Assembly (NCBI GenBank): GCA_051294905.1
Contig: CM119373.1
Location: 6,572,001-6,636,000 of the forward strand
Direction: 5' to 3'
Source: Botryllus schlosseri
Taxonomy: Eukaryota
Length of the DNA: 64,000 bases
Both the position numbers and the translations under genes were made by a program. The notes below the pieces were generated by a model, which did not search any database, was not told where the DNA came from, and saw nothing but the letters and a program-made list of their open reading frames with translations. Shown piece by piece: positions 1 through 64,000 of the stretch. Position 1 is the stretch's first letter. Every line of letters starts with the position of its first letter.

Positions 1-1797
1 AGGAAGTATATGTGGTCGCGACTTTTAAGGCCGGAAGCGTCTCCAAGTGTTCGCTCCACCTCCCTACGGTGACGTCATTTTATAGACAGTTGAGCTGCAT
101 TTTCTCACCGTTCGAGGGGTAAATAGCGTGCGTGTGCTTCTCGTTCTTGCGATAAAGGAGATGGTGTCTTCTGGAGAGCAGTTTTTGGCAGAGATACCGA
201 TTGCATCATACAAGATGCCGGGATCAGAGATGCCCCGGATATGGTTTACATATAGCGCACAGTGCAACTTCACTAGCACAGCAATCAGGTACAGATTAGT
301 GAGACTAGCATCAATGTTTGCATTGATTTGTTAAACATCTGAAAGTAGGTATCTATAAAGAGAATAAAATGGTTATGAATTAGCCTACTCTCTGATTTTT
401 GTTCAAGAACTTTGTGTAAATTTTGTATAGGGCGCAATGCAAAAGCTACTGAAGGTAGAAAATTTCAAATTTGGCTAAACTAGCCCAATTTGTTATACAT
501 TTTTTCGAAAACTCAACCATTTCATGGCGTAGCCAGTAAAATTCTATAAAACTATTTTATTTTTTCAATAATTTTTTTTTGAAGAATCTGATAACTTCAC
601 TTCTGCATGTTGGAATTGAGCCAAATCTAGTGTGCAACCTTTCTTCGAGCCAACCTAACAATTTTGTTCATGAGACAGTGAAATTTGAAAAAAAGTTGTT
701 TTTGAACAACACTGATGTATAGAAACTTGATCAAAATTTAAAAAAAAAACATTGGCTACAGTGCCAGTACTAAATTATACGAAGTAGTGTCACGAGTAAC
801 AGCAAGACCTGGTCTTCCATTAAAAGAATCTTTTCATTCCAGAGTTAGAATGATACCAAATTTTAAATCACTGCATCATCACAAAAACCAGGTCGAAAGT
901 ACGGTACTCTTGTCCTTGTCCGGCAATAGCAGTCTTCTCAGCACTATCCTTGAAACAATCAATAACTTCCTTCTGATTGGCATGGTTCAACATAAATTTG
1001 GCTGACCGAAATTCTTGATTATCTTTTTCGATAAATGGCACAGATATCTTAATAGCTAACCGATGCCTGCAGTTGATGCATCTATTTTTAATCTTAAATC
1101 ATTTGCTATTGAAGCTGACTTGATTACGCTGTCTTGGGGCACACAAAATACCGGTGTGACATTTGATACCACCAAACAAACAAGTCAACATAGATCAAAT
1201 GTTAATTATATTTATCATTCTATCTAGCCTTATTAATTTCAGTCACCTTCCTGTCGTTTTCTGGCAATTTAGAAGTCGATGGAAAGACTATTCCGAATTG
1301 TTTTCTCATCCATTATAACAAATTGGCACGTTATACCCTGGCATTTTGCGCGGCTGCAAAACAACATAAACCTACCTAGTTGGTGTCTAAAAGTCCTGAA
1401 ACTAGCTAATAAGTCATAGAAGATAACATAAAACCCAGAACTGTACTTCATACAACCTCACTGAGACAGAAAATACGATTTGAAAACAGACCAATAACGC
1501 AAATTAACACAGGGAGCGCCTATCTAATATAGTTGTCTGGCCCCAGCGAACCACAAGTCACGTGACTTTCGAGCCCAATAGATAACTAAGGTAAACCGTG
1601 GATGCGACGCTAACGGGCGTCACGTGATTTCGCGCTCTGATGACTGTCTACGCAGCTCGATTTGTTTTGCTGGGCGCTTGTGGAGGAAGATGTTACTTTC
1701 TGCATTTGAATAGGAATATCTATCCATGAGGTTAGTTTAGCGAGTAGCTACTCCGTGTGGTTACTAACCATTGTATTGGGTTGATGCTACATAATCA

Positions 1798-2958
1798 GTG
1801 CTGGAGAGATGGGCAAGTGAATACAATTTTAAAGCCGTCAAATATGGCTATACGGTACATGAGAATTGTTGTTTTATACTCTCTACCAGAGATGAGCATG
1901 GATTAGGATTTGAAGAAACCGGATTTGTGAAATTTTGTCGGATTTGGATTGGATTAGGACATAGAAATTTCAAATCCGCTCATCTCTGCTCTCAGTCTCT
2001 ACAGGGATTCGAATAATTGTGGATATCGTTGTAAATTTTAAGACATCGCTGAGGTAGGCGAATTTGATTGGGAATCACTTCTGACTGACGATGTGATCCA
2101 AGATATGTTGTACAATGACATGGAGGACGGTGGAGGAAATGAAGCAACAGCTAGCGAAATCAGGAAAAGCACGAGAGCCATCCTTTTCGATTCTAGTCTG
2201 ACTGCTGACTTCATTCAGCAAGTCAGTAGTGCACTAACACTTTCTGAATTTGGAAAGCAGAAGATTGATGGATTTTGGCGCGAATTTGTATCGAAACCGG
2301 AATCAGCAACTGTGATACGGCATTATCCAACTGAAGCAGTTCACGCACAGGACTACTTCAATGAAAATATATCTAGAATTGAGGAGTCAAAGTTTCTTTT
2401 AGGCGCAATGAAATTTATAATAATGATGGGTTCGGTCAAAGAAGATGAAACTAAAAGGGGTTCAATTCAGCAATTTGAGAGTCTCTTGAGTACATTGCTT
2501 GGTACACTTTGAATACGGCACGAGGACCTACTGGACGTGAGCGCTTTCGTTTCGGCATTGTGAAGCTGCTGTGCAACGACCAACCGCGTGGCTCCTTTAT
2601 TTCATATATGGGGAGGAAGGCTGGGTGTTTAATGTATCCTACAGAAGAGTATATGTTTTATGTGGAACATGTTTATCTGACGTTCTGTAAAGAAGCCAAC
2701 CGTCACCCATCTTCCATCAATTTCGAAAATGCCAAAATCGCCATTTTCAGTGGGCAGTACTATGAATCTTTTATTCATAGGGTTTACAACCTGTGTGTAG
2801 AGGATGCATTTGAGTCGGATATAAGACAGCTCGTCACTTACGTAACGTCATTGATGATCCTAGTTATTTCACGCAGCGTCGCAAAGCGACTGTTTGAAAG
2901 CCTGCACGATAAAGTGACTACCGCAGCAGTTTCACTCCGCAGCCAGCTATCGCAATAG
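1798..2958 (+). pseudogene. Degenerate unidentified coding region, possibly a DNA-transposon accessory ORF
   Basis: Three consecutive + strand ORFs (1798-2016, 2093-2512, 2509-2958) broken by stops or frameshifts. The segment 'RKAGCLMYPTEEYMFYVEHVYLTF' loosely resembles C-terminal regions of P/Kolobok-associated proteins. No firm motif. Confidence 0.25.
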
Positions 2959-3368
2959 ATAGGTGATGGGAAGGTATAGCATCTATCTCACCAATTTCCA
3001 TTACAAAGTTCAACACTTGGTCAATTTCTACATTTTGAGTTGACGATAAGATGATTTTGACTTTGTATCACACTTCTTGCAACATGATACTGTGCCTACT
3101 GTTCCTTTCAAAAGATGCCGACTAGATTTTTTACGTCGTAGCACTTCCTTGCAATATAAGACTGTGCCTACCGTACTACTTCTGTCAATGAGTCCACACA
3201 TTCCAAGTCGAAATGCAATTAGTTCCAATTAAGAAATAGTAGCTAGCACTATTGATTCTCGGGCCTACTGACGCATGCCTCTTAATTGATTTGTCAGTTT
3301 CAATTTGTGTGCTTACTATTCTTTCGGTGTTCTGTATATGCCTCTTATATAGGCTACATGCTCTAGAC

Positions 3369-3383
3369 CAGTGGTTCTCAACC
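3369..3383 (+). mobile_element. Orphan hAT-type terminus
   Basis: cagtggttctcaacc preceded by ctctagac, an NTCTAGAN-like hAT target site. No partner TIR found. Confidence 0.4.
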
Positions 3384-4165
3384 TTTTTCGTCACTTCTCC
3401 GACTTGACTCAAATACAGCCGTTTCAACGCGGCATCGCTGGGGATGTATTGACTCGATTTTCTGATGACTCGAGTTGGCCAAGACCGACATTTCATTGTA
3501 ATTTTGAAGACTAGTAAAGTAATCAAATCACGCTATTGGGATTTCGTCTATCGGTAATTGGTACTTGAAATTGCGACCAGACACTGCTAAAAGTGAGGAA
3601 AATCAATGCGAATCATTCGATGTCACCAAACAGTTATAAAAAGTGGGTAACAGAGTTATAAAATGTGGGTAGTGGGTTTAACAAGACTTCAACTCGAAAC
3701 TGAACACACTTGAAAATGACTCGACTTGATGTAAAAGTGAAATTGGCTTGGTTGGTCACAACCCTGGCAATCGCCCCTTCGTTATTTTCGCCTGCTAAAT
3801 CGCCTCCTGGCTGGCGATATCGCCCGCTATCGCACTCGCTGTCAATCCCTGTCTGTATTGAAGCTTTTAAAAGGTTGACTAATTAGGTACAAGCATTGAA
3901 AACACATTTGTTATTGTCGCGATAATCACCATATATATTTCGGGATATCCACATGATAGTGGTCCCTATAATGTTGCTCATCAGAGGCGCTAAATGGCTC
4001 CGATGTAATGTCCATTGTCCAGCCTTAAGAAAACCGCGAGGCCGCCGACTTGATTGTTCACGACTGTGCGAATTTCCGCAGTCCTCTCAGGCAATCTTCG
4101 CGATGCATGATCCTCCAAAAAGGCTCCCAGTGTCGCATCATCATCCGGTTCTGTTTTGATCTTAA

Positions 4166-4287
4166 AGGGGCACTGCGCTCTAAAAATGATGTGGTCTCAA
4201 ATTGAAGGTAAAAACGAACAAAAATTTTTGGCCGCAGCCATTTCCTTCAGAACGCCACCGTAATGGAACTGCGATTTATTGAAATTT
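4166..4287 (+). mobile_element. TTAA-flanked transposon terminus (Kolobok-like), shared with 62075-62196
   Basis: Begins TTAA|AGGGGCACTGC. About 120 bp align closely with 62075-62196, which also follows a TTAA. Confidence 0.5.
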
Positions 4288-4346
4288 CTACAAGACCAGC
4301 TGCCGCGGCTGCTTAACCCGTTACATGGCACGATGTCTTCATCGTC

Positions 4347-4474
4347 GCACTTGCTCGACGCGATAAGGCAGTCACGCAGAGAACGAAACTTGGACACATT
4401 TCCTTCATAACATCGGCTGACAACTATCTAAATTTCGTTCTCTGCGTGACTGCCTAATCGCGTCGAGCAAGTGC
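4347..4474. repeat. Small foldback element (42-bp inverted repeat)
   Basis: 4347-4388 and 4433-4474 are reverse complements with one mismatch, around a 44-bp spacer. Confidence 0.85.
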
Positions 4475-4665
4475 GGCGGTCAGCAATCTGATGATAATGA
4501 GATAGTCACTGTGAATATTTCTATTGAAGCGGATACCATGAGAACTGTCGTCGAGGATTTTATAGCCGAAAATCAACACCTCAAATCCCTTCAACAATTC
4601 TCTATGACATATGATCAGCATATGCCCAACAGTTTGACCCCAATTCGTATTTTTCTAAATATGGA

Positions 4666-5445
4666 GTGCTTTTAAATCGAGCAAATTTGCTGTCAGTCTC
4701 TCCCGCGGATCTGTTGCTCGATCTCAGCAGTTTTATTAATCCTCAGAATATAGGAAGGAACGCAGTTAAGGACATCAATGACACGGACGTTGAAATACTT
4801 GAATATATTGCTGGATTCTTGTTGAGGAAGTTGTGTTACCACCCTTCAACCATTGAGTTGGACAAGCGCGTCATTATGAAGTTGAAAGGTGAAGTCAGGA
4901 AAGGATCTTTAGCCGACCAACGCAACAGAAATTTTAATGGCTCAGCTGACCGGCTATGGGGGGCTGTTGTGAAGTGCATAGAATTAGTTATGCACCTTAG
5001 ACTGGTTATGCACATAATTAGTTATGCACCTTAGACTGGATAATGAGTTTAAGGCACGATTCATGTTATTATCTGGAGTTGTCGATTTATATTCCAAGCT
5101 CATCTCTGAAGATCCACATTGGATCCCACCTTAGACTTAGTTATGCACATAATTAGTTATGCACCTTAGACTGGATAATGAGTTTAAGGCACGATTCATG
5201 TTATTTTATCTGGAGTTGTCGATTTATATTCCAAGCTCATCTCTGAAGATCCCACATTGGACGAATTTACAGTCAAATCTGTGTTTCAAAAATTGTTTTT
5301 AAAATTTATTAAAGTACGGGCTCATTCTTATTCCGTGAAATTGAGGAACGAGTTGAATAAAAAACATCTACATCGCAAGGACAAACAAGGGTCTCAGGAA
5401 GCAGTTGAAAAAAATGAACAACTGAATTTGGTATACATAAATTGA
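4666..5445 (+). pseudogene. Degenerate ORF convergent with the P-like transposase (accessory protein or C-terminus of a second transposase)
   Basis: 'LEYIAGFLLRKL' and 'FLKFIKVRAHSY' segments. Disrupted by a ~140-bp tandem duplication at ~4985-5260. Confidence 0.4.
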
Positions 5446-5493
5446 ATAGGCCTAAGTTTTGAGTGTTTTCATTATCAAATTAATAAAATTGGT

Positions 5494-8400
5494 TCAGGAA
5501 CTATGACGTTTCTTTAGCGGTTCTTCGTCATTTTTTCCGTTCAACGATGTCCCCTTCACTGACTTCTTCATTGATATAATTCGTTCGTTGTATCCGAAGC
5601 TCAACACAGACGGATTATCTGCTCCACGGCCTAGAAATTCAAGGATGCCAAGCTGCAGAAGTTTGGTCGTAGTTAATTGCATCAGCCCCACCGATTGCTC
5701 TCTGCATGCTGAAATGTCGCTCCTGACAGTCTTGCGAAATCCTTGCTAAGCAAACCCATTTATCGTTGTGTGCTGGAGGAGGTACTTAACTAAGTCTATT
5801 ATTGACGGTACCAGCATACAAATACCCTGATAAGTTAGAGAAGCAATGAAATCAGTTTTCTCGGTACAGCACGTGGATTCCTTCCAGGTATGAAAATAAT
5901 TTAAAAATTCGTGTTGCAGCCACGATAAGCGTGGGTCGCTGATGTTTGTGAACGATGCCATAGTCGGGTTCTTCTGGCTCGTTTTCCGGAAGTACTATCA
6001 CAGATGTCAAAAAAATCATTCCACATCTTTGCGTACTCGGACGTTGCTACGAAATCAGCTCTTTCCAGCTGTCTTGCAACAGATATTGAGAGAACCTGCT
6101 CAATGAAATTGAGCTCTTTCTCATTTCTGAGTTATTAATAGAGTGCTACGATTGTAATTATAAGATAACTCATACCTGTGCTGCATATTTCACTGACATT
6201 TTCGAGCGAGAATTTAAATAGATATGGGAATGCTAGACTTTGGAAGGCTGATGGAGATCACTGGACCACAAGTCTTTGTAGATAACTTCCATGAGTTTCC
6301 ACAGGATTTGCCCCAGTGTATTTTTAGCGTGGAATTTCGCGCAGTCTGAAGAATATAACCAGTATTTAAATATATAGGTTGAAGTGAAACATTCCGTGAG
6401 AATATTTACCTTAATTAAATGAGGAGGATCTGGCCATAAATAGATGAAACTATCCTGGCTGAACGGGTTTAGTACCTTATAATCGGTATCGAAGCCGTCA
6501 ATCAGGTTGGAGAAGAATTTCCGATTATTGGCAGCACCATCCGCGCATACGCATATGAGTTTGAAGCCGAATCTTTCTACAAGGAAGAGCATATCCCAAA
6601 ATACAGAGGTCAAATGATAATACTTCGCTGTTGCTGCATAAATATTAAATATTCTTTAAACACAGTGTTTTATGTCCTTTGTCGAATTACCAGTTTTAAG
6701 CGAAACATCACCTCTGAGGAAAAATGGTAGCATTTGGGAAAGTGAGCCACAAATACTTTTTATATACACTCCAAGAACATGTGTTGCCATCGTATCATCG
6801 CTTGCAAAGGTGTCTCCATAGTTGACGAATCCGATAAGTTTTCCGGAGGTACCATCATAAACAATCCTTTATTAATTTGCATTTCGTCAAAAGTAATACA
6901 TATGTATTTCTCTTCATTCGGCAATGACGACGAGAGATTTTCAAGTTTTTTTTCAATATCATCTCCAAACCTGATTTCAGGCTTTTCTGCGTACCTGGGA
7001 TAGAACAACTTTGCAAAATTAATAAATCACTATATAATTGATAGCCTTTTTGATAAAGGCACCTGAAATCTTGCAGCGTGGACTTGGACGGCAGACGTAA
7101 AACACCACGGAATTCTTCATAGGCAGCCGGAGATTTCGAATCGATGGATAGGTATAATCTAAATCAAATGTTTTCTGTAGCCGTATAATACTCTGTCAGT
7201 AACCTAATAATATCCGGGTGATAGCGTTCTCCTTTTTCTTTAACACTCAATAATTTCAGCTGTTCCTGCCAAAACAACTGCTGGTAGGGCGTGAGCTCAT
7301 GGTCTACAGTAGAGCTGGGCAACATACGGCCCGCGGGCAGCTTCCCGTCTTACATGATAATGTTGCCCGCGGCTGATTAGTCTGCCGAGATTCCCCACTA
7401 CTTGCTTACTACGTCAACTTTTAGTGACTGTATGTTAATATATTCGAGTGTGCGCAGTTAATATATTCGAGTGTGCGCAGTGTGCGAGAGTGGAGCTTAC
7501 GGGTAAGTTCGTCGAAGAGAGATAGATGACTTGCATTGTCAGCATTTACAATGTACTTAACCCCAATGTTGTTTGTGCCAATCATGGTGTTTGTCGACTG
7601 CAATGGTCATTTACACCAGGCAGCTATTTCTTATTTTTGATTCCGTAACCGCTAACTGGTAGCACTGCACAGTGCACACGTACAGGCTTTTGTGAGACAT
7701 CACTTGATAGTTATGCCAATGAGATGGCGAGGAGGAGCCTAGATAAACCTCCAACACTTGGGTAGCAATTCCAGAGTCGGACTCGAACACACAACACATT
7801 GGGTTTTGTAGCCGTGGATTATACCACTGCACTATCTTGCCACCTACTCAACCCTAATAGTTTGGTAAATTTGGGGTACTGGGCTTATCGAACAACTTAA
7901 AATCTTAATTTTTAAGGATTGCACATTGTGTTGATTGATCAGAGAGAAGCAGACATGGCGGTGCATGTATGACAGTGGTTCTCAAGCTGGGGGCGTGAAA
8001 GCATCCGAAGGGGGCGCGAAGTCACAGTTAACTGAAAAATTTGAAAAAATTTTCGCGCATCGCGCAATTTACCTTAAGCTCATGGTGTTTACTCTATCTT
8101 TTGTCCGAATTTCATATTTGAGAGCTCATGGTGTTTATACTCAATCTTTTGTCTGAATTTCATATTTGAGAATTCTTTCATCAATAGCCACAACCTTTAA
8201 TGCCATCAAACTATCCGTTGGGATGGCTAGTATTCTGATTCACGATAAGGGGGGCGTGGAATTTTCCACTATCAAAAAGGGGGGCGTGTTCAAAAAAGTT
8301 TGAGAACCACATAACAATGCTATTCTCAAATCCACATTCTTTTCGTCATTATCGCCGAGAAATCACTTTGAAATAACATTGCTTCGTTAAAATACTATCA

Positions 8401-9560
8401 TTAAATACGATTTATTCCATGTATAATGTATATGTGAATAAATGGGCAAATAATGTATTATCGATTCAGCAATCCGGCCCGCCAAGTACTTGACTTTCCT
8501 ATATCCGGCCTGCCGACTGGAAAAGTTGCCCGCCGCTGGTCTACAGATATTTGTGTCATGCAATTTTGTATTGCTGCGGCGAAATCCGGCTGGACTTAAG
8601 CAGACTTGTTTGCGATCTTTTTCTTGATCAGCGTAAGCTCTTTTTCCTTCACACTTTTTCTTCGCGTATACAAAAATAAATAGCCTACATATTCATAAAA
8701 CATCAAAAATTCCAACCTACTCTTATTTCTGATGCAACAGGGTTGCCATTAGTCGTGATTCAGAGCATCGACTTATAGGTGCTTTGTCAGCTAGAACTTC
8801 GGTTTCTCATTTCCATATTACGCTTCTTTCTTTGCTCGACATTCTTACATTGTACGCACGCATTGCTGTGCGGATCGCGTAATATCGTCGTACACTTATC
8901 TGAAAGCCTGGCCGAGCAAGTCACGACTTTGTCGGCCTCATTCAAAATATCGAACACAGTGCTCTCCCGCAAGCTCGAGTTAGTAGACACGAACTCGCCA
9001 TCACCAAATTCGTATCTTACAGACAAGCCCTCCTGTACGTCTAAAACAATTCCATTTTTTTGGTTTCTGAATTGAAACGCTAAATAAATTCGCTTTAAAC
9101 CAGTCGGGTTGTTGTAGCTTCTAAAATCCTTTTTGCACGCCATCTAAACTTTTATATCTTGATGGCACTGGTAATTCATGTTTTACTATTGGCTTTCTCG
9201 GGGGAGGTGGAGTAGTGTCGTGCGATTTTTCTGGCAAATTAATTGACGGCAAGGCGCCTGGTTTTAACTCTTTTCTTGTGATTTACGTAATGGAAATCTG
9301 TTTCTGCGAAATGACGTCCACAAATGCCAGCTTGATCCCTTTTTCCTAATTCCGTTACGACCGACTTCTCTCGATATTTACAACAAAAATGAAACAATAA
9401 ATGAAACAATAAAGTATGCCATTCCTTGTTTCGTCCAGGGTGCAGAACTACAGTCAGGATGTAAATACCAGCCGATTCTTTGCTCGATTTGCCGAGTCTC
9501 CTAGTATTACACCCGGGTAATATGCAGTGACTAGGCGCCATGGTTATACGATATAATCCA
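5494..9560 (-). mobile_element. Degenerate P-element-like (THAP + P transposase) DNA transposon
   Basis: THAP-like 'MAPSHCILPGC...ICGRHF' (~9250-9545); 'SPAAYEEFRGVLRLPSKSTL' (~7080-7140); 'CITFDEMQI', 'CADGAANNRKF', 'WPDPPHLIK' (D-x2-H); 'RISQDCQERHFSMQRAIGG' (~5690-5750). Many frameshifts; interrupted by a hAT MITE. Confidence 0.8.
7310..8538. mobile_element. Non-autonomous hAT element inserted in the P-like transposase
   Basis: Imperfect TIRs tagagctgggcaac / gttgcccgccgctg. 8-bp TSD gtctacag at 7302-7309 and 8539-8546. Contains a degenerate nested cagtggttctcaa...ttgagaaccac element (~7973-8310). Confidence 0.85.
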
Positions 9561-10577
9561 AATATGGTACACTTGATTTGAACAAAATTTTCAACCCAAA
9601 CAGAGAACACAAAAGTTTCATAACCCAAACAGAGAACACAAGTGTCCAGCTAAAACCAACGGGCGCAGGCGAACCTGGTTCGATTCTCGCCATCAGCAAT
9701 GAAGATCGAAACACCGTAACGATTGACCATTTCAACCATAGCGTTTATAAAGGCTTATGGTTCCAACATCCCCCTCATCCCCCTATATTTTGATTGTATG
9801 GCATTGTACATTAAGTATCTAGAGCAGATGGACACGTAATTAATTAAATATATCAACTACCGTAATAGTCAGCTACGGTAGTACGGTAGTTATACCTTTA
9901 CAAGGCAGTATCATAATCAACTGAATATGACATGTATGTATACAAGTTTAGGCATCGTGTCCTATATAGTTCAAGTGTTTCCCATATCTTTAATCATTAT
10001 TTGAGAGCTTATTAATAGCTTTGCGTATTAAGAATCCTATCATGGGCTATGATCCTATCCTACATTAGGCCAAAATTAGGGAAGTTGAAACCGAAACCAA
10101 CTGTTGTCAAATGTCACAATGGCAATCTCGCAGGCGGAATTCAAGCGTGATGGTATCCACAACATGCATAACAATGCTTTCAAGTGCAACAGGCCTGCTT
10201 CAATAGAGGGTAACCGTTGTCACCCAATAGAATTCCTTCAATATTACCGTCTTCAGAATCGTCAGCCAGTCAGGAATTTCGGTATAACCTGAAGTCGTGG
10301 CACGATCCCGGCCAACGGTACAACAAGATTGGTTATTGTTCGTTCCGCACTGCAAACGACTTGAACATTCAAGGACATGAATCCTCTTCTTTTACGGAAC
10401 GACTATGAGTCCTCTTCTTTTACGGAACGACTCCGCGTTATCTCCACAGGGCAGATAATGCGGATGTGGGTGCCGTCACTATCTCCAACCACCCCGGGAA
10501 ATTTTTTAATTTTATAAAATTGCGATTTAATTTTCGCGGTGTCGTTCATGGATTGCAATAAACTGAGTTATGTTTTG

Positions 10578-10892
10578 CTATAACCTTCGCCACACGCTGA
10601 ACGCTCCTACGATCCGTATGCCTAGATACGCCAGCAAGGTCCCCATCGGACAGTTCGAAATGTCCGGTGCAATGGTTAATTGCAGCAATGGGTGTCGGCC
10701 ATGATTCCTGATAACAAATGCGTCGTCCCCTTTTATTGTATCATAAATTTCAATGGTCTTCTCATAAAATCTGAATCGTTTCAAATATTCCCTATAATTC
10801 AATTCTTCAAATGGATTTTTCACGTCCCTGAGGCGTCTGCGAGGAATCGCAACAGTTTGCAGAATTTCCAGCTCTTCCATTAGCCCAGCCAT
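10578..10892 (-). pseudogene. Harbinger (HARBI1-like) transposase N-terminal fragment
   Basis: 'RRRLRDVKNPFEELNYREYLKRFRF...HPLLQLTIA' matches the N-terminal pattern of PIF/Harbinger transposases. Confidence 0.55.
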
Positions 10893-11339
10893 TTCCTTCG
10901 TTTATCAGAAAAGTGATGAATATTTCTGTTTTGCGGACGAAAACAATCGAAACTAAAGCCGTTACCTTAGCGACGGCCTTGAACAATGACGTCATTTCGA
11001 AGAAATATAATCTGGCAACCATTTTCTGGATTTTCATACAGTGAGTCGGCACTCAGTTGAGTGTGTGAGGAGGCCTCAGTTGAGTGTGTGAGGAAACTTT
11101 AGGAGCTCGAAGTTGGGTTTGAGGAACAGGTGCTACTCAGTTGAGTGACAGCAGACACTTAAGTTAAGGAAACTTCAAGATCTCCATTGTCCACCCATAG
11201 TGTGCACTGTCCAATTTTTTCCTTAATATGGATAAGCAGTTCGACGCAATGAATTCGGAATTCCATTCCAGGGATCAAAATTCAAACCTGATCGTCATCC
11301 ATTCTATTCCTCAGATGACGACCGTTTACATTGGTTCGA

Positions 11340-12261
11340 TGCGTCCGGTGCGAAATTCCTCTTCATAACGCGTTTCTTTATCGACGACTTCACGAATATA
11401 TCTACCATCCGGCTCACCAATGTACATATCAGAACGGTCCATTACGCACTGATTCCTTTTATACTTTACGTCCCTACTTAGCGACACGCATTTTTTTGCG
11501 TTTCGAGCAAGTCTGCGTTTTCGTCTCCGTGACGTCCGCTCGGGCAAGTCTGGACCTGTCTAAACCTGCTCGACCCACTCTCGTTTTAAAATTCTCTCGT
11601 TTCGGTGGGTCAAAGTATATTAACATAAATAAACAAGAATTTTCATATTGGTGAATTCCCCTAAGCTACACCATGCGCTTCTACACTTGCTAATGTTTTA
11701 AACTCTACGGTTATCTCTCGTGATCTTGGTATATCTCGACAGTCATCGTTGTTTTTCCTGTCCAGTTCGGCCATGTTTGAGTACATATAGATAGCCCGCT
11801 GTAGTAGTTCTGACTCCTCCATTTTGGCCAGTCTTTTACATGCATCCAAGGGCTCCCTTCACTATCTTGAAGTAATTGATTTGCGTCTTCTGCGCTGTCC
11901 ACTACCGATATGCTCTTTTCTAGCTTCATCTCATGTTTTCGGGACGTTGATCCATAACCAAACGACTTTTTCGTCCCTCCTTCTTGTTCTAGTATGAACA
12001 GTTCTGGCTCTTCCGTTGCCCCAATATTGTCATTCGACGATACTACTTGTAGATACGTCTCAGTAACAGTGTCTTTCGTGCATCCCGTAAGTGGCGTAGA
12101 TTTGTCCTTATCTGTCCATTCGTTTAGCCACAACATTGGTGGCCCGTTATTTCCCGTAAATTCTCCATCCGTAGATGTTTCCGAATTCGTCATGTGACCT
12201 TCCTCATTGTATGTATATTTTGTGCTTGCTTTTTTCGGCCTCGGCACGAATGCGTACGGGT
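11340..12261 (-). mobile_element. Virus-like element copy A (divergent lineage), distal part: capsid-like C-terminus, intergenic block and start of the basic ORF
   Basis: Translation aligns to copy B with 150/174 identical residues by hand (PYAF...TMTV). A 2-nt frameshift lies near 11735. 'MDRSDMYIGEPDGRYIREVVDKETRYEEEF' matches the copy B ORF at 24503. Confidence 0.9.
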
Positions 12262-15200
12262 CAAGGCCCGAACTACTGCTATCTCCGGCTAAGCAAATTC
12301 GCGTGATTCCCATGCGCAGATGCATTGTGGGTAGGTACACGGTTAAGTGATTTACTACATGGGCTTATGGAAAAGCGGTCAGTTTTTAAATATATTTGAT
12401 TCGTATCGGGTCCGTAGTATTTTATGCGTATAGAGCTTTGAATGACTAATTATTCTAACACTCAGGATTTGTTTCAGCCTAATATCTCGTGTCAGTATAT
12501 TGATATTATGTGTAATTCGACCTGTCGAAGATAGCCCATTCATCAGGTGGTAGTGGTAGTCTTTGCTGTGTCGGGGTTGGTGCAGTAAATGGCCGAAGAA
12601 GATATCCAATGAGTCGTATGCAAGAAGTATTTGTGACGGCAGTTGTGATGAAGAGTCGATAGTAAAGCGTCGATACCCCAGAACTTTTTACCGGTAAGTG
12701 AATAACAGAATAAGCATAGCAGCAAGACATGTATGTCCAGATCTGCCACAGTTGTAATAAATAGGTCATGGTAAAGTGATAGCAGAACATTTCGTTGCCG
12801 CTAAATGAATGAAATGACCAGACCAGACTACCAGCAGAAATCCGTGTCAACATATCAGCTATGTAATGTTCATCATCAATATCTGTAATATTCTGTAATA
12901 ATGCCAATCTCACTCTTCGTATTTCGGCCAATAATCTGCTTAGTATTTAATTCTGGCTTATGCTATGTAGGCATGATGAGCAGGACTACAGGGAAAAGAT
13001 ACAATTCATGACCAATGGGTTTTCTTCAACATAGCTAAAAAAGGATATCTTTTTCAGATGATAAACAAATACTGTGGAATTTGCAAATTCCATCGTCGAG
13101 TTCATCTACAAATTCCATCGTCGAGTTCATCTACATAGTCCTCATAGTGTTGTTCGAAACTGTCAATTTATTTATTCAGACACATTTTTCAAGGTTTACC
13201 TTTGAACTGCTTTAGCTTTAGAAGGCTGCCTCAATCTTGAATACAATAGCCTATGGAGTGAAAAGTGACAGATAATTTTATCAGACAAGATATCACAGCT
13301 CATAACAAAGAATTGTATTTCGTGTGCTTTGCTTCATACAATGCTCCGTATAATGCAGCATTCCTACTAATGAATCGCTGAAAGGAAGATGGTTAGAAAA
13401 CATTAAAAGAAAAAACTGGGTTCCATCAAGATCGTCAGTCATCTACTCCGATCATTTTCCGGTAAGTGCCATTTACCGTGTGGGCCAGTTGATACGTTTC
13501 AGGGAGAATGCGGTGCCAACGAGATTTCTGAACTCTCCGAAATATACGAGGTCAAAGGTACAGTAGGCATCTATAAATTTACTTCTAAAGTTTGCCTTTG
13601 TTGATGTGAAATTCTTGAATTTTAGGCTTCCAACAAACGGCAAGCGAGACTAGCAACACTTCAAGATAAGAAACGTCATTGTAAAGCACAAACCGGTGAA
13701 GCAGTTGTCCATGACCACAGTTACTGTGCACGTACCTCTCCTCAAAAGCTCATTCAACAGCAACGCCGTAGAGTGGTACAAATTAAAAAGAGGTTGCATG
13801 CTGCCAAAATGCGGACAGGCCACCTGAGAAAAAAAGTGAAAACTCTATATGAGGTCATTGCATCTCTAAAAAAAAAATGATCAGCGATTTGTATGGAGAA
13901 GTAATGTCACAAAAATTCTGTCTTCTACCAAGTGAGCTGTTGCAGCGCATGAAGCTACAAGCTGGTGGAAGAGGAGTCAAATACTCTAAAGAACTGCAAT
14001 CATTTGCAATGACGCTGCAGTATTATTCTGCTGAACTGCAATCATTTCCAATGACGCTGCAGTATTATTCTGCTATTTTGTGCGTCAAAATTTTCAACTC
14101 GCTCTTCCCCATCCGAGTGTGATAAGAAGCTAGTATGGAAAACTTCCTGCTGAGCCTGGCTTTACTGGTATTGCATTTTCTGCTACAAGAGGAAAAGTAG
14201 AGGCATCAACAACTCCCGCAGTGGGGTGGCCTTCCACGTCACTGTGCCGCGACAAAAAAGGAGGTCTATTAAATTGCAAATGCGATCAGAATGGGTTAGT
14301 TTATTGTACCAAGATCTCAGATATTAAGCCCTAACTTATCCCACATTTTACTTTCAGTTCACCCGCAATTACGTCGAGGGCGACGTCAAGTCAATAACAA
14401 TTTAATTTATTTCTGTTTTTATTTTTTTATGTTGTTATTTTAATAGAAAAATCATTCAAACCTCGCGTTTCTCATTCAAACCTCGCGTTTCTCATAACTG
14501 AAGCTGGTGTTACTGAAAACGAAAGTTTTGGTACGAGACAGTACAGCGCGGTATTTCCTGTGATCCCAGAAATGGTTGATCGAAAGTCAGGTTGGAATGC
14601 TGCGTCTATTAGGGAAGGAAGGGATCAGGTAGGCAGCAACCGCGTGATCCCAGAAATGGTTCATCAGAAAACGCACTAGGTAGAAATGCTTCATCTAGCA
14701 GGCAAGGAAAGGATCATAGGCAGCCACTACGTGATGCCTGGCTGATCTGATATATTGACCTTGCTTTCCGTCGCATGCCATATTTTTTTGTCGCTTGATC
14801 TTATATGGTATCTTAGTTAGAACTATTAGTTTTCATCCAGCGTACCCTGTAAATGCCTCCTCTTTACTTTGCCTAGGCCCAGGTGGGTGTAGATTACCTC
14901 AGGCCGTTGCGTTACCTTGCTATCTTTTCATCGATGATTAATCTGATTAAGTCAATTTCAGTGAGCACTAGGCAATTCTACCCTGATCTGAATATGGACT
15001 CGTGCATTCATCTTGTAATTCTTGTTTCTCTCATTCGATGATATAAATATAATATTTCTATCATTTGATTACCTCTGCAGAAATCGCTAACCCATATTGC
15101 TACACATAACTCACATATCCTCACTTCAACTTTCTAGGATTTATTTGGACCAATTTGACACAATGAATAAGTAGAATAAAAATTAGATCGTATAAATTTG

Positions 15201-16011
15201 ATTGTAGTTGTGCTTTTGCGATGTCACATGATGCTGAATTTTCCTCCGTCAGTGGTATTCATAGCCACTACGTAGCTGGCAGCAATAGCATTGACATCAG
15301 CGCCATTGTAGTGAGAAGATTTCGAATCGAATCCAGGGCGATTCTGAGGCAGTCTCTGGTAGTAACTTGAAGCTGGTGGTCATAGCCATAGATGCTTTTA
15401 CTACCGTACCTATAGATACAGTGCCTGAAAGATAACAACAAAACTGACATGCAATGCAATCAGTTGATAGCTTGGTTAATTATTTACACTTGAAATGTGC
15501 CTGTTTGTTGTTTTCAAGATTTGTAATAGTAAATTGTTTGTTGTTTTTCAAGATTTGTAATAGTAAATTACAGTGTGTGCTTGTATCAACAATTCGAGGA
15601 CGCAGTACATGAAACTGAAGCTATAATGCGTAAGAAGACAACATCAGCAAGCTCCATTAGGATTAATGGCATCATATCTAAATCAAATTGCCATACACAG
15701 TAGCCTACCTGAAACTGAAGCTGTATAGGGATAAAGAAGACAACATCACCAAGCTCCCCGAGTTTAGCAATCTACATCAGGAAGATATTTGCAAATGAAT
15801 ACATACGGTGACACATATATAACCTTATCTTGTCCGAACCATCGAAATTAATACCTCCAGGCCAAGGAGTAATCAAAACAGTCACATCACCCATCCACTT
15901 TTGCCTTGACTACCAGCTTAACGCGCAGCTATCAACTTAACCCAAAGATGGCGGCCAATGGATCACGCAAATATCGCGAGTAGCGCACTCCAGTGTTTAT
16001 ATAGCTCAGTG
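12262..16011 (+). mobile_element. P-element-like insertion (THAP9-type remnant) splitting virus-like copy A
   Basis: 8-bp TSD gtacgggt at 12254-12261 and 16012-16019; the viral frame H-P-Y-A-F is restored on removal. CA...TG ends. THAP remnant 'WLENIKRKNWVPSRSSVIYSDHF...NAVPT', a DHSY motif, and 'YSKELQSFAMTLQYYS' at ~13300-14150. Confidence 0.85.
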
Positions 16012-16660
16012 GTACGGGTGCCTTAGTGTTGTCCGATAATCCTTTATCCTAAAGTAGCGGTACATTTTTAACGGATTGAATCCTCTTTCAGAGTCCCACG
16101 GCCAAACTCATTTTCTTTTTTTTGTTCTTGAACGCGCTCGACGTTGATCCCGTTTCGACTGGTAATGCGAAACATTCTTCACGGATACCACTTTCTCTGA
16201 AGTGACCGTCACCATATGTGTCCAGCTGTCCACCCACTCGTGATCGATCTGGTTAGGCGCCGTTGTGGTTCCCGTTTCTTTTTTCGTGCAAAACTTTGCG
16301 ACCTCATTGATTTTTATTCTGTACTCTGCTGTTTCCGTTCCCTTCCAGAGAAACCCTGCCACTGTATGAACTCCCGTGCCCCCAGCGCCGCCTCCGGAGC
16401 TCCGCACAGTTGGCTCGCTCCCAGCAAAGCCCCCCATCTTGCCAATCGTGCTGTCCGCCGCCATGGTGACCCTTTTTCCTTCGCTATCCGGTGTAATTCT
16501 TTTTGGCTCGGTCTCTCCGGTCTCTGGTGTAGCCCCTTGTTTAGTAGGCCTCCCGCGCTTTCGTTCGCCACTTGTTCCAGTTCTGGACTGTGAAACGCTA
16601 CTGTCGCTAGGAATATTCTCTCCTCGCCACTTGTTCCTGCTCCTTCAGTTGCTTCTTTTT
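16012..16660 (-). mobile_element. Virus-like element copy A, proximal part (Gly-rich start of the capsid-like domain and overprinted ORF)
   Basis: 'MAADSTIGKMGGFAGSEPTVRSSGGGAGGTGVHTVAGFLWKGTETAEYRIKINEV' is homologous to copy B 23229 onward. Frameshift from a short tggaca duplication near 16225. Upstream boundary approximate. Confidence 0.9.
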
Positions 16661-16814
16661 TTCTTTTTTTTTTCTTTTTGAAGCTCAGTTGTTGCCAATA
16701 GACATGCCATTATCCTCTTGGGATCAGGCTAGTTTGGTTCTCGGTTCGCTCGGATATACACCTGTTTCAGCAGGTTGTTGTCTGGTCTGTCAGTTTTCAT
16801 CATTGCTTCCCCAT

Positions 16815-19800
16815 AACATACACATATATATACACATACACATATTACAACATATATACACATACATGCGCACATATCCATACTTACATACATATAATGG
16901 CCTCTTTATGGTTTCATGGGCCCGCTACATACTCATATGCACGGAGGGGAGGATGCTGCGCATTTACGCTAGTACAGTCAGGAGTCTATCTAAAATCATT
17001 GGAAGTTGGCCTTTTAGGCGGAGTCTTGATCTCGCCGTGTTCATGACACGTTTGGTTGTGGAGTTTATGTACACGGTTATGTCGCTTTCCATTTCATTTT
17101 CCACTTCCAATATAATTCGGTTTTGTATTACTGTTTCTTTGTATATGGTCACGAGGAGTTTCGTTGCGAGATTGTTCTTGTCCCAGTTCTTTTCTTCAAG
17201 GAGTGTTCCGCTTAGGGATGCCCTAGCTCCCGTCGCTTGTCTCAGGGATGTTTCTAGTCGATCAAGTATCTGACGAGCAATTGGGCATGTATACAGGATG
17301 TGGTCTAGTGTCTCTTTTTTACATCCACATTGTCTGCATGATGTTATAGCAGGTTTTCCAGTTTTATGTCCTAGTATAGTCTTTTGTTTTCTCTTCCAGC
17401 CGAATAGGTATCCGTCGCAGGCGATACGGTATGTTGTAACTCTTTCTTTGTTTTTGATCAGGCCGGATACGTATCTGTTTTCATTGCAAGTGATTTCCAA
17501 TTGATTTCATTGTTTCCTTGTTGGTCTGTATTCCCATGTATATTTTTGATTTCATTGTATATGTCTTTTAGTGACGCTGTTTGCCAGTCTTCTTGTTCCC
17601 AATTTAGCTTTTCGGCAATGCTTATATTCATTTTCCATTGGTTTGATAGAAGTGTGCGGTGTGGCATGCTATTTGTAAAGAGTGGGTCGTTCTATTTCCT
17701 GATCGTGGGCCCAAGCTCGTATAGGGCGTGGAAGTGCCTATACTCCGTTGGATGTTCTATTCTCGACAGTTTTGATATTTTTTCCAGCTCACATGCCTTG
17801 GCCTGGCTTTGGGGGTGTAGGATGTTCATTCCGCCTTCTTCTGGTTTGTTGTTCTTCTGATTATCTCTATTTTTTCAGGATGCCAAAGATATCTGAAAAT
17901 CGTTCTCATGAGGCGTGCTGTAAATTCTGGCGTGGGAGGTATGGTCCTTGCATGTAGGGTTATAATTGAGGAAGCGAAGGAGTTTATTACGTTCTTTTTT
18001 CCCATCCACGTGAGCTGACGGTGGGAGTTGCTCATTAGCTTTCCTTCGATTTTCTTTATGACGCCCTCCCATGTTTCGTTTACCTGATCGTGTCCAAAGT
18101 GCTGTCCTAGTATCTTGATGCTTTTAACGAAGTTTCCTTTGAATTTTTGTTCTCTTATGTGGTCTAACGCAGGGGTCGCCAACTCAAAATAGGTCGCGGG
18201 CCACTTTTCCAAATTCCTGGAGGCCGCGGGCCGCATGACATCAATATCGATATAAAAGTAGGCAACGCAGTTCAACAACCACGTCTGATAACTCTACGGT
18301 ATTACAACGCTGTGCTTTCTAACATAGGCGACGGTTATAGTCACCACAGAAAAACTAATATTTTATTGAACAAACACAAATACAACAAAAAGTATCATGA
18401 TCATCAATGTCATTATATTTTGGACTATGAGCTGTACACGATACCTGACAATGACAACACTCTTTAGCCGCTAAAACAGGGGTGGCCAACATTTTTGTAA
18501 TTCACGGCCGCATTTCGCGTACTCATGTAGCCTGCGGCCGCATACCGGTGGTTAGTCGTGATACACTAGCTGGGGCCAAATACCCACGTTACCATGTCCA
18601 TGTCCATTGCCGGTACACTCCGAACTAATCTATATGCACATATCGGCTTACTATGCGCACCAAATCGTTAGTAGTTATGTTGTAAAGAGCCACAGAGAAC
18701 CAATCTGTAGTCGCGCGAAGCGCGAAAAATTTTTCATGTTCATGAGTGAATTTCGTCAATAAATATTAGTATAGTTTCACATATTACTATAAAATATTTA
18801 TCCTTTATCGGCCAATGTGTTCAGATCCCCAGATACAGCTGATATGCAGGGGGTATCTGCGAAAACTTAGGGTTGTTATTACAAGTGTCGACAGCCGCAT
18901 AATTTTCCTTCTACTGCTGCAGATTGGCCACCCATGGATTGAAGAATCAATATTGGGGTTAGCTATACACGGTAGGCCTACTTGCTAGACAACTATCTCC
19001 TCGTAAAGCATGGTTTTTGGAGCGCCCGAAGTCGTTTTGCAGGCGTCTCGGTCTTGGCAGTGGTGGGCCATTGCACGTCAAGGCAATATGTCCATTCGTA
19101 CCAGCAAATTCTTCATCCATGGAATGATATTACCATGCCGAAGCCGTATCAACTAGTGAGTAATAGTGATAGTGGGCACATAGAATGGCTCACTTTGAAA
19201 AACAACAACATTATGTTTCAACTGCAATCAATTTTAGCGTTTCAACATGATTTACTAAGCGTTTTTCTGCATTTTTTTCAAATCAGGTCGCGGGCCGCAA
19301 AATAGGACCTCGCGGGCCGCATGCGGCCCGCGGGCCGCGTGTTGGAGACCCCTGGTCTAACGTGTTCCCGATGCACAGGATCTGAGTTTTTTCTTTGTTT
19401 ATTTTTTGCCCTGTGGCTTTTTCGAGGTATTCAAATTCTTCGTACGCTCTCTCGATCGACTCCAGCTTTGTCGTGATGATAGTGAGGTCATCGGCGTATT
19501 GCTGTGTCTTCATATTGTGTTTGCCAATTTTACATCCTGTTATGTTTTTGTTCCCCAAAATTTTGATCATCAGGGGTTCCGCTGTCAGGGTGTAGAGATA
19601 CATCGATAGTGGACATCCTTGTCTCAGCCCTCTTTGGATGGGGATTTTGTCTGTGATGAATCCGTTTATCCAGATGCAGCTTGTGGCATTGTCATATAGT
19701 TTTTTAATCAATTTTATTGTTTTGGTTCCGAAATTGAATTTTTCCAATATTTGGAATATTTTTCTAATATTAGGAATATATATGGGTGAGGGACACGGTC

Positions 19801-22029
19801 AAAGGCCTTTTCCTGGTCAAAGTTTGCTATGATGATTGGCTGTTTCTTTTCTTTCTGGTATTCCATTACCGATTTTATATTCCGTAGTAGATCTGACATT
19901 TGCTTCGATGGGACAGCGCATTTTTGTTGGGGGGATATTAGATGGTCAATATTTTCTTTCATTCTGTTCGTTACGATTTTCATCATGATCTTATAGTCGA
20001 CATTTGTCAGGGAGATAGGTCTCCAATTCTTCAGCATCTCGGGATCTCCCTTTTTGAATATGAGGTTCACTGTTGAATCCGTCCATGTATTGGGCATGCT
20101 GTTTAGGAGTAGAGCGTTGTTGTATAGTTGGACTAATTCATCCTTAATAAGGTAGTAGAAGGTAGAGTAGAACTCTGACGATAGGCCGTCTGGCCCGGGG
20201 GACTTAAGTCTTTTTTTGTTGCTCGATTGCATATTTTATTTCCTCTTCTAGGATTGGCAGGTCTTGTTGCTCATGCTGTTCTTTACTTAGGAGTTCCACT
20301 AGGTTTTTTTGCATCTTGGCATTTGTGTTTTCATTCATTTGCCAAAGTTCTTGGTAGAAGGAGTAGACTTCTTGTATTATTTCTTCTTTGTTTTCTGTTA
20401 TGGTCCCGGATCGTTTTTGTACTCGGGCGATTGATTTCCGTTGTTGCTTTGTTTTTAGTTTTTCAAAGAATTCACGGTTTGGCTTCTCGTCCTCTTCTAG
20501 CTCTTCCCTGTATAGCAGTTTCATTTGGTGGTGTAGTTTGTCTTTTTCCATTTTCTTCAGGTTTTTTAGGATGGTTTTTCTCTCATTTGAGGGCAGGTTC
20601 TTTGATGCGAGTTGTTGATGGAGTGTGTTCTCTTTTTCTTTTTGTTTTCGTTTTTCCTCTATCCCGAAAGAGATGGCAGTTTTTTTATTTATTTTTGTTT
20701 TAAAATCATCCCACCACTGTGCGTGGTTGGGGTATTCTACTTTCCTCAGTGCGGCTTCTTCATATTTTGATTCCAGTATTTTCCTGAATTGTTTCTTAGC
20801 ATAGTGGGTTGTATTATTTTTCCAGTTGCCGCCACCCCATTTCTCCGGGTCTTTTGGCTTTACGATGATTCTGAGGTAGTAGTTGTGGTCTGATATTCCG
20901 TTTATATGATGCTTGACTGATGTCCTCGAGCGGGCTATTTCTTGAGTGGTATAGACCCTATCTATTCTCCTTGAGTTGAGATTGTTTGCATTTGTATACA
21001 ATCTTGTAAATGGATAGTGCCATCTGTATAGGTCTATGATGTTTTTCTGCATTGTATATTCCTTCCAGATTTTTGCTGCTTCAGATAGTTTGAAGGCGTG
21101 ATGTTTTTCGCTATCTTCTTTGGCCGTAATCATATTAAAGTCCCCCGCTATAATCATATTTCCATGGTACAGTTGAAGGTTATGCGTTACTTCCTTGTAG
21201 GAGGTCTTTTTTCTTTGTTATTGGTTGGCGCATATATATTTACTATGGTTAGTCTGACCTCGTTGTTGGCGCTGAGGCTTAGGGTCTGGACCCTGTCTGG
21301 CACAATGATTTGGTGGTCAAGGGTATAGTCTCTCACTTTTTCTTTTTTTATAAGAATGGTGGTTCCCTTGTAGTAGTGTTTGTCTCCGGCCTGGTGTGGT
21401 TCTGAATTGAAGTTTTTGTAGTATGGGAGATCGTTATTATTAGCCCATAGTCTAAATTTCCTTTCATGTAGGCGGTGGACTTCTTGGACGCAGTATAAGT
21501 CCGCTTTTGAGCTCGTCACGAAGTGTCTGAATTCGTCCCAGCGTCTCTGTATACCATTTACATTTATGGAGATTAGGTTACATCCAAGAACTCCCGTTTG
21601 TTGATTTGTTTCTTCTGGAGGTTGGGTAGGGGTTTGGCCTTCCATTTCAAGGTAAAAAAGGGGTTTGCGTTGCTTTCTTCTTTTATTTCGTATGTTTTGA
21701 TTTTTTTCTCATCTATTTTTTTGTATTTTTTTTTTTTGTCATTTTTTCCTTCCTCGGGGCTGCTGTGGTAGGCTCTCTTTGGCCTTGGGGTATTTTTGTT
21801 TTTTTTTTTGTTCTAATGGGATGGGGTTGCAATCCAGATGCTTGAAAATCTCGACTTGGAGGGGTTCCGATTCCGTTTTATGTACACTTGATACTCTTTT
21901 CCCTCTATTTCTGTTTCTTGGGGGGATTTTGGGGGGTTCCGAGGAGTCAGATGGTTCAGGATCATGCATTTTTGAGGGGGTTTTGTTTTCTGCTGAGCCC
22001 TCTGGGTTTAATTAAGTCTTCCTGATTGG
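16815..22029 (-). mobile_element. L1/Tx1-clade LINE, 5'-truncated within ORF1, ORF2 frameshifted
   Basis: APE endonuclease 'LISINVNGI...YCVQEVH', 'IIAGDFN', 'RRIDRVY'; RT 'KSPGPDGL', 'NWRPISLTNVDYK', 'DQEKAFDRV', 'GLRQGCPLS', 'QYADD'; C-terminal 'CRQCGCKKETLDHILYTC'; (TATG)-like 3' tail at ~16815-16895. Confidence 0.95.
18170..19354. mobile_element. Non-autonomous hAT element inserted in LINE ORF2
   Basis: TIRs caggggtcgccaac / gttggagacccctg. 8-bp TSD gtctaacg at 18162-18169 and 19355-19362. LINE frame (GNTLD|HIREQ) rejoins on removal. Confidence 0.95.
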
Positions 22030-24290
22030 AAGGATGGAGATCGAGAGGGGCAAAATTAAGAGCGGAGGCGGAGGCAGCAAGAATAGAAAGAGAGAAAGGA
22101 TGGACACACGCATTCGCAACAGCGAGAAGGAGAGAATACGATGCAATACATACACCAGTGAGGGATCATCTTGGAATACCAGGAATGCAACATTTCCTGG
22201 AAGCATTGGGATTAATAGGCGAAACGAACATAGATAATGTAAAAGAAGCAACATACAAATGGGCAAAGTCAAAAATCGAAGAACTGAAAACAGCACTGGG
22301 AGAAGACACAATGGTGGGACAACTAGTGGACGAAATGTTTGTAGTGGATAGTACAGGACAGTCCGACTGGCATGACCTAGAAAATTACAGACAATCAATC
22401 ATGGACATAGTAAATCCAGAAAGATCAGCAGAAGAAAGAAACGAACTAAATCAAGAAGAGTTAGGAGAAGGAGTAACAGAAACGAATAAATATGGGACAG
22501 GAATAACAGAAGAGATCGAGAATGAAGAAGAATACATATACAGTGATGAATCAGATACAGAATTAGACCAAGAAGAGCTGGGAGCGGGAGTAACTGAAAA
22601 TGACCCAGAGGGAATAACAGATGAGATAGAAGAAAGAGAAATAGAAGAATTCGAAGAATACTGTGACATGAGATTATCGGAAGTGGAAAGTGAGAATAGA
22701 TATGCACAGCAGTGGGCGCAATACGAAACGGCAGTAGAGGAAGCATTCAACAGATTTCAACAAAGACGTCATGAACAAAGGGGAACACCAATAATGCAAT
22801 GGCAAATACCGGGCACGAGAAGGAGATGGGAAGGGTTAGGAAGAGCATTGAGAGTGGCGATACCTAGGAAACGTAATAGAAGGGGGTGGATAAAGGACAG
22901 ACCAGGGTATTGGATGAGAAAAGACGGGAAAATAGAAAAAAGAAAAAGGCGACTGCCTCTAGAATGTATAAATATCGCGAACGAGCGGAGAGCTGCCAAA
23001 AGAGCGAGAGATGCAGCAGGAGAAGGAGCAACAACAGAAGGAGAGCCAACAGAAAAAGCCGGAAGAGTTGAGAGCAGCGTACCTAGCGACACTGGTACTA
23101 CACAGCCCAGTACTGGAGGAAATAGCGAACGAAAGCGCGGGCGGGATTCTGAGTCAGAACGTGGGGAAGAGACCGGAGAGACTATCCCAAAAAGAGTTAC
23201 ACAAGAGAGCAAAGAAAGAAGGGTCGGAATGGAGGCGGACAGCTCGGCTAGCAAAATGGGGGTTGCTTTTGGGGGCGAGCCAAGTGTTAGGAGCTCCGGA
23301 GGTAGCGGAGGCGGCGCTGGTGGGAGCGGTGGCGCTGGGGGCACAGGAGTGCATACGGTGGCGGGATTCTTGTGGAAGGGAACAGAAACCGCCGAATATA
23401 GAATAAAGATAAATGAAGTGGTGAAATTTAAAACAAAAAAAGAAATAGGAACAACTGCAGCGGGAAATCAGATCGACCACACATGGGTGGACACGTATGG
23501 AGACGGACATTTTAGGGAGAGCGGAATAAGAAAAGAATGTTTCGCACTACCAGCAGAAACGGGAAGCACAGCAAGTGCGTTCAAAAATAAAAAGAGAAAA
23601 AGGGTTTGGCCATGGGATACCGCGAGGGGATTCAATCCACTGAAGATGTATAGGTACTTCAGGATAAAGGATTACCGAACAACATTAATGCATCCATATG
23701 CCTTCACACCAAGACCGAAAAAAATGACAACGTCATATGTATACAACGAAGAAGGGCATCTACAAAGCTCAGTGACCAATACAGACGGAGAATTTACAGG
23801 AAATAATGGGCCACCAATGATGTGGCTAAATGAATGGACGGATAAGGACAAGTCAACGCCATTGACAGGATGTACAAAGGACACTGTAATAGAAACATAC
23901 TTACCTGTAGAGAGTACAAACGACACAATTGCAGCGACAGAAGAACCAGAATTATTCATACTGGAGCAAGAAGGTGGAACAAAAAAAGCATTTGGATACG
24001 GGTCATGCTCTAGAAAACATGAAATGAAACTAGAGAAATCAATCTCGGTAGTGGACAGTTCAGAAGACGCAAATCAACTACTTCAGGACAGCGAAGGAAG
24101 CCCGTGGATGCATGTTACAGACTGGCCAAAGTGGAGAAGCCAAAACTATTACAGCGGACTAAGCGTGTGTACTCAAACATGGCCGAATTGGACAGGACTA
24201 TCAACCATGACGGTCGACATACCAAGATCGCGCGAAATAACTGTAGAGTTTAAAACTCTAGCTAGCGCGGAATCGCATGGTGTCGCATAA
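22030..24290 (+). CDS. Distal ~753 codons of the 905-aa large ORF; C-terminal 353 aa (from ATG 23229) is a probable single jelly-roll capsid domain
   Basis: Uninterrupted frame. Acidic tract, then Arg/Lys-rich tract and RKRGR, then a Gly-rich stretch, then a beta-rich region with 'MYRYFRIKDY' and terminal 'ITVEFK', reminiscent of ssDNA-virus capsid strands. Capsid identity is by resemblance only. Confidence 0.6.
23011..23406 (+). CDS. Overprinted 131-aa ORF in an alternative frame of the large ORF
   Basis: Homologous open frame in divergent copy A (16314-16571 and upstream) with a stop at the equivalent position (NIE* vs STE*). Identical in copy C (40957-41352). Confidence 0.65.
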   Translation: MQQEKEQQQKESQQKKPEELRAAYLATLVLHSPVLEEIANESAGGILSQNVGKRPERLSQKELHKRAKKEGSEWRRTARLAKWGLLLGASQVLGAPEVAEAALVGAVALGAQECIRWRDSCGREQKPPNIE

Positions 24291-24332
24291 GGGGAATTCC
24301 CTAATTGTATATATTTATTGCATTGTTACGTT

Positions 24333-24338
24333 AATAAA
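24333..24338 (+). promoter_or_regulatory. Candidate polyadenylation signal of the large ORF
   Basis: AATAAA 43 nt after the stop codon. Not retained in copy A. Confidence 0.45.
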
Positions 24339-24392
24339 GGTTGACCCACTCAGACGAGAAAGTTTTTTTCCTTGGGTGGGCCAGGGCAGGTT

Positions 24393-24449
24393 CAGACTTG
24401 CCCGAGCGGACGTCACAGAGACGAAAACGCGGACTTACTCGAAACGCAA
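24393..24449 (+). promoter_or_regulatory. Conserved non-coding cis-element of the virus-like unit
   Basis: 54/57 nt identical to copy A 11496-11552 (reverse complement). Contains GACGTCA and two GACTT(G/A)C(C/T)CGA repeats. A TATA-like tataataa follows at ~24482. Confidence 0.75.
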
Positions 24450-24502
24450 TTTTATAGTGTCGTTTAAGTAAGGATGCAGACTATAATAAGGCTCATTTGG
24501 AT

Positions 24503-24841
24503 ATGGACGGGTCTGACTTGTATATTGGCGAACCCTGTGGAAGAATTATAAGAGAGATTGTGGATTACGAAAGTAGATATGAAGAGGAATTTAGCTGCCG
24601 ACGAGAGTTCGAATGCATCAAGGACGAGCGTGCCTCAAAGTTACTCAAGCGATTCAAAGAGATTGCGAATAGACGAAGAAGAGAGGTCCGTGAAGGGGGC
24701 AGGAGATGGAGAAAATTCAGAGCGTGGCACGATCGCTACCTTCGGGCGACCCTGACGCGGCCCTATCGGGCCGCAAGGGTCAGGGGTCGCAACGCTCTCT
24801 TAGCCTATTTTGGCTTCGATCGCGTTACTAGCACACCCTAG
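24503..24841 (+). CDS. ~112-aa basic protein of the virus-like unit
   Basis: The first ~30 residues and the start Met are conserved in copy A. Arg-rich C-terminal half. Function unknown. Confidence 0.65.
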   Translation: MDGSDLYIGEPCGRIIREIVDYESRYEEEFSCRREFECIKDERASKLLKRFKEIANRRRREVREGGRRWRKFRAWHDRYLRATLTRPYRAARVRGRNALLAYFGFDRVTSTP

Positions 24842-24916
24842 GGTAAGAAGGTGTCCTTACCCTAGGGTGTGCTAGTTGACCCACCCAAAAAAAAACATTC
24901 CGAGCTGGGTGGGTCA
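24746..24916. repeat. Cluster of three stem-loops (candidate origin or fused termini)
   Basis: GC-rich bulged hairpin 24746-24790; perfect 21-bp stem 24827-24847/24856-24876 with 8-nt loop; 11-bp stem 24877-24887/24906-24916. Confidence 0.9.
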
Positions 24917-24923
24917 GGAAGGA

Positions 24924-24931
24924 TATAAATA
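24924..24931 (+). promoter_or_regulatory. TATA box candidate
   Basis: TATAAATA immediately after the hairpin cluster, 28 nt upstream of ATG 24959 (A at -3). Confidence 0.6.
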
Positions 24932-24958
24932 GAGGCTGAGTGGCGAAAGTGATTCAAA

Positions 24959-25201
24959 ATGAGCACGTACGAGGAGCTGAGCGGATTGGTGAAAGACTGG
25001 AAGCACACGGAACAACTGAAGTGGAGCTATCTAATCAAAGAAGTACTGAACCTGATATTGTTGATAGCGATTGTGGGACTGCTAAGTATAGTTCACTACA
25101 ACGTGACAAGAATTCAAGGAGCGGAAAGACTGAGAAGATTCGCAGACGTAACAGGAGGGCCACCAAGATACGAAGAAACGACAACAACTTTTGAAGCATA
25201 A
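24959..25201 (+). CDS. 80-aa predicted single-pass membrane protein with PPxY motif
   Basis: Hydrophobic 'VLNLILLIAIVGLLSIV' and C-terminal 'PPRY'. Its stop overlaps the next ATG (TAATG, 25199-25203). Present only in copy B. Confidence 0.6.
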   Translation: MSTYEELSGLVKDWKHTEQLKWSYLIKEVLNLILLIAIVGLLSIVHYNVTRIQGAERLRRFADVTGGPPRYEETTTTFEA

Positions 25202-25669
25202 TGACAAAGGCGTTAGCTGTATTGAACAATGTACGGAAGAATGTGAAGAAAATAAATAAACTGAGATCTGCATATACGGAAAATCCAATCTCAAAAGCAG
25301 CAAGAGGGTACCAGAAATTGAAAAAGATAGAGAATGGGGTGGCAAATATTAAAAAAACATACAAAAATCCAATACGAAGAATATACGCAAAATGGGAAAG
25401 AGTGACAGCGAAATTAAATGAGTGGGAACAGGGATACAAAGGAGTGCAAATGGGCATAAGCATTTTCCAATCAGCAACAGGGGCGTTAGTGGAAGATATA
25501 AACAACGGGATTGATTATCCAAGAGCTGTGACAGCAGTGATACAAAGAAGTCTGGAAAATTGGGACAGAGATAAATTAGAAGAAGGATTAAGGATATTAA
25601 AAGTACCAAGAGGAGAAATTGGGAGAATAGGAACGCACTTGCAGAACAACGTGTTCCAAGGATGGAGAT
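25201..25669 (+). CDS. N-terminal ~156 codons of the 905-aa large ORF (continues at 22042 in the circular form)
   Basis: Ends ...NNVFQGWR, and copy C shows ...NNVFQGWRSRGAK contiguous. The ORF-track tail beyond 25669 is flank read-through. Confidence 0.8.
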
Positions 25670-27289
25670 GGACCAAGAATATGGTCAAGCTAGCAATTCG
25701 GCTTTTGAATGGTGTTGTGGAATCAGTATCTTCCAGAGTCCTAACACAAGATGTTCTGGAAGCAGCATTTGGATCTTGGGTAACTTCAGTTGACATTCAT
25801 TAATATTATTCACGAATGTTAAAAGTTAACAGCGGTCTTCGATGAGATACAGCAGGAATCCAGATATTAGCCAAGTCAGTTACTCAGTAAATGCCTTAGG
25901 CCAGCGTTTATGCCAGCGTAAGGCTATAAAGAGAGGGAAAGGTGCCAATACAACATAAGCCTATGTTGATCAAAATTCTTGGACAAAAGTCGGCTAGGAA
26001 CCCATGACCAAGAAAAGATGCAGCAAATGAAGCGAATGTAGTTTCTGGTAGTGTTAGTATGGTAGTTTTTTTCGCCCTGTGGCAAATGCTGCCTATCCGC
26101 ATTCCACATTGAGATTCCCTACCTAAAAAAGGAAAAAAATGCGTTTGTCGAAACCTTGACGTGGTGCATTGGCTGTCTACTAATGTCACTGGCAGAGGTC
26201 TTCCAAGCGAATTCCAGGGTATTTTTGGCAATGACAACGAGTTCCATTCAAGTGCGATTTTGCATACTTACAAGGAGTAAGCTCTGACTATTGTGAACCG
26301 AGATCAAGCAGAACATTGACATTACACAAGGCTCTGGTTCTAGTCATACTCAAGTTTCTGTGGTTATCGGACAGGCACACAAGACTACAAGACTGTTGCG
26401 ATATTATTTGTTATATTCATAGTCGAATTTCTGCAGTTAATATAGGATATATTTTCAATCAAAGCTATTGTGAACTGCATATCGATATAGTTCAAGATCT
26501 TTCCACTTGTTCACTTTGTAGTACTCTTCAGTCGTCCTTTCCATGAATTCATCTCACAATAGCCAATGTACACGAACCAGATATTCTATTTACCTTCTGT
26601 CATTATATTTATATATGTAGCAAACTCGATAAAGGATCAAAGCCACAATATCACATCAATCTCGTGAGAAATGTAACATAGGCTACACGGTAATATTCAC
26701 TAGTCATAACCACTCGCCACCGCTACCTAAATGTTGAACTGTCCAACTAAATCCGACGCAGCTTCAAGAAATACATGACGAATCGCCTTGAACGCCATAG
26801 AAACAAGCGCTGAGCGATCCTGTTTTGGGTGCAGCCATCTGACCGTGACCATTCTGCCGGCTAACAATGGGAGAACAATCGAGTCGTCACTCCAGTCATA
26901 CTGTATAGTGCAACAATGATGATAGGTAGGCCACACGTATAATATTCACTCGCGACCCCAACTCGCGACAATCTCACTTTCTCACTAAAACGAGAGGGTA
27001 CGTCATCGCGAAATGAGAAAAAATAGATCAAGCATGAGTGCGTCCGGCAGGGGTCGCAATTTACAGCGTACGCTAGCTCGAAAATGAAAATGTGCGATCT
27101 TTCGTAAAGCTTCAGAGTCGCGAACGCTGCGTTTTATACATCTTCAACACATTCGAAAAGATGCTACAGCTACGGCATACGAGATATGTTGGCCGGGCAG
27201 ATGGCACGTTGGGCGTTGAAAGCAGGAATGCGAAGCTTGCATTGCTCTGGGTAGCAGTAAAAAGGAAGCACAGGCGGAGGACTAGGCAC

Positions 27290-28648
27290 ATGTGGGTGCA
27301 TCCAATTCTGCAAAGAAGGGAGATGCTAGGTATGTGTGTTATGATATATGTATGGGAGTATCATACCTTATGGAACATAATATTAAACAGGAGAGTTTCA
27401 TGCTTTGGCGAGGGAACTCAGATTCGAAGGACAGGAATACTTTCGAGATTATTTTGCAATGAATGTGGAGACCTTCGATGAGCTTCTGTCGTTGGTCGGC
27501 CCGCTCATCAGCAAGCAGACCACAGTCATGAGAAAGCTAATCTTTCATTGGGTGGAATCGGCTATCACGCTGAGGTAAATAAGACAATAGAGATGACTAG
27601 GTCCAGTTAATTCTGCAGGATGGTGTCAGGTTGCGGTTAGTTATTGTATGCTGATGCTAGCAAACTACTTGACAAATTGATGAATAGTACCAAATAGTGC
27701 ACCTTATTCAAGGTATTCATCATATTGCTCTGTACATAGGTTTCTTTGCACTGGTGATTCATATCGTACGATCGCCTTTTCTTATCGATGTGGGAGGTCT
27801 ACAGTAGCAAAGATCGTCCCAGAGACGTGTGCTGCTATTTGGGAGGCCCTAGCACCCGAGTACATGCCAGAGCCAAAAAAAGACCAATGGAAGCGCATTG
27901 CTGAGCGATTTCAAGATAAGTGGAATTATCCTAATTGTGTTGGCAGCATAGATGGCAAGCATGTTTTGATTCAGAAACCGGCAATGTCATAGGGTCCCTA
28001 TTTTTTAATTATAAGAAGACTTTCAGTGTTGTTTTGATGGCAGTTGTGGATGCTGACGAGCGCTTTATTGCTGTTGATGTTGGTCAATATGGTGCAGTGA
28101 ATGATAGTAAATGTTTCAGTAACTCGCTTTTTGGTAACTCGCTTTTTGGTAAACGTCTGTCATCTAACCAATTAGATCTGCCATCAGCGTCTCCTCTACC
28201 TGGGTTTGACAATCCAACTCATTACGTTTTTGTGGCGGATGAAGCCTTTCCTCTAAACACTCACATCATGAGACCATTTCCTGGCGGATCGCTGAGCAGT
28301 GATGAACGTCGTATCTTCAATTACAGATTGTCACGTGCTAGGCTTGTTGTCGAGAATGCATTTGGGATATTATCCTCTCGCTTCTCTTGCTTTCGAAGGC
28401 CAATGGTTGTTATGCCTGTTCATGTAGATGAAGTGGTCAAAGCCTGTACCGTTCTCCATAATTTTCTTATGAGTGACTCAAATTATTATGATATTGCAGT
28501 GGATGGAGCGCGCCCGTCATCGTCTCTACGGCCACTGGACAGAGCGGGTAGAGGAAGTGCTGCGGCAGCCAAAGCCACACGAGAAGAATTTGTGAGATAC
28601 TTCAGTAGTCTTGAGGGGGCTGTTTCTTGGCAGCAAAAGCGCATATAG
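27290..28648 (+). pseudogene. PIF/Harbinger DDE transposase, intron-containing, frameshifted
   Basis: 'WVHPIL', 'NYPNC...DGKHV', 'FFNYKKTFSVVLMAVVDA', 'ADEAFPL', 'FNYRLSRARLVVENAFGIL', 'LHNF'. Confidence 0.92.
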
Positions 28649-30204
28649 TTCGATTTCATTTCCAGTTTTTGAGTTTCTTGACATTGAGGCGATAAAACTA
28701 ATTTCGTGATTCAACTTGAGGATTCAAGTGCAGCCTTGATAGCGAAGTTGGTCTACTCGGGATGTTTTTCAGTGATGCCTGTGTTGATGATGATGAATTG
28801 AGAAAAGTCCATTTCTCCTTTGCAAGAGGTTGAGTTCAAACTACATGATTGGCCATAAAACTACTCAGTCTGAGGCATCAACCTACTAGAAAACAGCTTG
28901 TTATCTTTCTCATTTCTCGTCTATTTAATAAACACATTGCGACATTCGTCTGCTGTTTTGTATATTGACATATTTATCAGACATATGCTACATATTAGCC
29001 AGTTACGCAGTGCAATCCGGGGCATAACTGGAAGTAAGTTGCTCAGAGACCAAAGTGTAAACCCGGTAAAATGAAAGATCTCCAGGTCCTCAAGACCATT
29101 TCTTATGCAGCAAATGTCAGTCTTGCATCAGATTTGCGGTGGCTGCAGCAAATCTACGTTTCAGTCCTGCATCGTCATGTGATGGCTGCAGCAATGTAGG
29201 TTTCTTGGATTTGTGATGCCACTCAATCCTAGCATGTTCTGTTGCACGATGATTGCTGATCATGCTCCTACCTCTCTTTCATTATGTCTGCATCTAGAAA
29301 TATAATTATACGGCAGCACATGGTGTTCTTCACTACAACAAATTGGTAGACATGCTGACATGCAAATTACTATCAGATATGTGAGCATTCGTTTTTGATA
29401 TTGCCGCCCGCATCCGCATAAAGTTAACCAAGGCGCACGCTCTGTGCGAGCATATCTCAAAACTTTACGGCATGTCCGCTCGCACGAACCCGCCTAAGTA
29501 AAGTCGTTCTTCAAAATTCAGGGACAAGTTTTACAGCGAAAAAGCAACTCACCACAAGCGCCCGTGTAAACGGAATTGTTATGTATCTGAACAGTGCGAC
29601 AAACGTAGAACCTGTTCGATACAGTCCTTGCAATATCGTCGCAGTTAGTGAGAAAATTGACTTTACGTAAAGTTGGTGCAATATCGTCGCAGTTAGTGAG
29701 AAAATTGACTTTACGTAAAGTTTTCATCTTCTTTCAACCATATATTGGCCCTGATTAGCTTTGAAAAATTGAAAATGTTTCAAATACTTGATTTTTTCAA
29801 AATTTGAAAACAGGACATAAGTCACTTTGATTCCACTGCGACAATATGGGAGGGGGACATACCATATACATTCATGAAAAGGAGCGCTGGAGGAAAGCAT
29901 GCTAATCAATGATGAATAAAATATTACCTTGATGGACAGCGCGCCACAACTTTATCATTGCGATCATCCCTCATCGCGATCATCCCTGCGATCATCCCTG
30001 CGGTAATCCTTGGTCTAAAGTGATATCATATTCATTACAGCACCGTGCATATAATCAAAAATTAGGTATTTTCAATGCGGTGAAATGAAACTTTCAGGAG
30101 TACAACATGCACACTTTCTGTTTTCTGTTGCTCATTTTGAAATATGGACACAAACATGCCTTGGTTACGGGACCTATAGCTCCACACCGCACATGATTCT
30201 ACTG

Positions 30205-30838
30205 GTTCCATACTATTGCCGAGAATGCTATTACCAAGATGGACATTGCCGTGAATGCTGTGTGGCGAGATAGCGCAGTGGTATAATCCGCGGCTGCGAC
30301 ACCAATGGATGCGGGTTCGAGTCCGACCGAGGTCGACTTCCGAATTCCGATATCTAAGTGTTGGAGGTTTGTTTACCTAGGCTCCTCCTCGCCACCTCAT
30401 CCGCGTCAGCGGTGTCTTACAAAAGCCTAGAGGTGGGCCGTGCTATAAGTCGGCAGTTACGGAAAATACAAAAGAATATCGGCCTGGTGTAAATGACCAT
30501 AGTAGTCGAGAAACACCATGAATACCCCAAAACAAACAAAACCGTGAATGCTATTACTGAGAATGGACATTACCGAGAACGGACAATACAGAGAATTGCC
30601 AATGCCAAGAATCTAGCCTACTGGGACGGACGTTGTCGAGAAATTTATACCTCAGAATCGATACCGAATGTGGCCACGCCGTCATGCACACACATGACCT
30701 GTTCATATGCATAACATGCCTGCATTGCATATATTGCATTCTCGGTAATATCCATTCTCGGTGGTTTCCATTTTCAGTAATGTCCATTCTCGGTATTGTT
30801 CTTCTTGGTAATAGCATTCTCGGTATTGACCGGATACC
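30205..30838. mobile_element. Foldback MITE built from accgagaatg subterminal repeats
   Basis: Repeated (t)accgagaatg units on the left and inverted cattctcggt units on the right. Ends approximate; interrupted by a SINE. Confidence 0.55.
30260..30541 (+). mobile_element. tRNA-derived SINE
   Basis: Pol III A box TAGCGCAGTGG and B box GGTTCGAGTCC, (caaa)-type tail, 11-bp TSD ccgtgaatgct at 30249-30259 and 30542-30552. Confidence 0.88.
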
Positions 30839-31489
30839 GTTTTTACTCCTATCAAAAGTGCACATATCCAAAGACGAGTTACCGGAGGTTGAACATTCCA
30901 TTTCCTCCTCGATGATTCCATCTCGGATGAGCTGGTGTATTCGGAATTTGATGCCAGCGCGGCGAGTAGCATCTTTGCGTTTGCAACTCCGCCTCTTTAC
31001 TGCTGTAGCAAATATGCATGGTAACCAAAGACTGAAGCGCAATTCTTGTAAAATTTCCACTCACGACGTGATGGTGCGTTGACAGCCGGTGTCGCCATTG
31101 GCGTTATTGGTGGCGTGTCATCTAGTAATAAGGATGACAACGGATGCTCCGACATGTTCGATGATGTCCTGCATAGCATGAGAAAATTGTTATCAATCTG
31201 AAGTTTTAAATTAACAATATGAATTTATTGCTTCGCGTTATTCTGAAGTTCTGTACCACAAATCACTTGTTCAAATCTGAAGTTTACCATTTTGTCAGAG
31301 AATAAAGATAAATTAAGCTACAAATGCAATTTTGGCGTGTTTCCTTGCAATTCACTGAGTCAAATTATCATCTTCTGTGAAATCTGGTTGGTCTAAGTTG
31401 GTATGTAACATTTTTAGCATTTCCTTTGGCACTAATCAACATAACAAATAAATTAATTGTTTTCCTCCATCCCGGATAAAATTAACTAC

Positions 31490-31861
31490 AACTTACTGTC
31501 TCGTTTCAAGATACGGATCTAAGAAACTCATTATATCCATATACTGCCACCGAGGTGGTGATATTGCTTCATGACCTGATCCTGATGGAATGTATTTGTT
31601 TTTCTCTTTTACGTATCTGTCTCGGATCTTTTTCCACACGACGGTGAGATTTTCACCTGAAATATTCTATATAAGCTTCTGATCGCAGAAATTCACTAGT
31701 ATACACGATGTGCCTGGGCATCCAAGAGCTTCTGACACCTCTCGCCACGTTATTTTCTTTTTTATATTATGGTAATACTCCGGGTGCGACTTATCATAGA
31801 GAATAGACCTATATCTAACCTCTTCAATTAGATTTTCGACGTTCACCATACTCAAGCTCAT
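31490..31861 (-). pseudogene. MADF/Myb-SANT DNA-binding partner gene of the Harbinger element
   Basis: 'LIEEVRYRSILYDKSHPEYY...WREVSEAL', then after an intron 'WKKIRDRYVKEK...SGSG...WQYMDIMSFLDP'. Convergent with the transposase, as is typical of Harbinger. Confidence 0.8.
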
Positions 31862-32189
31862 CTGCGAACAAGTATACCGTAGTGAAGGTGATAAATTACT
31901 GATGATGAATCCTCGTGCGCTATGAGACGAAGATAGTGAGTGGTACAGCTGAACTCTACAGAAAATTTGCGCTTACAGAGCCAATATATACCTTCTCCGA
32001 AAAGTTATTACTTACATTATTACATTAGTTCCAATTACTGGCAGAGCTACCACACAGCCGCATCAGTTCTCCACCGGACTCACCGATGCCACTCCACACG
32101 AAATTCCGGTGTATCTGAACAGTCCAAGATGGTCTTAGTCACCACGTACTAACGCGAGTCGTCATCAGGCTTCACTTGCGTGTACGCTT

Positions 32190-33230
32190 GTGATAAATCG
32201 ATCTTGCTAAAAACCTTCCGTAAAGAAGCGCCAGCAAGTCGTCGGGGTCGGTAATGAATTTTCGGGTATATCCAACTGCGAAATAATCGGAACTTTAAAG
32301 TCGCCACAAATTCGAACTTCCCCGCACGCTTTCAGAACAGGCACAATTGGACTCGCCAAGTCGGAGTGCTCAACCTTATCCAACCCTCCAGAGTCAACTA
32401 TCCTACGGATTTTCGTTTCCGCTTCATCAAGTAAAGCGTATGGCACGTTACGCGCTTTGCAAAATTTCGGAACGGCCTTGGGGTTCAATTTGAGCCGGGT
32501 TAATGTCGACAACTTTCTCGAATTGCGTTTCAAGGATACCAGTATCACACAAAGGCGTTCTTAGGCAATCTCCCTAGTCCCGAACTCTCACTCTGGCCCA
32601 TATCCGATACCTTTCCGATTTATTTTGGCAAATTTATTTGTATTTTACGCATCCAGCTCCTAATGAAGAACGGCAGATTAAATTAATACCGCTCAGGCCC
32701 TTGAAAGAGTTTCGGCGTAAGATGATTCCCGACCAATGTTACTATTTGTCGGTAGGTAAGTAAGTCTTATATTTCGTTTTTTTTCTGGGGTTGAGAGATT
32801 TCGAACGAGACTATATGATTTGCCCCACCTAGAGTTAGCAAAACAGCTATCATTAGCTATCATTTTTCCTTCCTCGGCAATCATATTCGCTTCAAAGTAA
32901 ATCTCCAAGCGCTCGACATACTCTTTCACTCGTCTTCACCCAAGTTGAACTCGGGCCCTTTCCCGTACCCTCGGCTTCTGGCCGCAGGACTGTCGATTTT
33001 CATCCTCGACACCAGTGTTGTGTCTTTATCTACATAACAGAATATGGAATATAAACAAGCCAGTCTAACTCTTGTCGAAGCTGCTTGTAGTTTGATTGGC
33101 TTCTTCCTCCTCGTCAACGTGACTGGTCACAACTTCACGCGTTTTCTCACCTCTGCGCTGAGCTGTCTTACTGTTTCCTCCTCTCGCTGTTTCCTCCTCT
33201 CGAAATCTGGCGAATCTCTTTTCCGATGTT
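32190..33230 (-). mobile_element. Ty3/Gypsy remnant: LTR part, PBS, gag start and RT start
   Basis: ...caaca followed by PBS-like tggtgtcgaggatg (~33000-33015); gag 'EYVERLEIYFEAN'; RT 'PKFCKARNVPYAL...ASPIVPVLK...VRICGDFK'. Confidence 0.8.
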
Positions 33231-34035
33231 AGAACCTCACTTGTTTTGGGCTGAACACGTCTCCGTTCTGCATTGTGAATATCTAAAGCAGTTCTGGTTT
33301 TATTTGAAAATATCTCGTGACACGACTATTCTAATTGCCCGTGTCAGATTTTTCACCACGTCGCTTTCTTTGACAATATTTCTTGCTGAACACGGTTAAC
33401 TGGCTTGTTTTTTTCTGGCATGTCAGCAATTGCGATCAATCTCTCATCCTAATTACCATGTAGGCCTACAGTCGCGGCTCCAATGAGTTTCTCTTGAGAA
33501 TTTCATATGAAATTACTGATTCTTTCCAGACTGTTTAACAGCTTTCCCCCTCAATTTCCTTAACAGCCTGTCGCAATTGATGTGTTGCATATTTAGGAGT
33601 TCGCTTTTTCTTACAATTCCTGGACATATATATCTCTTGGACATATATATCTCTTGACTGTTTTAGCAGCTGTACTCTCTAATATTTACCAAAACCTCCA
33701 TAACAAGATTTAATTGAGTATTTACAACCCCTCTGATGATGGACGAAGATATTCAGCATTCAATGGTATACTCAATTTGCCCGTCACTTGAAGCATGCTA
33801 TACCCAAATTGCCCCACCCCACCCAAAAAAAATTGTATTAAAACTCACACCACAATTGACAATATCCATAACCAGACCCTGTAGTAAGATCAACTATCAC
33901 TAGTTGAGTGAGTGATATATATGGTTTTTCAACAATTGTTCTTATGTCACCTGTGAAGAAGTTGAAAGCGGTGTTAAAAATGAAAATGCGCCACAAACTT
34001 CCTATTGCAGTTCTGTACTATTTGCTGACGATTAT

Positions 34036-34066
34036 CCCTGACGAGTGTCAGCCGGAAGTACTCGGG
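34036..34066 (+). ncRNA. Minimal type I hammerhead-like motif in an isolated Penelope terminal fragment
   Basis: cc-CUGACGA-GUGUCAGCC-GGAA-GUAC-UC-GGG. The flanking sequence (~34020-34090) is homologous to 50221-50290. One core deviation (GGAA for GAAA). Confidence 0.55.
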
Positions 34067-34699
34067 TTCATTTCAATATGAATATACTATTTAATTGTTT
34101 ATTGAAGTTCTATACCTCTAATTTGTCCATATACAAGTCAAATGAGATTGGACGCCGGGAGCGAGTATGGGGACCGGGCACAAAAGTGATAGTGTGACCT
34201 CGTGTTGTTTCAATTGGGGCATCCTCTCGGCCATCTCGGTAATGAGGAGAGGAGCTGCGAAATTGAATTTGCTAGACATGTTAATGCGCTCAAGCCATCA
34301 CTGAGTATTGCCATCTTCTGATGGTATTATTCAGCACCCAAGATAAAATATGTGAAATCGCTATTAGTTCGGATAAGAATACTGAAAATAGGGCAGTCTT
34401 AGATACATCTGTGAAAATCTGAGTATAGCTATGATATGTAGAGAATATATGATCTAATGATGTTGATTCTCTGACATCGGGTGGAGGGGGGATCTATTTT
34501 GCGTACATTGTCCAATGGATGTCTCCAAGTGTTGATGTCGCCAATAATTCATAGTAGTATATGCAAGTCAAATAAATCTACCACGAAATATTCTACTTTT
34601 ATTGTCATATACCAATATCTACGAAAAATGTGACTGTAGTTATGTCACTTATGTGCATCGTGCAAACACCGCCCTCAATGTATGTTTCTCGAATCATAG

Positions 34700-35330
34700 A
34701 GAAGACCGCAATGGCTTTTTTCAAGAATCACATATGTTATCTAGTTATCAGAAGAATGAAATATGGGTAGCGGTTTTTCTTGTCCATTTCTTTATTTCTT
34801 CAGTCTTCTGGATATTTTTGTGCAGTTTAAATCTCTGCAACAATTTCCCCAGAATTTTCTTGGTTGCGTCTCTCCTCCATTTCTTTTCTTCTTCCAAGTA
34901 CATATTTTCAATTTCTAAGTGTTGTTTTTGTGTCAACACCGTTTTCTTGTATATTGTTCTTGTATATTGATATTAATGTAAGTATCAAGCCGTCCGAATT
35001 CAGCTTGTTTATTAATAGCATGTCTTTTTTGCAGGCGACAAGCCCAGGATCCTCTCTCTCCACGTCTCTCAGAACCGCCAACGTCACCGTGCACCCGGCA
35101 AACCCATGGTCTACCGTCTCCTCATTTATTCTGCAGTATTTACATTTATGCTTTTCCGTCTTCCCTTTTATTATTTTTAACATTCCACGTCTTTTTTGGT
35201 CGTTCCAAAATTATATAGCCGTCTCGTGCTATTCTGTAATTCATAATCTTGTTTTTATTTGTTGGTTGTATCTCTCTGTGTTTTAGGATCCTAATTGGTA
35301 TAGTGCATGTTTTTGCCAAAATTCTTCTGG
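34700..35330 (-). mobile_element. L1/Tx1-clade LINE 3' fragment
   Basis: 'KCKYCRINEETVDHGFAGC' cysteine-rich C-terminal motif. Probably the same insertion as 38225-39004. Confidence 0.7.
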
Positions 35331-35798
35331 TGTGTCAGTATTGGCTCTATCTCTCATTCTCATGATATCACTAGTTGTGGCCTTACATGTGGGAAATGTA
35401 ACTTCATTGACATCATTCATCTATTCCAAGAAACTACCACCACACGCTTTATCAAGCTTTCTCTCTTCGTCCACATTGATTGAATGACTATTGCTTTATA
35501 ATAATTATCATTAATGCTATTTTAATATTATCTGAAAAATAAAGAATATGCACATGAAAAGCCATGATGTTACAAAAGCGTTGCTAAAAAACACACTACA
35601 AAAACAGTAAAAACTTGAAGGCAAAACCTTATTGGCGTAAAATAAAACTGGACATAAAAATCGAAATCCACTGGCAAGAGATAATTAGAATCAAATGGGT
35701 CGAATGGAAAATAATACAGATTTACGATAAATAAGCAAGCAAAAAAACGAATGTGGGAACAAGATTAATTCAAACGAAACTTATGATAGAAAATAAAA

Positions 35799-36410
35799 TT
35801 AAAGGTCCAGCCGGACAGGTCTTCTGATATTTCTTTTCGGCCGGCCAGTTGCAATGATAGGAGGAGCAGGAGCAGGGACGGCAGCAGGAACAGGGACAGA
35901 AGCAGGGACAGGAACAGGATTCGTTGCCTGAGCTGGTTCCTCTTCCTCTTCGTGTACGACTTCTTCTTTTACGACTGTGCCAGCGGGCACCGGAGATGGA
36001 GCCGTAGCCATCGGTACAGGAGATCCAGATTGGCGGGGCAAGTTCATATGATGTACCGATTCCGGCACCGTCCCGGGCACAACGTTGTATGGCGGTCTTT
36101 GGACCGCCAACTCCAACATTGTGACGCTGCCCGCTGGCGACAGTGCCATTTCCACATCGTCAAATACGAGCAATTGGGATTGGAATCGTTCGTACCAAAC
36201 CAATGCCGCAAATGTGCAGCGCCCTTCGTAATGGGTTGCGAGAAACACGGCGTCCGGCGTTTGTGACCACAATATCGTCCTGTAACCCAGTTGCAATGAG
36301 TCAAAAACTCGGTATAAGCCCTCCAGGAATGTGACATTGTGATGGAACGGGCAGAGTGGCCGTGTCCTGTATATGACTGACGGTCCAGGCCTGAGAACCG
36401 GCCTATCACA
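35799..36410 (-). CDS. Unidentified ~200-codon open frame with a Pro/Ala/Glu-rich tail
   Basis: The frame stays open upstream of the ORF-track start to ~36415, near a ttacag acceptor-like site. Ends 'RPKRNIRRPVRLDL*'. No recognised domain. Confidence 0.35.
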   Translation of the reverse strand, partial: CDRPVLRPGPSVIYRTRPLCPFHHNVTFLEGLYRVFDSLQLGYRTILWSQTPDAVFLATHYEGRCTFAALVWYERFQSQLLVFDDVEMALSPAGSVTMLELAVQRPPYNVVPGTVPESVHHMNLPRQSGSPVPMATAPSPVPAGTVVKEEVVHEEEEEPAQATNPVPVPASVPVPAAVPAPAPPIIATGRPKRNIRRPVRLDL

Positions 36411-36529
36411 CCTATCACTTCACTGTAAATGCACTTTCGAATTACAAAAGTGTAAGTATTGTGACATAAAAACTTCATAACTGTTCTGACGCCGGTATGT
36501 TCTAGTGTAGCTAGAGACATCGGGTTGCT

Positions 36530-38224
36530 TTCGTTGGAAAGATATTACAAATATCTAAAAAGCTTCCAAGTTTCAAGTTGCTACTTCAAGTACTTTTCGA
36601 GTAATCGGGGTTTGAAAAGTAGCGAAATTCCCTTCTTCAAAATTCCGAAATTTAAAATTTCATCGAGACCATGTTATAGAGACTTATTATATCTCGGGCT
36701 CTACAATATTTTTATTTCGCTACGGTCAGTTTTTCCCATTTTTTCCTTAAAATTTCAAATATTTCATATTTCCCGGATAACTATCCAGTTATGATATCCG
36801 GATCCGTCCGGAAGCTCTTTTCATCCTGCTTCCGATCAAAGAGATTTCATGACTTTAGCTATTATATTTGCTGAGATATGCTCATTGAAGTAGTTTGAAA
36901 ACTACTTTTCAAGTACTACTTTTTACTGCTTGATGCAAATTGCTTCATTTTTTCTCAAAAAATTCTATTCCATCCCAGAGTACTGCTCACGTTATTCTGG
37001 GTATTCTACATCAGCACAGGATTTAATACCGACTTATATTCAACGAAAAAACTACTTTTCAAGTACTACTTTCCAAGCGTACGCGGTAATTACTTGATAT
37101 CGGCCATCAAAAATTCCATTAATCAAGTGATTTTAGCACCATACCGGACTCGGTTTAGAAAAATAAATTCAAACGGCTACCCATCCTCTACCTTACATCC
37201 TAGCGACACCACCAAGGTGTCTTCCGGTAGGTCTCGACTATATCTATGTTGTGTGAAAAATCATACCCCCCCGTTTCAAGATGGCGGAGCTATAGGCGCG
37301 AGAGAAGTGCAGTTTTTACACCTTTAACCGGTGCAGTTTTTACACCTTTAACTGGAGATATCTCGAGTCCGGAAGGTCTAATCCGGATATTTTTATTTTT
37401 TATGGGTTCCTGTCGTCTTCCTGCTTCCAACAAGGGGTCTATCGTTTGTGTAGGCTTACGGACGGCGGAGAAAATCACGAAAAACCATTAATTTTCGCAA
37501 ATATTTATTGATCGTTGACGTCCGCTCGCCCTGATTTTCGAAAAAAAAAATCAAACGATCGACCCATCTCTGGCCTAAATCCTACCGCCACGGCCAAGGT
37601 GTCTCCAGGTAGGTCTCGACTATATCTATGTTGTGTGAAAAAAATCAGACCCTCCCGACCCAAGATGGCGGAGCTATAGGCGCGAGAAAAGTGCAGTTAT
37701 CACAGCTTTAACCGGAGATATCTGTGCTCCGGAAGGTCTTATCCGAAAACTGTTTTTTTTAACGGGTGCAGCTCTTCATCCCGCATCTAAAAAGGGGTCG
37801 AACGTATGTCTAGGACCACAGACGGCGGATAAAATATAAAAAAAAACTTTTATTTTACTCATTTGGCCCCCTATAGCTAAGTGTGTTTTGGGGGGTGTTC
37901 CGTCGTCCTTAACTCTGGTGTTACATGTTCGACAAGCCCGATCTCGGTGTCTACGTGTAGTAGACATGCCAGAGAACGACCACAGCAAAAATCAGAACTT
38001 CAAATTGAAAGACGGCTTGGCAATTATCGTTTAAAAACACCATAAATTCCATCGGACGCGGTCCGCGACCCGTGGAAAAGGCGCGAAAACCAGTTTCCAG
38101 AAAATGTGGTCGAAATTTTTTCCAAAGTTGAAAAAAAATAGTCTCCATCCATTTTCCTGTATCAATAACCTTCCCTGACCTACGATGCCCTCGGGCGAAC
38201 TTTCTCTGACAAATTTTGTTCGTG
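36530..38224. repeat. Subterminal-repeat region of an unidentified DNA transposon
   Basis: Duplicated gaaaaactacttttcaagtactacttt and two ~190-bp related blocks (~37200-37400, ~37585-37770), each containing caagatggcgg. Confidence 0.45.
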
Positions 38225-39004
38225 TCACAACGATGTGCCTCCCTTTTCTTTACATAAAGCTAGTGTAGTTCTTGAAATCGTCTCCATCTTTTCTGGATGG
38301 TAAAGGAACTCAAAAAACATCTTGTCAAGTTCTTTTGTATGTTGTTTTTCAGATGGATACACTCGCGCCACATATAGTATCTGCGAGATTGCCAAGCTGT
38401 TGAGCACGTTCTTTTTACCGATCCCGGTGAGGTCTCTTCCTTCGCATAGGTTAGGTATGTTTTTAACTTTTGCTATCTTCCTCTTCCACATCTCCTCTAC
38501 ATTCTTCCCCCCTAACAGGAGCCCCAGCACCTTAATTTGTTCGTAATAGAACTAGTTAATCTCTGGATTTTTCATCCTTTCTTTCGCTTCCTTGTTTGTT
38601 GCAAGGATTTGCGTCTTCATTTTGTTTACTTTCTGGCCCGTGGCTCTTTCAAAGTCTTGCAGGTGTTGCAAGACTTTTATTGTGGATTCTTCGTCGGTTA
38701 CTGTTGCCGTTAGGTCATCAGCATACTGTTGCATTTTCATTTTGCCTTGGTTGCCAATTGTAACGCCTCTGATCTCTTCGTCTTTTGTTATTTTTCTTAT
38801 CAAGGGGTCTGCCGCAATGGCGTACAATGACATGCTCATTGGGCATCCCTGTCTTATTCCTCTTTTAATTTGGATTGTCCGCGATATTTTCCCATTTGCC
38901 ACTACATTGCTCGTTGCATTTTCGTACGTCGTTTTGATGTATCTGTGGACTTTTGCTCCAAGATTCAATTTCTCAATCAATTTCATTAGATAATCGTGAT
39001 TCAC
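38225..39004 (-). mobile_element. L1/Tx1-clade LINE RT fragment
   Basis: 'RGIRQGCPMSMSLY', 'QYADDLT', 'GQKVNKMKTQI'. Confidence 0.9.
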
Positions 39005-39701
39005 CTAAAACTACCATGTGGCTTTTTTGACGCATGTTGAATCTTCTTCAATTAAATGCATTTACCGGAGCTAAAAATCAGCACAAATCTCAACAAACGG
39101 CATCAGAAACCATTGTTTATTGCGCTCATAGCTATACTTGCAATATTTTACACACACCTTAGGTCAACACTTATATGTTACACCAAAAAACGGCGATTTG
39201 TTTTATAAGTGTTGCTCTGGTGCGCATTTGGTGTTTGAGCACGTTCTTTAAAAATTTAGAGTAGGTTCCAGATCCGCTTTAGCCACATCATCATTGTTGG
39301 TTATTGCTGACATATCATAAAGCTTATCAGATTAGATTTGCATAATTCAATTTTGCAACTAATCCTCGATTTGCATATTTTTAGAGTATCGGCATTTTGG
39401 CAAGTAGACGATCATTCACATTCTAAGAAAACATGCACGGACATCGTCGACTTGTTGGTACCCTCATAGAATACTGCCTTGCAACCTGACCAATAATATT
39501 CCCCTGGTTTTGTTTCGTTATAACATTTAACCGTCACTGGTTTCTTGTTTGTGCTGTTTCTGAAGGAAACAGTTACCTCAGGTTGCAGTGAACTCAATAT
39601 ATATGTGTACAAATTCGATCTCTACACTGGCATCTCGCCGTTACGCTTATCAACAAGATGATAGCTTTGAAAAGTGTGGCTACATGAAGCTGCCTGTGGT
39701 C

Positions 39702-42700
39702 GTAGCGATCGTGCCACGCTCTGAATTTTCTCCATCTCCTGCCCCCTTCACGGACCTCTCTTCTTCGTCTATTCGCAATCTATTCCAATCAGCAACAGGG
39801 GCGTTAGTGGAAGATATAAACAACGGGATTGATTATCCAAGAGCTGTGACAGCAGTGATACAAAGAAGTCTGGAAAATTGGGACAGAGATAAATTAGAAG
39901 AAGGATTAAGGATATTAAAAGTACCAAGAGGAGAAATTGGGAGAATAGGAACGCACTTGCAGAACAACGTGTTCCAAGGATGGAGATCGAGAGGGGCAAA
40001 ATTAAGAGCGGAGGCGGAGGCAGCAAGAATAGAAAGAGAGAAAGGATGGACACACGCATTCGCAACAGCGAGAAGGAGAGAATACGATGCAATACATACA
40101 CCAGTGAGGGATCATCTTGGAATACCAGGAATGCAACATTTCCTGGAAGCATTGGGATTAATAGGCGAAACGAACATAGATAATGTAAAAGAAGCAACAT
40201 ACAAATGGGCAAAGTCAAAAATCGAAGAACTGAAAACAGCACTGGGAGAAGACACAATGGTGGGACAACTAGTGGACGAAATGTTTGTAGTGGATAGTAC
40301 AGGACAGTCCGACTGGCATGACCTAGAAAATTACAGACAATCAATCATGGACATAGTAAATCCAGAAAGATCAGCAGAAGAAAGAAACGAACTAAATCAA
40401 GAAGAGTTAGGAGAAGGAGTAACAGAAACGAATAAATATGGGACAGGAATAACAGAAGAGATCGAGAATGAAGAAGAATACATATACAGTGATGAATCAG
40501 ATACAGAATTAGACCAAGAAGAGCTGGGAGCGGGAGTAACTGAAAATGACCCAGAGGGAATAACAGATGAGATAGAAGAAAGAGAAATAGAAGAATTCGA
40601 AGAATACTGTGACATGAGATTATCGGAAGTGGAAAGTGAGAATAGATATGCACAGCAGTGGGCGCAATACGAAACGGCAGTAGAGGAAGCATTCAACAGA
40701 TTTCAACAAAGACGTCATGAACAAAGGGGAACACCAATAATGCAATGGCAAATACCGGGCACGAGAAGGAGATGGGAAGGGTTAGGAAGAGCATTGAGAG
40801 TGGCGATACCTAGGAAACGTAATAGAAGGGGGTGGATAAAGGACAGACCAGGGTATTGGATGAGAAAAGACGGGAAAATAGAAAAAAGAAAAAGGCGACT
40901 GCCTCTAGAATGTATAAATATCGCGAACGAGCGGAGAGCTGCCAAAAGAGCGAGAGATGCAGCAGGAGAAGGAGCAACAACAGAAGGAGAGCCAACAGAA
41001 AAAGCCGGAAGAGTTGAGAGCAGCGTACCTAGCGACACTGGTACTACACAGCCCAGTACTGGAGGAAATAGCGAACGAAAGCGCGGGCGGGATTCTGAGT
41101 CAGAACGTGGGGAAGAGACCGGAGAGACTATCCCAAAAAGAGTTACACAAGAGAGCAAAGAAAGAAGGGTCGGAATGGAGGCGGACAGCTCGGCTAGCAA
41201 AATGGGGGTTGCTTTTGGGGGCGAGCCAAGTGTTAGGAGCTCCGGAGGTAGCGGAGGCGGCGCTGGTGGGAGCGGTGGCGCTGGGGGCACAGGAGTGCAT
41301 ACGGTGGCGGGATTCTTGTGGAAGGGAACAGAAACCGCCGAATATAGAATAAAGATAAATGAAGTGGTGAAATTTAAAACAAAAAAAGAAATAGGAACAA
41401 CTGCAGCGGGAAATCAGATCGACCACACATGGGTGGACACGTATGGAGACGGACATTTTAGGGAGAGCGGAATAAGAAAAGAATGTTTCGCACTACCAGC
41501 AGAAACGGGAAGCACAGCAAGTGCGTTCAAAAATAAAAAGAGAAAAAGGGTTTGGCCATGGGATACCGCGAGGGGATTCAATCCACTGAAGATGTATAGG
41601 TACTTCAGGATAAAGGATTACCGAACAACATTAAGGCATCCATATGCCTTCACACCAAGACCGAAAAAAATGACAACGTCATATGTATACAACGAAGAAG
41701 GGCATCTACAAAGCTCAGTGACCAATACAGACGGAGAATTTACAGGAAATAATGGGCCACCAATGATGTGGCTAAATGAATGGAAGGATAAGGACAAGTC
41801 AACGCCATTGACAGGATGTACAAAGGACACTGTAATAGAAACATACTTACCTGTAGAGAGTACAAACGACACAATTGCAGCGACAGAAGAACCAGAATTA
41901 TTCATACTGGAGCAAGAAGGTGGAACAAAAAAAGCATTTGGATACGGGTCATGCTCTAGAAAACATGAAATGAAACTAGAGAAATCAATCTCGGTAGTGG
42001 ACAGTTCAGAAGACGCAAATCAACTACTTCAGGACAGCGAAGGAAGCCCGTGGATGCATGTTACAGACTGGCCAAAGTGGAGAAGCCAAAACTATTACAG
42101 CGGACTAAGCGTGTGTACTCAAACATGGCCGAATTGGACAGGACTATCAACCATGACGGTCGACATACCAAGATCGCGCGAAATAACTGTAGAGTTTAAA
42201 ACTCTAGCTAGCGCGGAATCGCATGGTGTCGCATAAGGGGAATTCCCTAATTGTATATATTTATTGCATTGTTACGTTAATAAAGGTTGACCCACTCAGA
42301 CGAGAAAGTTTTTTTCCTTGGGTGGGCCAGGGCAGGTTCAGACTTGCCCGAGCGGACGTCACAGAGACGAAAACGCGGACTTACTCGAAACGCAATTTTA
42401 TAGTGTCGTTTAAGTAAGGATGCAGACTATAATAAGGCTCATTTGGATATGGACGGGTCTGACTTGTATATTGGCGAACCCTGTGGAAGAATTATAAGAG
42501 AGATTGTGGATTACGAAAGTAGATATGAAGAGGAATTTAGCTGCCGACGAGAGTTCGAATGCATCAAGGACGAGCGTGCCTCAAAGTTACTCAAGCGATT
42601 CAAAGAGATTGCGAATAGACGAAGAAGAGAGGTCCGTGAAGGGGGCAGGAGATGGAGAAAATTCAGAGCGTGGCACGATCGCTACCTTCGGGCGACCCTG

Positions 42701-42750
42701 ACGCGGCCCTATCGGGCCGCAAGGGTCAGGGGTCGCAACGCTCTCTTAGC
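39702..42750 (+). mobile_element. Virus-like element copy C: 2,968 nt of the circle plus an 80-bp inverted fragment
   Basis: 39783-39975 = copy B 25465-25657; 39976-42750 = copy B 22030-24804; 39702-39781 = reverse complement of 42606-42685. Confidence 0.92.
39783..42236 (+). CDS. Large ORF of copy C, N-terminally truncated, capsid-like domain intact
   Basis: Uninterrupted frame across the permutation junction. Differs from copy B at two residues visible in the ORF track (M/R, T/K). Confidence 0.75.
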   Translation, partial: FQSATGALVEDINNGIDYPRAVTAVIQRSLENWDRDKLEEGLRILKVPRGEIGRIGTHLQNNVFQGWRSRGAKLRAEAEAARIEREKGWTHAFATARRREYDAIHTPVRDHLGIPGMQHFLEALGLIGETNIDNVKEATYKWAKSKIEELKTALGEDTMVGQLVDEMFVVDSTGQSDWHDLENYRQSIMDIVNPERSAEERNELNQEELGEGVTETNKYGTGITEEIENEEEYIYSDESDTELDQEELGAGVTENDPEGITDEIEEREIEEFEEYCDMRLSEVESENRYAQQWAQYETAVEEAFNRFQQRRHEQRGTPIMQWQIPGTRRRWEGLGRALRVAIPRKRNRRGWIKDRPGYWMRKDGKIEKRKRRLPLECINIANERRAAKRARDAAGEGATTEGEPTEKAGRVESSVPSDTGTTQPSTGGNSERKRGRDSESERGEETGETIPKRVTQESKERRVGMEADSSASKMGVAFGGEPSVRSSGGSGGGAGGSGGAGGTGVHTVAGFLWKGTETAEYRIKINEVVKFKTKKEIGTTAAGNQIDHTWVDTYGDGHFRESGIRKECFALPAETGSTASAFKNKKRKRVWPWDTARGFNPLKMYRYFRIKDYRTTLRHPYAFTPRPKKMTTSYVYNEEGHLQSSVTNTDGEFTGNNGPPMMWLNEWKDKDKSTPLTGCTKDTVIETYLPVESTNDTIAATEEPELFILEQEGGTKKAFGYGSCSRKHEMKLEKSISVVDSSEDANQLLQDSEGSPWMHVTDWPKWRSQNYYSGLSVCTQTWPNWTGLSTMTVDIPRSREITVEFKTLASAESHGVA

Positions 42751-44017
42751 GCTGTAAAACGTGCTCTGGCTATGTCAGTACTAAGCTGGAACGTTGGTTT
42801 CAGTGGGCTCTTGGGTGTTATTGAAACCCTAGACTTGCCAGTGAACACTTTCACAAAAAAGCGCTGGCTTTGAAGGACAAGAAAAGAAGAACTGCATCGC
42901 AACGCTCTTCTGCAGTAAAAAGCGAAAATTTGAAAGAGGTCGTGAGTCCTTGGACTCATCTGACTACGTCCCTAGCGGCTATTGATGCCCAGATTTCGTT
43001 ATATATGGTTCACTGTGGGATAAACATAATATAATCTGACCATTTATGTCATTAGCAACGTTCATGTCCTTGTTTTTCGAAGTTATTGTGGTTGTAATTT
43101 TTTAAACGTGTTTTTCTCAAAACTTACTTTTTCTGACTCTAAATTCTACCTTCTCCGCACCTGCTCATCCGATTCATCTAAAATTTTGCACGAATGATGG
43201 TTAGGGTATATATACGATGTAACGCTTTCTTGAAAAATTTTCTGTGGAGATTTTTATAGAGTTAACATGTTGCAAAAAAGCATAAATTTAGGGTTCGCTG
43301 CTAAAAATGTCATAAATTTTTTAGGAAACGTTTTTTTTTAAATACCCACATAGGCTTATAGATTAGATATATGTCTGTACTATCCCTCCACCAATTTTGA
43401 AATGAGTATCTGTGGAGCATTTTTACTTTTTAGGATTTTGGTGAACGGATGGTGAAAATTTACATAACTTTTCGAGTTCTTGTGCCCTTCGGGGGTATGC
43501 TTATGGTTCAACATAAAGACCATATTCGGAAAGGAAATTTCTTGCCCTTTTCAACAATATATGGATCATGGACCTCGCATTTACCTTGTGGGAGATATGA
43601 CCACAAACGTGAACACCTGTAAAATTCATTTTCAACTATTAGTGTCCCCTTAACCTCGCCAATTATTAACCAGACTACAAAGCCATCAATAGGCCTGGTT
43701 ACATGCTCGATTCGACTTTAAGTTCAAGCCGTCTCCGGTAACGTCACGCGACAACTCCGAGTTGACTCGCTGAAGCGCGCAGTTCACATGATTCTTTACT
43801 CTACTGTTTTGTTTCGCCGTTGGCCCGTAACCAAATATTTTCGAACGGTGCATTGCATTTGTAAATTGGAGTAAGTGGTTTCGTTTGGCAATGAGCATGA
43901 GCAAAAGTAGCACGACCACTCCAGGTGTGTGGTCCGATGTAGAAACCTTTTTACGCCGTTGGATCGTTACTAAATATTCTTTAACGGTGCATTGAATTTG
44001 TAAATTGGAGTAAGTGG

Positions 44018-44209
44018 TTGCGTTTGGCATTGAGCATGAGCGAAGTAGCAAGACCAGGTGTGTGGTCCGATGTAGAAACTTTTTTTCTTCTTGATATAAT
44101 CGAGGAGAAGAATATAATCAACAAGATCGATGGTAGTCGAGGAAGGAATCAGCAAGACTATCAAAGTGTTACTGAAGAATTCATGAATAGAAATAAAGAG
44201 ACTGGTTAG
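44018..44209 (+). pseudogene. Myb/SANT-like domain fragment (Harbinger partner type)
   Basis: 'WSDVETFFLLDIIEEKNIINKIDGSRGRNQQDYQSV'. Confidence 0.55.
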
Positions 44210-44680
44210 TGTTGTGAGCATTTTACTGTAGTTCTATTGAAATTACTTTTAGTAACATGTCCACCGAGATTTTGCCTCGTCACTGCAGATATAAAGATGG
44301 TGCGGTGCGATAGTCTATATAGAAAGCTACAACTGTAATACTTTGATGGTTTCTATCAATTCTGTTTATGCATATTGCATGTGGAAAATACCCGGATAGT
44401 GAGAAATATTGCAATATGAATTCAGGAAACGGATATCTACGAAGTGGAGAAATATGATGAATATTTACTACAGTAAATTGAAGGTAGCGTCGAAGTGAGG
44501 AGACGGTGCAGTGACCCGGATTTTCGACGATAAAATACATAGCCTTTTGTTACAGAGACCACAAAGCAAAGTAAACGATTGTTATATGATTAGCAGTAAG
44601 CCTTTTGTAATCTTATCTGCAGTGATATGTGATTTGCTTCCATTTTTCATGATCATTGAACTGTTTTTATGCTGTCATAG

Positions 44681-45673
44681 CAGTGTTGGGATCAAGTCAC
44701 TACCTTCGAGTCATCTCGAGTCATTGCAGATTATGACTCGAGTCAAGTCAAGTCAATCAATTTTCAAAGGTGACTCGAGTCAAGTCGAGTCAAGTCAAGT
44801 CAAGTCACGAGTCAAGTCACAATTCAAGTCAAATTGAATTTTCGAAGTATGAGCGATGATTCAAAGTCATTACATTTTGCTAGCTGTGTGAAAGACAGAT
44901 TAGTTGATCACTTATCTCGAATAAAATAGCGAATATCTAGTTAAATATACATGCAAAAAGACGTGGTATCCCTCACACATATGCCGAACTGCTAATAAAA
45001 TACGTGAGTAACTGTACAGTGTACACTGTACTGTACACTGTACTGTACAGCTGCATGCTACAGTTGCATGCTACAGTCAGTTATTATCAGTCAAAATATA
45101 GGACCTAATGCGAAGCTTCGAGAACTTGAAACAAATAGATGTGACAAAATAGCCCACACTACCCATCTACACATCCGTGAGAATATAAACGCAAAACTAT
45201 ATTTGTTCGATTTAAATCATACAAAAGGATTGATCTGAGCACTGCGCAACCTAAGCATTGAGCCGTCTAAGAAACAGAGACACATTGCTATTTAGATTAA
45301 TCTTCTACTACTGCTACGACAACTTTGCTGTGATTGTTTAGTTTGCGGCTGATTTATTTGTGATCTAACAATCGAGGTTCAGTGTATCGTACAATCAGTG
45401 AATGACTGGTTGCTCTCACAAGTGATACCGGTGTATCTCGAACAATCCGAACATACACAAGATACAGTGATTTATTCGACACCGTTTACTTGATGACTTG
45501 AAATTGACTCGTGAATTCTGCTCCGAGTCACGAGTCAATGCACATTTTTGAAGCTCCGAGTCAAGTCAAGTCAAGTCATTTTTCCAAAGTGACTCGAGTC
45601 AAGTCAAGTCATACGAAAAAGTTGACTCGAGTCTGACTCGAGTCAAGTCATGACTCGAGTCATCCCAACACTG
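44681..45673. mobile_element. hAT-type MITE with gagtc/aagtc subterminal arrays
   Basis: TIRs cagtgttggga / tcccaacactg. 8-bp TSD tgtcatag at 44673-44680 and 45674-45681. A second partial copy starts at 62993. Confidence 0.92.
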
Positions 45674-46329
45674 TGTCATAGTGTCATATACATCATGTCT
45701 ATTATTGAATTCAAGGAGATTTGACAATGGTGGACACCAACCATGTGCCCACAGTTTGGTATGATACAGATTTGTCCGTGAAATAAATTCTGGAACTAAA
45801 TAGTTCTTGTCATTTTAGATGCAACGCCGCATGAACTGATCTCCGTCGATGATGCTGCTGCTGTTGATGACTCAAATTGTTTGTTATATTAGTTCATGCA
45901 TCATTTTACATCGTTGAAGGCCCTAGAGCTAGGAGGCGAAGAGCAGGTGCAAAGTACACGAGTACCAGTTTGGTATAGGAAATTGACAATCATAAAATAA
46001 TGTTTTAGATGTGAGAAATATGCGCCAGCTAAAAAGGTAATGTACAATTAATTTGGATATTTTGATGTGTATGATGGAGCACTTTACGTTTTTCAGACGA
46101 TGATGGATGGCAAAAATACATCAATGCATTCACTGAGCAGTGCGAGAAGTATCGAATTTGTAAAGAACAGCTAGTTAACAAGATGAATGAAACTTTGATG
46201 GAATCGCTCAGAATACTGATGAGACAAGATGCAGGAAGTGTACATACAAGTAGAAGTGAAAGTCAGTCACCACCTGTGGTGGTACATGTGGACCTAATCC
46301 AGCTAAATGGTTCAACACTGTCATTGAAC

Positions 46330-46524
46330 CAGTTCCCTCCTTGTGCAGTGTACACGCACCACTGTCTTCGCGACTCGTTCACGTTTGTAGAAGAACTAAA
46401 GTGCGCTAAATTAAATCCGTCCAATGTATTTCTTAGCTCATTTGATGTGAAAACTCTTTTTACCAACGTACCACTGTCAGAAACTTTCGAAATCCACGCA
46501 GACGCGCTTGAACCTCCGAAATAA
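46330..46524 (+). pseudogene. Penelope-like RT fragment
   Basis: 'LSSFDVKTLFTNVPLSET'. Confidence 0.65.
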
Positions 46525-48754
46525 CCACGTCATATATTTCCTGAATTGAAACCTTTTCTGGACTGATCTGCAATTCTCTATCATATTTTGCTTTTTGGGT
46601 TATCCGAATTTTCAATGAATGTGCACAATTAAGCAATAATTCTTTTCAATTTCAGTTTTCTCGTTTCTTTGTCACCTTTCTGTGGCATGAACAAGTTCCA
46701 TCTTGCCTAATATATATTATTTTTGGTGAAATTGTTCTCTGCTCCTCACATATTAATATTAGTGTCCCTGTGAGTGTGCCGATATATCGGTCGACCTCTA
46801 CTACAATTACGCTCCGTGTATTTTCGAACTCATCGTCCTCCACCAGCTCTACCGCTAACTCTGATCATGTGGGCGGAGAGTTGATCATGTGGGCGGAGAT
46901 TAGTATCTATATAGTAATATATGGGACAACCAATATCATTGACAGAATTCATTCAGATAATATAAACACCAGATTCATACAGTAACGAGTTTCATATAAC
47001 AAGCACCCCCCTCCCCAGAAGTTGCATCGATTACCCTTTAGTGTGTGCTCAAAATCATTTTTTATTTAAGGGGAAGGGGCTGAACACGTTTGCTTTCATT
47101 CCCGGTTACCCAAAACACAGCGAAATACTACTAAACCGGATCGTGACCACCTCAGGTCTATAAGCAAGGCTTTGCTAGTGTGACGTGATAACCAAGTTTG
47201 AAATCAACGAGTGGACGGTAAAGAGTGTCCGGAATTCGTGTTGCTGAAACATGGTAACCCTAATCTAGAAAAACTTGCGAAAATGACAATACATCTAACG
47301 ACAGAATACTCTAGCACTTCCATACACTCTACCAACTGGGACCCACCATCAAGAGATGGAATGACTCAATATTCACGAACAGCAAGCCACACCGTACATT
47401 CCTATCGACACGATGGACAAGAAACGTTAAAGCCGCAGAAAAGCTAAAATGGGACCTGGAAGATTGGCAAAACACACAATTAAAAGACATATACAACAGA
47501 ATCAAAAGATTACACGAAAACATGGGCTACCAGGAGCGCAATGAAATAAACTAGAGCTCAATCCAAATGAAGAATAAGCAAATAGGTAATCTGATCAAAA
47601 AATAAAGAAAGAGTTATACCATACCGCATCGCTAGATACGGGTTCCTATTCGGTTGGGAAAGAGTACAAAAAACAAACTGGGGCATCGAACAAGACCACC
47701 TGCCATAACAACATGCCGACAATGCGGATGCAAAAGGAAGCCCTGAGCCACATCCTATACATATTAGAGATGTACAGGATCAGGATTTAAGATTCTAACA
47801 GGTCAGGAATCCGGGTGATTTTTTGGCAACAGGATTGGATCCGGATTCCAAATTTTACTGTTTTGCCGGATCCGGATTAGGACAGGATTTTTATTTTGAC
47901 GAAAACATGATCAGAATCTTGTCGAACATGCTTTGATTCAGAAAAGGTAGAACTTATCTTCTCGGAGTTTATAAATTATATTTCTTACAAAGAGAATTCT
48001 GATAATATATATTTTCCGCGTAGGAAATTTCAGCGGCAGAAACGTCTTGAGCTGCTCTTTCGTCAGATCTTGATGTTGGTTGATAATATCATTTCGGGTT
48101 CTTGTCTAATTCAGAATGTCAGAGGTTTTAGAATTGATAGCTCAAAATGACATTATTAAGGCTGACGAAAACACCGTCACAAGGACTAAAAGTGATGCTT
48201 GGAGACAGTTCTATACTTGGTAGGCAAGCGAGATGGGAAATATGCTGGCTGTGGTTTGTGCTTGCTGCCAGTATCATGTCAAAGTTCAACTGATGAGCTC
48301 GAAGACTATATTAAGAGTACTTTGAGTGACTCAGATATTGGAGATGGCATCAGCTTAGATGAATCGTCTTGAAGAATCCCAATACAATTGCTAGGTATCG
48401 AAATCTCAGTATACTTGCTGTTGGTAAAATGAATATTAGTATTCCTGCATCAAGTGCATCCATCAGGGTAAGGGGGGTTCAGTTTATGTTGAAATACTAA
48501 TGAGAAAAAAAGAACCTTGCTTACAGCTTAGATGCTTTAGTTGTACCGTAGTTAAAAGTTCTGGTGACTATGTTTCGTGTCATCATTTCATTTTTTCTGT
48601 CAGTCTGTATCTTAACGATGACCATGTTGCAGTTGTTGAATGCAATTTCAGTTATCAACTATCTATTTGCAGTATGTAAACTACTATTATTTTGTAGAGA
48701 CTCTTTGGGGTACAGAACTTTAATATACATTTTAATAATATATTCATATTAAAA

Positions 48755-48787
48755 CCCGAAGCTTTTCGAACTGACACTTTTCAAGGG
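48755..48787 (-). ncRNA. Minimal type I hammerhead ribozyme (C3U/G8A variant), element-sense copy
   Basis: ccc-UUGAAAA-GUGUCAGUUC-GAAA-AGCU-UC-ggg on the minus strand. Confidence 0.65.
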
Positions 48788-50236
48788 CAATCGTCAGCAA
48801 ATGGAGAATTTCAAAAACATGCATCTAGCTACATTGCATACAACCAATTATGACGTCATAGAAACAAACAACATGAAATACAGGCAAACCGCGAGCGCAG
48901 CTAGTGGACAATTTTTTTATTTTTTATTTTTTTTTATTTATTTATCGGAGATCAGTTACGGCTGCGTCTTCGCGAGATTCCAATATGCGTGATCTAATAA
49001 CGCTGGGGACATGTTGCTTGATGCGTTCCTGCAAGCGCTGAGTTGTTCTTCCCACGTACCGACAATCACAGTGGCACTTGAAATCATAGAATATATTGCT
49101 TTGTTTAAAAGCAGGAACCAATTATGACGTCATAGAAACAAACAACATGAAATACAGGCAAACCGCGAGCGTAGCTAGTGGACAATGTTTTTTATTTTTT
49201 ATTTTTTTATTTATTTATCGGAGATCAGTTACGGCTGCGTCTTCGCGAGAGTCCAATATGCGTGATCTAATAACGCTGGGGACATGTTGCTTGATGCGTT
49301 CCTGCAAGCGCTGAGTTGTTGTTCCCACGTACCGACAATCACAGTGGCACTTGAAATCATAGACTATATTGCTTTGTTGAAAAGCAGGAAGAACATCTTT
49401 GCGCGTTGCAGGAAGCAATTGTTTGGTGGTAAACACAACATTAGTTTTTACGTTATCGTAACAGCGATTTACAGCAGAAATCAATTGCTTTTCAAACCGG
49501 GAAGAGATGGGGCCCAGCCACGGCAAATGTATATATACATTTTCCCCAGACCGTGTGTTCGTGTTTTGTGATTTGTTGGGATTGAAATTACTGATTTTTC
49601 TGTCCACAGAACTCTTGATGATGTGTTCGGGGTAGCCGTTACCGATTAGAATTTTGCGGATATATTCTAGCTCCGCGTTTAATTTTATATCCGAACAAAT
49701 CATCAAGGCTCTGTGCACCAATGTGCCAATCAAATTTAGTTTACGGCGATTCGGGCTAAAAGAATTCCACCGTATGTAATGCCCTGTAAACGTTGGCTTC
49801 CGGTAAACCGAAGTGACAAAACTAATACCCCGTTTTTCCACCAGAACGTCTAAGAATGGTAACGAGTTAGCACGCTCTTTTTCAAATGTGAATTTTAAAG
49901 ACGAGTGTAGAGAATTCAAGTTAACAAAAAAATCATCGAACTCCGTCTCATTTTGACAGATAACGAAGGTGTCGTCGACATAGCGACGGTACATGAATGG
50001 AGGCTTGGTTTCATCTGCGGCGAAAAGTCTGTTTTCATGGAATCCCACAAATATATTGGCTAAAATCGGGCCAAGAGGGCTACCCATAGCTACACCGTCG
50101 GTTTGCATGGAGATGTCCACTAGCTGCGCTCGCGGTTTGCCTGTATTTCATGTTGTTTGTTTCTATGACGTCATAATTGGTTGTATGCAATGTAGCTAGA
50201 TGCATGTTTTTGAAATTCTCCATTTGCTGACGATTG

Positions 50237-50269
50237 CCCTTGAAAAGTGTCAGCTCGAAAAGCTTCGGG
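50237..50269 (+). ncRNA. Minimal type I hammerhead ribozyme (C3U/G8A variant), inverted pseudo-LTR copy
   Basis: ccc-UUGAAAA-GUGUCAGCUC-GAAA-AGCU-UC-ggg. Palindromic helix III; upstream gctgac is complementary to gtcagc in loop II. Confidence 0.7.
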
Positions 50270-51841
50270 TTTTAATATGAATATATTATTAAAATGTATA
50301 TTATTTTGTACGTTCATCCTGGCTTCAGTTTCTGTTGATGTTTATATTTTTCCAGAAATCGCATATCACACGGTAATATAATATTTGCCGCTACTCATAT
50401 AGTAATATGGATCATGAAGCAATTTTTGAAAACAGGATTATTTTTGAACTCGGATAATGAAATATGCGATTGCAACAGGATCAGGATTGGATCAGGATTA
50501 TGATATCATGAAACAGGATTGGATCAGGATCCTAAAAAACCATGATCCGTACATCTCTAATACATATGCCCAATTGCCAGCCAGATAGATACTCAAGAGG
50601 CTAGAAAAAAAACCGAAAGCAAGTAAGGGCTAGAAAAAATCCGAAAGCAAGTAACAGATACCAACATACGACTAGCTGAGGAACTCCTTCCCTTCAATAT
50701 GAGAATTGCCACACAATTCCTTGTAACCCTATGCAAAGGGAAGGCAACACCCAACCGAATTGGTCTCGATATAGACAACGAAACGGAGAAAGATTCAGAT
50801 GAATACGCGACAAAAACATACAAAAGCAGCATTTCAACGACAAGAACAAGGCTGAACGAACCCCTGCCAATGGTCCTCGAGCGACTTAGGGCCCTGCTGA
50901 GAGACCTCCGACACCCAGGCTGCAACACAATCGCACAAAGACTTTTCGTATCTACAACGCGCAAGAACTGTCCAAAATGGACAAGGCAACAAAAGATACA
51001 CCTTACAAGCGACGTGTGGTGTTACCACGTGCGACTGTTGAAGGCTTTGAAGATTGGACGACACGTTGCCTCCAGGAAAATTGTATACCTGACCCAAAGT
51101 CGGAAGCGTTTGTCCGAAGAACTTGGGTATTGATGAAAAGCAAATATAGAGCTGGTTTTGCCGGAAAAGCTCGAAAATAAGAAAAAATAAAACAGCCCAT
51201 TGAAGGACAGAAAACACGGGAAACGGCAGTATTGCAACTGGCCCGCCAACGGAACCTACGATAAACAGTAGTGATTCGACCCGTACGGCATCGCAATCAT
51301 CAGACATGAGTTCATGCTTAGTCATTCCTAGAAATTCAGACATGTACTTACAGAGCTTTGGTGATTATATCAAAAGGCGACTGAGTTGGCTACGGAATAT
51401 ATGTGTCCACTCACCCTGGAAAGTCCTCTCTTTGAAGATATGACAACGACAAGAATGAATCACTTCAAAAAGGGATTGGACATTATGCAGAAGGCTTACC
51501 ATGAATGTGTACAGTGGGATATTGAGATGATAGATGAAAACAACGACGCAACAACAGCTTTGCCGGAACAATCAAGCACAGGCTCCTTGGCAGGGCCGCC
51601 TGCAAGCGCAGTACAATCGTAGGCCTACGATATTCACGGCCTTGTCTGGTTTCTGTACAGATATTCGCGATTACTCAATACGTAACAATTGACTATTGTT
51701 TTGATTGGACGATTACCGTCGACGTGACAATCGGCGATTGTCTTGATTTCGTTTCTGACACCAGACTCCTCGCATTTTGAAGCCCATAGGAAAGACCGCT
51801 ATCGCAACTCTCATTGATACCCAAAACACTAGAAGTGTGCC

Positions 51842-52130
51842 ATGATTATTAATTCGAGCCAGTCAATGAATAAATTTTTCACAAGTCGATCAGCACCAAC
51901 GACCGCAGACGATGCCAAGGGTATACCTGGACATTCCATACTCGCAAACACCAGCAATCATAGCCTATTCGTCACCAAAGATTGCACATCGCAACTGTTC
52001 AAATCAATATTCACCCATTTCAACATCGCAAACAAGTTCGCTTCAGCGACGACCAAGTCTACAAGCATCGTTACTGGAGTTCCTGCTCCATACGCCCAAA
52101 AATGATCTTATCAAAACTTGGCGTACAGCC
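51842..52130 (+). pseudogene. hAT-like transposase fragment
   Basis: 'NHSLFVTKDCTSQLFKSIF...IANKFASATTKSTSIVTGV' resembles a region seen in hAT-derived transposases. Confidence 0.45.
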
Positions 52131-52770
52131 TTTTTTCATATAAATTGGCGCCTTTAAACAACATCGTGAAAATGTTCGGTTTTTCACCCTATGGGGAACC
52201 CAAGACAAACCGTTTTTTATGGAGGGGGGTGACGAAGTGCAGTTTCGGCCCTGAGTAAACGTAAACCTAGAGCTGAGCTGTCGCAAGACCTATGAAGCAC
52301 TTTATAATAACAAGGAGTTGCTGGAGAAGGTTGTTTCTGGCTAAAAGTATGGAATGTGATATGCCACAGTTTGTATAAAATCAAGGCATTTACAAAAACG
52401 CTTTTTAATGCTTATCTAATTTTTCGTTCCAGCTATCAATCACTTCTTACGAAAGAAGGCTACATCGCCCGCCGTCGTTCGACAGCGCATGCAGGACATT
52501 CTATCCGGTTACATGTTTATTTATATATTCCAATTCTGAAGTACGATTCGCGACAACGGTATCTCGGGTATCATATAGGCATTTTTCAGAGTGTACCTTT
52601 TACACATGTCACCTACGTAAGCTTTTTATTATAAACGTGTTTTTGATGCATTTTTCCATGGCGAGTAATGATGATACTAAGCGCGTTTTCGCCCCTAGCC
52701 TGACCTTGCGAACCCTAAACATGTTAAGGTCGAGAAATCCTTACCCGCAGAGAGCTCGACAAGGTTAGTA

Positions 52771-52901
52771 CGCATAATTTTGATAGTCTTAGTACGCATA
52801 ATTTCGATAGCCCGCATAATTTCGATAGCCAAGTAGAAGTTGCGCGTAATTTCGATAGCAAAGTAGAAGTTACGCATAATTTCGATAGCCAAGTAGAAGT
52901 T
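52771..52901. repeat. Short minisatellite
   Basis: Five cgcataatttcgatag-type cores, the last three followed by (c/a)aagtagaagtt (29-bp period). Confidence 0.85.
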
Positions 52902-53772
52902 AACTCGACACCTACTTAGATTTTTTTGTATATACGCGTTTTTCAACTACATTTCTCCATGCCGAGTACTGATCAATGTTTATATGTTTGTTTCCCCATA
53001 GCCGCTATTCACGCAGTATCGCTATATTCATATATTTTATTACCTCTCCCTTTAGCCAAAACGCCAGGACTATCAATCATACCCACCGTTTTATACGTGA
53101 TTCCATTTCCTTAGGGACATCTGGATATCCACGTCCTTATCACGACATAGCAGACCTCACTTGCCAGTCTGCTCACGCGCACTTGCCATGATACTACATA
53201 TCACCTAGCAGTGCGTCCACACTTTCAGCGCACACTTGCTACGATACTATATATCACCTCAAGCAGTGCGTCCACACTTTCAACGCACACTTGATACGAT
53301 AGAGTAGGGTGGTCGAAAACGGACACCAGGGGTAATATGGACACTTGTCAGGTAAATATTCGATCACTTACCAACACGGGTTGACCATGTTTGGCGCCAA
53401 AAATACGAAATAGACCCATATGAAGCCGTTACAGCGAAATCAGCAACAATGTATCGATTTAGCTGTGTGTTGTCGCCTTAGCGACTGTTGACGCTTTCGT
53501 TGAGGAGGAAGAGTGGCATATCTGTAGAATAGCCATGTAATCCGGACCTGTATGCCGAATTATGTATGTGATTGCGACTATATTCGTGTTTCGGTGGACT
53601 GCAAGTCGGAGCAGTGTAGATTATGAATTCGACTTGGGCGTTTGATGATGTTTACCGCCAGTTCATCAATTTTAAATATGTGATGTATCTGTTGCAGCTA
53701 GATGTGGCTGGTAGAGGGGGTTAAACTTCATTTGGGGCCCACATTTTCCAAATATCGTCGAATTATATGGCG

Positions 53773-56357
53773 CAGTGCTTTTTAACCTGTGTGACGGTTC
53801 GCACCTGTGCGAATAAAAAAATTTGTAGTGCGAATGACGAGCATGGTGCGAACGGTGCGAATGAAAATCCCGGATGACTGCGAATGAAAATCGCTAATAA
53901 TAATGGTCAATGTTTCGGACCTGGAATAATTCAAATAAACCTTATAGGAAATTCAAGGGCAGTGTAACTTTTGTTGTTGCGACGCAATCGTAAACAGTTG
54001 TTTAATTTACGACGCACCACTAGTCGTAGCTCTCACAAGCCGTAGTGAATTATTATTTTCGCACTATAATCATTACGTAGCCAAAGGCTTGGTTTGGAAG
54101 CTGGTGTAGTGGCAGACTTACAATATCAGATTATCAGCCCGTCTGAGCCTGCGACTGGAAAATGACGTTAAATTTACTTTCTGCTTACTTTCGCTAAACA
54201 ATCATCATACTTCCGTAATACCTGTTCGATAAGTGAGAGGCACGAGGATAGTAGTAAATACTATCATCACAGACTCCCATTTGCAGGTTACTGTAACGCA
54301 AATCTTACCTCTTCAAGGGTTAGTAAAGTATGGACTGCAAAAGATATAATTTTGGGTCAACACGGTGCCAGAGCTATCTCTTAATATGTATGTAATATCT
54401 GTACAATTTATGGAAAAAGTCCTGCGATAGCTTTTACAAATCTATAAGGTCACGGTGTTGGGTACTGGAGCTAATAAGCTTTATCATGGAAAGTCATGAT
54501 AATATTTGCCAGACTGGTTTTTCTGGAAAACATGGTCGAAGACCGTTGGGATGAACTACTTTAGGGACTAGGGATGTGCAACGAGCGAGTTCACGTCTAT
54601 GAGACTCATTCATTTCGAGGCCAACCTCTTCTGCGTTGGGTCACATGAAGACGGAAAGTTTTGGTCAACAAACGGCTGATAAAATGCGGTGCCAAAACAT
54701 AAGCGTCGACAAAATCCTGGCCAAAAATGACCGATAATGGATGGCCAATTCATTCGATATGGATATGCTCCATTGTCATCATGGAATAGTCCCGTTCTTG
54801 CAACCAGAGTAGACCAGGGGTGTCAAACTCAACTGGCGTCTTGGGCCGGATTCAACACTTCAGATCGCTCGCGGGCCGCACCTAAATTCCCCATTCCCAA
54901 AATACCTCAAAATCCATGCCTTATTTTTCATTTGAATACTCCATTAACCAGCGTATATACACAATAGTGTGTTACATTATATTACGGATCATGGGGGTTC
55001 TATTCTAGCTGCACCTTTTATTCGCAAACAGTGGAATTAGCTATAATACGATGATTGGGCGGATGAGTGAAGTTATAAGCCTATAACCCAGTGGCTCTAA
55101 CGATGGTTTAAGTTAGCGTATTTCTATGCTCCCTTCGTTTTAGTGATATATTGGCATAAACCGTGCGAATGCGTTGTGAGGAATGGAAACACGGTCGTCA
55201 AAGTCAGCGACCTGGTACTAATGGTGACTAGAAACCACAACGCCGTAGTCTGGTGGTTATAATGTTGCTCATAAACATGCTCGACATGTGCTATCTTGAA
55301 GGACTATATATTGGTTATATTTCTTACTAAAAATCTCAACATCTTTTAGAAATGTTCTGCATATGACAAGCATTTATCAATCTACTCAAAATGGCTTCGC
55401 GGGCCGGATGAAATCACCTGACGGGCCGGATGCGACCCGCGGGCCGTATTGTTCGACACCCCTGGAGTAGACAGTAGTACAACTGCGACACGCAAAGGAA
55501 TTTAATTCACCATAATTTGAAATCGCGTGCGTCAGATATATTTTGTAGAGCTGTGTTGGATATAGAACTGTTGTGTGCGCGTGTTGTATGTCATGCATGT
55601 CCGTCACATCATAGCATACTACTGTAATATTAAAAATGAATTCCTTTTTATGGGTGAGGCTCGGGTCGCGAGATGCCACAAAAACTCAGATTTTCGTCGT
55701 AGTCTAAAAAACTGCTTTAACGTTATTGAACTGTCATGAATTCTCAAGCTAGATTTAGCTAGAGAGCAGAACACACAGTATCGTGAGTTTATTTGCTCTT
55801 ACCACTTACTCTCGAGACGGAAAATGCGAAATCGAAAAAAAAAGTTGGAGAAAAAAAAGTTGGAGCAACGTATCATAAGGTAGCGAGCTCTAATGTGCCT
55901 ACTCTCCTTGATCATTTGGACCTTTTATTCCAAGACATAAAGCAAAAGCTTCAACACAAACATGTGAGTTATTCACACTTCCGACGTACTGGAGCCTCCT
56001 AGATCTTTTTGTCAGCTCTCAAAATCTCAAAATTTTGTTCAGCAAGCATTTTTCACTCTTGAAATATACGCTGTATGTTGGATAGGAGTGCAGAAAAGAC
56101 TGTAAGACCTGGTCATCCAAGCACTAGTAGAAGGGTTTTAGTGAAATAGTTGAAATCAAAACGAGCGAAAATAGTAGCCTATTTAATGAGACACTTAATA
56201 GCTTAAGCTAGATAGTAGCCAATTTGTTGAACATCTGAACAAATAAATGTTGTATTTTCATCTTCTTTTTGTAGTACAATATTCGGTTAGTTTGTGCGAA
56301 TGAAATTTATTTTACAAAATTAGTGCGAATGACGCTCAAAAAGGTTGAAAAGCACTG
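53773..56357. mobile_element. Non-autonomous hAT element with tgcgaa subterminal motifs
   Basis: TIRs cagtgctttttaacc / ggttgaaaagcactg. 8-bp TSD atatggcg at 53765-53772 and 56358-56365. Confidence 0.92.
54815..55464. mobile_element. hAT MITE nested in the 53773-56357 element
   Basis: TIRs caggggtgtcaaac / gttcgacacccctg. 8-bp TSD gagtagac at 54807-54814 and 55465-55472. Confidence 0.93.
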
Positions 56358-56523
56358 ATATGGCGGATTGCTGTAACAAATTTAGACTTGTTACCTGAAT
56401 AATAACACACATAAAGGATTTTATTGGTGTTATTTGGTAGCTGTATTCAATTGTAATTTGAAGCCATTTTACATGTGTCCATGTTACCCCATGTTACAGA
56501 TATCTTTATACGTTTATGCTAAA

Positions 56524-57960
56524 ATGCCGCGAAATTTTCAAAGAAAGGGTAACAGAGTGAGTTGGGATGAAAATGATATGAAAAAAGAAATAGATGAGGT
56601 TTCCAGAGGATCAAAAATTTAGGCAGCAGCTAGAAGTTTTGACATACCAAGGACAACTCTAATCCGTCACTTGTCTGGAGATTTGACAAAAAAGTCAGCT
56701 TCGAAAAAGGTAGGCAGCTTTTTTTGTTGGGGAGGCTAATTAGTCAAAACTTTTGACTCATATTTTAGAATCTGAGAGACGAGGTTTCCCACTTATTGTT
56801 GAAGACATAAGAAATAGGCTTTTGAATTTGTGGAAGAAAATCATATTCCACATAATTTCTCCACTTGCAAAAAGATGGCTGGATTGGATTGGTGGAGGGG
56901 ATTTCGTGGGCGTCACAAGGACACTCTGACAATCAGAAAGCCACAAGCCTTATCTATTCAAAGGGCCATCCACTTGAACAAGCCAATTGTGGATACGTAT
57001 TTCAAATTAATTCAAGAATTAATGACGAAATATGCGATTCTAGGGAATCCCGGACGGATATATAATGCTGACGAAACAGGACTGAGTTTGGTTCCTGGCG
57101 TGAAAAATGTTGTTCGTTGCAAAGGTTCCCGGTACTGTAGCCAAATAACAAGCGCAGAGCGGGGCCAACTGCAAACTGTGCTAATGGCAGTAAATGCAGC
57201 TGGTCACTACGTTCCACCAATGGTAATATTCAAGGGGAAGAGACCCAATGCTCGCTTGGAACGTGGCATGCCTCCTTCTACAATTTTAAAATACAGTGAA
57301 ACTGGCTACATAAATCGAGATTTGTTTCATGAGTGGATGGTTCATTTGGTGATGCATGAACAAAATGTGTCTGGCAAAACATTGCTGATTCTTGATGACC
57401 ATGGGTCGCATACAAGATGTGGAAAGCTCTTGCGTATGCTGCGGAGTACAATGTGGAAATTGTGAGCCTTCCTTCGCATACCAGTCATTATCTTCAGCCG
57501 CTTGATAAAATCCATTTTAAACCACTCAAAGACTACTACAAGGAGGCTGCTCGAATGCACCTACGAAATAATCCCGGAATGGGTATGTCAAAGCTGGATT
57601 TTCCCGAGTGTTCTGCAAGTCGTACATGAAAGTGGCCACTATGAGGAATGCTGTACAATCTTTTAAATCAACCGGGCTCTTTCCTCTTGAAAAATCAGTA
57701 ATTCCTGACGTCGCATGTGAGCCATCAAAAACAACTGATGTACTGATCCGAAGCTCTGATCATATGCCGACTGAAGACGCATGCTGTAGTTCCACCATTT
57801 CAACAAGCTTCTGTAGAGATGTCAACACCATCTCATCTCGTCCATTGGACCATGAAAATGCAGCAGCGAGTTCGTTTCAGAATATATTACCATTTCCAGT
57901 GTCCACTCAAAAAAGAAAAACAAGAAAGAAGTCAATTGAGACAGGAATTCGAGTATAGGC
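56524..57960 (+). pseudogene. pogo/Tigger-like transposase (HTH-psq, CENP-B HTH, DDE_1), frameshifted
   Basis: 'AAARSFDIPRTTL', 'WWRGFRGRH', 'IYNADETG', 'LLILDDHGSH', 'HTSHYLQPLD'. Candidate left end near 53301. Confidence 0.9.
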
Positions 57961-58411
57961 AAGTCAGACATACAGAAATGAGCTTACTGCCTTGGAGAAG
58001 GCTTAATCAACAAAACCAGTTCAGCCAGTCAAGCAAGTTGAGATAAATCGTTGCCTTAGTATCAATGCAGTTACCTCCAGTGTAATGGAAAAATCTCTTC
58101 TTCCCCAGTTCATTGCCATTGGTGGCACTGCATTTATTAACACAGCAGTATTTCGGCATTATATTTTAGTATACGTTACTTAATATTTAATTTTCTTTTA
58201 TTATTGATGAAGAAATAAACATTTAACTGTATATTTAATTTTCTTTTATTATTGATGAAGAAATAAACATTTAACTGTAATCTTGTCGTTTTTATACAGT
58301 CTACACGGCTATAGGAATACATCGTAGTGCCAACTAGGCTTAGGTAAATGCAGCGTCCTCCGTTGCTGCGCCGTATCCATGGCCATTGTCTCTCGACCAA
58401 TCAGCGTAGAG

Positions 58412-59321
58412 CAGTGGTTCTTAACCTGGGGGTATACCCCCAAAAGGGCAATTTACCAATTTTCGGGGTGTAATTCAAATTGTCATTTCTTATCAACTAT
58501 ATAAGGCTGCCCTGAAATATTTTAAAACGTAAATATGAATGTAGGCTATCATATATTTTTGCAAGCTTGTAGGCTATGCATTTAGTCTCACTCAACACAC
58601 CATGCCTGCTGTGATATCATAGTGACGATAACCATTAGTGATTATGAATAACAGGGTCGAATGTAGTCAAGTATATTGCTAAGCTAGTCCAATTTATTTT
58701 GCAGTAGTGCGGATCATATATTGTTACGCATGCTGGCAAATTAAAAGAGAACAAGGGGCGTCTAAGTTCAGCTTTAAACCTATAATGCAGTAACAATATC
58801 GTAGAAATATAGTTGTTAGTATTGAAAAGTGTAGTGGTCTAGTCTAGTCTGAAAAATTAAGTCTGGCATCATCAAAATGCCTTCAAAAAAGACGAAGGGA
58901 AGATATTGGAACCTTTTGGTTTCGCCTTCAAAATGAATAATAATCTTCATCCTAATGGCACTGACCTTTCCGATTGAATTTCATTCAACTATTGCTGTGA
59001 AATAGGATTTTCTGCCAATGGTATCTATAAAAACGAAATATCGAAATAAGTTTGCGATTGACAATTGCATGAGATGCTGACTGTTATGCCCCCTTTGCCT
59101 GGATGTGATCACTTGATAACACAAAACAGCATCAGCCTTCCCATTGACTCGATATTTTCAAGTCATTTCGGTGTACATTATGACGTCACTCTGTATTGTT
59201 TTACACTTAATTGCGGTAATTTGTTATTTTTGAAAAGGGGTAATTCCATCCTGTCATTTTTCTCTTGGGGGTAACGGTATGAAATTGGGGGTAACGGTAT
59301 GAAAAAGGTTAAGAACCACTG
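58412..59321. mobile_element. hAT MITE
   Basis: TIRs cagtggttcttaacc / ggttaagaaccactg. Degenerate TSD gcgtagag / gcgtaagg (6/8). Confidence 0.85.
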
Positions 59322-60214
59322 GCGTAAGGTTTGGTTTACGGCCGTATTACACCATCACTTTCTCTCCTCAGTGACCCACGGATGAGAATTTTTGGAGACT
59401 TTGTACCTAAATACCTGTATTCCGCATACGGTTACAAATGATCTCCAAGCGTACATTCTTGATGTACCCATAAATGACAAATCATACACAATCCCTAAAT
59501 ACCTGTATTCCGCATACGGTTACAAATGATCTCCAAGCGTACATTCTTGATGTACCCATAAATGACAAATCATACACAATCCATTTTTCCCCCGGACGTA
59601 CTATTACGGAACGGCTCACTGCAAATCAAACAAGGTCATTCTTCGTCATCTCTTTTGTTTTTGGGTGGACATTCCAACTGTTGCGGCCTCCAGTTATGCG
59701 CAGTCTTTGTCAATAACTTTTCGACCATGTCGTATTTTTTGAAACCAAATTTATCGACTGCGACGTCTTGGGTCGCGCACAGGATCTATTTTGTTTAGAA
59801 AGTGGTAGCTGGCGGCTGGCTGGCGGCAGAGGGCCTTTTCTTACTTTGAAATCAATCAGGACTTACAAAGTTAGCCCTATTTTCCTCGTAGGTGTTGGTT
59901 TGCGCGCTTGCTGCCAATCCGGACGGGCTGGCATGTCTCCACGCAGTCAACTGACGGGCTGGATGGATCCCGTTTGGAAAGTCGCTGATCGGTATCCCCC
60001 TGTGACTCCGAATGTATTCATGAAAGTATTCACCACTGGTCACTAACCTAAAAACTTTCTTCAACGACCGCCTGTCGTAAAATTTGTGGTATTCGTAAAG
60101 TCTGCGACGAATTGAGACGAACGGCATCTTCTGTGTGCTCTCAGTTATTGTTCTGACAACGTTCTCGAAGTTGAAAATGTCGCTTTCCAGTTTAATGCTG
60201 CCTTCAGAACAGCT

Positions 60215-60409
60215 TCATTGTCCACATAACGCATAAATCGCTCCGTCCATATTTTTAATCGACGAGAATGAAGTCGCACGTGATGCTATCTTGGCTGATA
60301 CGAGCGACCAAGTCTGATGAAGTTTCGCCAGGTTTATACGCTTCATATCCGTGCAAAATTTGTAACGTTCCCTTATCAAAAATGGCTTTGGATCGTAATG
60401 CTCTTTCAT
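60215..60409 (-). pseudogene. Gypsy gag remnant
   Basis: 'MKEHYDPKPFLIRERYKF'. Confidence 0.5.
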
Positions 60410-61638
60410 AAAGTCGTTGATTTCCTCCGTGGAAAGATCGCTATCTTCTTACGCACATGCTGCACAACTATGTTTGTTTGTGGTGTTTAAAAAATGAAAA
60501 CGGAAAGTGCCACAACTGCAACGCAACAACAACAAAGCGACATCTCTCTCCGCGGGTCACACGAACTCTGTGTGCCAATATTCACGACCATCAGCCAACA
60601 CCATTCTAACTAATTACGAACAATCAATCAGTCGCACGCGCTATGATCACCGTCCGACGTAACAGTCAGTACAAAAAAATCTACACAAAGACACACATTC
60701 GTACTCCGGAATTGTCGCACAAAGTCATTGTTCAGTGTTCCTTTCATTATTAACGTGCAGTAGGCCATGCCATTGTCAAATATTGATGCATCACAAGATT
60801 CTGATTTTATTCGATTGGTCAGAACAGGGAACCTTCTACATCCCGATATACTTGATTGCTGGATGTACGCGTATCGAGAACAACAATATCGAATACTAAC
60901 TATTAGGCATTCGCAGGCGCGTAGCCAGGGGGCGTCTCGACGGTCGAAACCCCCTCCTTTAGAAACGTGAAACCCCGTCCTTTAATGCGAAACCCCGACT
61001 TTTTCAAATGACCGCTCTGACGCTAATACTCGGTTGAAATTCAAAAAGTCGTTTTATCAGTATTGAGCGCGGCCAATTAACGAAAGGCGCGTTGCCAATT
61101 AGCGATATTCGTCCGCGCGTATTACTCTGCACAATGTAACGCGACCCAATCTGCCGCTGAGATAATTGCAAAATCAGGTCATACATTGTCGCGCGTTCGG
61201 CAATCGTTGCTTGCCTGATTTACTGACGTCCGCTATGCTGATGACAGTCAGTCGAATAGCTTTTAGCGGAAAAATCAACAATATGAAGTTATTGTTTCGC
61301 GTTATTCTGAAGTTATGTACCCCAAATGGTCTGCCACGTCGGCATCAAACTCTATTACAAAATCACCTTGCAAGGTCCGATAACAGTGAGATATCGCGCG
61401 ACTCGGTCTTTAATTCTTTTTACAGGATTTGTAATTTGAGGATGTGCCAGTCTACATGTCCCTGAAAAGATAATATACTCATATTATATTCCTGAAACAA
61501 ATATTTTGACTGAATCTAGCTTTTAGTTCAGCAGGTCTTTATCAGCAAATATGACGTCACTGCGAAAAGGGTCGAACAGTTGAGACGAACAGTTGCCTTG
61601 GGCTCCACGTACTATACTTAGGTTACACTGTATCGTTG

Positions 61639-62447
61639 TTATAATTTGAATATTGGTAATGACTTACGCCTAACAGTCTTGTACAGTGTCATCTTATGAA
61701 AGCCCATTTTCTGTCCATTTTTGCTCTTCTGACCCATGAGGCTGAAGAATTTCCACACATCCCTCACAGCTATGCTGGTCATCATAGTTTTGACCGTCTG
61801 TGATAATTGACCTTGACCACCACCAACTCCCTTCAAAGCAGATAACTGTAATGAGTGTAAATAAGTGATGCATATTATATATGGGATTGGTTAACGGTAG
61901 AGGTTTGCGCTATAATGGACAACAACTTTTGATATGTATTCTTGGTAAAACCCATACCTTACAAAGCTTACCAAGATTGAATATATAACTTGAAGCCCCG
62001 AATTCAGAATCAAATTACTCAGGTACTCAATTTTGCCCACCACACCACTAACAGCAATGCGAGGTAGACGTTAAAGGGGCACTGCACACTAAAAATGACG
62101 TGGTCTCAAATTGAAGGGCAAAACGAAATGAAAATTTTGGCCGCAGCCGTTTTCTTCAGAACGCCACCGTAATGGAGCTGCAATTTATTGAAATTTAGAT
62201 AGTGATAACTTTCAACTTTTCGCAAAAATGATTGCATGTAATTTTCAAATTTGAATGCCGAACATTTATCAAGACCGCCAAATCTCACAGCATCTTTCGA
62301 TAAATGAAGCAAACTGTGGATATTATATACAACAAATTCTGGGCCATAGAGTGCACTACTCTTTTGAACAAAGGATTGGAGAAGCTTGTCTGCAAAGTTT
62401 GCTAATTCATTAGTAATATGAGTAGATACAAGAATACAAATCGCCAC
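61639..62447 (-). pseudogene. CACTA/EnSpm-like transposase remnant
   Basis: 'LYGPEFVVYNIHSLLHLSKDAVRFGGLDKCSAFKFENY'. Cut off at 62196 by the TTAA-type terminus. Confidence 0.7.
62075..62196 (+). mobile_element. TTAA-flanked terminus, second copy of 4166-4287
   Basis: TTAA at 62071-62074 followed by aggggcactgc...gaaattt. Confidence 0.5.
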
Positions 62448-62818
62448 ACTAAATGTTAAAGGTCAACTATATCGACCAAAACGGTCAACTATATCGACCA
62501 AAACAACTTTAGCTAATTCTGTAGAGTTTGACATGCTGATTCAAAAAATATACCTCATACCTTCTAAAATTAAGTATTTTCTGAGATATCGAGCAGCAAA
62601 AGTCGCAAAATACCACCACAGACCAAAATGGTAGTAAAATCAATGAACCATATCGATGACGTACTACCAGGAGGATTTCTGATGCTGCGGTTGTGGTGTA
62701 TGTATTGAAGTGGGATAATGTCAACCTCTGCAGAAGCTGTGGAGTCAACTGATAGCGACGCGGTGTCTAGTAAATCTGATTCTGACACTATTGAGGTAAG
62801 CCATTGAATGGTATATAC

Positions 62819-64000
62819 CAGTGCTTTTCAACCTTTTTGAGCTCCGTTCGCACTTTTTTTGTAAAATAAATTTCATTCGCACAAACTAATCGAAAATTGT
62901 TATACAAAAAGAAGATGAAGATACAAAAAGAAGATGAAGATAGGCCTACTTAACAACATTTTGTTTAGATATGGAACAAATTGACTGGTATGCAGTGTTG
63001 GGATCAAGTCACTACCTTCGAGTCACGAGTCATTTAACATTTTGACTCGAGTCAAGTCAAGTCACGAGTCAAGTCACAATTCAAGTCAAGTTGCCTTTTC
63101 GAAGTATGAGGCATGATAGCGTCATTGCATTTTGCTAGCTGTGTCTGATATACAGATTGAGTGTTCATTGATTTTGAACCGATTAACGCATATAGAGTTA
63201 AATATACACGGAAGAAGGCGCTGTATCGATCACATATAAGTACAACTGCTACACCTCAGTTTATAGTTACCAGCCAAATTATTTTACTAAAACCGTATTC
63301 GGCCAAACAATGATGTTGGGAATTTGTACAAAAACGTCTACTTAGGGCTTGGATGACCAGGTCTTAAAATCTGTTCTGCACTCCGATCCAAAATACAGCG
63401 TATTTTTTGCGAGTGAAAAATGCTTGCTGGCAGAAATCGTATTTAAGAGCTGACACAAAGGTCCCGCGAGGCTCCAGTTTGTCGAAAGGCTGAAAAACCA
63501 ACATGTTTGTGTCGAGGCTTTTGCTTTATTTCTTCGGAACATCAGGTGCGAAACGATCAAGGAGAGTAGGCAAATTAGAGCTCGCTTACCTGATGATACG
63601 TTGCTCCAACTTCTGCGTCGCAAATTTATGAGAAGAGCAAATAACTCACGATAACTGGGTGTTCTACTCTTTAGCTCAATCTAACTTGAGAATTAATAAG
63701 CCCATTTACATGGCCGTTTGGGTCAGCTTCGAAGCTGACTCGTCAATCCGACTCTCTCGTTTTTGAAAAAGAGAAAAAGGCAGACGGCTTCAATCCGTCT
63801 TGAGCTCGATCCGTTCCGCAGAGTCGCTTGGAGACGGCTTGAACAGTACCGGTACTTGAGAACGAATCCAGACTACAGCAACATACCAACATTTCATGTT
63901 CATATTTCACGAAACCGGCACGTATTTCAACTGGGTGAATGTGAAAGCTCTATCAGTACATGATACTGCTTTTATAATATGCACGTGGTCTTATTTGTTC
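62819..64000 (-). mobile_element. Second, inverted and diverged copy of the 53773-56357 hAT family, with a nested fragment of the 44681 MITE (62993-~63250)
   Basis: Starts cagtgcttttcaacc. ~63330-63700 aligns in reverse complement to ~55750-56135. Runs toward the window edge. Confidence 0.75.

Follow-up and report, generated by a model that had tools for sequence, protein, structure and literature searches.

The window, by which we mean the whole 64-kb stretch of DNA analysed and in which all positions are counted, is transposon-rich animal DNA with LINE, DDE and Penelope-like fragments. It holds three copies of a viral element, and in the most complete of them a cluster of hairpins lies directly upstream of the capsid cassette (Table 1). 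The supported open reading frames (ORFs) of the element are all on the plus strand and are arranged as two cassettes. With H0 ahead of P1 and H3 ahead of P2, each cassette thus consists of a hairpin, a TATA-like box and an ORF. The similarity between H0 and H3 was matched by 7 of 2000 shuffled sequences, and their stem is conserved with zero compensatory changes among three sequences; H3 is more readily understood as a promoter-linked hairpin, one of a duplicated pair, than as a telomere. Copy A retains the H0 stem core with a different loop (about 11572-11612, minus strand) and a near-identical P1 block, which is also common to divergent contigs.

Relative to copy A, the 112-codon ORF of the first cassette has mismatches at 11 of 34 first, 4 of 34 second and 15 of 33 third codon positions, a substitution pattern whose avoidance of second positions marks the 5' part as predicted coding sequence. 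The ORF is probably a truncated form of a longer gene, since contigs of two samples depart from it after 24727 (see below). In the second cassette, the stop codon of the 80-aa ORF overlaps the capsid start codon, and the mean hydropathy of its probable helix is 2.4 across 19 residues. This ORF has no match in Pfam, and we take it to resemble the small membrane proteins coded alongside parvoviral capsid genes. A second AATAAA lies on the minus strand at 24314-24319, to the left of the plus-strand signal; it is retained in copy A, which has lost the plus-strand one, and no long minus-strand ORF terminates there. Pfam searches with the element's ORFs returned no Rep, NS1/SF3 or HUH match in any copy, and the six frames of the window contain no Walker A pattern. 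In the RNA run X15, of which about 6 in 100 were read, 39 reads matched the element, all partially, with a depth of 0.01 over the cluster; in four of them the loose end falls at 24555, as it does in a divergent contig from run X6.

Table 1. Features of the viral element and extent of its three copies in the window.
Feature	Position	Strand	Description
Copy A	11342..16611	-	Older and frameshifted, in two pieces (16611-16013, 12244-11342), 71-75% identical
Copy B	22030..25669	+	3,628-nt unit plus 12-nt terminal repeat (22030-22041 = 25658-25669), opened within the capsid gene
Copy C	39702..42750	+	Inverted B 24651-24739, then B 25465-25669 continuing into B 22030-24804
Capsid gene, 3' part	22030..24290	+	Acidic/basic extension, MEADSS, 353-aa shell, glycine-rich tract, probable single jelly roll
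AATAAA	24333..24338	+	3' of the capsid stop, in AT-rich 24291-24341 (29% GC); lost in copy A
H0	24342..24383	.	Small hairpin paralogous to H3, just 3' of the capsid poly(A) signal
P1	24387..24487	+	Promoter-like block, GACGTCA at 24409 and TATAAT at 24482; putative function
112-codon ORF	24503..24841	+	First cassette, short in copy B
H1	24746..24790	.	GC-rich bulged hairpin, loop TATC, -19.8 kcal/mol
H1b	24791..24826	.	Weak hairpin with two internal loops, -6.3 kcal/mol
H2	24827..24876	.	Perfect 21-bp stem, 8-nt loop, palindrome ACCCTAGGGT in each arm (24835, 24859)
H3	24877..24916	.	11-bp stem, paralogue of H0, immediately 5' of the capsid-cassette TATA box
TATAAA (P2)	24924..24929	+	Probable capsid-cassette promoter; putative function
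80-aa ORF	24959..25201	+	Single strongly hydrophobic 19-residue stretch, probable membrane helix
Capsid gene, 5' part	25201..25669	+	Truncated by the right end of copy B; matches P0007 residues 56-163

Copies B and C are permuted versions of the same sequence and differ by 2 substitutions in 2,775 nt (99.9% identical). The capsid frame is continuous across the junction of B's ends both in copy C and in a metagenomic homologue, P0007, and an X6 contig, from another study, links 25586 back to 22176. Copy C, the P0007 alignment and this contig together show that copy B is one full turn of the unit opened inside the capsid gene. The 3,628-nt unit was integrated in head-to-tail order, from a circle or an array, with its hairpins internal and directly 5' of the capsid gene, and the head-to-tail order that the earlier note had considered agrees with the splitting of the capsid gene across the ends of copy B. 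If the lengths of pieces from a tandem array were spread evenly over 0.5-7 kb, about 0.4% of randomly drawn pieces would match one unit to within 12 nt. Head-to-tail integration does not in itself establish a circular packaged genome, and it is the topology of the free DNA that we infer. A target-site duplication was rejected as the origin of the 12-nt terminal repeat because the left flank is LINE and the right flank, from 25668, is a different high-copy repeat. LINE twin priming was likewise rejected for copy C because its inverted piece duplicates part of its forward piece. Copy A stops short of the hairpin cluster; it occurs in runs X1 and X5, and 17 of 17 listed X5 variants are copy A letters. 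These comparisons with contigs and reads covered 4 of the 24 listed runs, and the depths given here are rough values rather than copy numbers.

A fragmented LINE, comprising endonuclease and reverse transcriptase (RT) pieces on the minus strand, occupies 16650-22029 between copies A and B, and another piece of RT (38552-38986) is found 700 nt to the left of copy C. Each of the three viral copies adjoins LINE remains within 32 kb, and this may mark a capture hot spot or a small-RNA cluster. A high-copy host repeat at 25668-26300 (depth of hundreds to thousands in X1 and X5) breaks off precisely where copy B ends on the right. Elsewhere in the window are fragments of a DDE_Tnp_4 transposase (28037-28648), of a Penelope-like element with RT and GIY-YIG domains (49215-50108) and of DDE_1 (56875-57465). 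A MITE-like insertion with GCGGGCCGC-rich ends and CAGGGG/CCCTG termini sits within the LINE at about 18170-19355, and 44715-45662 is a palindromic repeat array of GACTCGAGTC with several 10-12-bp stems.

Structure of the hairpin cluster

The cluster has a GC content of 57% and consists of four hairpins that abut with zero spacer between their arms, followed 8 nt on by TATAAA; in the minimum free energy fold a 5-bp stem (24739-43/24918-22) encloses all four. H1, H1b and part of H2 overlap the open tail of the 112-codon ORF. The earlier note had described a GC-rich bulged hairpin, a perfect 21-bp stem with a decamer palindrome in both arms and an abutting 11-bp stem ending 8 nt before a TATA box, and each of these was recovered with the same coordinates and structure (H1, H2 and H3 in Table 1). 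Its count of three hairpins was one short, as the weak H1b occupies the gap that it had left. The folding that it asked for gives a stable structure: the segment 24736-24930 folds at -65.5 kcal/mol, against -26.6 ± 3.1 kcal/mol for shuffled sequences (z = -12.5), and 0 of 200 shuffles were as good. No other of the window's 14 perfect stems of at least 10 bp (loop of up to 30 nt) is as long as H2, and self-comparison of the window shows that the hairpin block copies no other part of it. The cluster is not a unique maximum of stability, since the folding energy of 24746-24916, -62.8 kcal/mol, is surpassed by the -63.5 kcal/mol of a 171-nt stretch at 4321. This stretch is the most stable of its length among those sampled, and a 136-nt imperfect palindrome, probably a MITE, lies there at 4343-4478. 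Rfam returned three matches, all of them far under the gathering score and to generic hairpins.

The palindromic arms of H2 had been thought to allow refolding into a cruciform or T shape. For the single strand we reject this as energetically unfavourable: the T-shaped form has -3.8 kcal/mol and the plain stem -23.8 kcal/mol, a cost of 20 kcal/mol. The absence of a nonanucleotide from the loops was upheld, as copy B contains NANTATTAC once, at 24144, within the capsid frame. The cluster contains 11 copies of ACCC/GGGT, where 1.7 would be expected; this count was set aside as a sign of iterons because palindromy scores every site twice or more. Evidence of flip/flop inversion was sought in contigs. 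One unbroken 412-nt X1 contig spans H2 with no difference, bearing in mind that contigs lose rare variants, and 0 of the 15 contig joints listed (of 26) switch strand, a comparison of limited power.

The capsid protein and its relatives

Six relatives of the capsid protein were found among 1.84 billion representatives, as fragments of 54-213 aa. The homologue P0007, which belongs to one of the clusters found, is longer (851 aa; its longest contig measures 5,347 nt). The ORF that closes copy B on the right aligns with 31% identity over P0007 residues 56-163 (E 9e-15), and with the sequence arranged as in copy C the alignment crosses the junction (36% over 817 aa). MEADSS sits 353 residues from the C-terminal end in the window protein and 351 in P0007, and in both of them 13 of the 25 residues that follow it are glycine. 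The shell domain is preceded by a 600-aa extension with a basic patch more than 100 residues upstream. The protein thus has the parvoviral combination of a unique N-terminal extension and a glycine-rich start of the major protein, glycine-rich capsid starts being a mark of Parvoviridae and Bidnaviridae (PMC11945456; this and the other sources cited, apart from PMC13034878, were available in part, and statements from them refer to those parts). The PLA2 motif set is absent from the capsid protein, Pfam yielded no credible match to it (TT_ORF1 and Gyro_capsid included) and PDB sequences gave glycine-linker noise only. Word-indexed protein searches with the shell domain, with alignment A2 and with the 112-aa ORF came back empty. 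None of the relatives' loci was found in viral_contigs, and three loci in metagenome_contigs turned out to be bacterial metallophosphoesterase genes and were dropped as chance matches.

Comparisons beyond sequence alignment point towards viral capsids in general. In the Atlas feature comparison, capsid clusters of parvoviruses, densoviruses and gyroviruses score 0.94 with the C-terminal 317 aa. The top Atlas hit for the shell domain, which we treat as a lead, is a Commensaviricota-rich cluster (0.94) with Gyro_capsid in 37% of its members, and the remaining Atlas rows are mostly parvoviral; the whole-protein search gave leads only, all below 0.9. A single-sequence model had a pLDDT of 30 and a second, still weak, model one of 41.5. 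For the latter, all 50 of the 50 matches listed are viral capsids (best Z 5.0, rmsd 4.9, 135 residues aligned), the best structural matches listed being circovirus capsids at Z 5.0, with parvoviral rows at Z 3.2-3.7. The best Foldseek row for this weak model is the capsid of a parvo-like hybrid virus (E 2e-3), and against PDB there was none at E ≤ 0.001. The predicted shell domain is a probable single jelly-roll fold. The capsid belongs to a lineage that has no name in any of the sources searched. No description of the lineage was found in the main texts of the accessible literature. A parvovirus-related sequence has been reported from one tunicate (PMC5013282).

Breakpoints and a fork beside the first hairpin

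The breakpoints of the copies crowd near H1, in line with the earlier note, at the wider of two scales: five of eight fall within 201 nt (p about 0.002, for points that are not all independent), or four of seven with one end of the inverted piece dropped (p 0.02), and only three of eight within the 78 nt around H1 (p 0.04-0.07, not significant). Among them are breakpoints of copy C, which holds H1 complete (42692-42736) and terminates within H1b. The note had placed both of C's right-side breakpoints here, at B positions 24739 and 24804. The positions are correct, but 24739 is the left end of copy C and lies in its inverted 89-nt piece; C's breakpoints derive from a single event. Hairpins may draw breakpoints without being origins, and the clustering supports an origin modestly. 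Sub-genomic molecules are common among ssDNA viruses, and their breakpoint hot spots include origins and GC-rich structures (PMC3187698).

A fork in the sequence is found just before the cluster. A 2,163-nt X5 contig (depth 165) follows the window from 24421 to 24727 with one difference and departs 19 nt before H1; it also carries a 58-nt piece resembling 24323-24380. The same joint at 24727 is present in X1, at a depth of 3.6. Because contigs from two samples leave the sequence at this point, copy B is probably a deletion derivative of a longer genome; the sequence past 24727 could also come from the host or from an insertion that was rearranged. No more than about 1.8 kb of the X5 contig lies outside the window-like sequence, and copy B plus this length comes to about 5.4 kb (5.3-5.5 kb), near the length of the P0007 contig, an agreement that is suggestive only of a longer genome. 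Depth arithmetic by bin for X5 reproduces 127.5, and the bin 24720-24880 has a depth of 38 where 8 is explained, which means that some contig there matches part of the block. In the same run, two divergent capsid contigs with depths of 84.3 and 80.5 sum to 165, the depth of the P1-region contig, as if different capsid types shared one first cassette through recombination or reassortment.

Origin and identity of the cluster

Our preferred explanation, which we hold to be about evenly poised between right and wrong, is that the hairpins make up an intergenic origin/packaging region, carried by a sub-genomic circle of a small ssDNA virus and preserved here in an endogenous copy. The four hairpins would probably be the control region that the virus retained after losing its replication gene. 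The unit would be a defective circle derived from a parent genome of roughly 5.3-5.5 kb, from which most of the first cassette (likely the replication gene) was lost from about 24728; such a deletion is suggested by the single joint seen in two samples. H1-H1b-H2 would have been retained because the block is needed in cis, serving as the origin and/or the packaging signal. In single-stranded form H1, H1b, H2 and H3 may fold into a multi-arm junction, with an initiator that recognises the block supplied by a helper genome and with H3 cooperating with the capsid promoter, and nicks or polymerase stalling at H1 could give rise to the nearby breakpoints. Defective molecules of ssDNA viruses are similar, in that deletion derivatives keep cis elements and have their breakpoints at structured sites (PMC3187698). 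A possible route to the circle, under any reading, is host-made circular viral copy DNA, as reported for a shrimp parvovirus whose circles can integrate beside retrotransposons (PMC8507497). The present case differs from both systems in that the parent virus is unnamed and the circle may be native or host-made. By analogy, the dispensability for the origin of the equivalent GC hairpins of betatorqueviruses (PMC12772153) would argue against our preferred explanation.

The earlier note had proposed either a replication origin of non-CRESS type or a junction of two parvovirus-like telomeres. A viral, non-CRESS element in head-to-tail order is borne out, there being neither a CRESS nonanucleotide nor a Rep, but the telomere junction fits poorly, because it would be on the wrong side of the capsid gene. 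We regard it as rather unlikely that the element is a linear virus, or a segment of a bipartite one, which replicates by rolling hairpin from ends formed by H2 and H1/H1b that are fused at 24826/24827. The asymmetric bulges of H1 presumably resemble parvoviral left ends, and the capsid start is parvovirus-like in its glycine content, its MEADSS position and its shell length. Bocavirus head-to-tail episomes exist, with a junction between VP stop and NS start (PMC3125170), and a bipartite parvovirus has 3.3-kb segments, one of which carries VP without NS1 (PMC10267136). The order here is the reverse of that in the bocavirus episome: the joint would precede rather than follow the capsid gene, which makes fused telomeres less likely, and the position between VP stop and NS start holds only the small H0. 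The hairpins measure 36-50 nt each, compared with 161-220 nt for the termini described in the sources consulted, and the unfavourable T-form of H2, the unbroken X1 contig over H2 and the lack of any strand change among the 15 joints listed (of 26) all argue in the same direction. The segmented densovirus of Acheta domesticus is alike in that its capsid segment, about 3.3 kb long, lacks NS1 and carries additional small ORFs. It differs in being made up of linear segments that have 208/220-nt T-shaped ends in common (PMC10267136), whereas the second sequence found here shares 24323-24727 and not the hairpin cluster.

It is distinctly unlikely, in our estimate, that the 3.63-kb unit is instead the complete genome or a segment of an anellovirus-like circle without Rep, in which a small protein from the P1 cassette recruits the host replication machinery. 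The unit falls within the anellovirus range of 1.7-3.9 kb, has one coding strand, no Rep, and GC-rich hairpins followed by a TATA box; a small ORF precedes the capsid gene, and sequence past the poly(A) signal turns from AT-rich to GC-rich in a block that is conserved in copy A (PMC13034878; PMC12772153). The Commensaviricota-rich top Atlas hit (0.94, a lead) would also fit. Since the anellovirus origin has been mapped to the 3' side of the poly(A) signal, with the hairpins not being needed for it (PMC12772153), the origin would on this account shift to the H0 side, leaving the cluster to serve the promoter or packaging. Against it, the shell has a glycine-rich start behind a 600-aa extension where anellovirus ORF1 has an arginine-rich N-terminus directly before the jelly roll, TT_ORF1 and Gyro_capsid are without a Pfam match and the other Atlas rows are mostly parvoviral. 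Further, the 24727 fork and the 5,347-nt P0007 contig point towards a longer genome. We consider it improbable that fold-back template switches at the deletion joint made H1-H2 as functionless by-products, with H3 alone being native. The block 24728-24874 does start where the contigs diverge and end where the H0/H3 similarity begins, H2 is as perfect as a fresh fold-back would be, and copy C shows inversion at this spot. However, H1 and H1b are imperfect and bulged, the four arms abut exactly, the block matches no other part of the window and the excess X5 depth at 24720-24880 (38 against 8) speaks for a matching contig. Finally, the joining of an episomal or contaminating viral contig into a host scaffold is highly improbable: the near-identity of B and C would be expected of such an assembly artefact, but the two differ in flanks and breakpoints, an old degraded copy is adjacent, and the rough X1 depths of 8-12 (B only), 19-21 (B plus C) and 25 (copy A) correspond to two single chromosomal copies and not to an abundant episome.

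The element thus shares features with several virus groups. Like Parvoviridae, and especially those with capsids of Hamaparvovirinae size, it has a long N-terminal extension, a basic patch and an internal start (PMC3125170, PMC11357303), together with a glycine-rich tract before a shell of about 350 aa, a one-strand layout of two cassettes, hairpins and a possible head-to-tail form. It differs from them in the lack of NS1, of a Pfam or sequence match to known VP and of a PLA2 motif, and in having short hairpins that lie 5' of the capsid gene instead of between VP stop and NS start. Parvoviral terminal hairpins flank the coding region, whereas the copies here are permuted with the hairpins internal; a bocavirus-type episome is similar, with its joint after the capsid gene. 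The features shared with Anelloviridae are the Rep-less unit of 3,628 nt with one coding strand and the GC-rich hairpins before the TATA box, circularity being the conditional part of this likeness. The element departs from them in its two promoter modules and its invertebrate host, which would fall outside their known range of birds and mammals. Cressdnaviricota are alike in their intergenic stem-loop, breakpoint clustering and jelly-roll capsid, circovirus rows reaching Z 5.0 (PMC3187698), and unlike in possessing a loop nonanucleotide, an HUH Rep and a far shorter capsid gene. The element cannot be filed under Parvoviridae because it has no NS1, under Cressdnaviricota because it has neither Rep nor nonanucleotide, or under Anelloviridae because it has the wrong capsid start.

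Short-read assemblies usually lose the hairpin ends and origins of small DNA viruses, so that an intact chromosomal copy is a rare record of them. Unexplained circles may be segments, and contigs often end at anellovirus stem-loops (PMC7000223). What is preserved here joins capsid anatomy of the parvovirus type to a layout that is head-to-tail, Rep-less and similar to that of anelloviruses, in a lineage almost without database presence. If the missing part encodes an ordinary NS1, the element would be either a defective episome or a parvovirus-like virus that is divergent and has its gene order reversed. Should that part lack NS1, the element would inform how ssDNA viruses lose their initiator, a loss described, in the available part of PMC13595969, only for anelloviruses. 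A bolder proposal, which we put forward tentatively and think somewhat unlikely, is a family, so far unnamed, of marine-invertebrate viruses with circular ssDNA, which combines a parvovirus-type capsid with non-CRESS, non-NS1 replication, and whose genomes would be either circles lacking Rep or segments made up of repeated hairpin-promoter-gene-poly(A) modules, the four-arm junction serving as origin. If true, this would mean that an invertebrate chordate harbours either a second, independent instance of the anellovirus lifestyle or a circular sister group to the parvoviruses.
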